Origin: an uncultured Acidobacteriota bacterium
Lineage (GTDB): Bacteria > Acidobacteriota > Polarisedimenticolia > J045
DNA: 64,000 nt
Assembly: GCA_963702425.1 (NCBI GenBank)
Contig: CAVPCQ010000033.1
Coordinates: forward strand, 1 to 64,000
Direction of reading: 5' to 3'
Shown: one piece after another, positions 1 to 64,000 of the stretch
Position numbering within the stretch: position 1 is the stretch's first letter
Layout of the letters: every line of letters starts with the position of its first letter
The notes under the pieces: model-generated
What the model was told of the DNA's origin: nothing
Seen by the model: only the letters and a program-made list of their open reading frames with translations
Database searches by the model: none
Position numbers and translations under genes: made by a program

Positions 1-1
1 C

Positions 2-451
2 GCCGAGGCCCGGGATCGCCTCGCCAAGGCGGATGGACTGCTCAAGAGCCTGCCCGCCGGCACCGACGCGGTGGTGAAGCGGCAGATCGTCGAAGCGTCG
101 CTCAAGGCGTTCGGGGTGCCGGTCGAGCAGATGATCGAGACCGCCTGCGAGGAGATCCAGGCGCTCGACGCCTACCAGCGCAGGGCCGGCGCTAACCTCC
201 AGGCCTTCTGCGACGCGGCGGGGCAGCGGGTCGCGACGCTGGAAGCGGAGATCCGCTCGATCCGGGCCTCGATGGACCAGGAAGTGGAGAACCAGAAGAA
301 GACGCTGGAGACCTGCAACCGGAAGAAGCTCGAGGTGCAGCACGTGCTCGAGTTCTTCGGCCCGGAAGCGGTCGGTCGCATCGTGCGGGCCTCGCCGAAG
401 TTGATCGATCCGAGCGCGCCCGGAGCGGCCGGCGGCCCGCCGGCGAAGTAG
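2..451 (+). CDS. Hypothetical coiled-coil protein, 5'-partial; first visible gene of the PspA operon
   Basis: Frame of ORF 71..451 is open back to the window edge; helical, charged sequence; ends 45 bp before the pspA-like gene. Confidence 0.7.
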   Translation, partial: AEARDRLAKADGLLKSLPAGTDAVVKRQIVEASLKAFGVPVEQMIETACEEIQALDAYQRRAGANLQAFCDAAGQRVATLEAEIRSIRASMDQEVENQKKTLETCNRKKLEVQHVLEFFGPEAVGRIVRASPKLIDPSAPGAAGGPPAK

Positions 452-496
452 CGGACGCGGGCGCGCAGCCGCGTCCCCTGAAGGAGAGCCTATCCC

Positions 497-1208
497 ATGT
501 CGGACATCTCGTTCTTCGCCCGCATCGCGAACCTCTGGAAGGGGTTCCTCTCGATCTGGATCTCCGACATCGAGAAGGAGCACCCGGAGATCGCCTACGA
601 GAACGCCATCAACTCGATGGTCGAGAAGTACACGAAGCTCAAGACGGCGACGGCGGCGATCATCCGCCGCCGCGAGGACATCGACGAGCGCCTGAAGCGG
701 GCGACGCGGAGCTGGCCCAGACCGAGGCAGAGCTCAACGCGGCCATCGAGACGGGCCAGGACGACCTCGCGGTCATCCTGATCCAGAAGAAGAACCAGCT
801 CGCGGCCCACGTCACCGAGATGAAGGCCGACATGGACACCGCGCCCAAGGACGCCGACGCGCCAAGACCTCGATCCTGCAGGTGCAGGGGGAGATCAAGA
901 AGCTGAAGGCCGAGCGCGACATGATGCTCGCGCGGATGCAGTCGGCGCAGGCGCGGATGAAGATCCAGGAGCAGCTCGACGGGCTCTCGGTCGACGCCGA
1001 GGTGAAGGCGCTGGACAACGTGCGCGAGCACATCAAGACGACGGTCGCCGAGGCGAATCTCGGCAAGGAGCTCGCCGAGACCTCGCTCGATTCGCGGCTC
1101 GAGGCACTCAAGACCCAGGCCGGGGACGTGCAGGCCAAGCAGCAGCTGGCCGAGCTGAAGGCGAAGTACGCCGCGCAGCAGGCGGCGCAGGGCCAGAAGA
1201 CGATGTGA
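497..1208 (+). CDS. PspA/IM30 (bacterial ESCRT-III superfamily) protein, interrupted by apparent frameshifts
   Basis: RBS AAGGAG before the ATG. N-terminal amphipathic helix [29 protein letters not shown], then GQDDLA in a second frame and [18 protein letters not shown]...QLAELKAK in ORF 882..1208, matching the PspA pattern. Confidence 0.8.
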
Positions 1209-1311
1209 CGGGCGTCCCGGATGCACCCGGTGCGGCCGAGTTGACGGGCAGGACTGATCGGGCGGGCACGGTCGATCAGACGAGTGTCACGGCGGTCGAA
1301 GGAGAGTACGC

Positions 1312-2935
1312 ATGAAACTCACTGGCGTCGGCAAAGGGTTCGTCACGCTCGTCATCCTCGGCGTCCTCGGGTTCGCCTTCTGGCATTACAAGGGCGACGC
1401 GATCCGCAAGTGGGTCGGCGCCGACCGGACCGCCAAGGCCGAGCCGGTCACCAAGGGCGACTTCGAGTCGCTGAAGAACGCGCCGGCCGACGCCGAGCGC
1501 GGCAAGGGCGGAGCGGCGTCGCCGGCGCGGCGCTCGCCGGCTCCGGCAAGCTCACCCGCCCGCTCGTCGTGGCGATCAACACCTGGGCCGGGCACGCGCC
1601 GGGCATCGTCTTCAACGGCGGGATGGATCCGAGCCCGGCCTCGAGCTACAGGCAGAGCTACGGCCTCGACGTGAAGTTCGTCCTGCTCGAGGACCCGGCG
1701 GCCAAGCTGGCGGCGTTCCGCAAGGGCGACATCGACATCATGTGGAACACCGTCGACAACTGGGCCCGCGAGGCGTCGATCCTCGCCGAGCAGTCGCGAA
1801 GGCGAAGTCGTTCATGATGCAGGACTGGTCGCGCGGCGGCGACGGCATCGTCTCCCTCGCCTCGATCAAGTCGATCGAGGACCTCAAGGGCAAGAAGGTC
1901 GCCTGCACGCAGTTCACGCCGTCGCACTTCCTGCTGCTCTACCTCCTCTCGCAGTCCGGCCTGTCGCCGGAGGACCGCGCCGCGGTCGAGAAGAACATCA
2001 TCTTCACGCAGGACGCTCCGGCCGCCGCCGCGATGTTCAAGGCGAAGCAGGTCGACGCGGCGGTGACCTGGGAGCCGGACCTCTCCGCCGCCGTCACCGC
2101 GCGCGGCGACGAGGCGCACGTGCTCGTCTCGACGACCGCGGCGACGAACATCATCGCCGACACGCTCGTCGCGCGGCAGGACCTGATCGACCGGGCGCCC
2201 GAGACCGTCCGGGACTTCGTCCACGGCTGGTTCGAGGGGATCGAGATGATCAGGAACGACCCTGCCGCGTCGTACGCCGTCGTCGGCAAGGCGCTCAAGC
2301 TGGACGAGGAGACCGTCTCGGGGATGCTCTCCGGCCTCAAGCTGACCCCGTTCGCCGACAACGCGCAGTTCTACGGTCTGACCGGCGGCAAGGCGCACTA
2401 CGAGACGCTCTTCGACACCGCGTTCGTGATCTGGCGCAAGAAGGGGCTCGTGACCAAGCCGGTCGAGGCGCGCGAGTGGGCCGACACGCGCTTCCTCTCG
2501 GGCCTCGCCGCGAGCTACCGCGCGCAGCGGGTCGAGGAGCCGACGCTCGCCGCGAAGGCGCCGTCGGCGCAGGACCGCGCGATCATCAACAAGCAGATCC
2601 AGATCCACTTCACGCCCGGTTCGGACGAGATCATGGCCGGCTCGTTCATCGTGCTCGACGCGCTCGGCGAGACGATGACCTCGTTCGGCAACACCTACCT
2701 GCGCGTCGAGGGGAACACCGACTCGACGGGAAGCGCGACCGCCAACATGTCGCTCTCCGAGCGCCGGGCGCTCGCCGTGAAGAACTACATCGTGCGGAAC
2801 TTCCCGAACATCGCCGCCGTGCGCTTCCAGACGATCGGCCGCGGGCCGGCGAACCCGGTCGCCGACAACAGCACCGAAGCCGGCCGCCAGCTCAACCGCC
2901 GGACCGACATCAAGGTCGTCCTGGCGACGGACTGA
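1312..2935 (+). CDS. Membrane-anchored NMT1/TauA-like ABC substrate-binding protein fused to a C-terminal OmpA-like peptidoglycan-binding domain (frameshifted)
   Basis: RBS AAGGAG; N-terminal TM helix; VAINTWAGHAPG, DWSRGGDGIV, AAVTWEP; OmpA motifs VEGNTDSTG, NMSLSERRA, NRRTDI. Reconstructed from ORFs 1312, 1284 and 1742. Confidence 0.8.
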
Positions 2936-2941
2936 CGCGGC

Positions 2942-3783
2942 ATGGGCCCGGAGGCGAGGGAAAGCGGAAAGAAGGCGGAGGGCGGCGGGCGCAAGCCGGA
3001 TTACTTCGCGCTGCGCGCGCCGCTGCCGAAGGCGCTGTCGCTGTGGCTCGGCCTCGTCGCCCCGGGCGTCGTGCTGCGGCCTGGTGCGTCGCCACCTACG
3101 GCGGCCTCGCCCCGCCCGACTTCCTCCCGTCTCCGACCGAGGTCGTGCGGGGCACGCTGCAGCTCTTCATGCAGCACGAGCTGGGAAGCGCGATCCTGAT
3201 CTCGACGCGGCGGATCGCGCTCGCGTTCTTCCTCGCGGCGGCGCTGGCGCTTCCGCTCGGTATCCTGATGGGCGCCTTCGAGCCCGTCAACCGGGTCTTC
3301 GAGCCGATCATGGCGCCGCTGCGCTACATGCCGATCTCGGCCTTCATCCCGCTCCTCATCCTCTGGTTCGGCATCTACGAGAAGCAGAAGATCGCCTTCC
3401 TCTTCCTCGGCGTCTTCGTCTACCTGCTGCCGGTCGTGGTGACCGCGATCCGCGCCGTGCCGGAAGAACTCGTCCAGACGGCGCTGACGCTCGGCGCCAC
3501 GAAGGCGCAGGTCATCCGCACGGTGCTCGTCCCCGCCGCCCTGCCGGAGATCTTCGACTCGTTCCGGGTGATGAACGCGATCTCGTGGACCTACGTGATC
3601 CTGGCCGAGGCGGTCAACCCCGAGCGCGGGCTCGGCTACATGGTCGAGCTGGCGCGCACGCACCAGAAGGCCTCGTGGTCGTTCGCCGGCCTGCTCGTGA
3701 TCGGCGGCATCGGCCTCTTCACCGACTTCCTGATCCGCAGCGCCTCGCAGATCCTCTTCCGCTGGCGGGAAACGACGGCATGA
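2942..3783 (+). CDS. NitT/TauT-family ABC transporter permease (frameshift near 3075)
   Basis: FLPSPTEV, PLRYMPISAFIPLLILWFGI, EAA-like loop ELVQTALTLGA, WTYVILAE. Confidence 0.85.
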
Positions 3784-4583
3784 GCGACGCGACGACCCCG
3801 GCGACCGCGCCGCCGAAGCTCTCGCTCCAGGACCTCGGCGTGACCTATCTCACGCGCGACGGCGCGGCGACCGAAGCGGTGCGCGGCGTCTCGCTCGATG
3901 TCCACGACAAGCCGGGCGGCGGCGAGATCGTCGTCTTCCTCGGGCCGTCGGGCTGCGGCAAGTCGACGATCCTCAAGGCCGTGGCAGGACTGATCCCGCC
4001 GACCCGCGGACAGGTCCTCGCCGGCGGCAAGCCGGTCACCGGCGTCGGGCGCGACCGCGGGATGGTCTTCCAGGCCTACACCTCGTTCGGCTGGCTGACC
4101 GTGCGCGAGAACGTCGAGTACGGCCTCAAGCTGCAGGGGGTGGCGCCGGACGAGCGCCGGCAACGGTCGAAGAAGTACATCGAGGAGGTCGGCCTCTCCG
4201 ACTTCGCCGACCACTATCCGAAGGACCTCTCGGGCGGGATGAAGCAGCGCGTGGCCATCGCGCGCACGCTGATCAACCGGCCGGACGTCGTGCTGATGGA
4301 CGAGCCGTTCGGGGCGCTCGACCCGCAGACGCGCTGGGGGATGCAGAGCCTGCTGCTCGACGTCTCGCGCGCCGAGGACAACACGATCCTCTTCGTCACG
4401 CACGACGTCTCCGAGGCGGTCTACCTCGCCGACACGGTCTACGTCCTCTCGGCCCGCCCGGCGCAGATCCGGGACCGCGTCGACGTGCCGTACTTCGCGG
4501 AGCGCAACATCGCGCTCAAGTCCGCGGCGGAGTTCCGCGCGGTCGAGAAGACGCTGCTCGACCTGCTCTACCGAGGGGCCTGA
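3780..4583 (+). CDS. NitT/TauT-family ABC transporter ATP-binding protein
   Basis: ATGA overlap with permease; Walker A GPSGCGKST, LSGGMKQR, Walker B LMDEPF, H-loop VTHD. Confidence 0.92.
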   Translation: MSDATTPATAPPKLSLQDLGVTYLTRDGAATEAVRGVSLDVHDKPGGGEIVVFLGPSGCGKSTILKAVAGLIPPTRGQVLAGGKPVTGVGRDRGMVFQAYTSFGWLTVRENVEYGLKLQGVAPDERRQRSKKYIEEVGLSDFADHYPKDLSGGMKQRVAIARTLINRPDVVLMDEPFGALDPQTRWGMQSLLLDVSRAEDNTILFVTHDVSEAVYLADTVYVLSARPAQIRDRVDVPYFAERNIALKSAAEFRAVEKTLLDLLYRGA

Positions 4584-4585
4584 CC

Positions 4586-5548
4586 GTGAGTTCCTCGCTC
4601 CCGCCGAAGGGACCGCCGAAGGCGCAGACCGCGTCGCGGCCGCCGCCGCGGAGCAGTACCGTGACGCCGCCCCGAACCGCCGCCTCCGCGGCGCCGGCGA
4701 AGACCGCCACCACGCCCCCCCTCACCCGCGACAACGCGACCCCGGCGACGGTCACGCGCGCCTACCTCGAGCGGCGCCCCTATCTGAGGATGGCCTTCGC
4801 CAACCCGTACAATCTCTCGCTGCTGTTCGGCACGCTGTCCATCTCGGCAATGACCTCGGAGCCGCTGCTGGCGCTCGCCGCGCTCTCGGTCGAGGCGCTC
4901 TGGCTGCTGTTCGGGCCGGAATCGAAGCTGCTGCAGCGGGTCCTGTGGGACCCGGCCCTCGAGCGCTCGCGCCGCGAGATCGAAGCGAAGGCCCGCGCGG
5001 CGCTCCTCGGCGCGCTGAACCCCGGCGAGCGGCAGCGGGTCGACGCGCTGGTCGAACGGCAGGAGCAGATCCGCAGCCTCGCCGCGCAGAACCCCTCCTT
5101 CACCGGCGACCTGTTGCGCACCGAGCTGTCCAAGACGAACCGACTCGTCGACGCCTTCGTCGAGATGGCGCTCAACTGCGCGCGGTACGAGCGGTATCTC
5201 GACTCGATCGATCCCGCGGAGCTGGAGCGGGACCGCTACCGCTACGGCGAGGCGGTGCGGACCGGCCAGCTCGACGACCAGCAGCTCCAGATCGCGCGGA
5301 AGAACTTCGAGATCGTCACCAAGCGGCTCGAGCGGATGGCGGAGATCCGGCGCTACCTCGAGGTGGCGAGAGGGCAGCTCGACCTGATCGAGAACTCGTT
5401 CCAGCTGATCGCCGACCAGATCGTCACGATGCAGTCCCCCAAGGAACTCTCCGGCCAGCTCGACGAGCTGCTCGACGGCGTCGAGGCGATCCGCGAGACG
5501 GTCCGCGACACCGAGCAGATCCTCGACACGATCGACAAGGAGCTGTGA
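4586..5548 (+). CDS. Hypothetical membrane protein: Pro/Thr-rich N-terminus, TM hairpin, long coiled coil
   Basis: Intact 320-aa ORF tightly packed in the operon; hydrophobic segment NPYNLSLLFG...LWLLFGP followed by charged helices. Confidence 0.75.
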   Translation: MSSSLPPKGPPKAQTASRPPPRSSTVTPPRTAASAAPAKTATTPPLTRDNATPATVTRAYLERRPYLRMAFANPYNLSLLFGTLSISAMTSEPLLALAALSVEALWLLFGPESKLLQRVLWDPALERSRREIEAKARAALLGALNPGERQRVDALVERQEQIRSLAAQNPSFTGDLLRTELSKTNRLVDAFVEMALNCARYERYLDSIDPAELERDRYRYGEAVRTGQLDDQQLQIARKNFEIVTKRLERMAEIRRYLEVARGQLDLIENSFQLIADQIVTMQSPKELSGQLDELLDGVEAIRETVRDTEQILDTIDKEL

Positions 5549-5550
5549 CC

Positions 5551-7404
5551 ATGGCCAGCGCTCGCCTTCTCCCGGCCTGGGCGGAGGAGCTTCGGCGGCG
5601 CTACCTGCGCAACGAAGCCTCCCTCTTCGTCCTCCACGGCAACGTCTACGACGCGGTGGTCCACGAGGGCCGGCTCTGGTCGCTCACCGATTTCCTCACC
5701 GGGGTCCTGCTGCGCGAGACCAAGGAGACGATCGCGGTCTACAACCTCGCGACCGGCGTGCGCTTCGCGAAACGCGCCCGCGTCCTGCCGGAGGTGGGAG
5801 AGCTGCTCGCCGCCGGAGGCCGTGACAAGGCCCTGCTCGCGCTCGAGCAGCTGGTGACCGCCGGAACGAAAACGGCGGCGATCCTCGAGTACGCGGAGAC
5901 GCTGGCGCCCGCGGGGGACGCGTCGTTTCAGGCCGACGCCGACCGCGCGTCGATGATCACGCTGCACCGCTGGTCGTTCCTCCCCGAGATCGAGCGCGGG
6001 GACAACGTCGTGCTGCTCATCACCGAGAACCTGACCGAGCTGTCGCCGAAGCTCGTCTCGAATCCGAAGGTCGGCGTCGTCGACATCCCGATGCCGGATC
6101 TCGAAGCGCGGCGGGCGACGGTCCGGATCGCGGACCCGACGCTGGCCGGCCCGGACGTCGACCGCTACGCGGAATTGACCGCCGGGCTCAAGGCGATCCA
6201 GATCGCGTCGATTCTCACGCCGCCGCCTGCCTCCGAGGAGGAGCGTGCGGACCGCGAGGCGTTCATCGCGACGCTGCTCGGCGGCGGATCGGACGTCGCC
6301 GAGCGGGCGAAGAAGCTCGCCACGCTGACCGCGGGGATGGTCCGCGACGAGATCCGCAAGCTCATCGCCCCCGAGGCCGGCGTCCCCGCGGCGGCGCCGG
6401 TCGACGCCGCGGAACGCGCGCGGCGCGATGCGGACCAGCTGATCGCCGCGCGCAAGCGCGACATCCTCGAGCGCGAGTGCTTCGGCCTGGTCGAGTTCGT
6501 CACGCCGGAGCACGGTTTCGAGGTCGTCGGCGGGATGGACGCGGTGAAGGAGGACCTGCGGGTCATCGCCGACAACATCCGCGAAGGACGCCGCAGCCGC
6601 GTGCCGATGGGCATCCTGTTCACCGGGCCGATGGGGACGGGGAAGACCTTCGTCGCCGAGGCTTTCGCGAAGGAATGCGGGCTCACCACGATCAAGTTGA
6701 AGAACTTCCGCTCGAAGTGGGTGGGAGCGACCGAAGGCAACCTCGAGAAGATCCTGAGCGTCATCAAGGCGATCGGGCAGGTCGTCGTGATCGTCGACGA
6801 GGGCGACCGGGCGTTCGGCAACACCGGCGAGGAGGACGGCGGCACCACCTCCCGAGTGATCGCCCGCATCAAGGAGTTCATGTCCGACACCTCGAACCGC
6901 GGGCGGATCCTGTTCCTCGTGATGACCAACCGCCCCGACCGGCTCGACCTCGACCTCAAGCGCGCCGGGCGCCTCGATCGCAAGATCCCCTTCCTGTACT
7001 CGCAGACGCCGGAGGAAGTGGAGCGGGTCGCCCGCGCCCAGTTCCGGAAGAACCGCATCAAGACGAGCCCCGACCCGCTCGACCTCGTCCCGCTGCGCGA
7101 CCGTTTCTCCGCGAAGCTCGTCGGTTACAGCAACGCCGACGTCGAGGCCGTGGTGCTGATGGCCAACGACGACGCCGCGCGCCAGGCGGGCGGCGACGCG
7201 CCCGTCACGGCGGAGCACCTCGCGGCGGCGGCGGCGGACTACTTCCCGAGCCGCGACGTCGAGCTGCTCGAGTACATGGAGCTGCTCGCGGTCTTCGAGG
7301 CCTCGAGCCGGCGCCTCCTGCCGGCGAAGTACGCGACCCTGACGCCCGAGGAGCTGGACGCGCGGATCAGGCTGCTGCGCGCGACCGTCGGCAACCGGCG
7401 CTGA
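5551..7404 (+). CDS. AAA+ ATPase with a degenerate N-terminal AAA-like domain and an intact C-terminal classical AAA domain
   Basis: Walker A GPMGTGKT, pore loop SKWVG, Walker B IIVDE, sensor/[20 protein letters not shown]. Confidence 0.9.
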
Positions 7405-7517
7405 GGCCGTGGCCGCACGGTGGCCGCCCACAGGTGCCGCTCGAACGCGAGGTGCACCAACTCCATGCGTCCTTGCGCCTCGACGATGTACAACCGTCCC
7501 ATGCGTGAGCTGGTCAC
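7405..7517 (-). pseudogene. Truncated HEPN-domain toxin (N-terminal ~35 aa only)
   Basis: GTGA overlap with the MNT stop; VTSSRMGRLYIVEAQGRMELVHLAFERHLWAATVR resembles the first helix of MNT-associated HEPN proteins, then runs antisense into the AAA gene. Confidence 0.55.
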
Positions 7518-8041
7518 AGCTCCACCACCTCGCCGAAACGAAAGTCGGGCTTCAGGTCCCAGTACCAGCTTCCGTCCGCGAGAAACACGCGACGACTCCC
7601 CAGCGCATGCATCCTCGCTCTCAGCTCCGACAGGACCGATTCGAAGAACCCGCCACGGTCGAGGAGTGCGACGCCGTCCTCGACGAGATCGAGATACAAG
7701 GGGCTGTGCGTCCGGGCTTCGGCGGGCGACTTCGTGACGAGGTTCCACGTGACTGAGGGAAGTCCCGCGGCGGATCGCACGCGATCCCATTCCTCGAGGA
7801 AGGGGCGTCGACGATCGCGCAGGCTTCGTGGCAGGTCCTCGGCGATCACGAGGAGGTCGATGTCCGACGACGGCCCCGCTGCGGCGCGGGCGACGGATCC
7901 AAACAGGACGAGGGAGACCAGCCGCTCTCCGAACCGGGAGTTCCACGCCTCGGTTGCCGCCGCGAGCACCGAGCGGAAGGGCTCCGAAAGTCCCTCGGGG
8001 ATTTGCGGCTTGGCTACCGGGGCTGCGTCCACGGACGCCAT
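7514..8041 (-). CDS. Minimal nucleotidyltransferase (MNT) antitoxin-type protein
   Basis: LVLFGSVAR...SDIDLLV (GSx10DxD Pol-beta motif); C-terminal WYWDLKPD. Confidence 0.88.
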   Translation of the reverse strand: MASVDAAPVAKPQIPEGLSEPFRSVLAAATEAWNSRFGERLVSLVLFGSVARAAAGPSSDIDLLVIAEDLPRSLRDRRRPFLEEWDRVRSAAGLPSVTWNLVTKSPAEARTHSPLYLDLVEDGVALLDRGGFFESVLSELRARMHALGSRRVFLADGSWYWDLKPDFRFGEVVEL

Positions 8042-8076
8042 TGTAGGGCTCCGTGTGCTCCGCTTACAAGCTGCGC

Positions 8077-9927
8077 CTACCGGCCGCGCTGCTTGCGGAA
8101 GCGCTCGAGATCGCGCTGGACGCCCGTGTCGAGCGGATCGATCTTCTGCGCGTCCTCGAGCTGCGCGATCCCTTCGTCGAGGCGGCCGGTCTCGATCAGC
8201 AGCCCGGCGAGCGCCTTGTGGGCCTGGAGCATGTCCGGGCCGGCCTCGATCGCCTTCCGGTAGGCGGCTTCCGCGCCGGCGAGGTCGCGCTTCGCGTCGA
8301 GCAGTTGTCCGATCCGCTGCCAGCCCAGCGCGTAGCCGGGATCGACGCCGACCGCGATGCGGAAGATCTCCAGCGCATTGTCGATGAAGCCCGACAGCAT
8401 CAGCGCCTGGCCGTACTGGTGCAGGAGCGAGACGTTCCGCGGATCCTGGTGCCGCAGCTCCTCGAACAACGGCAGGGAGTCGCGCGGGCGGCCCTGCTGG
8501 GCCATGTCCATCGCCTTGGAGAAGAGCGCGATGTACTCCGTGCGGTCGAGCGGGTTGGTGGCGTTCGGGTCGACGAGGTCGACGCCGGCGCGCCGGGCGT
8601 CCCGACCGCTGGCCGCGTAGCCCAGCGCCTGGAGGTCCTTCATCTGTTCGTCGGAGACTGCCGCGCTGGAATCCGAGGGCGCGGGCGCCGACGCGATCGC
8701 GCGGCGCCGCAGGTCGGTGAGCGCCTCGACGAGCGCCGGGATCTCGGCTGCACGCGCGGTCGCGAGGTCGTGCTTCTCGTGCGGGTCCTCGCCCAGGTCG
8801 TAGAGCGCGGAGCGCGGCGCCTGGATCAGCTTGGTCCGCCCCTGGACCAGCGCGCGCAACCCCGACCAGCCGTACTCGATCTGCGGCATGTAGCTCTCGG
8901 CGAACACGCCGCCCCGCTGCGGGGCCGCGCCGCGGCCGGTCAGCACCGCCGCGAGCGACAGGCCGTCCGCCCCCGGGAGCGCCGGAAGCGCGGTCAGCTC
9001 GAGCACCGTGGGTGCGAAGTCGGCCAGCGAGACGGGCGCGTCGACGACCGCCGGACGGATCCCCCACGCCGGGCCGTGCGCGATCAGCGGGACGCGCATC
9101 ACCTCCTGGAACAGGAAGATGCCGTGGGTCGCCTCGCCGTGATCGCCCAGCCCCTCGCCGTGATCGCTGGCGACGACCGTCAGCACGCGGCCGCGGCCCG
9201 CGTCGTCGATTCCCGAAAGCAGGCGGCCGAGCACCGCATCCGCCGCGGCGACTTCGCCCTGGTAGGGGTCGCCGGCGTGACGCGCCGCGATCTCCGGCGG
9301 CGGCGCGTAGGGCGTGTGCGGCTCGAACAGGTGGACCCAGAGGAAGACCGGCTTCGACTTCGGAACGGTCGCGAGCCAGGCCAGCGCCGCCGCGGCCGTC
9401 TCGTTCCCCGCGCGCTCGGCGAATCCGGTGACACCGCTCCGGCGCGAGGCGGGGAGCGTGATCCGATCATCGAAGACGTCGAAGCCGCGACCGAAGCCCA
9501 GCTTCGAGGACAGGAGCTTGGTCGAGACGAACGCACCGGTCGCGTAGCCGGCCTTCCGGAAGCTCTCCGCGGCGACCGGGACCGACTCCGCGAGCGAGAA
9601 GCCGCTGTTGCTCAGCACGCCGTGTCCCGGAAGCGAGCGCCCGGTCAGGATCGACGCGTGGGCGGGGATCGTGATCGGCGCCGTGGTCTGCGCGGCGTCG
9701 AACCGGACCCCTTCGGCCGCCAGACGGTCCATCACCGCGGTGTCCGCGCCGGACCGGCCGTAGCAGCCGACCCGGTCCGCGCGCAGCGTGTCGATCGTGA
9801 CCAGGACGATCGTCGGGGCGTCGCCGCGGCTCCCGCCGCCGCAGCCCGTGCCGGCGAGCAGGAGCGCGAAGAGAAACAGCGTGCAGAGCGCGTGAATCGA
9901 GCGCGGGCGGGGCCTCGAGCGGGTCAT
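8077..9927 (-). CDS. Sulfatase-like hydrolase with C-terminal TPR repeats, probable lipoprotein
   Basis: Lipobox-like LAGTGC; VTIDTLRAD, TIPAHASILTG, HLFEPH, SDHGE; TPR-like C-terminus. Confidence 0.88.
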   Translation of the reverse strand: MTRSRPRPRSIHALCTLFLFALLLAGTGCGGGSRGDAPTIVLVTIDTLRADRVGCYGRSGADTAVMDRLAAEGVRFDAAQTTAPITIPAHASILTGRSLPGHGVLSNSGFSLAESVPVAAESFRKAGYATGAFVSTKLLSSKLGFGRGFDVFDDRITLPASRRSGVTGFAERAGNETAAAALAWLATVPKSKPVFLWVHLFEPHTPYAPPPEIAARHAGDPYQGEVAAADAVLGRLLSGIDDAGRGRVLTVVASDHGEGLGDHGEATHGIFLFQEVMRVPLIAHGPAWGIRPAVVDAPVSLADFAPTVLELTALPALPGADGLSLAAVLTGRGAAPQRGGVFAESYMPQIEYGWSGLRALVQGRTKLIQAPRSALYDLGEDPHEKHDLATARAAEIPALVEALTDLRRRAIASAPAPSDSSAAVSDEQMKDLQALGYAASGRDARRAGVDLVDPNATNPLDRTEYIALFSKAMDMAQQGRPRDSLPLFEELRHQDPRNVSLLHQYGQALMLSGFIDNALEIFRIAVGVDPGYALGWQRIGQLLDAKRDLAGAEAAYRKAIEAGPDMLQAHKALAGLLIETGRLDEGIAQLEDAQKIDPLDTGVQRDLERFRKQRGR

Positions 9928-10090
9928 GGGGCGGGAGGATAGCAGCCTGGCGAGCGCCGCGCCCCGGCGGGGCCGCGGGAGCGCGGCGCGAAGAAATCGG
10001 TGCCAGGCGGGCCGGATCCCTGTAATAGACTGACCTGATGCAGCGTTACTTCCGGACAGGACGGCGCCTTTCGGCGCATCGCGACCACAA

Positions 10091-13000
10091 ATGAATCAGT
10101 CATCCTCCCCCGAAACCCGTCCGAAGCGCCGGGTCGACCCCCGTTTCCTCGCGGGCGACGGCGTCGTCGGTTTGACGGGCAACGAGCTGCTGGTCAAGGG
10201 CGCGCTCGAGGGGGGCGTGGCGCTGCTGACCGGCTACCCGGGCTCCCCGATCTCCGGCGTCTTCGAGACCGTCGAGGCGATCGCGCCCCACCTGGCCGAG
10301 ATCGGCGTCGTCGCGCAGATCGCCAACAACGAGGCGCTCGCGGCGGCCCGGCTGTCGGGGGCCTGCCAGGCCGGCCTGCGCGCGATGGCCGTGATGAAGT
10401 CGGTCGGCTTCCAGGTCGCCTCGGACGCGCTGGCCACCGGGAACCTCGTCGAGTTCCGGCGCCCCGAGGGGGGCGGACTCGTCGTCACCGGCGACGACCC
10501 GTGGAACGAGTCGACGCAGGTGAACTCCGACTCGCGCTTCCTCTCGATGCACCTGAACATGCCGGTGATCGAGCCCGGTTCGCTGCAGGAGATCAAGGAC
10601 TTCGTCGGTGCGGGGTTCGAGCTGTCGGGTGCCGCGGACCTGCTCGTCACGTTCGTGATCACGACCAACCAGGCCGACGGTGGCGGCACCGTGATCGCGC
10701 GCCCGAACGTCCCGCCGCCGGTGAACGCGATCCAGCGCGGCCACTTCGCCAGCGCCGGCGTGACGACCAGCGACGTGATCATGATTCCGCCCTTCATCAC
10801 GCAGCGCGAGGCGAGCCTGGCCGAGCGCGTGCAGCGGCTGCACGCCCGCGCTCGCGCGCTGCGGCTCGACCGGCGCTTCGGGCCGGAGGAACGCTCGCCG
10901 GTCGGGTTCGTGACCTCGGGCCTCTCGTCGGCCTACCTGAGGAAGGTGCTCGAGCTGGCCGGGCTGTGGGGCGAGGTCCCGGTGCTCAAGCTCGGTCTGA
11001 CCTACCCGATCGACGCCGAGCAGCTGGTCGCGCTTCGCCGCCGGCGTCGACCGGCTGATCGTCGTCGAGGAGAAGCGCGCCTTCGTCGAGATGCAGGCCC
11101 TGCAGGCGATCACCGACGCGGTGCGCGCGGGGCTGTTGGCCAGGGCACCCGAGCTGTGGGGCAAGCAGTTCCCGGCCGGCCGCCCGGGCTTCCCCTCCGT
11201 CGGCGGGATGAACCCGTCGGTGGTGCTCGAGGTGCTCGGCCCGGAACTGATGACTTGGGGCGAGTGGTTCCCGTCGCTCGAGCCGGCGCGGATCGCCGAG
11301 CGGCTGGCGCAGGTCCGCGAGACCGGGAACGGCGCGGACGCGATCCCCCGCCGCACGCCGACCTTCTGCCCTGGCTGCCCGCACCGCGATACCGCGGTGG
11401 TCGCACGCGACCTGAAGCGGCGACTGGGGAAGGATGGCGCGCAGGGTGGACCTGCGGCGGGCGGGGCGGCAGCGGGCGGATCGGCGTCGGGGGGCCCGCG
11501 GCCGCTCGATGTCGTGGTCCACGGCGAGTCGGGCTGCCACACGATGCTCGGCTTCCCGCCCTACTCGGAGCTGATGCAGAACTACGTCGGGATGGGCCTG
11601 GGCGGCGGCGCGGGCGCGGGGATGGGGCCCTTCGTCGACAACCCGCACCTGGTCTTCATGGGCGATTCCACCTTCTTCCACTCCGGGCTGGTGGCGATCT
11701 CCGACTCGATCAAGAACAACCTCGACATCACCTACGTGATCCTCGAGAACAAGACCACGGCGATGACCGGCCACCAGCCGACCGCCGAGAACGCGCAGGA
11801 CATCATGGGGCGCCCGACCCGCACGCAGGACATCGAGCGGATCCTGCGCGGGATGGTCCCGGACGGGCTGATGCTCAAGCGGCTCGACCCCGCGAAGCGG
11901 GACGCCTACGAGCGCGTCCTCGAGGAATGCGTCAAGTCCCCGGGCGTGAAGGTCGTCATCTCCGACAAGGAGTGCGCGATCACGGCGCACCGCCGCGAGA
12001 GCGCCGAGCGCAAGCGCCGGATCGCGGAGCGCGGTTTCATCGAGCGCGAGCAGCGGATCGGGATCGACGAAGAGGTCTGCGACAACTGCCTCGAGTGCGT
12101 CGACCAGACGGCCTGTCCCGGGCTGGCGGTCGTCGAGACGCCGCTCGGGCCGAAGATCGGCACCGACCTCACGACCTGCGTCGACGACGGGGCCTGCTCG
12201 CGGACACGGGCGTGTCCTTCGTTCGCGCGGCTGACGATCCGACGGCGGGCAGCGCCCGCGGCGGCTTCGCGCAGCGGTGCGGAAGGCGGCGGCGCGGCAG
12301 CTTCTGGTCCGGCCGCTGTCGGGGCGGGAGCGGCCGGCACGGCGGGTGTCGAGCCGGCGGCGCTGCCGCCGCCGCCCGAGGTCCCCGCCGTCGATCCAGC
12401 GGGTACCTGGTCGGCGTACCTCGGCGGAGTCGGCGGAATGGGGATCGGCGTGCTGACTGGGATCGTCGCGCGCGCCGGCGAGTTCGACGGTTACCACGCG
12501 CACTTCGTGACGCGCAACGGCCTGGCGATCCGCAACGGCGGCGTCTACGGCCACCTGGTCCTGTCGCGCGGCACGCCGCCCGACTCACCGTTCGAGTTCT
12601 ACGGCGACGCTGACCTGCTGCTGGGAATCGACCTGCTCGAGGCCTGCCGCGGCGCGCACCCCGGCGGCAACCTTCGCGTCGCGCACCGCGGGCGGACCAA
12701 GGCCGTCGTAAACCTCGGCGCGCAGCAGACGGTCCTGTCGCAGGCCTCGCGGGACGTCCTGGACACCGAGGCGCTCGCCGGTCTGCTCCGCACCCGCACC
12801 CGCGACGACGCCAGCCTGTTCGCCGACTTCTCGCGCGTCGCCGAGGCCGAGCTGGGTTCGCGCGTCTTCGTCAACGTGATGCTGCTCGGCGTCGCGTTCC
12901 AAAGGGGCTGGCTGCCGCTGACGGAGGGGGCGCTGGTTCGGTCGATCGAGGGGAACGTCCGCGCCGCGGACCGCGCCGCGAACCTGCGCGCTTTCCGGCT

Positions 13001-13859
13001 GGGGCGCGAGCTGGCGCTGGCGCCGCCCGAGGAGCGGAGTGCGGGGGCGGGGGCGGCGACGGGCGCCGGGACGGCGCCGGGCTCGGCAACGGTGGGTTAC
13101 GGCGAGACCGTCGCGGCGCGCGCCGCACTGATCGAGCGCGAGCGCGGCGGCGGCGCGAGCGCGGCGGCCGGGTATCGCCGACTCGCCCTCGCGGCGGGCG
13201 AGGAGCTGGCGCTGCCGGAGGCCGACCGCCGGTACGCCGCCCACGCGCTGGCCGACCTCGTCCGCTACGGCGGCGTCGAGCTGGCCGAACGCTACCAGTC
13301 GCACCTGCGAGCGGTCCTGGCGCACGACGGCAGCGAGCGCGGGTTCCGGGCGACGCAGGCGGCGTTGCGCGCGTTCTTCCGCCTGATGGCCCCCAAGGAC
13401 GAGTTCTGGGTCGCGCGCCTGCTCACCTCCCCCGAGAAGCTGGAGCGCGACCGAAAGAAGTACGGCATCGATCCCTCGCGCGGCGACTCGCTCGGCTACG
13501 CCTTCCTGGTGCGGCCGCGGTTGCGGGTGCTCGGGCGCGAGCTGGAGCTCCCGGTGGCGGCGCCGCCCTGGGTCCTTCGGCTGGTCGCGTCCTGCTCGTT
13601 CCTGCGGACCTGGGGCCGCGGGTGGAACCGCGAGGACGACGAGTTCTTCGCCTGGTTCCTCGCTGCCGTCGACGAGGCGGGTCGCGACGGGGACTACGAG
13701 CGGTTGGTGAAGATCCTCAAACGCGGCGCGGAGGTCGTCGGGTTCCGTGACATCCGTGGCCGCAACCGGGACGCTGCGCGGCGCGCGATCACGGCGCTGC
13801 GGGCGGAGCGGGGGGGCGCGCGGGCGGAGGCACGCCTCGCGTCGGTCTCCGCGGGTTAG
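10091..13859 (+). CDS. Indolepyruvate:ferredoxin oxidoreductase family, fused alpha/beta single chain (frameshift near 11040)
   Basis: TGYPGSP, ANNEALA, TFCPGCPH, TPP motif MGDSTFFHSG..N, ferredoxin CDNCLEC...C, beta-subunit GVGGMG and NLRAFRLG. Confidence 0.88.
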
Positions 13860-13976
13860 TCCGGGTCACTCGGAAGGGCCGAGGCGAGCTCGCGTCGCAC
13901 TCCTTTCGGAATGATTCGACTCGGCCGCGATCGGGAACTTCCGCGGTCCCCCTGCGTTTACTCGCGAGGAGGCATC

Positions 13977-15497
13977 GTGCTGCGATTCCAGCTGCTGTTC
14001 GCCGCCCTGCTGGCCGCCCTGCTGACCGCGCCGCTCCCGGTCGGGGCCCAGGTCACCGCAGGCGAGTTCCAGGACACGGCAGCGATCCCGGCCACGCCAG
14101 CCGGTGCGCGGATGCGCGAGCTGATCGAGGTCGTCAACCAGGGAGACGACGCGGCGCTGGCCGCGTTCGTCGAGTCTCGGACCACGCCGGCGCTCCGCGG
14201 CGAGGCCGGAGCGGGCGAGCTCACTTCTTTCCTGGGAACCATGTACGACCTCCACGGCACGCTCGCATTCCACGCCGAACGGCGTTTCCCGGCGAGACCG
14301 ATGCCGGACGGGATGGTCGCTATCGTCCGCACCGAGCGGTCGCAGCGCTGGCTGGGGATCATGATCACGATCGAGCCCGCGCTGCCGCACCGCATCGCCA
14401 CGCTGATGTTCAACGCCGCGCGCCCCCCGGTCGACGCGGTCGATCGATCGCCGATCGACGCGGAGGGACTGGCGCGCGAGCTGGACCTCTATCTCGCGCC
14501 ACTGGCGGCCCGGCAGGCGTTCTCGGGGAGCGTGCTGATCGCGCGCGGCGACCGGGTTCTGTTCGCCCGCGGCTATGGCGAAGCGGATCGCGACAAGGGG
14601 ATCCCGAATCGGCCGGAAACCCGCTTCGGGCTCAGCTCGATGGGCAAGATGTTCACTGCGGTCGCGATCGCGCAACTGGCCGAACAGGGGAAGCTGTCGC
14701 TCGACGATCCGCTGGGCAAGTACCTCGGCCGCGGCTGGCTCTCCACCGCGGACCGCAAGGCGATCACGCTGCGCCAGCTGCTTTCGCATACCGCCGGGAC
14801 CGGCGACTACCTCTCCGATCCGCGCTTCACCGGCGCCCGTGGGAAGTTCCGCCGCGTCGACGATTACAAGCCGCTGTTCGCCGACGCGAAGCTCGCCTTC
14901 CCGCCCGGCACGCGCTTCCAGTACAGCAACTCGGGATTCATCCTGCTGGGTGCGGTGATCGAGAAGGTCAGCGGCCGTCCCTACCAGGACTACGTGCGCG
15001 GCGCGATCTGGGGAGTAGCCGGGATGACGGCGACCGGCTGCACTGACGTTGCCGGCGACGACGCAGGAATCGACGCAGGAATCGCGGTCGGGTACAGCCA
15101 GGCTCGCGAAGGGGACCGCACGGTGTGGCGCACCACGCAGTCGACCGTGCCGCGTTTCGGCGGCCCCGCCGGCGGCTGCGTCTCGACCGTGCTCGATCTT
15201 CAGCGCTTCGAGCGGGCGCTCGCGGGCGGCAAGCTGATCTCCGCGGCGATGCTCGAAACGCTCTGGACGGACAGCGGCCCCCGGGGCACGCCGAGCGGCT
15301 ACGGGCTCGGCTTCGACCTCGACGGAACTCCCGGCGACCGCGTCGCCGGGCATGGCGGCTCCTTCCCCGGGGCCTATGGCGCCTTCGACATCTACCGCGA
15401 CCGCGACGCGCTGGTCATCGTGCTGAGCAACGGGAACGGGATCGGCTCAGCGAAGGAGAAGGCGCGCGAGCTGGTGGGCCGACTTCCCGTCCCGTAG
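13977..15497 (+). CDS. Secreted serine hydrolase (beta-lactamase class C/AmpC-like family)
   Basis: RBS GAGGAGG, signal peptide, SxxK (SMGK), LLSHTAG, YSN, GHGG. Confidence 0.9.
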   Translation: MLRFQLLFAALLAALLTAPLPVGAQVTAGEFQDTAAIPATPAGARMRELIEVVNQGDDAALAAFVESRTTPALRGEAGAGELTSFLGTMYDLHGTLAFHAERRFPARPMPDGMVAIVRTERSQRWLGIMITIEPALPHRIATLMFNAARPPVDAVDRSPIDAEGLARELDLYLAPLAARQAFSGSVLIARGDRVLFARGYGEADRDKGIPNRPETRFGLSSMGKMFTAVAIAQLAEQGKLSLDDPLGKYLGRGWLSTADRKAITLRQLLSHTAGTGDYLSDPRFTGARGKFRRVDDYKPLFADAKLAFPPGTRFQYSNSGFILLGAVIEKVSGRPYQDYVRGAIWGVAGMTATGCTDVAGDDAGIDAGIAVGYSQAREGDRTVWRTTQSTVPRFGGPAGGCVSTVLDLQRFERALAGGKLISAAMLETLWTDSGPRGTPSGYGLGFDLDGTPGDRVAGHGGSFPGAYGAFDIYRDRDALVIVLSNGNGIGSAKEKARELVGRLPVP

Positions 15498-15512
15498 CGA
15501 CGCGGAGCCTTG

Positions 15513-15850
15513 GCGTTCCCGGAGCCGCGGATCGCGGGCAGCCTCCCGGATCCGCGGAACTTGGGCCGCCTCCCGGGATCGCGGCGGAACTTGGGCCGCC
15601 TCCCGGAGCGGCGCGGATGGCGGGCCGCCTCCGGAAACCGGGGAGCCGGGCGCCTCCTGAAGCGGCGGAGCGCGGGCGCCTCCGGACTCCGCGGAACCCG
15701 GGACGCCTCCCGAATCTGCTGAGCCCGGGCGCCTCCCGAATCCGCTGAGCCCGAGCACCTCCCGAATCTGCTGAGCCCGGGCGCCTCCCGAATCCGCTGA
15801 GCCCGAGCACCTCCCGAATCTGCTGAGCCCGGGCGCCTCCCGAAGCGGCG
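15513..15850. repeat. Intergenic tandem array of ~13 units of 25-30 bp anchored on GCCTCC; last five units are near-perfect 26-mers alternating A-B-A-B-A
   Basis: CCTCCCGAATCTGCTGAGCCCGGGCG and CCTCCCGAATCCGCTGAGCCCGAGCA alternate from 15706 to 15844; more diverged units start at 15541, 15568, 15598, 15627, 15652, 15678. Confidence 0.9.
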
Positions 15851-16055
15851 TGGCTCTCCCTGAGGGGGGGCGAGAGCGGTGGGTGATTCTGCTTTCGCAG
15901 CGGCCCCGGCTGGTCGGTTCAACCCGGAGAGCGGTCGCTCGCGCTCGACGATCCCGCGCCGCCTGCTGCGGTTTCTCGTCTCACTGTGACCACGCCGCCG
16001 GGCAGGTGCGCGTTCCTCTCGCGGGACGCAGTCGAGCCGAGATTTCGTGCAGGGT

Positions 16056-16096
16056 ATGACAGTACTTTGTGTGTCATGTGATATGATGATCACATG
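16056..16096. promoter_or_regulatory. AT-rich overlapping inverted repeats at the start of the HNH gene (candidate operator)
   Basis: ATGACA-N10-TGTCAT (16056-16077) and CATGTGAT-N6-ATCACATG (16075-16096) in a locally low-GC patch. Confidence 0.45.
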
Positions 16097-18785
16097 TCGG
16101 CGGGAATCCTCATCGACTGGTCGGGGGCGGTCGGCCGCAGGCGGTGGGACCTGCTGCTGCCGGGCTACCCGACCGCTCCCGTGCGCCCGGCCGATCGCCG
16201 CGGCACCGGCGACGACGGCGCAGGCAGCGGCAGCCGCGCCGTCCGTAGCGGGAGCGGGAGCAGCGGCAAGCTCTGCGACAGCCGCAGCAGCGGCGTGCTC
16301 GGCGACAGCCGCAGCAGCGGCGTGCTCGGCGACAGCCGCAGCAGCGGCGTGCTCGGCGACAGCCGCCACATCGACAGCGAGGCGGTCGTGCGCTTCCCGG
16401 CGCCCCCCGCCCGGCTCCTGCGGCTCGACCGGCTGGCCCTCGAGCTGCGCGTCGCGCACGACCGCCTCGCGCGGCCGCTGGCGCGCGCCGCGGCGGCGTT
16501 CCTGGCCGCGAGAGCGTGGCGCGCCTGCGGCGCGGCCCGGCTCGAGGACCACGCCCGCGAACGGTTCGGCCGCACGGCGCGCTGGGTCCGGCAGTGGGCA
16601 GACCTCGGCGGCGCGCTCGCGCGCTGTCCGGAGCTGGCGTGCGCGCTCACGGGGGACGACGGCGGGATGCCGCTCGGCGCCGAAGCGGCGCGGCTGGTGG
16701 CGCGGGTGGTGGTTGCGGACGCCGACGCGGATTGCGACGCCCTGCTCGCGCGGTGGATCGCGCGGGCCCGGGAGGTGCCGCTGCGCGTCCTGCGGGCCGA
16801 GGTGCGGGCCGCACTCGCGCGCGATGCAGGCGATGCGATCGTCGCAGTGGAAGGCGAAGCGGATGGTGCGGCCGAGGGCGGCTTCCCCAAGGTCGCCGCG
16901 AGCGCCGGCCACGTCGCCGGCGACCCCGAGCTCGACGACGAGCCGCGCTGCCTCGTCGAGTTCCGGCTCCCGGCCGCGATCCGCGCCGCCTTCGACGAGG
17001 TCGTCGACCTGCACCGCGCGCTCGCCGGGCGCGACGGATCGCTGGCCGAGGCGATCGACGCGCTGCTCGCGGAATCCATGTCGGGGAGCCTGGCGCTCCC
17101 GGACGAGGGCCGGTTTGGCACGCCCGGCGTGTTCGGCGCGGTCGGTGTGGTTGGCGCGCCTGGTGCGCCTGGCGTGGTTGGCCCACCTGGTGCGGTCGGT
17201 GTGGTTGGCGCGGTCGGCACGCCCGGGACACCGCGTGCGGCGACCGCGCATCGCGGCGGGAGCGACGCGCTGGGCCTCGCGTGGCGCCCGGCCGGGCGCC
17301 TTCACGCACGTGATTCCAAGCGGGAAGCGCGACTCGAGCGGGCTACCGCTCGCTGGGCCGCCCTGCCGCCTCTGACTCCCTCCGAGTTCACCCCCCGGCT
17401 CGACGACCTGTTGCGCCGCGCCGAGGCCTCGCTCGCCGAGTTCCGGCAGCTCGAAGCCTGTGCCGGCTACGGCGGCCCGCTTGCGCTCGATGACCAGCTC
17501 TGCCGGCTCGTCCTGCTCGAGGACGCCCTGATGCGCCGCCTCGGCGAGATCGTGCTGGAGTTCTCCCGCCGCGGTGCGTGGGCCACGCTCGGCTTCGCCG
17601 GCATCGGCCACTACGCCGAGCGCCGGCTGGGCCTGCCGGCGACCGTCGTCGAAGACCGCGTCGCCGTCGCGCGCCGCCTCGCCCGCTTCCCGCTCCTGCG
17701 CGACGCCTACGAGCGCGGCGCGCTCGGGCTCGATGCCCTGCTCGTCGTCCTGCGCACGCTCGGCCGCGGGCCCGTCCCGGACGACGTGGAACGCGCCTGG
17801 CTCGCCCGCGCCCGCGAGGCCACCGTCAAGCGGCTGCGCGACGAGGCCCGGGCGCTCGCGCGGCGCGATCTCGAGCTGGCGCCGGAGGCCGCGGACGGGT
17901 CGCCGCACCTGGACGGCCTGATGGCCGCGGACGAGTCCCCGCACCTGGACGGCCTGATGGCCGCGGACGAGTCGCTGCACCCGGACGGCCTGGTGGCCGC
18001 GGACGGGTCGCCGCACCTGGACAGTCAGGTCTCCAAGCACGGCGAAGCGGCCGTGGACCGTGGTGCGCTCGCAGGCGGTCGAGCACCCACGAATGCGCAG
18101 CCGCTTGCGCACGGTCGAGTGCCCGCGGAGCGCGGCGCACCGCCGCGCCCCCTCTCCGACACCGCCTGGGCCGCCGCGCTGCGCCGCGCTCCCGGCCTCG
18201 CGCGCCGCCGCGTGCTCCAGGCCGGACTGCTGGCACTCGAGCCCAGCCCGGACGTTTTCCTCCGGCTCCGCCTGCCGGAGTCGCTCGCCGACGACCTGCT
18301 CGCCGCGGTCGAGGCCGCACGGCGCGGCCTGACCGCGCTGGCCGACAGCGTCCCGTGGCAGCTGCCCGTGGCCCGACGACGCGGCCCTCCCCTCCGTCCG
18401 CGCCGCCCGGATGTTTTCCGTCCGCGCCCGGCGCGCCCCGGCCTGGGTCGGGCTGCTCGCGCTCCTGGAGGAAGCCGCCTTCGCCTGGGACGACCCACGC
18501 GCTTTCCCCGAACGCGCCGCCGACCCGATCTACCGCCGCGACGGCTTCCGCTGCACGGCTCCCGGCTGCACCGCCCGCGCCACGATCGAAGAGCACCACG
18601 TCGTCTTCCGCTCGCGTGGCGGCAGCGACGACCCCGCCAACCGCGTCGCGCTCTGCGCCGCCCACCACGCCGCGCTCCATGAGCACGGCACGCTCGCCGT
18701 CTCCGGTACCGCGCCGCTCGGGCTCACCTGGACTGCGGGGGCCGGACCGGCCACCGTGCGCTACCGCTGCGAACGGCGCCTGTGA
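16094..18785 (+). CDS. Large HNH endonuclease-domain protein with DUF222-like organisation (frameshift near 18365)
   Basis: C-terminal RRDGFRCTAPGC...EEHHVVFRSRGGSDDPANRVALCAAHH is a zinc-binding HNH motif; long Ala/Arg-rich helical N-terminal region in ORF 16094..18682. Confidence 0.8.
16275..16366 (+). repeat. In-frame 27-bp tandem repeat encoding SSGVLGDSR x3
   Basis: GCGACAGCCGCAGCAGCGGCGTGCTCG repeated about 3.4 times. Confidence 0.92.
17117..17233 (+). repeat. In-frame Gly-X-Y repeat (13 triplets)
   Basis: GTP GVF GAV GVV GAP GAP GVV GPP GAV GVV GAV GTP GTP. Confidence 0.8.
17888..18022 (+). repeat. In-frame 36-bp tandem repeat encoding AAD(G/E)SPHLDGLM, about 4 copies
   Basis: GCCGCGGACGGGTCGCCGCACCTGGACGGCCTGATG and variants. 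Confidence 0.92.
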
Positions 18786-18837
18786 CGGCCCGGGTGCCCG
18801 AAACGCCGTACAATCTGCGGCCCCCCGGAGGCCCGAG

Positions 18838-19101
18838 ATGCTCGATTCCGCGGACCTGAAGAACCAGCTGCGGACCTTCATCTGCCGCGAGCTGATCCGC
18901 AACCCGAACTACCCCCTGCGGGACGACGAGCCGCTGGTCACCGGCGGCCTGATCGACTCGTTCGCGATCGCCCAGGTCGGCGTCTTCGTCGAAAAGGCCT
19001 TCAAGATCTACGTGCCGGACACCGAGCTGACCGTCGACAACATGGACTCCGTCGAGAAGATGGCGGCCTGCGTGATCGCGACCGCCGCGAAGGACCGCTG
19101 A
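18838..19101 (+). CDS. Acyl carrier protein
   Basis: 87 aa, acidic, phosphopantetheine site GLIDSF, RBS GGAGG. Confidence 0.85.
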   Translation: MLDSADLKNQLRTFICRELIRNPNYPLRDDEPLVTGGLIDSFAIAQVGVFVEKAFKIYVPDTELTVDNMDSVEKMAACVIATAAKDR

Positions 19102-19114
19102 GGAGCACCGGACG

Positions 19115-20830
19115 ATGACGACCTCCCGACCGATCGACTTCGAGCCGCTCGACCGTTCCGCGACGCTGATCGAGGCGTTCGGGCGCTCCCGCATCGATCC
19201 GGCCTCGCTCGCGATCACGTACATCGAGACCGGATGCGATCCGGTGCGGATCTCGCGCGCCGAGTTCGCGATCACCGCCCGGCGCTACGCCGCCGCGATG
19301 CGCGCGGTGGGCGTCCGGCCGGGCGACCTCGTGCTCGTCGCCCACGAAGACACCATGTCGCTGTTCTACGCGTTCTGGGGCCTGCTGCTGCTCGGCGCGG
19401 TCCCGTCGATCTACACCATCCCCAACGAGCGGCTCTTCCCCGAGATCTACATGGCCAACGTCGCCGCCCTGGTCAAGGACATCGACGCCCGGGCGCTGCT
19501 CACTTCCGATCCGCTGGCCGAGCAGTTCGCCAACCGGATCCCCTGCCCGGTGATCGGCTTCAGCCGGGTCCTGGAAGCCCTGCCGCAGGCCCGCGACGGG
19601 GCCTTCTCATCCGACCACCCCGCCGCCGACGACGATCTCGCCTACGTCCAGACCTCGAGCGGCACGACCGGCAACCAGCGCTGCGTCCCGACCACCCACA
19701 GGATGGTCCTGGTCCAGCTGGCCAGCCTGGCGCGCCGGATGGACGTCCGGCAGGACGACGTGATCGCCAACTGGATGCCGCTCTACCACGACGGCGGCCT
19801 GATCCTCGGCGCGGTCATGCCGTTGCTCTGCGGTGTGCCGGTCGTGATGATGTCGCCCCTGGACTGGGTGCGGCACCCGGCGATCCTCTTCAAGGCGATC
19901 GGCGAGCACGGCGCGACCTTCTGCAACATGCCGAACTTCGCCTTCAACCACCTCGTCCGCCGGGTCCGCGAGCGCGACGTGGAGGGGCTCTCGCTGGCCG
20001 GCGTGCGAGCCTTCGTCAACGGCTCCGAGCGGGTCTACCACACCAGCTTCGAGGGCTTCCTCGAGCGCTTCGGCGCGCTGGGTGTGACGCGCGACCGGCT
20101 GGGCGTGGCCTACGGCCTGGCGGAGAACACGCTGATGGCGGCGCACACCGCCACCGGCCGGCCGCTGGTCTTCGACGCCGTGGACCGCCGCCGGCTGGAA
20201 GCCGAGCAGGTCGCGGTGCCCGTCGAACCGTCCCACGACGACGCGGTGATCAACGTCTCCTGCGGGCCGCCGCTCGACGGCGTCGCGGTCGAGATTCTCG
20301 ACGAGGAAGACAAGCCGCTCCCGCCGCGCCGCGTCGGCCAGGTCGCGATCCGCAGCGGGTCGCTGTTCAAGGGCTACCACCGGCGGCCCGACCTCAGCGC
20401 GGACCTGTTCCGCGGCGAGTGGTTCCTGACCGGCGACATGGGCTACCTCGCCGACGGCGAGCTCTACGTCGTCGGGCGGCTGAAGGACCTGATCATCAAC
20501 GGCGGCAAGAACATCTACCCGGCCGACCTCGAGGAGATCGTCAGCGCGATCCCCGGCGTGCGGCCCGGGCGCGTGGCGGTCTTCGGCGTACCCGACGAAG
20601 CCGAGGGGACCGAGCTGATCGCCGTCGTCGTGGAGATCGACAGCGAGGACCCCGAGGCCAAGGCCGAGGTCGACCGCGCGATCCGCCGCGCGATCACGCG
20701 GCAGATGTCGCTGACCGTCAGCTTCGTCGACGTGCTCAGCGAGCGCTGGATCATCAAGACCTCGAGCGGCAAGACCTCGCGGATCGCGAACCGCCGCAAG
20801 TGGCTCGAGGGGCGGGCCGCGGGAGGCTAG
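19115..20830 (+). CDS. Fatty acyl-AMP ligase (FAAL)-like adenylating enzyme
   Basis: YVQTSSGTTG, WMPLYHDGGLI, PNFAF, YGLAENTL, TGDMG, GRLKDLII, KTSSGK. Confidence 0.88.
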   Translation: MTTSRPIDFEPLDRSATLIEAFGRSRIDPASLAITYIETGCDPVRISRAEFAITARRYAAAMRAVGVRPGDLVLVAHEDTMSLFYAFWGLLLLGAVPSIYTIPNERLFPEIYMANVAALVKDIDARALLTSDPLAEQFANRIPCPVIGFSRVLEALPQARDGAFSSDHPAADDDLAYVQTSSGTTGNQRCVPTTHRMVLVQLASLARRMDVRQDDVIANWMPLYHDGGLILGAVMPLLCGVPVVMMSPLDWVRHPAILFKAIGEHGATFCNMPNFAFNHLVRRVRERDVEGLSLAGVRAFVNGSERVYHTSFEGFLERFGALGVTRDRLGVAYGLAENTLMAAHTATGRPLVFDAVDRRRLEAEQVAVPVEPSHDDAVINVSCGPPLDGVAVEILDEEDKPLPPRRVGQVAIRSGSLFKGYHRRPDLSADLFRGEWFLTGDMGYLADGELYVVGRLKDLIINGGKNIYPADLEEIVSAIPGVRPGRVAVFGVPDEAEGTELIAVVVEIDSEDPEAKAEVDRAIRRAITRQMSLTVSFVDVLSERWIIKTSSGKTSRIANRRKWLEGRAAGG

Positions 20831-21162
20831 GACATCCGCGCGTACGCCGTCGCCGCGTGCCGCGTGCGTCCGTCGTCCGCCAGCTCCTTCGTCAGCTCCT
20901 CGCGCAGCGCGCAGAGCATGACCAGCGACTGGCGCGCTTCCTCCTGGGCTTCCTCGAGCAGCGTGCGCACCGGCCCGGGAGCGAGCTGGCCCGGCGGCAG
21001 GATCGCCGCCAGCCGCGCCAGGATCTCGCCGCGGCGCGCTCCGAACGGCTCCAGGTCGTCCAGCCGACCGGCAGCGATGACGTCGCGCTCCTCGCGCCCG
21101 ACGTCGCGCAGCGCGCGCGCCAGGCTCTCGGCCTCTTCCAGTACCGTCGGCGTGAGCATCAT
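20827..21162 (-). CDS. Small helical flagellar chaperone-like protein (FliT-like by position)
   Basis: 111 aa directly downstream of fliS with ATGA overlap; C-terminal ATAYARM; sequence alone is not diagnostic. Confidence 0.5.
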   Translation of the reverse strand: MMLTPTVLEEAESLARALRDVGREERDVIAAGRLDDLEPFGARRGEILARLAAILPPGQLAPGPVRTLLEEAQEEARQSLVMLCALREELTKELADDGRTRHAATAYARMS

Positions 21163-21569
21163 CGCGCCGCCGCGAGCGCGGCCGCCTGCTTGGCCCGCGC
21201 CTCGGCCCAGGCGTCGCGCATCGGGACCATCAGCTTCGCCACCTCATTCAGCCCCGACGGATCGGCGGAGAGGTGCGACTCCATGATCCGACGCCGGCAG
21301 TAGGTGTAGAGCCGATCGAGGTTGGCCGCGATCTCGCCGCCGCGCTCGAGATCCAGCACGGCCTGAAGCTCGCCCACGATGTCCACCGCGCGGCGCACCG
21401 ACTCGGCCGCGCCCAGCGCGTTCCGGTCCGCCATCATGTCGGCGCCGCGCCGCAGGTAGCCGAGCATCCCGTCGTAGAGCTGCACGACGAGCGAAACCCC
21501 TTCTTCCTGCTGCACCTGCGTCGCCTGGTAGGCCCGGCGGGCCGCCTGCGTCATCGCCGCCTGATTCAT
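21159..21569 (-). CDS. fliS: Flagellin export chaperone FliS
   Basis: AYQATQV, LVVQLYDG, LDLERGGEIAANLDRLYTY, MRDAW. Confidence 0.92.
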   Translation of the reverse strand: MNQAAMTQAARRAYQATQVQQEEGVSLVVQLYDGMLGYLRRGADMMADRNALGAAESVRRAVDIVGELQAVLDLERGGEIAANLDRLYTYCRRRIMESHLSADPSGLNEVAKLMVPMRDAWAEARAKQAAALAAAR

Positions 21570-21614
21570 CACGCCCTGCTCTCCTGCATCGTCCGACCTC
21601 ATGCTCCGGCGTCC

Positions 21615-23527
21615 CTAGGTCCGCGCCTGGAGCTGCTGCATCATGGCCTGGAGCTGGGCGATCGCCTGCTCGGCCGCCGAGAACTGCCGCACCAGCTGCT
21701 CGCGCCGCAGGTCGAGCCGCGCCTCGAGCCGGTCGATCCGGTCCTCGGCCTGCTTGATCGACGCCTCGTACCCCTCCTTCGCGCTCTTGATCAGCCCGTC
21801 GGTCGGATCGAGGATCCCCTTCAGGCCGCCGATGAACGCAGTCGAGCGCCCCCTTGCTGAACCCGACCGAGCCGAAGTCCCCGGCCTTGCCGTCGATCGC
21901 GGCCTGCGAGGCGTAGATCTGGATCTGCAGCCCCTCGGCCGGCGACCCGGTGGCGCCGGTGAGCAGTCTGTCCCGAGCCGACCGCGTCCACCCCGCCGAT
22001 CTGCCCGGCGACGTCGACGCCGGCGTCGGTCCGCGCGGTCGTCCCGATGCGGGTCGAATCCGCGGCGTCCGCGCGGTCGCTGACGACCGACAGCTCCTGC
22101 GACGCGCCGTAGGCGCGCGACCGCAGCGCAAGCGCGCCGTTGTCCGAGTAGGCCACCGCGTTCATGCCGCTCGCCGTCAGCTGGGCGTTCACCTTCGCGA
22201 TGATCGCGTCGATCGTGTCGCCCGCGGCGAGCGCGATGCTGCTGCTGTTCCCGTTGAGCGTGACCGTCAGCGTCTCGTCGGCGCCAAGGCCGCCCGCGGC
22301 CACCGCCCCGCTCCCCGCGACCGCCGCCTGCTCGGCGGCGCGCGTGACCGTCACGTCGTAGGTTCCCACCTTGGTCGCGACCGTCGAGCCGGCGAAGCGC
22401 ACGGAAGCGTCGCTGGCCGAGCCGGTCGAGAGCAGCAGGCTGCGGATCTCGTCGTAGCGGCCGTCGTCGACCAGCCGCTCGAACTTCGTCTCGTCGAACT
22501 TGAGCCGCCCGGTCCCGTCCGCGACCTCGATTCCCAGCAGCGCCAGGCTGCTGATCGAGCCGTCGGCGACGCCGGTCACGGACTCGGTGAGCAGGCCCTG
22601 CAGCTTGCGCTGGATCGTGCGCAGCGAGGAGGCCGAGGCGACGGCCGAGGACTTCTCGGCCTCCGCGCTGCCGTACTGGGCCTGGAAGAAGTCGTTGACC
22701 TTGTTGTAGGCGTCGACCAGTTCCTTGATCGACTTCTTGGTGCCGTCGATGTCGTCCGCCACCGTGAGCGTGAGCGGCCCGTCGGTTTTTCCGGTCAGGG
22801 TCAGCGTCACGCCCTCGATGGCGTCCGACACGGTGTTGGTCTGCGCGTTGATGGTGACGCCGTCGACGACCAGCTGCGCGTCACGCGCGGCCTGCAGCAC
22901 GTTGGCCGGGTCGTCGAGGTTCAGGTTGGTCGAGTCGCTGATCGAGAGGGCGTGCTGCGTCCCGGTCTCCTTCGACTTGACGACCAGCATGCTGCTCGTG
23001 CCGTCGAAGATGACGGAAGCCTGGACCCCCTCGTCCGCCGCGTTGACCGCGTCGGCGATCGCCTTGAGCGAGTTGTTGCCGGCCCCGGCGCTCACGTCGA
23101 TCGTGATCGCCTCGTGGCCCGCTGCCTGGATCGTGATCGCCCCGTCCGAGACCAGTGGGGAGTAGGCGTCGACGAGTCCGGCGGAGCGCACGCGGTGCGC
23201 CGCCGCCGTCTCGAGCACCTCGAGGTCGTAGGTGCCGCTCGCCGCCACCCCTCCGGCCTGCGCCTTGAGGGGCGCGTCGGTCACGGACAGCGTCGTCGTC
23301 TTGCCGCCGACGGTCTGGCCGTCCTTCAGCGCCTGCAACTTCGACTGGAACTCGGTCAGGAGCGTTCCGAGGTTTCCGAACGCGGTCTTCGTGCGGTTGA
23401 ACCCGTCGACCCGGCTCTGCAGCAGCGACAGAGGCCGCCGCTCGGCCGAGAGCACCGCCTCGATGATCGCGTTGAAGTCGATGCCGGATGCCAACCCGGA
23501 ACCAAAGGAGACCGATCCGATCGGCAT
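21615..23527 (-). CDS. fliD: Flagellar filament cap protein FliD (frameshifts near the 3' end)
   Basis: GLASGIDFNAIIEAV..ER, TNTVSDAIEGVTLTL, LVDAYN, C-terminal REQLVRQFSAAEQAIAQLQ. Confidence 0.92.
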
Positions 23528-23568
23528 CGTCCTTGCCCCTCCGCCGCGGGCTTCCCGCCCGGGGCGCG

Positions 23569-23973
23569 TCAGCCCCGCCGGTCGACCAGCAGCCCGAAGT
23601 ACTGTTCCAGTCCCCGGGCAAAAGCCAGCTGCTCTTCCGGTGGGATCGTTCGGACCAACTTATCGGTCCGGGCGTCCATGACCTTGATGACCATGGTCCC
23701 GTCGTCGGTGAATTCGTACCGGACGGAGGTGCGGCGCAGGAAGCCCCTGGCTTCGGCCTTCTCGAGCGCCTCGCCCATGCGGCGGCGGGCCTCCTCGAGG
23801 GCGGCCTCGGTGGCCGAGGGGTTTCGTTGCGGGGTCGCGGTCTCCCGCGAGCTTTCCAGGTGTGGGCTGACGCTCCGGCGGGCCGGTTCCGGCGCGGGGT
23901 TGCCGCGTGTCGCCGGCTCTCCCCCCGCGGCCGGACTGCCGACCGACGGAACCGTCAGGAGATCTCCGGTCAT
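23569..23973 (-). CDS. flaG: Flagellar protein FlaG
   Basis: VIKVMDARTDKLVRTIPPEE...GLLVD; position between fliC and fliD. Confidence 0.88.
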   Translation of the reverse strand: MTGDLLTVPSVGSPAAGGEPATRGNPAPEPARRSVSPHLESSRETATPQRNPSATEAALEEARRRMGEALEKAEARGFLRRTSVRYEFTDDGTMVIKVMDARTDKLVRTIPPEEQLAFARGLEQYFGLLVDRRG

Positions 23974-24003
23974 GGCCGTTCCTCCTTCGCCCCCCGAGCG
24001 GAG

Positions 24004-24035
24004 CCCGGGACGGGGAGGCCTCTCCCCGCCCCGGG
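24004..24035 (-). terminator. GC-rich stem-loop immediately after the flagellin stop (terminator or transcript stabiliser; no U-tract)
   Basis: On the minus strand CCCGGGGCGGGGAG pairs with CTCCCCGTCCCGGG. Confidence 0.5.
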
Positions 24036-24046
24036 GTCACGGCCTG

Positions 24047-24883
24047 TTACCGAAGCAGCGCGAGCACGCTCTGCGCGGTGGCGTTCGCCTGCGCGAGAGC
24101 GGCCATGCCGGTCTGGTTCAGCACCTGGAACTTGGTGACGTTGACGACCTCTTCGGCCACGTTGGCGTCGCGGATCTGGCTCTCGGCCGACTTGAGGTTC
24201 TCGGCCTGGGACATGATCACGCTGATCGTGTGGTCGATGCGGTTGTAGTACGCGCCCAGGTTGCCGCGGTTCGCGGAGACGCTGTCGATCGCCGACTGGA
24301 CGGCGACCAGCTCGGCCCGCGCGTCGGAGGCGGTAGCCAGCGTGCCCGCGGTGAGCGACAGGCCGGCGGCCGAGACGCCCGTGGTCACGAGCTGGATGCG
24401 GTCGTTGGCGCCCGAGCCGGTGCCGACCTGGATGTCGATCGTCGTCCCGGTGCCGCTGAGGAGGCTGATCCCGTTGAAGCTGACGGTCGCCGCGATGCGG
24501 TCGATCTCGGTCAGGATCTGGTTGTACTCGGCGTTGAGCGCGGTCTTGGAGGTCGAGTTGTCGGCGCCCGAGGTGCCCGACGCGGCCTGCTCGGCCAGCG
24601 TCACGGCGCGCTGCAGGAGGTTGCCGATCTCGCCCAGGGCCGAGTCGGTGGTGTTGATGATGCCGACGCCGTCGTTCGCGTTGCGCACCGCCTGGTTGAG
24701 GGCGGCGACGTCCGCGCGCAGGTTCTCGGCGATCGCGAGGCCCGCGGCGTCGTCCTTGGCGCCGTTGATCCGGAGACCCGAGGAGAGGCGGTTGATCGTG
24801 CTGATCAGTCCGCCCTGCGTCCGGGTCAGGCCGTTCATCGCGTTGAGGGCCCCGACGTTGGTGACGACAGAGAAGTTCGCCAT
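24047..24883 (-). CDS. fliC: Flagellin (short, 278 aa)
   Basis: RLSSGLRINGAKDDAAGLAIA, ENLKSAESQIRDANVAEE, ALAQAN..QSVLALLR; RBS GGAGG. Confidence 0.96.
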   Translation of the reverse strand: MANFSVVTNVGALNAMNGLTRTQGGLISTINRLSSGLRINGAKDDAAGLAIAENLRADVAALNQAVRNANDGVGIINTTDSALGEIGNLLQRAVTLAEQAASGTSGADNSTSKTALNAEYNQILTEIDRIAATVSFNGISLLSGTGTTIDIQVGTGSGANDRIQLVTTGVSAAGLSLTAGTLATASDARAELVAVQSAIDSVSANRGNLGAYYNRIDHTISVIMSQAENLKSAESQIRDANVAEEVVNVTKFQVLNQTGMAALAQANATAQSVLALLR

Positions 24884-24908
24884 GTGAGTGATCCTCCGTG
24901 ATGCGTGC

Positions 24909-24931
24909 GGAGCCGGCGTCCGTGCCGCTCC
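24909..24931 (-). promoter_or_regulatory. Candidate CsrA-binding hairpin in the flagellin 5' UTR
   Basis: GGAGCGGC-ACGGAC-GCCGGCTCC has GGA in the hairpin loop; a second ACGGA overlaps the SD. Confidence 0.55.
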
Positions 24932-25069
24932 GGCGGGCGTGCCTGCCCGCGTGGGTTCGTGACGTGGCGGTGTGGGTGGTGCGAGTCCTTTCCAGTCGGA
25001 CCGCTCTCCCGCGCGCTGGGAGGCGTCCCCTCCCCAAGGGACGCTTTCCGGTCCTGACCTTCGCCTCCC

Positions 25070-25097
25070 TTTTCGGCCGGAAAGCGAAGCGGCTTGA
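25070..25097 (-). promoter_or_regulatory. Sigma28 (FliA)-type promoter for the downstream flagellin
   Basis: TCAAG-N15-GCCGAAAA on the minus strand. Confidence 0.7.
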
Positions 25098-25229
25098 GCG
25101 CCGTGACGCGCCCGGAAGCCTTCTTTTTCTCGCGGCCGCCGGAGGTGCGCCGCCCGGCCGCGAAGCCGGGCGACGCCTACTGGAGGTCCACGGCAGCCTG
25201 CGAACGCTGCCGAAGCAGGGCTTCGGCGA

Positions 25230-26067
25230 TCAGCGCAGCAGGCTGAGGATGCTCTGCGAGGTGGCGTTGGCCTGCGCAAGGGCCGCGAGGCCGGTCTGGT
25301 TCAGGACCTGCCCCTTGGTCAGGTCGACCACTTCCTGGGCCATGTTCGCGTCGCGGATCTGGCTCTCGGCCGCCTTGAGATTCTCGGCTTGGGTCGTGAT
25401 CACGGCGATCGTGTGGTCGAGGCGGTTGAAGTAGGCGCCCAGGTCACCCCGGTTCGCCGAGACCCCGTCGATCGCGCTCTGGATCGCCTCCAGCTCGAGC
25501 CGCGCGCCCGACTTGGTCATCAGGCTGTCGCGCGCCAGGCCGAGGCTGGTGGAGTTGATCGCGGTGGTCAGGATCGTGACCCGGTCCTCGGTGCCGGAGC
25601 CCAGGCCGACCTGGATGTCGAGCGTGGTCCCGGAGCCGGCCAGCAGCTTGCTGCCGTTGAATTCGACCGTGTCCGCGATCCGCTGGATCTCGTCCAGGAT
25701 CTGACTGTACTCGCTGTTGATCGCGGTCTTGGAGACCGCGTTGTCGGCCCCCGACGTATCCGACGCTGCCTGCTCGGAGAGCGTCATCGCGCGCTGGAGC
25801 AGGTTGCTGATCTCCTGCAGCGCGGAGTCGGCGACGTTGATCACCGCGATCCCGTCGTTGGCGTTGCGGACCGCCTGGTTCAGGCCGACGACGTCGGCGC
25901 GCAGGTTCTCGGCAATCGCCAGGCCCGCGGCGTCGTCCTTGGCGCCGTTGATGCGCAGGCCCGAGGCCATCCGGTTGAGCGTCGTCTGCAGCGTTGCGCT
26001 CCGTCTTCACCAGCTGGTTGTGGGCGTTGAGTGCTCCGATGTTGGTCACCACCGAGAACGAGGCCAT
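25230..26067 (-). CDS. fliC: Second flagellin (one-base frameshift near 25995)
   Basis: MASFSVVTNIGALNA then RMASGLRINGAKDDAAGLA ... AALAQANATSQSILSLLR; span is 838 bp versus 837 for the paralog. Confidence 0.92.
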
Positions 26068-26088
26068 GCCGTCTTCCTCCTGGCCAAC

Positions 26089-26115
26089 TCTTCGGCACCT
26101 CCCGCGACGACTTGA
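26089..26115 (-). promoter_or_regulatory. Sigma28 (FliA)-type promoter for the upstream flagellin
   Basis: TCAAG-N14-GCCGAAGA on the minus strand, just upstream of RBS AGGAGG. Confidence 0.7.
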
Positions 26116-26293
26116 GTCCTGTTTTCGAACACCCCTTGTCCCGGCCCGCCCCGGGAACCACCGTATCGATGAGGAGTTGCGCGACGGGCGACCCGACCGG
26201 AACCGCGTCCGTGGGCAATCCCTTAACAGAGACGCAAGTTATTTACTGTCAACAAGATAGACACGGCGGCCGCCATCCGCCGACGGAGCCGCG

Positions 26294-26884
26294 GTGACGA
26301 CCCCACCCTTTTCCCCCGAGCGCGAGCACCCCCGACTGGGGGTCCGGATCCCGGTCCGGGTCCGCAGCCTCTCCGACCGCGACGCGGAGGAGCTGGCCCG
26401 GCGCATCGGCCTGGAGCCGACCTTCGCCCCCCGGGCCGCCGGGGACGGATCCGCCCGGCCCGCCCCCGCGAGCTACGAGCAGGCGGCGCTGGCGCACCTG
26501 GTGGAGCGGGTGGAGCAGATGGAGCGGACGCTCGACCTGATCGCGACCAAGCTGGGGATCCCGCTCGGCACCCCCGCCGAATGGCTCGAGGGGGAGGCGG
26601 TGGACATCTCGGCCGGCGGCACGGGCCTCGACCTGCCGCAGCGCCTGCCCCAGGGGACGCCGCTGGAGGTCGAGCTGACGCTGCTCGGCGAGCCGACGGC
26701 CACGCTGCGCCTCGTCGGCCGCGTCGCGTTCACGGCCCGGCCGGATGGAGCGCAGCGCCCGGTCGGCCGCTTCCGGATCGGGATCGGATTCGAAGCGATC
26801 CACCCCTCCGATCGCGAGGCGCTGGTGCGCTACCTGTTCCGGCTGCAGCGCGCGCAGCTACGCGAGCGCCACCAGGAGGTCTGA
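26294..26884 (+). CDS. PilZ-domain c-di-GMP receptor
   Basis: RxxxR (REHPR) and DxSxxG (DISAGG) separated by a helical insert. Confidence 0.85.
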   Translation: MTTPPFSPEREHPRLGVRIPVRVRSLSDRDAEELARRIGLEPTFAPRAAGDGSARPAPASYEQAALAHLVERVEQMERTLDLIATKLGIPLGTPAEWLEGEAVDISAGGTGLDLPQRLPQGTPLEVELTLLGEPTATLRLVGRVAFTARPDGAQRPVGRFRIGIGFEAIHPSDREALVRYLFRLQRAQLRERHQEV

Positions 26885-26907
26885 GCCGGCCGCGGCCGGG
26901 CCGTCGC

Positions 26908-28239
26908 TCAGCCGAGGTCGTCCGCGAGCCCTTCCTGCAGGTAGCGCTCGATGATCACGCGGTCGCGCCGGCCGTAGCTCTCGAACTCGATCCCGAGGCC
27001 GGGCCCGCCCGACGGCGACGACTCGCCGCCGCGGCTGACGCGCGCCACGCGGCCGATCACACGCACCGGCTCGGTCTGGCCCGGCACGCCGAAACTCAGT
27101 CCGACGCGCGCCCCCTCCGCCAATCGCGGCTCGCACTCGATGAAGAGACCGGAGTTCGAGATGTCGTAACTCAGGCCGATCGGATCGTCCTCACGACCCT
27201 CGACGAAGACCGGCGTGATGATCCGCAGCCGCGGGCGCCGCGCGTAGATCCAGACGCGATTGCGACCCAGGCGCCGCGCCTCGTCGAGCGCCTCGCGCGA
27301 GCGGCGCGCCAGCTCGTCGAGCGTGTCGCCATCGCCGGGATAGCAGGCGCCGCCGACCGTCACGGTGAGGCGCAGCTGGCGCCCCTGGTCGACCTCGAAG
27401 GGGTGGTACTCGACCGCCTGCCGCACCCGGCCGCCGACCGCGCGGCCCGCGGTGCGCCCCGTCCCCTCGAGCAGCACGCCGAACTGCGCGCCGTCGAGGC
27501 GCGCCGTCATGTCGTGACCGCGGACCGCGCCGTGAATGATGCGCGCCGCGTGGCGAAGCATCGCGTCGCCGAGGCCGGGTCCGAGCGCTTCCACGAACGC
27601 GTCGTAGCCGTCCACCTCGACCAGCAGGATCGAGAACGGCACCCCCTCCGAGCGCGCGAGCGCGAAGGCCTCCGACAGGCGCGACTCGAACTCCACCGCG
27701 CTCGGCAGGCCGGTCAGCGTGTCGATCCCCGGCCAGCGCTCCAACTCGGAGGCTGGCGCGGCGGACGGCGCGGCGAGCGGCCCGCGCGCGCGCAGCAACT
27801 CCACCGTGACCGCGCCCCGGGGCGCATGGGACGGCGTGAGGATCACGTCCACCTGCCAGCGCGCGCCGTCCTTCGCGCACATCAGCAGCGAGCGCGGCGT
27901 CGCGCGCGAGACCGGGCCGATCGCCCCCTCGTACAGCGCGCGCGGCTCGAAGCGGCGGAAGCCGTCGTCGTCCGGCTCGGTGTAGACCCCCAGCCCGGCA
28001 CCGCGGCCGACGACCTCGAGCGCGGTCCACCCGGTGAACGACTCGGCACCGCGATCGAACGCGAGCACCGACCCCTCGGCATCGACGAGGAAGCGGCCGC
28101 TGACGGGGCGCGTGACGCCGCCGCCCTGCCAGGCGGAGAGGTCGATCGGGCGCGTCGTCAGCGGGTCCTGCGGCGCGCGCCGCTCGAACTCGCGTTCGCT
28201 CGTGGACCGCTCGGGGCGTGTCCTGTTGGCGTCGAGCAT
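26908..28239 (-). CDS. PAS-like + degenerate GGDEF + PilZ protein
   Basis: DTLTGLPS, ARLDGAQF in place of RxGGDEF, ARRLGRNRV; C-terminal RRPR and DISNSG. Confidence 0.82.
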   Translation of the reverse strand: MLDANRTRPERSTSEREFERRAPQDPLTTRPIDLSAWQGGGVTRPVSGRFLVDAEGSVLAFDRGAESFTGWTALEVVGRGAGLGVYTEPDDDGFRRFEPRALYEGAIGPVSRATPRSLLMCAKDGARWQVDVILTPSHAPRGAVTVELLRARGPLAAPSAAPASELERWPGIDTLTGLPSAVEFESRLSEAFALARSEGVPFSILLVEVDGYDAFVEALGPGLGDAMLRHAARIIHGAVRGHDMTARLDGAQFGVLLEGTGRTAGRAVGGRVRQAVEYHPFEVDQGRQLRLTVTVGGACYPGDGDTLDELARRSREALDEARRLGRNRVWIYARRPRLRIITPVFVEGREDDPIGLSYDISNSGLFIECEPRLAEGARVGLSFGVPGQTEPVRVIGRVARVSRGGESSPSGGPGLGIEFESYGRRDRVIIERYLQEGLADDLG

Positions 28240-28349
28240 GGCGATCTCTCCGGCCCCGGCGGCGCGGAGTGGATCGTTTCCGGACAGCGGACCGATCCAC
28301 GACCCGGCCGCCAAGTTGCTGGGCCCACGGACAATATGTGCCCCGGGCC

Positions 28350-29520
28350 TCAGCCCGTCCCGTCCCTTCGGGGGGCGGCTGTTCGATTCTTGACCAGTTC
28401 CGCCTCAGCCGGGGAAGCCGGGCGCCAGATCCCGCCCTCCCGCCGGCGGGAGATGGCGTCCGCGTGGTAGCGGACCGAGGTCACGAGCTTTCCCTCCAGG
28501 TTGAAGATGTGGGCCCGGCCGCGCTCGCCGAGGACCACGATCGTGCCCCGGCGGACGTCGAAGAGGACCTCGTCCTCCGCGGCCCGGACGGCGTCGGCGA
28601 CCGCCATCCGGGTCGGGCGGGTCCCCTCCTCGTGGCGGACCGTGGCGTGCCGGGTCCGCCGGCCGCGCGCCCGCTCCCCCCGTTCGAGCCGCCGGGCGAG
28701 GCCGGCCAGGAGTCCCTCGATCCGGCGCTCGACCGCGGCGTCGTTGGCCCGGCTGCTGCGTCGCGCCCCCCGCTCCAGTTCCGCCAGCGCGGACTGGGCC
28801 CAGCGAGCGGCCCCGGCCCAGGGGATCGGGCTGAGGCGGTCGTGCAGGTGCTCGAGTGTTTCGCCATCGGGTCCAGATCCGATAATGTTCAAAAAATACC
28901 GTCTTTGCCCGTTTTTCACTTTTCCGGATGCGATCTGGAAGGTGACCGCCAGCAACCCCGGGCGACCGGAGGGATCGGGCACCCGGTACCAGCCCGCTGC
29001 GACCTGACCGTGGACCCGGATCGTCATCCCGGCCCCCGCGGTAGACCGGGAGGACCTCCCCCATCAGGGTCTCACCCGTGGTCTCGAGCACCACGAGCTC
29101 GGGCGCGCCGGAGGCGAGGGTCTCCATCCGCGGATCGCGCCGGCTGACCATCACCTGGAAGAAGTCGGCGAAGCGCGGCGTGCCGGTCGGGCCGTAGCCG
29201 GTGAAGACGGCGCGGGGGTCGTCCGTCGCGGCGTGCGCGCAGCCCGCCTGCCCGCAGCGGAAGCAGTAGACCCGGCCCGGCTGGAACGCGGCCGCCCCCG
29301 ACAGCAGCGCGGCGACCGCGTCCTCGAGCTCGCCCGCGAGCGCCCGCGTCTCCTCCGCGACCCGATCGCCGGCATCGAAGAGCGGCAGGCGCAGCGCCAG
29401 GTCGAGCCGCGCGTCCGCGGCGCGCAGCAGGTGCGCCCACGGGTGCGCGCGCGCCCGGCCCTCGGCGGCCTCGACCAGCAGCCGGAGCGCCTCGACCAGC
29501 CTGGGATCGTCCTCGGCCAT
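28350..29520 (-). CDS. Hypothetical protein with a CxxCxxxxCxH motif (frameshift near 29035)
   Basis: ORFs 28405..29520 (5' part, YCFRCGQAGCAH) and 28350..29027 (3' part) join into one plausible protein. Confidence 0.6.
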
Positions 29521-29530
29521 CGCGCGGATT

Positions 29531-29589
29531 GTAGGGGCCGGCCTCCGTGCCGGCCCGCGGCCGTAGGGGCCGGCCTCCGTGCCGGCCCG
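29531..29589. repeat. Two identical GTAG-type REP-like palindromes in tandem
   Basis: GTAGGGGCCGGCCTCCGTGCCGGCCCG at 29531-29557 and 29563-29589; GTAG head plus GGGCCGGC/GCCGGCCC stem. Confidence 0.85.
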
Positions 29590-29598
29590 TGTTCGTTC

Positions 29599-30336
29599 TT
29601 ACGCCCGGCTCTGGCGCTTGAAGACGCCCTTCTCCTTGAAGAGCGCGGCGCCGGCCAGGAAGAACGCGATGACCTGCACGACCATGAAGACGCTGTCGTT
29701 CAGCATCGCGAAGTCGAATCCGCCGCGGTTGACCACGCCGCTCCCGCGCGTGCCGACGTAGACCAGGTTGAGAAAGCGCGACGTCGCCAGCACGAGGAAG
29801 GCCCACGACGCAACCCGCGGCAGCAGCGCGGCCCCGCGCCCGAGCAACTGCCAGAGCCCGGCGTAGAGCAGCAGCGAGCAGCCGAGCGCGCCCCACGACG
29901 GCAGCGCCCAGAGCGCGTCCGACGCGTCGTAGATCTGCAGCAGCCAGTCCGGCGGATCGGTCGGCTTCTCCGCCAGCAGCGTGATCTTGTGCTGCACCAT
30001 GAAGACCGCCGACCAGAGCCAGTAGGAGCTGAGGAAGTAGCCCAGCGCGGAGAACTTGACGACCTCGGTCTCCAGCCGCCCTTCCGGCCCGTAGACGGCG
30101 ACCAGTCCCAGCGTCCCGACGAAACCCGCCGCCCCGATGATCAGGTAGCCCATGAACAGCGGCATGACGTAGTCCATGCGCGACTTGTTGAGGAAGTCGC
30201 CGGCGAGCGTGAGCTTGAGCGGATTCGTCCCGACGAGGATGAACTCGAGCATCACCATCCCGAGCAGCAGCGACGCGAAGGTGACGAGCAGTGCGGCCGC
30301 GACCTGCTGCTCTTTTTCCGAGCGACGCGTGGACAT
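29599..30336 (-). CDS. Hypothetical integral membrane protein (~6 TM)
   Basis: MSTRRSEKEQQ... with multiple hydrophobic segments and host-like codon usage. Confidence 0.75.
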   Translation of the reverse strand: MSTRRSEKEQQVAAALLVTFASLLLGMVMLEFILVGTNPLKLTLAGDFLNKSRMDYVMPLFMGYLIIGAAGFVGTLGLVAVYGPEGRLETEVVKFSALGYFLSSYWLWSAVFMVQHKITLLAEKPTDPPDWLLQIYDASDALWALPSWGALGCSLLLYAGLWQLLGRGAALLPRVASWAFLVLATSRFLNLVYVGTRGSGVVNRGGFDFAMLNDSVFMVVQVIAFFLAGAALFKEKGVFKRQSRA

Positions 30337-30504
30337 GGCGGAGGCTCCCCGGGGGCTGATAGCGTGCTTTTGCACCATAGCACAGCGCACGCCGGGCAGC
30401 GGAGGACGCACGCTGGCCGCAGCGCCTTCCCGGCGCCATCTTGCCCTCCCCGGTCCGCTTCCCCATGATGCCGGGGCTGAGCCCGTCACCGGAGACCCCG
30501 CCCG

Positions 30505-31754
30505 ATGCCCGAGACCCTCGCCCTTCACGGCGGCACGCCGGTCCGCACCCGCCCCTGGCCGAAGTGGCCGACCTTCGACGCCTCCGACGAAAAGGCCCTG
30601 CTCGATGCGCTCCACGGCGGCGTGTGGGGCGTCGGCGGCCCGCGCGTCGGTGAGTTCGAGTGCAAGTACTCCGCGCTGCACGGCGCGCGCTTCGGCGTGG
30701 CCTGCTGCAACGGGACGATCGCGCTCGAGATCGCGCTGGTCGCCGCCGGCGTCAAGCCCGGAGACGAAGTCATCACCACCCCCTACACCTTCATGGCCAG
30801 CGCGATGGCGGTGGTCGAGATCGGCGCGGTGCCGGTCTTCGTCGACGTCGAACCGGGCACCCACAACCTCGACCCGCGCCTGATCGACGCCGCGGTCAGC
30901 GAGCGCACGACCTGCATCATGCCGGTCCACATCGGCGGCCGGCCGGCCGACCTGGACGGCGTGATGGCGGCGGCGAAGAAGCACGGCCTCGCCGTCGTCG
31001 AGGACGCCGCGCAGGGCTGGCTGGCGGCCTGGCGCGGGACGCCGGTCGGCGCGATCGGCAACGCCGGCATCTTCTCGTTCCAGTCGAGCAAGAACATCTC
31101 GTCGGGCGAGGGGGGCATCGTCCTCACCAACGACGAGGCGACCTTCCAGCGCGCCTGGAGCTACCACAACTGCGGCCGGCGGCTGGGCGGCGAGTGGTAC
31201 GCGCACGACTTCCCCGGCCTCAACCTGCGGCTGGGCGAGTTCCAGGCCGCGATCCTGCTGGCGATGCTCGAGCGCCTGCCGGCGCAGCAGGAGCGGCGCC
31301 GCGCGGCGATGGCGGTCCTGCAGCGCGAGATCGCCGAAGATCCCCGGCCTGCTGGTGCCCGACGACGACCCGCGGATCACCGCGCACGCCTGCCACATGT
31401 TCATGGTGCGGCTCGACCCTTCGGTGATCCCGTCCGACAAGGGGACCTTCATCAAGGCGCTGCACGCCGAGGGGATCCCCGCCAACCCGGGCTACACGAT
31501 GCCGCTCTACAAGCAGGGACTTTTCGCGTGGTATGGCGAGCGCCCGACGCACTGGGGCGGCCCGCAAGTGGAAGGACGCGATCCGCGTCCCGTACGCGAG
31601 CTACGACCTGCCGGTGACCCGGCAGCTCTGTGAGACGACGATCTGGGTCAAGCAGGAAACGCTGCTCGCCGGGCCAGAGGAGATGCCCGACGTCGTCGCG
31701 GCCTTCGCGAAAGTCGCCGCAGCGGCGCGCGCCGGCCGGCTGGCCGCGGCGTGA
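30505..31754 (+). CDS. DegT/DnrJ/EryC1/StrS PLP-dependent aminotransferase (frameshifted near 31335 and 31560)
   Basis: NGTIAL, GDEVIT, EDAAQ, FSFQSSKNISSGEGG. Confidence 0.9.
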
Positions 31755-31795
31755 GCGCGGCATGAGCCGCCGCGTGCACGCGGCGTGAGCGCGAC

Positions 31796-33200
31796 ATGAG
31801 CGAGCGCCCCGACGGCATCGCCCCCGCCGTCCCGTCGACGCCGATCGACAGCGCGGTCGTCGCCGCGGTCCGTCGCGGGCCGGACGGCTGGGAGCTGTTG
31901 CTCGGACTGCGCTCGCGCCGCTCGCGCTTCTTCCCGTCGCACTGGGCCTGCCCCGGCGGGCGTGTCGAGCCGGCAGACCGGCCCGACGACCCGGGCGCCT
32001 TCGCCCGCTGCGGCGCGCGCGAGCTGCTGGAGGAGACCGGCGTGCGCGTCGCGGCGGGGGACCTGCACCCGATCGGCGTGCGCACCACGCCGCCCTTCAT
32101 GAAGCTGCGCTACCACAGCCCGTTCTTCCTGGCCGTCGTGCCGCCCGGCACCGAGCCGCCCGGACTGCCTTCGCCCGACGAGATCGAGGAGCTGCGCTTC
32201 GTGCCGGCGCACGAAGCAGTCGCGCGCTGGGAAGCCGGCACGCTGCCCACGCCGCCGCCGCTGCCGCCGCTCTTCCGCAGCCTGGCCGCCGCGCCGTCGT
32301 CACTCGCGCCGCCCGCGCTGGCAGCGCACCTGCTCGCCGAGCACGTCGAGGATTCCGCGGCTCCGCGCTTCGAGGTCGCGCACGGCGTCTGGTTCTACCC
32401 GGTCGCGACCGCCACGCTTCCACCCGCGACGCACACCAACGTCTGGATGCCGGGCGGGGCGCGCTTCGTCGTGATCGACCCAGGCTGTGACGATCCGGCC
32501 GAGCTGGACGCCCTGCTCTCCGTGATCGCGCGGCGCCGCGCGCTGACCGGGTCTGCGCCGCACGCCGTCCTGCTGACGCACCACCACCGCGATCACGTCG
32601 CCGGCGCCGCCGCGGTGGCGCGCGCGCTGGGCGTGCCGGTGCTGGCGCACCCCGAGACGCTGGCGCGGGTCTAGCTCGGCGCGGAGACTCGCCGCGCGGC
32701 CGGAGCTGGTCGACGGCGCGCGGATCGACCTGGGCGGGATGTCGCTGGTCTCGCGCGCACACGCCGGGGCACGCGCCCGGCCACGTCGTGCTGGAGATCG
32801 AGGGCCGGTCGCTGCTGCTCGCGGGCGACCTGGTCAGCGGGATGTCGACGATCCTCATGCCGACCGGCTCGACGGGGACATGGGGGCGTACGTCGCCTCG
32901 CTGCGTCGGGCGCGCGAACTGCGCGCGACACGGCTGCTGCCGGCACATGGCCCGGTGCTCGACGGCGGCGCGCTGGCCCGCACGCTGGCCCACCGCGCGC
33001 AGCGCGAGGCGCAGGTGGCGCTGGCGCTCGGCCCGGCGCCGCTCCCGCTCGACGCCATCGCTCGCGAGGCCTACGCCGACACGCCGGACGCCCACCCGGT
33101 GCTGGCACGGATGCAGGCGCTGGCGCACCTCGTGCATCTCGAGCAGCGGGGCGAGGCGCGGCGGGCGGACCCGGAGGGCCGGGACTGGAGCGCGGTCTAG
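31796..33200 (+). CDS. NUDIX + metallo-beta-lactamase fold fusion (LACTB2-like C-terminus), frameshifted
   Basis: PGGRVE..ARELLEETG (Nudix box); TLPPATHTN, THHHRDH, HTPGHAPGH, AGD, LPAHG, AHLVHL. Confidence 0.82.
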
Positions 33201-33222
33201 GCTGGCGCACGGAGGGTCGCCG

Positions 33223-34261
33223 ATGGCAGGAAGTCGCGATCTCGACGAAGGCCCTCGACTGGCTGCTCGAGGACGAGCAGCCGTCGATCCGCTACCTGGC
33301 GCTGACCACGCTGCTCGGGAAGCCGGAGCGCGACCCTGCGGTGCGGACCGCGAAGGCGGCGATCCCGCAACGCGGCTGGGCGGCCGAGATCCTCGCGCGG
33401 CAGCACCCGGACGGGTGGTGGGACAACGAGAAAAGCCTTTACCGGCCCAAGTACCTCGCAACCAACTGGATGCTGCTCGTGCTGGCCGAGCTCGGGCTGA
33501 CGCGCGAGGAGCCCCGGATCGACGCGGCCTGCCGGCTCTGGATCCGCCGCTTCGCGCGCGCGGACGGCGGCTTCAACACCGACGACGCGTCGAAAAGCCA
33601 CCTCTGCGTCGCCGGCAACACCGCACGCGCCCTGGTCCAGTTCGGCTACGTCGACCACCCGAAGGTCGAGAGCGCCTTCCGGTGGCTCGCCTCGAGCGCG
33701 GACCGACACGGCGGCTGGAACTGCTTCGGCAAGGGACGCAACCTCGACAGTTGGGAAGCGATGAGCGCTTTCGCGGTCTACCCCCGCGAGCGCTGGACCG
33801 CGGCGATGTCGCGCGCGGTCGAGCGCGGTGCGGAGTACTTCCTGTCGAAGGCGCTGCACCGGCAGGGCGCCCGCTACGAGCCCTGGTTCCGGCTGCACGA
33901 CCCGGTCCACTACTACTACGACCTGCTGGTCGGGCTCGAGTTCATGACCGCGCTCGGCTACGGCGGCGACCCGCGGCTCGGGGACGCGCTCGCCTGGCTC
34001 CGCGGCCGGCAGCGGCGCGACGGGCGCTTTCCGCTCGACGCGGTCCACCCCGACCTCGAAGGGGCGATGCTGGCCTGGTACGCTCGCAACCCGCGGCGCA
34101 CGCCGCTGCCCTTCGCGCTGGAGCGGCCGGGCAAGCCGAGCCGGATGGTCACGCTGCGCGCGCTGCGCGTCCTGCAGCGGGTGGACGGGCCTGGGGCTGA
34201 CGGACGGCGCCGCGGGCCTGGAACGGTTCACGCGCGTCGCGCCCTGACCGCGCCGGCGTAG
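33223..34261 (+). CDS. Prenyltransferase/squalene-oxidase-repeat-like (alpha/alpha barrel) protein
   Basis: ALDWLLED..SIRYLAL, QHPDGWW, ADRHGGWNC, YYYDLLVGL, QRRDGRF; start uncertain because of a probable frameshift. Confidence 0.65.
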
Positions 34262-34270
34262 AATCCCGGC

Positions 34271-37200
34271 ATGACTTCCGGGGGAGAGCGCGGGCCGCGC
34301 GTGATCGTCGGGCGCGGACCGCGCGCGGTCGAGCGGCGGCTGATCGAGACGCTGCGCCCGCTCGTCGACGAGGCCCACCGCGACCCGGCGCTGCTCGCCC
34401 GCCCCGTCCTGCTGATCGTCGCCTCCGGCACGCTGCGCCGGCACCTCGCGCGCGTGCTCGCCCGGGAGCTGGGGCCGACGCTGCTCGGCCTGCGGATCCA
34501 GACGCTCTGGGCGGTGGCGCGCGAGATCCTCGAGCGCGCCGGCGAGCGCGCTCCCGCCGACGGCGGCTTCTTCGAGATTCTCGTGCGGCGCGAGGCGGCG
34601 AAGCACGAGGCGCTGGTCGAGCGGCTCGGCGGGCTGGAGGACGGCTACGCCGCGGTCGCGGCTTCGGTCCGCGACTCGACAGCGCGGGGCTCGACGCGGC
34701 GACGCTGGACGCCGCGCTCGAGGCGATCCCGGGCGGCGCCCGCCGCACGCCGGAGGCGCGGCGCACCGCGGCAGTGCTGCGCACCGCGATCGGGACCGCC
34801 GCCGCGATGCGCGCGCTGGGCCTCGGCCGCCCGGCCGACGCGCTGCGCCGCGCGGCGGCGCTGCTCGCGGAGCAGGGCCCCGGCGCGCTGCCCGCCCGCG
34901 CGCTCCTCGTCCACGGCTTCGCCGACGCCACCGGGGCCGCGACGACGCTGCTGCGCGCGCTGCTCGCGCTTCCCACAGCGACGCTGCTGCTCGACGAGCC
35001 GCCGGACCCGGCGCGCGACGACGGCGCGCCCGACCCGGGCAACGCCTTCCGCGAGCAGTTCGAGACGCGGCTGGGGCTGACGGGCTTGCCGCGCGAGCGG
35101 GCCGAGGGGGGCGGCGCGGCGACGCTGGAGCTCTTCCACGCCGCCGGCCGCGACGCCGAGGCGCGCGAGATCGCGCACCGGATCCGCGAGCTGCTGCACC
35201 CGCCGTCCGGTCGGCCGCCGGTCCCCGAACGGATCGGCGTCGTCGTCCGCAGCCTCGACGGCTGGGAGCTTCCCTTCCGGCGCTGGTTCGAGCGGCTCGG
35301 CGTGCCGTTCTCGGGCGGCGACGAGCCGAGAGGGCTGCGGCCGGAGGCACGGCGGCTGCAGGCGCTGCTCGTCGTGATCGAGCTCGGCGGCCTCACGCCG
35401 GTCGACACATGGCTCGATGCGCGGGGCCGCTCGCCGCATGACCTCCGACTCGCCCTCCGCGCGCTCGGCGTGGCCCGTCTCGGTGACGCGGCGCGCGTCG
35501 ATCTCGACGCGGTCCTCGATCATGCCGGCTACTACCGCCTGCCCGTGCGGGTCTCTGCGGTAGTCTCGGTCAGGGAGGAGAACGGCGAGCAGCGAGACGT
35601 GGCGAACGGCGATCCGGCCGAGCTGGAGCCAGAGACCGACGCGGCGACTCTCGGGACCCGGGCCCGCCTCGTCGCAGGGACCGTGCTGCGCGCAGCGCTC
35701 GACGGCTCGCGCGACCTGGCCGCGCAGCTCGCGGCCTGGCCCGAGCGCGCGCGCCTGGAGCAGTTCCTGGACCGGGCGAGCGCATTCGGTGCGTCGCTGC
35801 TGGCCGGCGACGCAGCCGCGGCGGCGGGCTGGGCGGGCTCGTGCGAAGCGCTCCGCGCGGAGGGCGCCCCGGCCGAGCCGCTCACCCGCGAGGAGTTCCT
35901 GCGACTGCTGCGGCCGGCGGTGGAACGAGCCGTGCGCCGCCGGCTGGGCGGCTCCGGCGGCGGCGTGCAGTTGCTCGACGTCGCGCGCGCCCGCGGCCTG
36001 ACTTTCGAGCACCTCTTCCTCGCCGGCGTCAACCGCGGGATCTTCCCGCGGCTCGTGAGCGAGGACCCGTTGCTCCCGGACGCGACGCGGCAAGGCCTCT
36101 CCGACGCGCTTCCCAACCTCCCGGAGAAGTCCTCCGGCATGGACGAGGAGCGGTTTCTCCTCGCGCAGCTCGCCGCCGCGGCGCCGTCCGTGACGATCTC
36201 CTGGCAGCGCGCTGACGAGGACGGCAAGGTGCAGAACCACTCGCCGTTTCTCTGTCGCCTGCAGCTCGAACGGCCCGCCCTCGCCGCCGAATCGATCCCG
36301 CGGATGCGCAGTGAAGCCCTGGCGTTCTCGCGGCGGCGCGGCCGCCCGCTCACCGTCTCCGAGCAGCTGCAGCGTGCGGGGCTGGAGGGCCGAATCGACC
36401 TGTTCGAGCATCTCGCCCCGCTGGCCTGGCGCGACGCCGAGCGCTTTCTCGCCGCAGCCGCCGGCGCGCTTTCCGGGCTTGATCTCGACGCACTCGCCCG
36501 CGCGCGGAGGCGCGTGCTGGAGGAGTGGGACGCCCCGCCGCACAGCCGAGGCGCGAGCCCCTATTTCGGCTGGTTGGCGCCCGGCGCGGGGGGGCCCGCG
36601 TTCGCCGACGACGAGCTGTGGGTGACGGCCGTGGAGCGGCTTGCCCGCTGCCCGTGGAAGGCGTTCCTCGAGCGATCGCTCGGACTCACGCCGCCACCCG
36701 ACCCGCGTGCCGCCGTCCCCGAGCCCGACCCTCTCGTCCTCGGCAGCGTGGTCCACGGCACGCTGCACCGCCTCGCCGTCGAACAGCGGGCCGGTCTCCC
36801 CGCCACCCTCGACGCACTCGCAGCGCTCGAACCGGTTGCGTGGGCGCGGCCGTCGGCCGATCGGGTGCGGTCCGTGGCGCACGAGGTCGCGGGCGGCGTC
36901 GCGCGCGAGGCCGGGATCACGCTTCCCGGGCTGGTCGACGGCCTGACCCGTCGCGCGGTGCCGTTCGTGGTCCGGGCGCTGGACCGGGACTGGGCGGGAG
37001 CGCGCGCCGAGGCGCTGGGCTCCGAGGTCGCAGGCACCGCCACGCTCGCGCGGCCCGGCGCAACGCCTCTGGTGCTGCGATTCCGGGCCGACCGCGTCGA
37101 CCGCTGCGCCGAGGATGGCGCACTGGTCCTGACGGACTACAAGACCGGGAGTCTCCCCATCGAGGGGCGCACGCCGGAAACCCGCCGCAAGAACCTGGCG

Positions 37201-37626
37201 CGCACCGTGCGACGGGGCGTTCTGCTCCAGGCTGCGGCCTACGCCGCGGCGGATGTCGCGGGCACCAAGGTCGGCCGCTACCTCAGCCTGAAAGACCTCG
37301 ACGACGAGCGAGAATCCGAAGCGACCATCGCCTCCGACGACGCGCAGTTCGCCGAGGGACTGCCGCGCGCCGTCACGGCGCTGCTCGGGGCAGCGCGCGC
37401 CGGCGCCTACTTCCCGCGCCTCGCGGAACTCGATGCCGACAAGAACCCCGCCTGCCGGAACTGCGACGTCCGCTCCGCCTGCGTGCTGGACGATAGCGGC
37501 ATGAAGCGTCGCTGGCGCGAGGCCGTCAGGACCGCGGTCGCGGGGGCGGAGGCCGAGGCCGCACTCGACCCGCGCGAAGCCGCGCTGATCGCGGTGCTGC
37601 AGCTCGGCGACGGGGACGCGCCGTGA
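34271..37626 (+). CDS. addB: AddB-like inactive helicase / PD-(D/E)XK nuclease subunit (frameshift near 34680)
   Basis: ARGLTFEHLFLAGVNRGIFP, EERFL, ARCP, RADRVD..TDYKTG, Q...Y, CRNCDVRSAC Fe-S cysteines; directly upstream of addA. Confidence 0.78.
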
Positions 37627-40600
37627 CGGCGGCCGACCTCGCCCGGGCCCGAGACGACGACGCGCGCGCGCGCGCCGTCGCGCGGAGCGAGTTCAGGCAG
37701 CCGCTGCTGCTCGACGCCGGAGCCGGGACCGGCAAGACGACCGCCGTCGCGGCGCGGATCGTCGCCTGGCTCCTCGGCCCGGGCTGGGAGCGGGCGGCGG
37801 CCGAACTCGCGACGAAAGGCGCGGCCGCCGATCCGGACCCGATTGCGCAGCGAGCGGTCGAGCGCGTCGTCGCGATCACCTTCACCGACCGCGCCACGGC
37901 GGAGATGGCGCAGCGGGTCGCCTCGACACTGGCCGCCGTGCACCGCGGTGAGGACGCGACCGGCCTGCGGCTCACGGACCTTCCGGGCCCGGATGAGCAG
38001 CGCCGGGAGCGCGCGGCCGCCCTGCTCGCGGCGCAGGACCGGCTCGCCGTCTCGACGATCCACGCCTTCTGCCGCCGCCTGCTGGCGGCGCACGCGCTCG
38101 AGGCGGGGCTGCACCCGGCCTTCGAGGTCGACGCCGAAGGGGATCTGCTCGCCGGCGTGGTCGACGATGTGTTGGCTCGCCGCGTACCCGAGGCGCTCGG
38201 TGCGCCTGCCCACGAGGACTGGGTGGAACTCGCCGCGCGTGGCCATGGTCCTGCGGCGATCGCCGAGGCCCTGCTGGAACTGGCGGCGGAGGCGACCCCG
38301 CCCGAGGCGCTCGACGACGACCCTCTCGCGGATGCGCGAGCACGAGCCGTTGCCCGGGAGTTGGGGGAGACCGCGGCGAGGGTCGCGGACATCGTGCGGG
38401 AGCCGCTGGCCGACCGCCGCGCCGGCGGGCTGAGCGTACCCCTCGCGGCGCGCGATGCGCTCGACCGAGCCGCCGCGGCGGCGGCGCGCGTCTCGACGGC
38501 CGGCGAACTGCGCGAGTTCGCGGCGGCCCTCGCTGGCGAGGCGCTCAAGAAGCTGAAGGAGTGGTCCGCGCCGAGCCGGATCACCGGCAAGGCCGAGTCC
38601 GCCCTGCTCGCTCCCGTCGCCGCCGACCTCGCCCCGGCCGCCGCCGCGCTGCGCGGCCTCTTGAAATCGCTCGGGGATCTCGACCCCGACCTGCTCGCCC
38701 CGGCCCGTCGCGTGCTGCGCGCGCTGCTGGCCGAGGTCACCGCCGAGCTGCGCCGCCGCGGCATCGCGACCTTCGCGTCGCTGATCCGGGACGCCGAGGC
38801 GCTGCTGCGCGAGCGCGCGGTGGCGGCCGCGGTCCGCGCCGGGATCGACCAGCTGATCGTCGACGAGTTCCAGGACACGGACGATGTGCAGTGCGCGATC
38901 GTTCGGCACCTGGCACTCGAGGGGCCGCTCGACCAACGCCCCGGCCTGATGCTGGTCGGCGACCCCAAGCAATCGATCTACGGTTGGCGCAACGCCAGCC
39001 TGGCCGCCTACTACGGCTTCGGGCACGAACTGGAGGCCAGCGGCGGCGCGCGCCTGCGGTTATCGGTCAACTTCCGCTCGCAGCCGGCGATCCTCGACGA
39101 GGTGGCGCGGATCGCGCGCCCGCTGTTGGTCGAGGACGGCGACCGGCAGGCCCCGTTCCAGCTGCTGGTCCCGGAGCGTGGCCCCGCCGAGGGAGCGCGC
39201 CCGCCGGTCGAGTACTGGGTTTCGTGGCCGCGCGATCGCTTCGAGGCCGGCGACGCGACCGGCACCGACGACGCGCGCGAGGCGGAGGCCCACGCGATCG
39301 CGTCGGAGATCGCCGCGCTGCGCTCCGAGGGTACGGAGCTGGGCCGGATCGCCATCCTCTTCCGGGCCTCGACCGCGCTGGAGACCTATCTCGAGGCGCT
39401 GCGCGCGCACGGCCTTCCGTTCGTCGTCGAGCGCGAGCGCAGCTACTACCGGCGCCGTGAGGTCCTGGACGCCGCCTCCCTGGTTCGCGCGATCGCCGAT
39501 CCCCTCGACGCGCTGGCCCTGGTCGCGTTCCTGCGCTCGCCGTGGGCCGGGCTGCCCGACGCCGCACTTCCCGGGCTCTGGAACCGTCTCGTCGTAGACG
39601 AACTTCAGCGGCTCGAGCGGCCCGACCCCGAGGCCTTCGCGCGCCTCGACGCGGCGCTCGACGAGATCGCGAGCGACGTTGCGCGCGCCAGGATCCCGGG
39701 GCTGGAGCGGATCGCGGACTGGCCCGTCGCCGCGAAGGCTGCGATTCGGACCCTCGTCTCGCTGCGGCGCGCGTTGGCCGAGGAACCCGCCGACCGATTC
39801 GTCGAGGCGCTCGCGGCACTCGTGCTGCCCGGGGAAACCGCAGCCGCGCGCTACCTGGGGCCGTTCCGGCTCGCCAATCTGGAGCTTTTCCTCAGGCGGC
39901 TCCTGGAGGGCCTCTCCGGTCCTGAAGGGACCCAGGGCGTGCTCCGCGAGCTGCGCGGCGGCGTCGCGGAGGGTCGCGAGGCGCGCGAGGGCGCACCGGG
40001 CGACGACACGCTCGACGCGGTGCGCGTCCTGACGATCCACAAGGCCAAGGGGCTCGATTTCGACCACGTCTTCGTCGCTGACCTGCACCACGGCTCGGGC
40101 ACCCGCGGGGGGCGGGAGAACCGCGCGGCCCGGCGTGCGGACGGCGGGTGGAACCTCCGCCTGTTCGGCGCCCCGGGGCTCGGCTATCACGAGGTCGAGC
40201 GCGCGGACGCCGAGATCTCGCGGGCCGAACTGGTCCGCACACTGTACGTCGCGACGACGCGGGCGCGCGCGCGGATGGTGCTGGCGGGCGCCTGGCCGGG
40301 TCACGGTTTCGGACCGAAGCCTCCTCCGGGTCCGCTGCTCGGACTACTCGCGCAGCGCGAGGGGGGCGACGCGCTGCAGGCGCTGATCGCAGGCGGCGGA
40401 GAGGCGCTTGACGCGCACGGCGTGCCGTGGCGGATCCTGCCCGCGGTCGATCTCGCGGCGCTCCGAGCCGTCGCGCGCAGCGCCCGCGGAGGCCGAGACC
40501 GCAATCCGGGCCGCCGAGCACGACGCGAGCCGCCTCGCGGCCTCCTGCCAGGCCGCCGCCGCCCGCTCCGCGCGCCCCGCGACCGACACTCCTTCCGGCG

Positions 40601-41239
40601 CCGCGCACGCCGCTGCTCGCGCGCGGCGCGACGGCGAGGAGGAGTCCGGACCGAGCCCGACCTCGCGCCGCGTACCGGGCCCGCGCCCGCGCGAACTCCG
40701 CCTCGCCGTCGGCACCGCGATCCACCGCGCTCTCGAGTCCTGGGACCTCGAGGCCGACCCGGCGGCGGAGCGCGCGCGCCAGCGCGCGCGTCTCGGCAAG
40801 GTACCTGCCGACCGAACTCCCCCCCGCGCTCCGCGACCGCGCCCGCGCCGAGGTCGAGGCGCTGTTCGACCGGATGGCCGGGAACGGCGCGCTCGCCGCC
40901 TTCGCCGCGCTTCGCGGCCGCGTGCTGGGGCGCGAGGTCCCGCTGCTCGCCGCGCGGCGCCCGACGGCGACGGCGATGACCAGCCGACCGGCGCCTGGGT
41001 CGGCACGATCGACCTGCTCTACCGCGCCGAGGACGGCGCGCTGGTCGTCGCCGACTACAAGACCGATGCGCTCCCGCACGACGGACGCGGCCGACTTGCC
41101 GGCCGCGCTCGCCGCCGCCGTCGCGCGGCACCGCCCGCAGCTCGCGCGCTACGTCGAGTCGCTGAGAGCGATCTTCCCCGACCCGCCGCCGCGGGCCGAG
41201 CTGTGGTTCCTGGCCGCGGGCCGGGTGGTGCGGGCCTGA
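37623..41239 (+). CDS. addA: AddA-like UvrD-family helicase-nuclease (several frameshifts in the 3' part)
   Basis: AGAGTGKT, ITFT, TIHAF, DEFQD, VGDPKQSIY, NFRS, TIHKAKGL, LYVATTRA; C-terminal GTIDLL..VADYKT. Confidence 0.85.
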
Positions 41240-41450
41240 GGCGCTGGCCGCGCGGCACGCGCTGCCGCGGGTCCCGGCGGCGTCTCACGACGAGGTGCTG
41301 GCGCTGATCGAGGGCCGCGGACTGGCCGGCTCGGGGATCGGCTGGGTGGACGCTTACCTGCTCGCCTCGACCCTCGTCGCCCGGACGACGCGCTGGACGC
41401 TCGAGCAGCGGCTCGTTGCCGTTGCGGCGCGACTCGGGATCGCCGCTCCG
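41240..41450 (+). pseudogene. C-terminal fragment of a VapC/PIN-domain toxin
   Basis: LPRVPAASHDEVLALIEGRGLAGSGIGWVDAYLLASTL..WTLEQRL matches the PIN C-terminal half; no N-terminal half or antitoxin. Confidence 0.65.
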
Positions 41451-41495
41451 GGCCAGCCCGACGCCGACAGCCCGTTTTTCGCTATCCTCCCCTCC

Positions 41496-43919
41496 ATGCG
41501 CCCCGCCAATGCCTCCGTCCGGATCGCGATCGCCCTCCTCGCCGGGGCGATCCTCGCGTACGAGATCGTCCTCCTGCGCATCTTCTCGTTCACGATCTGG
41601 CACCACTTCGCCTTCATGGTGATCAGCGTGGCGCTGCTCGGCGTGGCGGTCAGCGGCGTCGTGCTGCAGCTCGTCCCGCGCGCGTCCGAGCCGGCCCCGC
41701 GCCGCGCCGCGCAGTACGCGCTGGCGTTCGCCGGGCTCGCCGTGGCCGCGGTGGCGGTGATCGGCCGCCTGCCGCTCGATCCGACGCGGCTTGGCGACGG
41801 CGCCGGTCCGTGGGCGCTCCTGTTCGCCTACTACATCGCCCTGCTGCTGCCGCTGACCGCGGCCGGACTCGCGGTCGGTGCGCTGCTCAAGGGGTTCGCC
41901 GCGAGCGCCCCGGCGGTCTACGGCAGCGATCTGCTCGGAGCGGCCGCCGGTGCGGTGGCGGTGATGGCCCTGCTGGAGCCGCTCGGCGCGGAGGGGGTGG
42001 TGCTGCTCGTGGCGGCGGTCGCGTGCCTCGGGGCCGGGATCCTGCGCGCCGGGAGCGCTGGGGACCCCGGCGGCACCGGCGCTGGCAGTCCCCTGCGCGC
42101 GGCGGCGCCGTCACTGGCGGCCGCGCTCGCGTTGCTGGCAGCGATTCCCCTCGCCCCTTCGGTCTTCGACATCCGTCCCGGCCCCGCCAAGCTGCTCGGT
42201 GTCTGGCTGGCCGCGCCCGCCGCCGGCGCAATCGCCCCGCAGGTCGTCGCGACGCGCTGGAACGCCCTGGCCCGGGTCGACGTCGTCGAGAACATGCCGC
42301 CGGTCGCGTGGACCGTCAACCGGCGTGCGCCGGTGCAGCACGCGAGCGAAACGCTGCTGCTGCTCGATGGCGACGCCGCCACGCCGATCATCCCGTTCGG
42401 CGACGCCGCACCGTCGGAGATGGCGCTGCTCGACTGGACGCTCGGCTCGGCGGCGTATCAGCTGCTGCACCCGGAACGCGTCCTGATCATCGGCGCCGGG
42501 GGCGGCGTCGACGTCCTGACCGCGCTGCGCCACGGCGCACGCACCATCGACGCGGTGGAGATCAACGGGGCGGTGATCGACTTCGCACGCGGCCCGTTCG
42601 CCGCGCGCGGCGGGCGCCCCTTCGAGCGCCCGGGCGTGACGCTTCACGAGGCCGAGGGACGCGCTTTCGTGCGGCGCTCGAAGGACACCTTCGACCTCGT
42701 GCAGCTCTCGCTGATCGACACCTGGGCGGCCAGCGCATCGGGCGCCTACAGCCTGTCCGAGGGCTATCTCTACACGGTCGAGGCGCTCGGCGACGACCTC
42801 GCGCGCCTCGCGCCCGACGGCGCGCTGACCGTGACCCGCTGGGACTGGACGCCGCCGCGCGAGTCGCTGCGGCTGGTCGCCGTCGTCGACGAGGCGCTGC
42901 GCCGGCAGGGCGCGACCGACCCGGCGAAGCACCTGATCGTCTTCGGCCTCGGGCGGATGGCGAACCTCGTCGTCAAGAAGAGCCCCTTCACGCCCGAGGA
43001 GATCGCCCGCGCGCGGGCGCTGGCTGCGGAGCGCGGGTTCTTCGTCGTCTACGAGCCCGAGCGGCCGCCGGCGACCGCCTACGCCGCGTACCTGTCCGCG
43101 CCCGACCGCGGCGCCTTCGTGCGCGATTACCCGTTCGACATCTCACCGACCACCGACGACCGCCCGTTCTTCTTCCAGTTCGGGCGCTGGTCGAACCTCC
43201 GGCTCTTCGGCGCCGGTTGGAAGGACAACCCGCTGATCCTCTCCGGCCGGCTGGTGCTGGTCGCGGTGCTGCTGCAGGCACTCGTGCTGTCGCTGCCGCT
43301 GCTGCTGCTCGCGCTGCGGCGCGGAGCGGGCGCGGCCGGATCGTCCGCAGGCCCGGTCGCGGGCGCGGGCGCGATCGCCGCCTACTTCGCCGCGCTCGGC
43401 GTCTCCTTCATGCTGCTCGAGATCTCGCTGATGCAGCGCGTGACGCTGTTCCTCGGCAGCCCCGTGCTGGCCGCGGCGGTCGTGCTGGCCACGCTGCTCG
43501 CGGCGGCGGGCGCGGGGAGCCTGCTCGTGGCGCGACGGGCCGCGGTGCTGGCGAGCCCGTGGCCGATGATCGCCGCGATCGGGGGGCTGATCGGGCTCTA
43601 CGCCCTGGGCCTTCCGTTCCTGCTGCGTGCCGGGCTCGGCCTCGGCGACGCGGCACGCGTCATGCTGGCGGTCCTGCTCGTCGCGCCGCTCGGCGTCGCG
43701 CTGGGGGTGCCGTTTCCCGCGGCGCTGGCGCGGCTCGCGGCGCGCGGCGGGGCCACGGCGACCGGGCTGGCGTGGGCGGCGAACGGCGTCGGCTCGGTGC
43801 TCGGGCCGATTCTCGCGTCGCTGCTCGCGCTGGACATCGGCCTCTCCGGCGTGATGCTGCTCGCCGGCGCGGGGTACCTTGCTGCGGGAATCGTCATCGC
43901 GCGCTGGTGGCGCGCCTAA
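41496..43919 (+). CDS. Multi-TM protein with a central spermidine-synthase-like SAM-dependent domain
   Basis: N- and C-terminal TM bundles; VLIIGAGGGVD, AVEIN, AEGR, SEGYLYTVE, TDDRPFF. Confidence 0.85.
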   Translation: MRPANASVRIAIALLAGAILAYEIVLLRIFSFTIWHHFAFMVISVALLGVAVSGVVLQLVPRASEPAPRRAAQYALAFAGLAVAAVAVIGRLPLDPTRLGDGAGPWALLFAYYIALLLPLTAAGLAVGALLKGFAASAPAVYGSDLLGAAAGAVAVMALLEPLGAEGVVLLVAAVACLGAGILRAGSAGDPGGTGAGSPLRAAAPSLAAALALLAAIPLAPSVFDIRPGPAKLLGVWLAAPAAGAIAPQVVATRWNALARVDVVENMPPVAWTVNRRAPVQHASETLLLLDGDAATPIIPFGDAAPSEMALLDWTLGSAAYQLLHPERVLIIGAGGGVDVLTALRHGARTIDAVEINGAVIDFARGPFAARGGRPFERPGVTLHEAEGRAFVRRSKDTFDLVQLSLIDTWAASASGAYSLSEGYLYTVEALGDDLARLAPDGALTVTRWDWTPPRESLRLVAVVDEALRRQGATDPAKHLIVFGLGRMANLVVKKSPFTPEEIARARALAAERGFFVVYEPERPPATAYAAYLSAPDRGAFVRDYPFDISPTTDDRPFFFQFGRWSNLRLFGAGWKDNPLILSGRLVLVAVLLQALVLSLPLLLLALRRGAGAAGSSAGPVAGAGAIAAYFAALGVSFMLLEISLMQRVTLFLGSPVLAAAVVLATLLAAAGAGSLLVARRAAVLASPWPMIAAIGGLIGLYALGLPFLLRAGLGLGDAARVMLAVLLVAPLGVALGVPFPAALARLAARGGATATGLAWAANGVGSVLGPILASLLALDIGLSGVMLLAGAGYLAAGIVIARWWRA

Positions 43920-45352
43920 CGCGGCCCTTCTCCCGCCTCCACCGGCTCCAGCGCCAGCCACGGCGCGATGAAGTGCCGCGCGCGGTCGTACGCCTCGCAG
44001 ACCTCGGACGGCTGCCAGCCGTCGCGCTTGTCGCGCGCCGGCGGCAGGCCCCACTTGTCGCGGAAGCGACGCCAGTTGGCCTCGAGGATCTCGGCGTAGG
44101 CCCGCGGCTCGAGGGCGAAGCTCTGCGAGCCCTCGTGGTGGATGAAGACGTCGTCCGCGCGGTACGGCACCGCGCCGGACGACAGCAGCCGCACGCCCCA
44201 GTCGTCGTCCTCGAAGTTGCCGGGGAAGAAGCGCGGATCGAAGCCGCCAATCCGGCGCAGCGTCGCGCGCGGGATCATCAGGCACAGGCCGGTGAGCCGC
44301 ACGCACGGCGTCGCCTGCCCGCTCCGGCCGCGGGACAGCGCCTCGGCGAACGGCACGAGGCCGGACAGCGTCGTCTCGTCGTAGGTCACGCCGTCGAGCT
44401 TCTGCGGCCAGGTCACGCGGTTGGACAGCGGCCCGACCGCGCCGCACCGCGGCTTGACCAGGTGCGCCGCCAGCCGCGCCGCCCACTCCGGCGTGACGAC
44501 GGTGTCGGCGTTGAGGACGGCGACGATGTCGCCGCGCGCCGCCCCCAGCCCGCGGTTGACGCTCGCCGCGAAGCCGCGTTGCGCACGGTTCACGAGCAGG
44601 CGCACGCGGACGTCCTCGATTGCCAGGCGTTCCAGCAGCGGCAGCGAGCGATCGGGCGAAGCGTCGTCGATCAGGATCACCTCGAGCAGGCCGGCCGTGT
44701 GCTCGAGGACGCTCTCGACCAGCCGCACCACGAGCGGAGCGTGGCCGCGCACGGGGATCACCACGGAGACGCGCTCCGCGCCGCCGAAGATCGGCAGCTC
44801 GGCCAGCGCGCCGATCGCCTCCTCCCCGTCGCCGTCCGGGACGACGCGCACCGGCATCGCCGGCGAGCCGCCCGACAGCGGGTAGCGGCGATCGATGTCG
44901 GCCACGACCAGCGCGTCCGCCGCGGTCCACAGCGGCGCGGTCTCCGGCACGCCGGCCTCCGGCCCGATCTCGAGGTCGACCGGCGCCCCGGCCGCGACGT
45001 CGGCGAAGGCCTGCAGCAGCGGCCACTCTCCCGGCGCCAGTCGGGCGTAGATCCGCGCCAGCGACGAGCCGCCGGTCGCCATCCGCAGCAGCACCGCCGC
45101 CGCCGCCTGCGCGTCCCTCGACGAGCCGCGTGCGAATGACTCGCCCAGCACGCGCTCGGCCTCGATCACCGGCGCACGGTCGGAAAAGCTCTCGGCGACA
45201 CTCGCGGCGGTGCGCCCCGCCAGCGCGACGATCGCAACCGGTCCGGGCCAGCGGCGCGCCAGGGCCTGAGCGCGCCGCAGCGCCGGATCCGACTCTTCGC
45301 CGAACGCGCCGGTCAGGACGACGAGCGTCCCGGCCTCGCGCTCGAGGATCAC
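43916..45352 (-). CDS. Glycosyltransferase family 2 protein
   Basis: VSVVIP, ILIDDASPD, GFAASVNRG, LNADT, IGGFDPRF..GNFEDDD; GTGA overlap with the upstream gene. Confidence 0.88.
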   Translation of the reverse strand: MILEREAGTLVVLTGAFGEESDPALRRAQALARRWPGPVAIVALAGRTAASVAESFSDRAPVIEAERVLGESFARGSSRDAQAAAAVLLRMATGGSSLARIYARLAPGEWPLLQAFADVAAGAPVDLEIGPEAGVPETAPLWTAADALVVADIDRRYPLSGGSPAMPVRVVPDGDGEEAIGALAELPIFGGAERVSVVIPVRGHAPLVVRLVESVLEHTAGLLEVILIDDASPDRSLPLLERLAIEDVRVRLLVNRAQRGFAASVNRGLGAARGDIVAVLNADTVVTPEWAARLAAHLVKPRCGAVGPLSNRVTWPQKLDGVTYDETTLSGLVPFAEALSRGRSGQATPCVRLTGLCLMIPRATLRRIGGFDPRFFPGNFEDDDWGVRLLSSGAVPYRADDVFIHHEGSQSFALEPRAYAEILEANWRRFRDKWGLPPARDKRDGWQPSEVCEAYDRARHFIAPWLALEPVEAGEGPR

Positions 45353-46902
45353 CGGGCACCCGGGTCGAGCACCGTCACCGTCACCCCGCGCGCCTCGAGC
45401 AGTTCGCGCGCACCGCGCAGGAAGGTCGGCCAGCCGGGCTTCCCGTCGGCCGCGTCGAGGCCGGCCACGATCACCTCCGAGACCCCGAGCCAGTGCGCCC
45501 ACTGGAACGCCATCGCGGCGTCGCCCCCGGCCGGGAAGAACCCGACCTTCATGTCGTCCGACCAGCCGAGTGCCGGGCCGCCGGCGCGCTGCAGATCGAG
45601 CAGCGGGACCGTGGCTCGGGCGCGCGGCGCGAGTTCTGCCGGATCCAGCCGTTCGTCGTGCACGACGACGGCGCGGACCGCGGCCAACGCGGCGACCGCC
45701 TCCGGTGCGCGCGGCGGCTCGGCGAGGCAGACGTACTGCGCCAGGCCCATCCGCGCGGCGAGCCACGGGAGCGTCTCGGGCACGGCCAGCACGGCGGCCT
45801 CGGTCAGCAGGGCCGGGGAGAGCCTGTCGAGCCCTTGGACAGTCCCCAGCACGACCGCCCGCCCACCCGCGTGACGTCCGCGGTAGGCCTCCGGCGGGTG
45901 GCCGGCGGCGGTGGCCTGGGCGGGGACGGGGACGGGGGCGGGGGCCGGGGACTGGGGCGGGGGCGGGGGCCGGGGCGATCGCTGCCGCCGGGACCGACGC
46001 GGGGACGGGAGCGAGGCCACTCGGGGGCGGAGACGGCTCCGGCTCGGCCAGGGCAGTCAGAGCGGAGCCCGACCCGGCAGAAGCCTCCAGGAGGCCGGCC
46101 GGGTGGGGCCCGACATCGACCCCGGAGCGGACCTCGATCGGAACGATCCGCGGGGCCGTAGCGGGGGGCGGGAGGTGCAGGGCGGTCGGCGGGCCGAGGT
46201 TCGTCACCGTCGAGGCGAAAGTCGATTTGACCTCGGTCCATTCTCTTTTTTCTGGCTCCGACTCGCCGAAAGAAATCGCCAATGACCCGGGGTCGCCGTC
46301 CGGATGGCCGTACGGTGACGGGGGAGCGGGGGGGGGGACGCGGGTGGCGTCGGATCCGGGGAGGGGGCGGAACGGCGTTCGTGTTCCCGGCGCCGTCCCA
46401 GCAGGCCCGCCAGGTCGGTCATCCGGGAGAACAGGGCCGGCGCAGCCGAGGCGCGCAGCCGCCCCGGTCCCTCGTACCAGTCGGACAGAACGTCCACGCT
46501 GAAAAGCCCCGCCCGCAGCAGCGTCGGGCGGCGCTCCGAGAGGGCCGTGATCCCTTCGACCCAGGTCCAGGAGGCGGGGTCCTCCCCGCTTGTCAGCGGC
46601 GGCGGCGCGACCCGCGGGTCGAGATCGACGAGGAGGGTCGGGACCGGGGTGGAGGTCAGGCACCCGGAGGGGGCGAGCAGCACCTCTGCGCCCTCGTGCT
46701 GGACGAGGGCGTCGATGAACGGTGCGGGCAGCCGGGTTCCGTCGCGCACCGGGTAGACGAAGACGTCGAGACCCGGCGGCAGGACCGCCGCGGTCGCTTG
46801 CCCGAAGGCGACGACGCGCGTCGTCCCCGGCGGGAGGGCCGCAAGCAGGGCCCCCAGGCCGTAGGCCGATGCCGGGTCGGGAACGATCGCCAGCAGTTTC
46901 AC
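45349..46902 (-). CDS. Multi-domain protein with a Pro-rich linker and a C-terminal Maf/DUF115-like domain (two frameshifts)
   Basis: GTG start after a GGGGAGG RBS; C-terminal YRGRHAGGRAVVLG...AMAFQWAHWLGVSEVIVAGLD resembles Maf/MptE-like domains. Confidence 0.5.
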
Positions 46903-47169
46903 ACCGCCTCCCCTCTCGTCCGGAGCCCGGGCCCGCACTGGCGGGGGGTCCGCAGGCCGGCCCGGCCGTCGGCCGGACCGGCTCTCGCGGAGCCGCCTGA
47001 GGGCATGGCTCCGAGGGCTCCTTGTGCAATCTCCATGCTCAGCCGGGGCGCCGCAAGCGCCTGATCGGCGGCGGCCGGGCGGCGACCCGGCGACGGCCCG
47101 CCGCCGGCCTGCCGCCGCCCGCGGCACCCCGTGTCGGTCCGTTGACGCGCTGGATGTGCGCTCGGTGCT

Positions 47170-48165
47170 ATGTTCGCCACGATGCGGGGCGTGCTGCTTT
47201 CCGTCGAAGACCTCGGTGTCGAGTTCCCGCGCGAGGGGGGTTCCGTCCGCGCCGCGAGCGGGGTCTCTTTCGCGATCGGCACCGGCGAGACGGTTGCGCT
47301 GGTCGGCGAGTCGGGCTGCGGCAAGTCGGCCACCGCGCTGGCTCTCTTCCGCCTCGTGCCGGCGCCCGGACAGATCACCTCCGGCCGCGTCGTCTTCGAG
47401 GGAACCGACCTGCTCCCCCTGCCGGACGCGGAGATCCGCCGCTTCCGCGGGGCCGGCCTGGCATGGGTACCGCAGGAGCCCGGGACGGCGCTCAACCCGG
47501 TGCTCACCGTCGGCTCGCAGGTCGTCGACGTGATCCGGGCGCACCGCGCGGTGCCGAAGCGCGAGGCGTGGGGGGAAGCGGTCGAGCTGCTGCGCCGCGT
47601 CGGGATCCCCGACCCTGCGCAGCGGGCGCGTGAGTACCCTCACCAGTACTCGGGCGGGATGAAGCAGCGCGCGCTGATCGCGATGGCGCTCTCGGCGCGC
47701 CCGAAGCTGCTCGTCGCCGATGAGCCGACGACCGCGGTCGATCCGACGCTGAAACTCGGGATCCTCGACCTGCTGCGCGAGTTGCGCGACGAAAGAGGGC
47801 TCTCGATCCTCCTGATCACCCACGACATGGGGGCCGTGGCGGCGCTCGCCGACCGCGTGCTCGTGATGTACGCCGGGCGGATCGTCGAGGAGGCGGGGGT
47901 GGACGCCCTGTTCGCCGACCCTCGCCACCCCTACACCCGCGGCCTGCTCGCCAGCGTGCCGCGGGTCGACATCGCGCGCGGGGCGCTGCCCACGATCCCC
48001 GGGACGGTTCCCGACCTCGCGCACCTGCCGCCCGGCTGCGCGTTCCACCCGCGCTGCCCGCTGGCCGAGGCGGCGTGCCGGGCCGCCGTCCCGGAACTCG
48101 CCGCGGACCGGAGCGGCCGCCGGGTGGCCTGCATCGTCGCGCACCGCGAGACGGTGGCCCGATGA
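47170..48165 (+). CDS. oppD: Oligopeptide/dipeptide ABC transporter ATP-binding subunit (OppD/DppD)
   Basis: GESGCGKS, YPHQYSGGMKQR, ADEPT, PRHPYT, GCAFHPRC. Confidence 0.9.
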   Translation: MFATMRGVLLSVEDLGVEFPREGGSVRAASGVSFAIGTGETVALVGESGCGKSATALALFRLVPAPGQITSGRVVFEGTDLLPLPDAEIRRFRGAGLAWVPQEPGTALNPVLTVGSQVVDVIRAHRAVPKREAWGEAVELLRRVGIPDPAQRAREYPHQYSGGMKQRALIAMALSARPKLLVADEPTTAVDPTLKLGILDLLRELRDERGLSILLITHDMGAVAALADRVLVMYAGRIVEEAGVDALFADPRHPYTRGLLASVPRVDIARGALPTIPGTVPDLAHLPPGCAFHPRCPLAEAACRAAVPELAADRSGRRVACIVAHRETVAR

Positions 48166-49280
48166 CTGGCCCGCTGCTCGGCCCGCAGCACGACCCACTG
48201 CTCGAGGTGCGGGGACTGGTGAAGTGCTTCGGCGGCGGCGGCGGCGGGCTGTTCGTGCGTGGCGGGCCCGGGGTCCGCGCCGTCGACGGTGTCGACCTGA
48301 CGGTCGGGCGCGGCGAGATCGTCGGGTTGGTCGGCGAGTCCGGCTCGGGGAAGACGACGCTGGGCCGGACGATCCTGCGCCTGACGGAGCCCGACGAGGG
48401 CTCGATCACCTTCGACGGGATCGACATCCGGGCGCTCGGGAGCCGCGACCTGCGCCGGCTGCGGCGGCGGATGCAGATCGTCTTCCAGGACCCCGGGGCC
48501 GCGCTGAACCCGCGGATGCGGGTGAAGAGCCTGGTCGGCGAGCCGCTGGTCATCCACGCCGAGAGGTGGGGCGAGGCGCGGGGACGGGCGCTCGAGGAAC
48601 GGGTCGCGTCCCTGCTCGAGGAAGTCGGCCTCGAGCGCGACGCGATGCACCGCCGTCCGAACGAGTTCTCGGGCGGCCAGAAGCAGCGGATCGGGATCGC
48701 CCGCGCGCTCGCCCTGCGGCCCGACTTCCTGGTCTGCGACGAGCCGGTCTCGGCGCTCGACGTCTCGGTGCAGGCCCAGATCGTCAACCTGTTGGTCGAC
48801 CTCCAGCGCCGCCACGGGATGGCCTACCTCTTCATCGCCCACGACCTGGCCCTGGTCGGCCACCTCTGCGACCGGATCGCCGTGATGTACCTCGGCCGGA
48901 TCATCGAGGAGGGGCCGGCGGCCGCGCTCGCGGCCCGCCCGCTCCACCCCTACACCCAGGCCCTGTTCGCCTCGTCCCCCCCGCCCGACCCGGAGATCGC
49001 GCGCCGGATCCGGATGCCGATCCCGGGCGAGATGCCGCCGCCGTCGGAACTCCCCGCCGGCTGCCGCTTTCACCCCCGCTGTCCGCTCGCGGTCGAGCGC
49101 TGCCGGACCGAACCGCCCGCCCTCCGGGAGGTGACCGCTCGACACCGCGCGGCCTGCCACCGGTCGGAAGAGTTGCTGGCCGGGGCAACCCTTTTTCCCC
49201 GCGATGCGTCATCGTCTCCGTCAGCCGTACCCGGAACCGCGGGGCGCCCGACCCGTGGTCCGGGCCCGGCCAGCCCTTGA
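48162..49280 (+). CDS. oppF: Oligopeptide/dipeptide ABC transporter ATP-binding subunit (OppF/DppF)
   Basis: GESGSGKT, MQIVFQDP, FSGGQKQRIGIARAL, DEPVSALDVS, GCRFHPRC. Confidence 0.9.
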   Translation: MTGPLLGPQHDPLLEVRGLVKCFGGGGGGLFVRGGPGVRAVDGVDLTVGRGEIVGLVGESGSGKTTLGRTILRLTEPDEGSITFDGIDIRALGSRDLRRLRRRMQIVFQDPGAALNPRMRVKSLVGEPLVIHAERWGEARGRALEERVASLLEEVGLERDAMHRRPNEFSGGQKQRIGIARALALRPDFLVCDEPVSALDVSVQAQIVNLLVDLQRRHGMAYLFIAHDLALVGHLCDRIAVMYLGRIIEEGPAAALAARPLHPYTQALFASSPPPDPEIARRIRMPIPGEMPPPSELPAGCRFHPRCPLAVERCRTEPPALREVTARHRAACHRSEELLAGATLFPRDASSSPSAVPGTAGRPTRGPGPASP

Positions 49281-49299
49281 TCTCAGGAGAGAGCGTCCC

Positions 49300-50973
49300 A
49301 TGAACGTCCCGAAGTCCCTCGCCCCCCTGTTCGTTGCAGGCGTTCTCGCCGCGGTTGCCCCCGTCACGCTCTCCCAGGAGGCCGGGCCGGCGCCTCTCCG
49401 GCTCTCGCTGGGGGAAGCGGTGGCCCAGGCGATCGAGCGCAATCTCGACCTGAAGGTCCAGCGGCTCGATCCGCCGCAGGTGGAGCAGTCGATCACGTTC
49501 GCCGAGTCGGCATTCGATCCGAGCTTCAACGCGACGGCGGGCTACAACTACCGCAAGCAGGAGCCGGTGACCGATTTCCAGGCGCTCTCCTCGGAGGGTT
49601 GGGACGTCGGGGCTCAGTGGTACAACCCGATCTCGTGGGGTGGCAACTACTCCCTGGACTTCGCCTATCGGGAGGACTCGGCCACGTACAGCCCCCTCGC
49701 CATCGCGCGATTCGGCCTGGTGCCGGACGACTACAACGGCTCGATGATCTTCACGTACAACCAGCCGCTGCTGCGCAACTTCGGACTGTCGATCAACCGC
49801 ACCGCCATCGAGCAGACGAAGAACAACCTCAAGATCAGCGAGCAGCAACTGATCACGGGACTCCTGACGACGGTGAACCTGGTCGAGCAGTCGTACTGGA
49901 ACCTGGTCGGCGCGCGCCGCCAGGTCGAGGTTTCGAAGTCGTCGCTCGCGCTGGCAGAGGACCTGCTGCGGCAGACCAAGATCAAGGTCGAGGTCGGGAC
50001 GGTCGCGCCGATCGAGGTCACCACGGCCGAGGCCGAGGTGGCCGCACGGCAGGAGTCGGTGATCTCGTTCACTGGCCTCGTGGGCAACTCCGAGGACCAG
50101 CTTCGCCGCCTGATCAACGTCCCGGTGGAGTCGCCGGACTGGAACCGGCCGATTCTGCCGACCGACCAGCTGGCGTTCGAGAAACCGTCGTTCAACATCG
50201 AGGTACTGATCGACACGGCGATGAAGAACCGGCCGGAACTGGCCGCGGCGGACCTGCAGAAACAGAACCTCGAGCTGGAGGAGCGCTATCGCGACAACCA
50301 GCTCAAGCCCGACCTGACCGCGCAGTTCTCGTACGGGACGTTCGGGAACAACTACAGTCGCGGCAAGCAGGCGGTGACGGGGACGCCTCCCGGGATCGAT
50401 ACGTACTACTGCGACCCCGATAACTCGCCCGTACTCTGCGGCAGGCCCTTCGAGCCCGTTACCGTGAAGGTCGACGCCCTCACCTACGACTCGCGCAGCG
50501 AGCTCTTCCAGGAGATCGGAACCACCGACAACAACTCCTGGCGTGTCGGCCTCTTCCTCGGTATCCCGGTCGGCAACCGTGCGGCCAAGTCCCAGTACGC
50601 GCGCACGAAGATCGCCCTCGACCAGCAGCAGCTGAGCATCGAGGCCGAGCGCGAGCGGATCCGCGTCGAGGTCCGGCAGGCGGTGCGCGACATCGAGACC
50701 GCGGCGGAGCGGATCGCGGCCGCGCGGTCCAACGTCGCGCTGCAGAAGAAGAAGGTCGAGGCCGAGCAGAAGCGCTACGAGAATGGCCTCTCGATCGCCT
50801 TCCGCGTGGTCCAGACGCAGGAGGACCTGCGCGACGCCGAGACCCGCGAGAACCTCTCGATGATCGACTACAACAAGAGCGTCTCCTACCTCGCGCGCGT
50901 CACCGGCACCCTGCTCTCCGAGCGCGGCATCAACCTCGAGCAGGCGATGCAGGGAACGACGGGCGCGCGCTAG
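49300..50973 (+). CDS. TolC-family outer membrane protein
   Basis: Signal peptide; LSLGEAVAQAIERN, YNQPLLRNFG, AMKNRPEL, KRYENG; RBS AGGAG. Confidence 0.88.
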   Translation: MNVPKSLAPLFVAGVLAAVAPVTLSQEAGPAPLRLSLGEAVAQAIERNLDLKVQRLDPPQVEQSITFAESAFDPSFNATAGYNYRKQEPVTDFQALSSEGWDVGAQWYNPISWGGNYSLDFAYREDSATYSPLAIARFGLVPDDYNGSMIFTYNQPLLRNFGLSINRTAIEQTKNNLKISEQQLITGLLTTVNLVEQSYWNLVGARRQVEVSKSSLALAEDLLRQTKIKVEVGTVAPIEVTTAEAEVAARQESVISFTGLVGNSEDQLRRLINVPVESPDWNRPILPTDQLAFEKPSFNIEVLIDTAMKNRPELAAADLQKQNLELEERYRDNQLKPDLTAQFSYGTFGNNYSRGKQAVTGTPPGIDTYYCDPDNSPVLCGRPFEPVTVKVDALTYDSRSELFQEIGTTDNNSWRVGLFLGIPVGNRAAKSQYARTKIALDQQQLSIEAERERIRVEVRQAVRDIETAAERIAAARSNVALQKKKVEAEQKRYENGLSIAFRVVQTQEDLRDAETRENLSMIDYNKSVSYLARVTGTLLSERGINLEQAMQGTTGAR

Positions 50974-51004
50974 GCCCGGGGATCGGGGCGCGCCGGGGCC
51001 GACC

Positions 51005-51655
51005 GTGTCCGCGCCCGTCGGGGGCTGGGTCGGCGCCTTTCTCGCGGCGGTCGCGGTCCTCGCGACGGTGGCGATCGTCGTGATCCTCGAGCGGGCCCGG
51101 GTGCTCCTCGCCGGGCCCCGCCCCCCGTCGGACGAGGCCTGCCGGGAGCGGGCCGCGGCGGTCGGCCGCCTTTTGAAAGATGGTCAAACCGCGGCGGCCG
51201 TGTCCCGGGGCCGGGAAGCGGGCCCGGGCCCGGCGGCCCTCGCCGGTGCCGCCTCCGCCGCGTGGACCGCCTCGGACGACGCCCTCCACGGCCGGCTGGA
51301 AGCGGTGGCCGGGCGGGAGATCGGCCGGCTCGAGCGCGGCGTCTGGCTGCTCGCGCTCGTCGCTAATCTCGCGGCGCTCCTGGGTTACTTCGGCGCCATC
51401 GCCGCGATGCTCGACGCGTTTTCGCTGCTCTCGGCGGCCGGGCTGGAGAAGCCGGAGCTGCTCGGCACGCTGATCCGGCGCGCGCTCTTCGCGACCTTCA
51501 CGGGGCTCGCCGTCGCGGCGCCGGCGCTCGTCGCCTACAGCGTCTTCACGGCGCGCGTCGCGGCCCGCGTGCGCGAGCTCGAGACCTGGGCCGAAGCGCT
51601 CTTTTCCGCACACGCCGCGGGGTTCCGCGAATTGACACCCCCCGTCGCCGGTTGA
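51005..51655 (+). CDS. MotA/TolQ/ExbB proton-channel family protein (divergent)
   Basis: Three TM segments; VILER, LERGV, ALLGYFG, ALFATFTGLAVAAPALVAY. Confidence 0.7.
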   Translation: MSAPVGGWVGAFLAAVAVLATVAIVVILERARVLLAGPRPPSDEACRERAAAVGRLLKDGQTAAAVSRGREAGPGPAALAGAASAAWTASDDALHGRLEAVAGREIGRLERGVWLLALVANLAALLGYFGAIAAMLDAFSLLSAAGLEKPELLGTLIRRALFATFTGLAVAAPALVAYSVFTARVAARVRELETWAEALFSAHAAGFRELTPPVAG

Positions 51656-51661
51656 TAGCAT
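51632..51661 (+). promoter_or_regulatory. Sigma70-type promoter for the nuo operon
   Basis: TTGACA-N18-TAGCAT about 65 bp upstream of nuoA. Confidence 0.55.
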
Positions 51662-51726
51662 CCAAAGCCTTGTCAGCGTGGATTTTGGGCGCTTCCCCTC
51701 CACTCCACCTAAGGAACCCTCGTCCC

Positions 51727-52107
51727 ATGGTGCTGACCGACAACACCTTCGCGCTGCTCGTCCTGTTGCTGCTGGCGATCGCGATCCCGGGCGGCATCCT
51801 GGTGGCTTCGGCGCTGCTCGGGCGGCCGAAGATCCGGACCACCGACCTGACGCCCTACGAGTGCGGCAGCCGGCTGTTCGAGTCGGCCCGGCACCCCTTC
51901 TCGGTGAAGTTCTACCTGATCGCGATGCTCTTCATCCTGCTCGACATCGAAGCGGTGTTCCTCTACCCCTGGGCAGTCGAGCTGAAGAACCAGGTCGGGA
52001 CGGCGGGCGCGGTCTTCGTACTGGTCGAGATGCTGGTCTTCATCGCCATCCTGGTCGCCGGCTTCGCTTACGCCTGGGGCCGCGGCGCGCTCGACTGGGA
52101 CCGCTGA
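51727..52107 (+). CDS. nuoA: NADH-quinone oxidoreductase subunit A
   Basis: PYECG, FSVKFYLIAMLFILLDIEAVFLYPWA, GALDW. Confidence 0.95.
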   Translation: MVLTDNTFALLVLLLLAIAIPGGILVASALLGRPKIRTTDLTPYECGSRLFESARHPFSVKFYLIAMLFILLDIEAVFLYPWAVELKNQVGTAGAVFVLVEMLVFIAILVAGFAYAWGRGALDWDR

Positions 52108-52108
52108 G

Positions 52109-52600
52109 ATGGACGCCGGAGCGGTGGGCCAGCGGGTCTACGGCCGGTGGGACGGCCTCGAGACCGTCGAGCGCCTGAAGGCCGAGTTCCCGGGTGCGAT
52201 CCTCGACAGCGCGGACTTCCGCGGCGAGACGACGGTCGTCGTCGCGCTCGACGCCGTCGCCGACGTCATGGCCTTCCTGCGCGACGCGCCGGAGACGCGC
52301 TTCGACATGCTGACCGACGTGACCGCGGTCCACTGGCCGGCGCGGCCGGAGCCGTTCGAGATCGTCTGGCACCTCTACTCGATGCCGCGCAACGTACGGC
52401 TGCGGGTCAAGTCGAGCGCGGGGCCGGAGCCGAAGGTGCCGAGCGTCGTCCCGCTCTGGCCGGGTGCCGGCTGGCTCGAGCGCGAGTGCTACGACATGTT
52501 CGGCGTGGTCTTCGACGGCCACCCGGACATGCGCCGCATCCTGATGCCGGAGGACTTCGACGAGTGGCCGCTCCGGAAGGACTTCCCCCTCAAGTACTGA
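52109..52600 (+). CDS. nuoC: NADH-quinone oxidoreductase subunit C
   Basis: WLERECYDMFG..FDGHPDMRRILMP...PLRKDFPL. Confidence 0.95.
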   Translation: MDAGAVGQRVYGRWDGLETVERLKAEFPGAILDSADFRGETTVVVALDAVADVMAFLRDAPETRFDMLTDVTAVHWPARPEPFEIVWHLYSMPRNVRLRVKSSAGPEPKVPSVVPLWPGAGWLERECYDMFGVVFDGHPDMRRILMPEDFDEWPLRKDFPLKY

Positions 52601-52637
52601 CCTGGCGCGCCCCACGCGCGGCAGCGACGAAGGCCGC

Positions 52638-53841
52638 ATGAGCGAAGCGACCCACATGCCCGCCCCGCACCACCCCCGGGAGACGATCTGGCTCAACATG
52701 GGCCCGAGTCACCCCGCGACGCACGGGGTGCTGCGCCTGGTCCTCGAGCTGGACGGCGAGATCGTCGTCAGCTGCAAGCCCGACATCGGGTTCCTGCACC
52801 GCGGGTTCGAGAAGATCGCCGAGAACAAGACGCTCCACCAGTTCATCACGTGGACCGACCGGATGGACTACCTCTCGCCGATCTCGAACAACATCGGCTA
52901 CGTGCTGGCGGTGGAGAAGCTGCTCGGGATCGAGGTCCCGCCCCGCGCCCGCGTCCTGCGGGTCCTGTTGTGCGAGATGTCGCGCCTGTCGGCGCACCTG
53001 CTCTGGCTGGGCACGCACGCGCTCGACATCGGCGCCGGGACGGTCTTCTTCTACACCTACCAGCAGCGCGAGATGCTCTTCGACCTCTTCGAGTGGCTGA
53101 CCGGGGCGCGCCTCACGACCAGCTTCCCGCGGATCGGCGGCATGGCGCGCGACATCCCGGAGGGCTGGCTCGAGGCGGTTCGGGAGTGGCTGCCGGAGTG
53201 CCGCGCGAAGATCGACGAAGTCCGACGGCCTGCTCACCAACAACAAGATCTGGCGCAACCGCACCGAGAATATCGCCCCGCTGAGCGCCGAGGACGCGAT
53301 CGCCTGGTCGGTGAGCGGACCGGTGCTGCGCGCCTCGGGCGTCGAGTGGGACCTGCGCAAGGCGCAGCCCTACCTCGACTACGAGACCTACGACTTCGAG
53401 ATCCCGACCGGGACCGTCGGCGACGTCTTCGACCGCTACCTCGTGCGGATGGAGGAGATGCGGCAGTCGGTCCGGATCTGCGAGCAGGCGCTGGCGCGGA
53501 TGCCGGACGGCCCGATCAACGCCGACGCGCCGGGCGTCGTGCTGCCCCCCAAGGAGAAGGTCCTGACCTCGATGGAGGACCTGATCTACCAGTTCATGAT
53601 CATCACGGAAGGGGCCAAGGCGCCGAAGGGTGAGGTCTACCACGCGATCGAGTCGCCCAAGGGCGAGCTGGGGTTCTACCTCGTCCACGACGGCGGCCCC
53701 GCCGCCTACCGGCTCCGCCTGCGCACCGGCGCGTTCGTGAACCTCCAGACGATCGAGAAGGCCGCGGTTGGGGCGATGATCGCGGACGTGATCGCGATCA
53801 TCGGCAGCCTCGACCCGGTGATGGGCGAGGTCGACCGCTGA
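52638..53841 (+). CDS. nuoD: NADH-quinone oxidoreductase subunit D (frameshift near 53222)
   Basis: NMGPSHPATHGVLR, HRGFEK, DRMDY, ESPKGELG, DPVMGEVDR. Confidence 0.95.
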
Positions 53842-53888
53842 CGACGGCGCGGTCGCGCGCACGCGCCGCCGCCTGAGAGGGACCCAGG

Positions 53889-54405
53889 GTGTACGGACCG
53901 GAATTCGAGAAGCAGGCTGCCGCGCTGGTCGCCGAGTACCCGCAGCCGCGCGGGGCCGTGATGCCGCTCCTGTGGCTGGTCCAGGAGCGTGTCGGCCACA
54001 TCCCGCTCGAGGCCGAGCAGTGGATCGCGACGCGCCTCGGCCTGACCCCGTCGTTCGTCCACGGGATCACGACCTTCTACACGATGTACCGCACCGCCCC
54101 GGCGGGGAAGCACGTCGTGCAGGTCTGCACGACCGTCTCCTGCATGCTGCGCGGCGCCGACCCCGTGCTCGACCACATCAAGAAGAAGCTCGGGGTCGAG
54201 GTCGGCGAGACGACGCCGGACGGGATGTTCACGCTGGTGACGGTCGAGTGCCTCGGCTCCTGCGGTACCGCGCCCGCGATCCAGGTCAATGACGACTACT
54301 ACGAGGACATGGACATCGCGCGCACCAGCGAGATTCTCGACGCCCTGGCCCGCGGCGAGAACGCCGAAGCCCGGACCGGGCCCGCACCGCGTCTACGTCG
54401 AATAG
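53889..54405 (+). CDS. nuoE: NADH-quinone oxidoreductase subunit E (frameshift near 54360)
   Basis: TFYTMY, CTTVSC, VECLGSCGTAP; likely true end PKPGPGPHRVYVE-TAG at 54405. Confidence 0.92.
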
Positions 54406-54420
54406 AGCCGGAGCCGACGG

Positions 54421-55704
<1,284 letters not shown>

Positions 55705-55722
55705 CGGGTCAGGGAAGACGAC

Positions 55723-57387
55723 ATGCCCAACATCACCATCGACGGCCGGCAGCTCACCGTTCCCGACGGAACGACGATCCTGCAGGCCGCGCTGGCCTCG
55801 GGGATCGAGATCCCCTACTACTGCTACCACCCTGCGCTCTCGATCGCCGGCAACTGCCGGATCTGCCTGGTGGAGGTCGAGAAGTCCCCGAAGCCGGTCA
55901 TCGCCTGCAACACCGCGGTGGCGGAGGGGATGGTCGTCTTCACGCAGTCGGAGAAGACCAAGGAGTGGGAGCGGGCGGTGATGGAGTTCCTGCTCATCAA
56001 CCACCCGCTCGACTGCCCGATCTGCGACCAGGCCGGCGAGTGCAAGCTGCAGGAGTACTCGTTCCGCCACGGCCAGGCGACGACGCAGTTCCGCGAGGAG
56101 AAGACGCACGGCCCGAAAAAGCGCGACCTGGGCCCCGGCGTCGTCTACGACTGGGAGCGCTGCATCAAGTGCACGCGCTGCATCCGGTTCTGCGAGGAGG
56201 TGCCGCGGACCGGCGAGCTGGGGATGTTCCTGCGCGGCGTGCACGAGGAGATCGGGACCTTCCCGGGCAGGCCGCTCGACAACCCCTACTCCGGCAACGT
56301 CGTCGACATCTGCCCGGTGGGCGCGCTGACCTGGAAGAAGTTCCGCTTCCGCTCGCGCGTCTGGTTCCTGACCAACGTGCCGTCCACCTGCGCCGGCTGC
56401 GCGCGCGGCTGCTCGATCGACGTCGGCGCCTTCCGTAACGAGGTCTACCGGATCACCCCGCGCCTCAACCAGGCGGTCAACCGCTGGTGGATCTGCGACG
56501 CCGGGCGCGACTGGAACGACCGGCTGAGCGCGGCGCCGGGTGAGCGTTTGTCCGGCGCGCGCTTCACCCGGCAGGACGAACGCAGCCCGTGGACGGTGGC
56601 CGTCGAGGAGGCCGCGGAGACGCTCGCTTCCGGGGCGACGGCCGGGAAGGTCGCGGTGCTCGCCAGCCCGCGCGCGACGGTCGAGGAGATCTTCCTGCTC
56701 GCGAAGATCGCCAGGGGGCCGCTCGGCGGCGCGTCGGTCTACCTGCCGCAGCACGAGGCGGGCGCCGACGACGAGATCCTGATCCGCCGCGATCGCACGC
56801 CGAACCGCCGCGGCGCCGAGGCCGTGCTCGCCGCGCTGTCCGGCGGCGCGCTCCCCGTCGCCGAGCTCGAGCGGCGCCTCGCGAACGGCGAGGTCGACAC
56901 GCTGCTGGCGTTGGGCCCCGGGCTCGCGGGGCGCGTCGACGACGAACCGCCGGTGCTGCGCGCGGACGTGCTCGCCAGGCTGCGGCACCTCGTCGTGCTC
57001 GACGCCTACCGCTCGCCGCTCTCGGACGCCGCCACGCTCCTGCTCCCCGTGACCGCCTGGGGCGAGAGCGCGGGAACCTACGCCAACTTCGCCGGACGCG
57101 TGCAGTGGGCCGCGGCGGCACTCGGGCCGCAGGCCAACTGCCGGCCGGCCTTCGTGCTGCTCGGCGACCTGTTCGGGCTGCTCACCGGCGGCAGCGCGCC
57201 GGCGCGCGCCGCGGTGCACGCCGCGCTGTCGGCCGAGGTGCCGGCGTTCGCGGCCATCGACTGGGATGCGTTGCCCGCCTCGACCGGCCAGGACATGGCC
57301 GGCACGGACGCGGCGTCGGCGGCGCCGCCGCCGACGGGAGCGGCGCAGAAGCTGACCGCGCTGGGCGTGCCCCCCGCGGGCCGCTGA
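55723..57387 (+). CDS. nuoG: NADH-quinone oxidoreductase subunit G (short form)
   Basis: CYHP..GNCRIC, HPLDCPICDQAGEC, CIKCTRC, CAGCARGC. Confidence 0.93.
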   Translation: MPNITIDGRQLTVPDGTTILQAALASGIEIPYYCYHPALSIAGNCRICLVEVEKSPKPVIACNTAVAEGMVVFTQSEKTKEWERAVMEFLLINHPLDCPICDQAGECKLQEYSFRHGQATTQFREEKTHGPKKRDLGPGVVYDWERCIKCTRCIRFCEEVPRTGELGMFLRGVHEEIGTFPGRPLDNPYSGNVVDICPVGALTWKKFRFRSRVWFLTNVPSTCAGCARGCSIDVGAFRNEVYRITPRLNQAVNRWWICDAGRDWNDRLSAAPGERLSGARFTRQDERSPWTVAVEEAAETLASGATAGKVAVLASPRATVEEIFLLAKIARGPLGGASVYLPQHEAGADDEILIRRDRTPNRRGAEAVLAALSGGALPVAELERRLANGEVDTLLALGPGLAGRVDDEPPVLRADVLARLRHLVVLDAYRSPLSDAATLLLPVTAWGESAGTYANFAGRVQWAAAALGPQANCRPAFVLLGDLFGLLTGGSAPARAAVHAALSAEVPAFAAIDWDALPASTGQDMAGTDAASAAPPPTGAAQKLTALGVPPAGR

Positions 57388-57405
57388 GCGCGAGGGAGAT
57401 TCACC

Positions 57406-58440
57406 TTGGACTTCGTCATGCTGGCTGCCGCAGCGGTCAAGGTGACGCTGATCGTCGTGATCTGCATCACGCTGGTGCCGATCATGACCTGGGTCGAGCG
57501 TCGCGGGGCCGGCGTGCTCCAGATGCGCCTGGGCCCCAACCGGGTCGGGCCGTTCGGGCTGTTTCAGCCGCTCGCCGACGGGCTGAAGTTCTTCTTCAAG
57601 GAGGACATTCTCCCGCCGTTCGTGAACCGGCCGGTCTACGTGATGGCCCCCTTCGTGGCGATGGCCGCCGCGATCTCGGCCCTCGCGGTGATCCCGTTCG
57701 GCAGCACGCTGACGGTGCTCGACCGGAAGATCCCGCTCGTCATCGCCGACGTCGACGCCGGCGTGCTGCTCCTGCTGGCCGCTTCGTCGATGGGCGTCTA
57801 CGGCATCATCATGGCCGGCTGGGCGTCCAACAACAAGTACTCGCAGTACGGCGGCCTGCGCTCGTCGGCGCAGATGATCTCCTACGAGCTGGCGCTGGGG
57901 CTGGCGGTGATCGCCGTGCTCGTCCTCTCCGGCACCCTGCGCCCGACTGCGATCGTGCTGCAGCAGGCCGACGGCTGGTGGAACATCGTTTACCTGCCGC
58001 TGGGCTTCCTGCTGCTGCTGATCTCCGGCTTCGCCGAGACGAACCGCCTGCCGTTCGACCTTCCCGAGGCCGAATCCGAGCTCGTCGGCGGCTACCACAC
58101 CGAGTACTCGTCGATGAAGTTCTCGCTGTTCTTCATGGCCGAGTACCTGAACATGGTCGTTTCGGCCTGCCTGCTCGTGACGCTCTACCTGGGCGGCTAC
58201 TCCGTCCCGGGATTCGTCCGCAACACGCTCGGGCTCTCCGGAAACTGGTTGGCGCTGGCCGAGGTCGCGACCTTCTTCGCGAAGATCCTCTTCTTCCTGT
58301 GGTTTTTCGTCTGGGTGCGCTGGACCCTGCCGCGCTTCCGCTTCGACCAACTGATGCACATCGGCTGGAAGATCCTGATCCCGCTCGGGTTCCTCAACGT
58401 CATCTGGGCGGCGCTGCTGGTCGTGTGGGGGGTTCGCTGA
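57406..58440 (+). CDS. nuoH: NADH-quinone oxidoreductase subunit H
   Basis: GPNRVGP, ADGLKFFFKE, AETNRLPFDLPEAESELVGGY, PRFRFDQLM. Confidence 0.97.
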   Translation: MDFVMLAAAAVKVTLIVVICITLVPIMTWVERRGAGVLQMRLGPNRVGPFGLFQPLADGLKFFFKEDILPPFVNRPVYVMAPFVAMAAAISALAVIPFGSTLTVLDRKIPLVIADVDAGVLLLLAASSMGVYGIIMAGWASNNKYSQYGGLRSSAQMISYELALGLAVIAVLVLSGTLRPTAIVLQQADGWWNIVYLPLGFLLLLISGFAETNRLPFDLPEAESELVGGYHTEYSSMKFSLFFMAEYLNMVVSACLLVTLYLGGYSVPGFVRNTLGLSGNWLALAEVATFFAKILFFLWFFVWVRWTLPRFRFDQLMHIGWKILIPLGFLNVIWAALLVVWGVR

Positions 58441-58970
58441 TGACGGCGGCACTGCTGGTGTTCCTCGTCATCGCCGCCGTTGCCGTCGGCTCGGCGCTGA
58501 TCGTGGTCATCCACCGCAATCCGGTGATCCAGGCGCTGTCGCTGGTGGTCTTCCTGATCGCCGTGGCTGGCGTCTTCGTCCTGCTCAACGCGCAGTTCCT
58601 GGCGGCGCTGCAGGTGATCATCTATGCCGGCGCGATCGTGGTCCTGATCACCTTCGTGATCATGCTGCTGAACCTCGGCCCCGAGGCCCGGGGCGGCCCG
58701 GGGATCCCGACGCTGCTCATCGCCTTCGTGCTGGGCGCGCTCCTGATCGGCGTGCTGGGGCGGGCCGGCCTGACCTTCGAGCCGCTCTCGGCCGACACGC
58801 CGGTCAGCCCGGCGGGGGTGCTGCCGCACGCGCCGGGCTACGGGAGCGTCGGTTCCTTCGGCCGGGCGCTCTTCTCGACCTACTTCTACCCGTTCGAAGC
58901 CGTCTCGCTGGCGATCGTCGCCGCGCTGACGGGCGCGGTGCTGCTGGCCAAGCGCAAGCTGGAGGACTGA
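58440..58970 (+). CDS. nuoJ: NADH-quinone oxidoreductase subunit J
   Basis: RNPV, AQFLAALQVIIYAGAIVVL..FVIMLL, PFE. Confidence 0.95.
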   Translation: MTAALLVFLVIAAVAVGSALIVVIHRNPVIQALSLVVFLIAVAGVFVLLNAQFLAALQVIIYAGAIVVLITFVIMLLNLGPEARGGPGIPTLLIAFVLGALLIGVLGRAGLTFEPLSADTPVSPAGVLPHAPGYGSVGSFGRALFSTYFYPFEAVSLAIVAALTGAVLLAKRKLED

Positions 58971-58973
58971 GCG

Positions 58974-59297
58974 ATGGAGAACCCGTTCACGCTCTTTCTC
59001 CTGCTCTCGGCCGTGCTGTTCGCGATCGGAACGCTCGGCGTGGTCGCCCGGCGGGGCGCGATCACGATGCTGATGAGCGTCGAGCTGATGCTCAACGCCG
59101 CCAACGTCGCGCTGGTCGCGGTGGGCCGGTTCCTGCCGGGCGACGGGGCGCCGGGAATCGTCGAAGGGCAGGTCGTGGCGCTGTTCGTGCTCGCGATCGC
59201 GGCGGCCGAAGCCGCCGTGGGGCTCGCGCTGGTGATCGCGCTGTACCGTCTGAAGGGCTCGACGGACACCGATCTCGCGCGGCTCCTGCGCTGGTAG
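58974..59297 (+). CDS. nuoK: NADH-quinone oxidoreductase subunit K
   Basis: MSVELMLNAAN, AAAEAAVGLAL. Confidence 0.96.
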   Translation: MENPFTLFLLLSAVLFAIGTLGVVARRGAITMLMSVELMLNAANVALVAVGRFLPGDGAPGIVEGQVVALFVLAIAAAEAAVGLALVIALYRLKGSTDTDLARLLRW

Positions 59298-59312
59298 CCG
59301 GGAGGAGAGGCG

Positions 59313-61502
59313 ATGCTTCCGTACATCTGGCTGATCCCCCTGGCGCCCTTGGCGGGCTTCCTGTTCATCGGGTTGCTGACGATGTACGGGAAGCTGCCGG
59401 CGAAGGTGGCGGGGCGGGTCGGCGTGGCCGCGTCGGGGCTGGCGTTTCTGCTGGCGCTGGGGGCGGTGGTGGACTTCTCCGGGGGCGTGGGGAAGTACGC
59501 GGCGCTGGCGGCGGCGCACCCGGGGGTCTACGAGGTTGCGGTGGGGTCGGCGCACGAGGCGCCTCGTTTCGAGGTGACGCCGCTCTCCTGGATGCCGGCA
59601 ACGGACACGGTGCTGAAGGGCTGGGACGAGGGCGGTGCGCGGTTCGCGCGGATGGCGGTCGACTGGACCTTCGCGCTGGACGCGCTGACGGCGATCATGC
59701 TGATGGTCGTGACCTTCGTGGGGACGCTGATCCACGTCTACTCGCTGGGCTACATGGCCGGGGATCCGGGGTTCAATCGGTTCTTCGCCTACCTCAACCT
59801 GTTCATGGCGATGATGCTCACGCTGGTGCTGGGCGGGAACATGGTCGTGATGTTCGTGGGCTGGGAAGGGGTGGGGCTCTGCTCGTACCTCTTGATCGGG
59901 TACTTCTACGACCAGGTCTTCGACAAGGAGAGCGGTCTGACCTGCGCCGACGCGGGGCGCAAGGCGTTCCTCACGAACCGGATCGGGGACTTCGGGTTCC
60001 TGCTGGGGCTGCTGCTGCTGGTGGTGACGTTCGGGACGGTGGACTTCTCGGAGCTGGCGGCGGCGATCAACGGCTCGTCGAGCTACTGGTACGGGACGGG
60101 GCTGCTGGCCGGGATCGGGGTGCTGCTGTTCGTGGGGGCGACCGGGAAGAGCGCGCAATTGCCGCTGTACGTCTGGCTGCCGGACGCGATGGCGGGCCCG
60201 ACGCCGGTCTCGGCGCTGATCCACGCGGCGACGATGGTGACGGCGGGGGTCTACATGCTGTCGCGGATGGCGTCGTTGTACTGGCACGCGCCGGTGGCGA
60301 TGCTGGTGGTGGCGATCGTGGGCTGCGCGACGGCGGTTTTCGCGGGGACGATGGGGACGGCGCAGACCGACATCAAGAAGGTGCTGGCGTATTCGACGGT
60401 GTCGCAGCTGGGGTACATGTTCCTGGGGGCGGGGGTCGGGGCCTTCGTGGCTTCGATCTTCCACCTGGTGACGCACGCCTTCTTCAAGGCCTGCCTGTTC
60501 CTGGGGGCGGGCTCGGTGATCGCGCGCAGCGGTCACAGCAACGACATGCGCTGGTACGGCGGGTTGAAGAAGTGGATGCCGCTGACGGCGGGGACGTTCC
60601 TGGTGGCGACGCTGGCGATCACGGGGCTGCCGTTCCTGTCGGGCTTCATGTCGAAGGATGAGATCCTGGCGCAGGCGCTGTTTTCGAACCGCGGGAGCGT
60701 CTGGCTCTGGGTCTTCGGTCTGATCGGGGCGGTCTTCACGTCGTTCTACATGTTCCGCTGCTACTGGATGACGTTCCTGGGCGAGAACCGGGCCCCGCGC
60801 GCGGTGCGTGAGCAGCTGACCGAGTCGCCGCGGGTGATGACGTATGTGCTGGTGACGCTGGCGGCCGGGGCGGTGGTGGTGGGCTTCCTGGGGATCCCGT
60901 CGGGGGTGACGAACCTGGTCGGGGCCGGGAACCTGAACTGGTTCGAGAAGGTGCTGCATCCGGTGGTGGCGGCGCAGGGGGTGGCGGCGCAGGCGGGGCA
61001 CGGGGCGGCGGCCGGGCACGGCGCGACAGCGGAAGCTGACGCGCCGGTGGAGCACGGCGCGACAGCGGAAGCTGACGCGCCGGCCCCGCTGACCGAGGGC
61101 TGGCGCCGGCATCCGGGGCTGACCGAGGAGTGGGGGCTGTTCGTCCTCGCGGCCGCGGTCTTCCTGGCGGGCCTGGTGACCGCGCGCTGGGCCTACGGCA
61201 ACGGGATGGCCCGGGCCACGGCCCTGGCCGCCAGGCTGCCGTTCCTGCGCCGGCTGCTCCACCGCAAGTGGTTCGTCGACGAGTTCTACGATCGCTTCGT
61301 GCTCGGGCCGTTCTACGCGGCCTCGCGCTTCTTCGCGGGCTTCGACAATCGCGTCGTCGATGGCGCCGTGAACCTCGCCGGGGCGACCGCGGAGTTCTCC
61401 GGCCAGGTCCTGAAGCTGTTCCAGACGGGCGCAGTCCGGCAGTACGCGCTGTGGCTGCTGGGGGGCGCCGTGCTGGTCGCCTGGCTGATGATGGGATCCT
61501 GA
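59313..61502 (+). CDS. nuoL: NADH-quinone oxidoreductase subunit L
   Basis: GWEGVGLCSYLLIG, NRIGD, GKSAQLPL..WLPDAMAGPTPVSALIHAATMV, DIKKVLAYST. Confidence 0.97.
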   Translation: MLPYIWLIPLAPLAGFLFIGLLTMYGKLPAKVAGRVGVAASGLAFLLALGAVVDFSGGVGKYAALAAAHPGVYEVAVGSAHEAPRFEVTPLSWMPATDTVLKGWDEGGARFARMAVDWTFALDALTAIMLMVVTFVGTLIHVYSLGYMAGDPGFNRFFAYLNLFMAMMLTLVLGGNMVVMFVGWEGVGLCSYLLIGYFYDQVFDKESGLTCADAGRKAFLTNRIGDFGFLLGLLLLVVTFGTVDFSELAAAINGSSSYWYGTGLLAGIGVLLFVGATGKSAQLPLYVWLPDAMAGPTPVSALIHAATMVTAGVYMLSRMASLYWHAPVAMLVVAIVGCATAVFAGTMGTAQTDIKKVLAYSTVSQLGYMFLGAGVGAFVASIFHLVTHAFFKACLFLGAGSVIARSGHSNDMRWYGGLKKWMPLTAGTFLVATLAITGLPFLSGFMSKDEILAQALFSNRGSVWLWVFGLIGAVFTSFYMFRCYWMTFLGENRAPRAVREQLTESPRVMTYVLVTLAAGAVVVGFLGIPSGVTNLVGAGNLNWFEKVLHPVVAAQGVAAQAGHGAAAGHGATAEADAPVEHGATAEADAPAPLTEGWRRHPGLTEEWGLFVLAAAVFLAGLVTARWAYGNGMARATALAARLPFLRRLLHRKWFVDEFYDRFVLGPFYAASRFFAGFDNRVVDGAVNLAGATAEFSGQVLKLFQTGAVRQYALWLLGGAVLVAWLMMGS
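61016..61083 (+). repeat. In-frame 36-bp-period duplication in nuoL (HGATAEADAP x2)
   Basis: GCACGGCGCGACAGCGGAAGCTGACGCGCCGG at 61016-61047 and 61052-61083. Confidence 0.85.
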
Positions 61503-61504
61503 CG

Positions 61505-63007
61505 ATGCCGACCTTCAACTGGTGGGTGGCGCTCCCGACGCTGGTCCCCGCGGCCTACGGACTGCTGCTGCTCGTCTTCACCCCGGCCCTGCGCCACGAC
61601 CGGCGCTGGCTGTGGGGCTTCGCGGTGGCCGGGATGATGGTCACGGCGACCGTGCCGCTGATCATGCTGGGGCGGATCGGCAGCGTGGTGGACTTCGCCG
61701 CGACCGCCGGCGTCGCCGGCCAGGAGATGGTGCGAACCGACCGGCTCGCGCTCTGGATCGACTTCATCTGCGCGCTGGCGGGGGTGATGGCGCTGCTGTT
61801 CATGCCGCGCTACCTCGAGCGCGCCCGGGGCTATTTCCCCGAGGTCTTCCCGCTGCTCTTCTTCTCGGTCGCCGGCATGACGATCATGGTCGGTACCGAC
61901 AACCTGTTGATGATCTTCATCGGGCTCGAGATCCTCTCGATCCCGCTCTACGTCCTGTCCGCGCTGACGCGTGACAAGAGCGCGGCGGTCGAGGCCGGCT
62001 TCAAGTACTTCATCCTCGGGGCATTCTCGACCGCGTTCCTGGTCTACGGGATCGCGCTGGTGCTGGGCGCGACGGGGCACCTCGACCTTGGCGGCATCGT
62101 CGCCTCCGTCCGCAGCGCGTCGGCGATGGCGCCGTACGGCAAGGCGATGCTGCTCGTCGGGTCGGGTCTCCTGATGGTCGGCTTCGCGTTCAAGGTCGCG
62201 GCGGTGCCGTTCCACTTCTGGGTCCCGGATGTCTACACCGGCGCCCCGACCCCCGTGACCGGCTTCATGGCCGCCGCGACCAAGGCCGCGGCCTTCGCGG
62301 TCCTGATCCGCCTCGTCGGGAGCGCCGCCGAGGCCTCGCCGGAGCTCTCGCAGCGCGGCCTGGTGGTGCTGGCGGTGCTCGCCGCCGCGACGATGATCGT
62401 CGGCAATCTCGTGGCGCTGGTTCAGACCCGGGTCAAGCGCCTGCTGGCCTATTCGTCGATCGCCCACGCCGGATACCTGTTGCTGGCGCTGATGACGCCG
62501 ATCGCGGTCTCGGCCTCGTCGATCGTCTTCTACCTGCTGTCGTACACCTTCATGACGGTCGGAGCCTTTGCCGTCGTGTCGCTCTTCCAGCAGGACGGCG
62601 AGGACGCCGACAGCATCGTGAACTTCAAGGGGCTCGTGCAGCGCCGGCCGGCCCTGGCGTGGACGATGGGCCTGTTCCTGGTGTCGTTGATCGGGATCCC
62701 GCCGACCGGCGGGTTCACGGGGAAGTACGTCGTCTTCCTCGCCGCGCTCGACGCGGGGCACGGCAGGCTGGCGGCACTGATGGCGCTCACCGCGGTCGTG
62801 GGCGCGGCCTACTACCTGAGGGTCATCATCGCGATGTTCTTCGAGGCGCCCGAGACGGACGTCTCGGAGGGGATCACGGTCCCGGCGGGGACGGTGATCG
62901 TGCTGGCGGCCGCGGTGGCGGGAACGGTGATCCTCGGGGTCTACCCGTCGCTCGTGCTGGATCCGCTGTCCCGCATCGGAACGGGTTTGCTCGCCGCGAT
63001 CCGCTGA
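61505..63007 (+). CDS. nuoN: NADH-quinone oxidoreductase subunit N
   Basis: LEILSIPLYVL, EAGFKYFILG, FKVAAVPFHFWVPDVYTGAP, KRLLAYSSIAHAGY. Confidence 0.95.
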   Translation: MPTFNWWVALPTLVPAAYGLLLLVFTPALRHDRRWLWGFAVAGMMVTATVPLIMLGRIGSVVDFAATAGVAGQEMVRTDRLALWIDFICALAGVMALLFMPRYLERARGYFPEVFPLLFFSVAGMTIMVGTDNLLMIFIGLEILSIPLYVLSALTRDKSAAVEAGFKYFILGAFSTAFLVYGIALVLGATGHLDLGGIVASVRSASAMAPYGKAMLLVGSGLLMVGFAFKVAAVPFHFWVPDVYTGAPTPVTGFMAAATKAAAFAVLIRLVGSAAEASPELSQRGLVVLAVLAAATMIVGNLVALVQTRVKRLLAYSSIAHAGYLLLALMTPIAVSASSIVFYLLSYTFMTVGAFAVVSLFQQDGEDADSIVNFKGLVQRRPALAWTMGLFLVSLIGIPPTGGFTGKYVVFLAALDAGHGRLAALMALTAVVGAAYYLRVIIAMFFEAPETDVSEGITVPAGTVIVLAAAVAGTVILGVYPSLVLDPLSRIGTGLLAAIR

Positions 63008-63213
63008 CCGGGCCGGGGTCGACTAATTGACACGCCCGTCCCGTTAGGTGCATTTCAATCGCCGAAAGGCCCGCGGCAGCAAACGGTTCGTGCCCACTAG
63101 TGCACCCCGCCCGAACGGATTAGAATTCCCCTCCCCACAGTTCGCGGTTCTGAAAGCGTTTCGTCCCGCCGTACCGGGACACTCGCACATCCCTGCTTGA
63201 CCGGAGGAAACCC

Positions 63214-64000
63214 ATGTCCGAGCTCAACCCCTTCAAGATCGCGCAGGCGCAGTTGGACGAGGCCGCCGCGCGTCTCGGCCTCGACCACGCCACGCACCAG
63301 TTGCTGCGCGTCCCGCAGATGGAGCACCACTTCTTCGTGCCGGTGAAGATGGACGACGGCAAGACGAGGATCTTCGAAGGCTTCCGCGTCGAGTACAGCA
63401 TCGCGCGCGGTCCGGCCAAGGGCGGCATCCGCTGGCATCCCGACGAGACGATCGACACCGTGCGCGCGCTCGCCGCGTGGATGACCTGGAAGACCGCGGT
63501 GGTGGACATCCCGCTTGGCGGCGGCAAGGGCGGCGTCATCTGCAACCCGAAGGAGATGAGCGAGGGCGAGAAGGAGCGGCTGGCCCGCGCCTACGTGCGC
63601 GCGCTGGGCCCGATCCTGGGCGTCCACAAGGACGTCCCGGCGCCGGACGTCTACACCACGCCGCAGATCATGGCGTGGATGATGGACGAGTTCGAGATGA
63701 TCACGCGGCACTCCGAGCCGGGCGTCATCACCGGCAAGCCGCTCGCGCTCGGCGGCTCCAAGGGGCGCGGCGACGCGACCGCGCGCGGCGGCCTCTACGT
63801 CCTGCGCGAGGCGGCGAAGAAGATCGGCCTCGACCTCTCCAAGGCGACCTACTCGATCCAGGGCTTCGGCAACGCGGGCTCGTTCGCGGCCAAGATCATC
63901 ACCGAGGAACTCGGTGGCAAGGTCGTGTGCGTCGGCGAGTGGGACGGCGCAGCGTACAACCCGAAGGGGCTCGACTTCGCGGCCCTGCACAAGCACTTCA
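63214..64000 (+). CDS. gdhA: Glu/Leu/Phe/Val dehydrogenase (glutamate dehydrogenase), 3'-partial; absent from the ORF track
   Basis: RBS GGAGG; MSELNPF, RGPAKGGIRWHP, MTWK, GGGKGG, DVPAPD, TGKP..LGGS, IQGFGNAG. Confidence 0.92.
   Translation, partial: MSELNPFKIAQAQLDEAAARLGLDHATHQLLRVPQMEHHFFVPVKMDDGKTRIFEGFRVEYSIARGPAKGGIRWHPDETIDTVRALAAWMTWKTAVVDIPLGGGKGGVICNPKEMSEGEKERLARAYVRALGPILGVHKDVPAPDVYTTPQIMAWMMDEFEMITRHSEPGVITGKPLALGGSKGRGDATARGGLYVLREAAKKIGLDLSKATYSIQGFGNAGSFAAKIITEELGGKVVCVGEWDGAAYNPKGLDFAALHKHF

Follow-up and report, generated by a model that had tools for sequence, protein, structure and literature searches.

The operon and its genes

The window analysed here, a stretch of 64,000 nucleotides, begins with seven genes that all lie on the forward strand and span positions 2 to 7404 (Table 1), which confirms the run of co-directional, closely spaced genes described in the initial annotation. 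The last four junctions measure only 6, -4, 2, and 2 bases, and this suggests translational coupling across them. Because the start of the window is also the end of the contig, orf1 is truncated at its 5' end, but the assembly contains a second copy of the operon, on contig C7, that encodes the full-length protein of 218 aa. Three further genes are affected by single-base deletions, with the pspA reading frame interrupted near positions 706 and 859 of the window, the binding protein gene near 1513 and 1797, and the permease gene near 3077. At each of the five sites, two near-identical copies (G000:C7 and G004:C2) have the extra base; their own indels are different and lie at other places. In short-read contigs from three DNA runs, the extra base was found in all three at 706, 859, 1513, and 3077, and in two of the three at 1796. 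As these other sequences are intact where the window is not, the five deletions are probably assembly errors.

Table 1. Features of the operon at the start of the window
Feature	Position	Strand	Product length	Remarks
orf1	<2..451	+	~218 aa	3' part of a gene for a helical protein; no known family; accessory
pspA	497..1208	+	237 aa when intact	PspA/Vipp1/IM30, ESCRT-III superfamily
PspA C-terminal tail	1197..1205	+		Lys-Thr-Met; candidate docking tag for the AAA+ ATPase
Solute-binding protein gene	1312..2935	+	541 aa when intact	NMT1/SsuA/TauA type; N-terminal membrane anchor, C-terminal OmpA-like domain
ABC permease gene	2942..3783	+	280 aa when intact	NitT/TauT family
ABC ATPase gene	3780..4583	+	267 aa	NitT/TauT family
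TM/coiled-coil protein gene	4586..5548	+	320 aa	"SIG+TM+Snf7" of Ravi et al.
Tandem AAA+ ATPase gene	5551..7404	+	617 aa	D1 degenerate, D2 intact

The intact copy of PspA scored 69 bits against PspA_IM30 (cut-off 33.9) and matched Vipp1/PspA structures with E-values of 1e-27 to 1e-10, bearing out its identification as a PspA/Vipp1 homologue; it begins with an amphipathic helix (moment 1.35). The absence of pspB and pspC, previously noted for the window, was also seen in the 91%-complete genome, in which neither PspB nor PspC was found while the positive controls matched. Intact copies of the transporter proteins showed OmpA (57 bits) and NMT1 (49 bits) domains in the binding protein and BPD_transp_1 (69 bits) in the permease. 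Within the GxTD...LSxxRA motif of the OmpA-like domain, D471 and R486, which we take to be the peptidoglycan-binding residues, are invariant in 40/40 rows. The best matches of the ABC ATPase were to taurine, SaoA, and nitrate types, every one below its cut-off, and as all equivalog scores of the transporter fell below cut-off, no ligand was assigned. For orf1 there was no match in Pfam, NCBIfam, or the PDB, and it falls in unnamed Atlas clusters at 0.94-0.95.

Conservation and modularity of the cluster

Our analysis showed that the gene cluster is real and conserved in bacteria. Around the TM gene, 53 of the 55 close Acidobacteriota loci with enough flanking sequence carry orf1, PspA, the binding protein, the ABC ATPase, and the AAA gene (the permease was not scored), a co-occurrence far above chance. 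The AAA gene lies directly 3' of the TM gene in 73/75 close loci, close-clade loci have orf1 on the 5' side of pspA, and the same gene order was met again at 11-35% identity. At the genome level, where all counts come from one phylum, 84 of 401 Acidobacteriota were TM-positive. Outside family f43 the ATPase was found in 54 of 56 TM-positive genomes, while it was found in 0/28 TM-positive genomes of f43, a family that has PspA and the TM protein and lacks the ATPase. The two misses outside f43 are one contig end and one fragment.

This conservation is not that of the self-contained machine proposed in the initial annotation, as the cluster is modular: PspA, the TM protein, and the AAA+ ATPase occur without the transporter, PspA is also found together with the TM protein where the ATPase is lacking, and at some loci that combine the TM protein with the transporter (L167, L181-L184) no PspA was detected in the sequence retrieved. 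Most loci have a linked transporter, but it was absent from all seven tested genomes in which PspA, TM, and AAA are transporter-less or unlinked (G183, G055, G260, G234, G498, G610, and G489), although a second locus in G086 does have it. In genomes of family f58, pspA, TM, and AAA are themselves unlinked. We did not find orf1 in any of five tested genomes with only PspA, TM, and AAA, in a search that had no positive control. Both the ATPase and the TM protein may serve other clients, since our first profile gave no TM match in 12 of 40 ATPase-positive genomes, several divergent ATPases have no PspA nearby, and none was detected at the TM and transporter loci above.

The distribution also bears on a possible role of the cluster in phage defence or phage-host conflict, which we regard as very unlikely. 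The cluster is patchily distributed, with an orthologous ATPase in only 2/40 relatives, and the whole cassette occurs on two IMG/VR contigs; antitoxin-like and nucleotidyltransferase genes adjoin the cluster, and there are weak IetA/IteA matches. However, it is retained vertically across the whole families f43, f32, and f58, no effector or toxin domain was found in the cluster, and the PADLOC matches are to generic domains (a MotB-like OmpA, an ABC ATPase, and a 26-bit AAA).

The membrane protein and the AAA+ ATPase

The TM protein is predicted to consist of a disordered N-terminus, a hydrophobic helical hairpin (residues 74-109), in which the second helix exceeded the hydropathy threshold and the first did not, and an elongated cytoplasmic helical bundle (143-320). 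It is probably the membrane anchor or nucleator of PspA; in line with the initial annotation, it would recruit PspA, and the locus may sense a ligand. Its nearest named Atlas cluster is Rv2743c (0.88; 186/256 features; 40% of members), and fold searches returned generic helical bundles only. Ravi et al. name it a divergent Snf7 in their description of the operon, a call that was not reproduced in our analysis: PF03357 reached 13 bits in one homologue only, in a search in which the Sulfolobus control failed. The Snf7 assignment favours a scheme in which PspA and a TM-anchored Snf7, both ESCRT-III-like, co-polymerise around the wall-tethered binding protein as a transport-coupled membrane-budding or cargo-sorting machine. 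Such a scheme would fit the frequent linkage of the transporter and has a parallel in archaea, where the binding protein ProX is reported from Meth_adaptin ESCRT loci in the relevant part of Makarova et al. 2024. We nevertheless consider it improbable, because profile-profile comparison (hhalign) of the TM protein with PspA gave a probability of 2.4%, the model of the TM protein shows a compact bundle and not the open hairpin of ESCRT-III, and the transporter is missing from the seven genomes listed above, G086 notwithstanding.

The two-domain nature of the ATPase was upheld by its structure model, which contains two AAA folds and superposes over its full length on the N-deleted D1-D2 ATPases Rix7, NVL, and Cdc48 (TM-score 0.55-0.65). 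D1 has neither GKT nor DE, with HGNV and EYAE where the Walker motifs are expected. D2 has a Walker A (GPMGTGKT, 359), a Walker B (VDE, 415-417), a pore loop (KWVG, 389), and Arg fingers (R471/R474); its Walker A pattern (G..GxGK[TS]) and an aromatic pore loop are each present in 69/69 cases, with KWVG as the pore loop in 65. The model has no N-domain and no three-helix MIT domain, and a second AAA+ fold occupies the N-terminus. Judged from its motifs and model, this is a Cdc48/Rix7-like tandem AAA+ ATPase with a first ring that is predicted to be dead and a second that is predicted to be intact. The Vps4-style partner previously proposed thus stands as far as the intact translocase module of D2 is concerned, but not in its kinship. 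Assignment to Vps4/CdvC was rejected given the two AAA folds, the missing MIT domain, and a score of 58 bits against the CdvC HMM (cut-off 650). Membership of Cdc48/p97/VAT was likewise rejected, as the protein lacks the N-domain, has a dead D1, and scored 81 bits against TIGR01243 (cut-off 803); it resembles the D1-D2 core only.

A PspA tail that co-varies with the ATPase

PspA ends in a short motif, [KR][TSED][LMI]G or KTM in its strict form, that was found at the end of 106 of 114 ATPase-linked PspAs. We defined the pattern after inspecting the first data set, in which it occurs in 59/59 close-clade and 23/26 distant proteins; in sets fetched once the pattern was fixed, it occurs in 12/12 and then in 12/17. 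The eight proteins without the strict motif are L144, L147, L151, three KNLGP variants, and both IMG/VR copies. The motif was found in 2/596 background windows and in none of five PspAs from genomes without the system. Among 15 PspAs of f43 the strict pattern was absent and the loose pattern matched in two, where the last helix ends; one f43 subgroup has a degenerate KQI[GSA] stretch ~25-30 residues before the end. The tail is kept in six genomes that have the ATPase and lack the SBP-OmpA gene (those listed above except G489), and in the f58 genomes despite their unlinked genes. The PspA tail therefore co-varies with the ATPase and not with the transporter. Nor does it track the TM protein, which is well conserved in f43 while the PspA tail has changed. 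All PspAs that lack the ATPase fall into one clade (support 99), so this co-variation rests on a single loss event.

Cdc48/p97, Rix7, and NVL pull clients out of complexes and membranes, and as these are the closest structures to the ATPase, it could instead be a membrane-protein extractor or quality-control motor whose main client or adaptor is either the helical TM protein or the transporter. PspA would then only stabilise the membrane, its tail binding something else or being a relic of the lineage. In 73/75 close loci the AAA gene is apparently coupled in translation to the TM gene, which it accompanies in 54/56 TM-positive genomes outside f43, as one would expect of such a motor. We consider it rather unlikely all the same, since in f43 the ATPase was lost, the TM protein stayed conserved, and it was the PspA tail that changed, and since the AAA-PspA dyads that Ravi et al. 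report for Clostridium have no TM gene.

A proposed mechanism

Our preferred reading, to which we give about an even chance, is that the cluster is a modular unit for inner-membrane remodelling or repair built on PspA and served by a tag-recognising Cdc48-type unfoldase. The two-helix membrane protein would replace PspBC, anchoring or nucleating polymers of PspA at the cytoplasmic side of the membrane, and a dedicated hexameric unfoldase would recycle the polymer. The short K[TED][LM]G/KTM tag, on the flexible tail past the last helix of PspA, would serve as the handle: the unfoldase would seize it, probably with the catalytically dead D1 ring or at the entrance to the pore, and then thread PspA through the active D2 pore, as the motifs and the co-variation suggest. 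The wall-tethered NitT/TauT-type importer and orf1 would be frequent but dispensable add-ons that probably fix the machine at the peptidoglycan, or signal from it, and supply a small solute. A bolder version, which we put forward tentatively, is that bacteria independently evolved ESCRT-III recycling: a double-ring ATPase derived from Cdc48, in which the first ring is dead, would read the tag on the PspA tail, in a contact functionally equivalent to the MIM-MIT docking of Vps4, and would disassemble PspA polymers nucleated by the two-helix protein at wall-tethered sites.

Comparison with known systems

The initial annotation was right that PspA-AAA neighbourhoods had been noted computationally, but more was known: Ravi et al. 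2024 (mSystems, PMC11237479) give, from genome comparisons, the same six-gene order (e.g. OGG56892.1) and propose ATP-dependent remodelling coupled to transport. The window agrees in order and domain content, with a PspA_IM30 gene, then SIG+PBPB+OmpA, permease, and ABC ATPase genes in that order, a membrane-anchored helical protein between the ABC ATPase and the AAA gene, and a tandem AAA+ with an inactive N-terminal copy; it differs in the additional conserved orf1. We did not find the PspA tail motif in their passages on the operon, nor any bench test of this layout in the literature. A 2025 review states, in the passage on this point, that a Vps4-like ATPase appears to be absent in bacteria (PMC7619361), and the corresponding part of a 2026 review describes the regulation of polymerisation and disassembly as not yet clear, while naming chaperones as implicated in the case of Vipp1 (PMC13051332). 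This class of operon supplies a dedicated candidate motor for PspA, a membrane-repair protein. As the operon type is already in print, what we add is the tail motif that co-varies with the ATPase, and the value lies in testability rather than discovery: the motif is a cheap and sharp handle, and f43 is a natural ATPase-less control.

The transporter resembles NitT/TauT importers (SsuABC/TauABC/SaoAPX) in its NMT1/SsuA-type binding protein, permease, and ATPase, but its binding protein differs in having a membrane anchor and a fused OmpA domain. The enterobacterial PspABC-PspF system differs in having PspB and PspC, neither of which this genome was found to encode, and PspF is a transcription activator rather than an unfoldase. 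Mycobacterial PspA-PspM (Rv2744c-Rv2743c) likewise places PspA beside a two-TM membrane partner, but the TM genes here had no match to the PF25587 HMM, a model that also stayed below cut-off in the Corynebacterium control, and PspM is, according to Ravi et al., confined to mycobacteria and corynebacteria. With ESCRT-III/Vps4 (CdvB/CdvC) the operon shares an ESCRT-III-family polymer, whose subunit has a short motif in its tail, and a dedicated classical AAA+ unfoldase. It differs in its ATPase, which has two AAA domains, the first dead, and no MIT domain and is nearer to Cdc48/VAT/Rix7, and in the tail itself: the MIM is a leucine-rich helical motif, whereas the tail here is K[TED][LM]G.

The operon and its sequence state

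All seven genes of the operon (orf1, pspA, a binding protein fused to OmpA (SBP-OmpA), a permease, an ABC ATPase, the TM gene and a tandem AAA+ ATPase) lie on the + strand within positions 2-7404, as the initial annotation described, and the contig start truncates orf1. Single-base deletions near 706, 859, 1513, 1797 and 3077 disrupt pspA and the binding-protein and permease genes. A second copy of window positions 1-13433 is found on contig C7 of the same assembly (16548-29985, 97.8% identity), and a third copy of the region in G004, a genome of the same genus; both are intact at all five sites and have their own indels at other places. Short-read contigs from DNA runs held the extra base at four sites in 3/3 runs and at the fifth in 2/3. 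Because the other copies and the short-read contigs hold these bases, the breaks are probably assembly errors, and the first four genes were therefore analysed through their C7 copies. PspA_IM30, NMT1 with OmpA, and BPD_transp_1 were all above cut-off in the C7 copies, and the ABC and AAA genes of the window itself matched ABC_tran and AAA, while orf1 and the TM protein matched no family in these searches. Identity between the window and C7 is 91.0% in pspA, 94.8% in the binding-protein gene and 99.7% downstream. All five deletions fall inside the first ~3.5 kb of the contig, which may represent another haplotype or a recombined allele; the duplicated region probably represents two strains.

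Genes flanking the operon and its C7 copy
Feature	Position	Strand	Remarks
Minimal nucleotidyltransferase gene	window 7514-8041	-	PF01909, 32 bits; convergent with operon end
Sulfatase-TPR fusion protein	window 8077-9927	-	Downstream of operon
Xre/MbcA/ParS-type antitoxin C-terminal domain	mapped locus L016, 10577-10987	-	PF09722; upstream of orf1 in C7 copy

The site upstream of orf1 looks variable. A 441-aa gene without known family occupies the place of C7's antitoxin-domain gene in G004; in each case a sigma-54-type regulator and a flagellar cluster precede it (labels by sequence reading).

Conservation and modular variants

Although the orthologous ATPase was present in just 2 of 40 sampled relatives, the system occurs commonly across the phylum. 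A first TM profile matched at least 44 of 251 genomes, a broader one 84 of 401, and the ATPase profile 40 of 251; these counts include kin, and the rows are not independent. Mapping covered the 80 best of 224 related loci, 40, 25 and 20 stretches from genome matches, and 34 out of the 82 loci of at least 6 kb from metagenome and viral sequences. Among close-clade loci (those nearest to the window's operon) with sufficient flank, orf1, PspA, SBP, ABC and AAA were all present in 53 of 55 (permease not scored; exceptions L079 and L089), so the co-occurrence anticipated in the initial annotation is upheld by gene neighbourhood. The TM gene was followed by AAA in 73 of 75. One row in the close-clade counts and in alignments A4 and A6 is L078, from the unpublished genome G276.

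The more diverged loci had several arrangements: PspA-SBP-permease-ABC-TM-AAA, in many cases preceded by a vWA gene and followed by one of ~95 aa; PspA-TM-AAA without a transporter; PspA-TM alone (family f43); PspA, TM and AAA genes unlinked (family f58); and TM with transporter, with no PspA detected within the fetched stretch (L167, L181-L184). As modules without transporter, ATPase or nearby PspA exist, the operon is not the self-contained machine first supposed. Family f43 accounts for 28 of the 84 TM-positive genomes and had the ATPase in none (0/15 and 0/13), compared with 54/56 outside it. A phage conflict module is an improbable reading, as the PADLOC matches were to generic domains only.

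L181-L184 and G086:C2 254667-259807 form a divergent second type with one or two binding proteins, a permease, an ABC ATPase and a TM gene, and no PspA was detected near them. Genomes G086, G119 and G131 each encode two TM paralogues. Two IMG/VR contigs (L274 and L275, 91 and 186 kb) carry vWA-PspA-SBP/OmpA-permease-ABC-TM-AAA in order, and their PspAs are divergent and lack the tail motif described below. In the vWA-bearing subtype, seen in metagenome loci such as L015, L176 and L200, the ATPase is followed by a conserved ~95-aa gene with no Pfam family, and a further conserved element, G[LM][KR]SPET, precedes the KDLGP motif in the PspA tail.

The tandem ATPase and the TM protein

The best solved relatives of the ATPase profile are VAT, Cdc48 and p97. 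Its AlphaFold model (pLDDT 83) contains two AAA+ folds and no additional N-terminal domain, and superposed with N-deleted Rix7, NVL and Cdc48 over ~600 columns (TM 0.55-0.65). HGNV and EYAE occupy the Walker motif positions of D1. In D2, each of the 69 aligned sequences keeps Walker A, the DE of Walker B, a pore loop with an aromatic residue, and a pair of arginine fingers. In classical AAA proteins these elements are the equipment of a pore-threading unfoldase. Stand-alone divergent tandem ATPases with a dead D1 also occur (L141, L143, L145, L146, L148-L150), with no operon genes within ~8 kb.

In the TM-protein model (pLDDT 87), the N-terminus is disordered and is followed by a helical hairpin (74-109) and, at 143-320, an elongated bundle. 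The available passages of Ravi et al. 2024 (PMC11237479) treat this protein as a divergent Snf7, an assignment that profile and fold comparisons left possible. A budding or sorting machine coupled to transport, with two ESCRT-III-like subunits, seems unlikely to us. The closest named Atlas cluster, as a lead only, is the mycobacterial PspA anchor Rv2743c/PspM (0.88), and HMM searches gave no support for PspM identity. As its gene directly follows pspA in minimal loci, a membrane anchor for PspA is the simplest reading of the TM protein.

A candidate docking tag at the PspA C-terminus

In a listing of PspA ends, close-clade PspAs terminate in KTM, KTL or KSM, and distant PspAs (11-24% identity) have motifs such as KTLG, KELG, KDMG and RTLG in a low-complexity tail past the last helix. 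The pattern [KR][TSED][LMI](G|end) within the last 30 residues matched 59/59 close, 23/26 distant and 2/15 f43 PspAs and 2/596 background windows, with five duplicate and four frameshifted loci left out; both f43 matches fall where the last helix ends. A stricter, post hoc pattern (G then P, S or A) gave 0/15 in f43, and positives were unchanged among rows on the tree. On later-fetched sets the fixed pattern matched 12/12 and then 12/17, the five misses being three KNLGP and two IMG/VR copies. The motif occurs in 106 of 114 ATPase-linked PspAs in total, counting L157, whose contig stops short of the ATPase position, and in 0/5 PspAs from genomes without TM or ATPase matches (five PspAs, 4 of 60 such genomes).

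The motif does not track the transporter, because six genomes with the ATPase keep it where SBP-OmpA was not found and OmpA matches were only generic. Nor does it track the TM protein, which is conserved in f43. That the ATPase acts chiefly on the TM protein or the transporter is possible, if doubtful. In a PspA tree built without tails, f43 is a single clade (99) on a short branch, with motif-bearing and ATPase-bearing sisters, and the motif is retained over much longer branches than f43's. As f43 stands for a single loss event, and a degenerate KQI[GSA] stretch survives farther from the end in one of its subgroups, the tail-ATPase link is only suggestive.

We give about even odds to a mechanism in which the TM protein would anchor PspA, the tandem ATPase would capture its tail and recycle the polymer, with the wall-tethered importer and orf1 as optional parts. 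The tail-ATPase lead is testable and is the main value of the finding.

Comparison with known systems

Beyond the PspA-AAA neighbourhoods that the initial annotation mentioned, an operon with identical gene order is described in the available text of Ravi et al. 2024 (PMC11237479), with a proposal of ATP-dependent remodelling linked to transport. Accessible passages elsewhere report archaeal ESCRT loci of which some include ProX (Makarova et al. 2024, PMC10936438), an apparent absence of Vps4-like ATPase from bacteria (PMC7619361), unclear regulation of disassembly (PMC13051332), and, for PspA of Acidobacteriota, band-7 partners (Popp et al. 2022, PMC9239133, in whose retrieved passages the operon is not mentioned). 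The partial texts returned by a literature search, outside which lay most subscription journals and the web tables of Ravi et al., yielded neither an experiment on the operon nor a reference to the PspA tail motif. The operon is a real further case of a class known computationally, for which no bench study was found. As for the proposed Vps4-like recycling of PspA, the intact D2 translocase motifs agree with it, while the ATPase is Cdc48/Rix7-like instead: it is not a Vps4/CdvC member because it has no MIT, nor a Cdc48 member because it has no N-domain and its D1 is dead.
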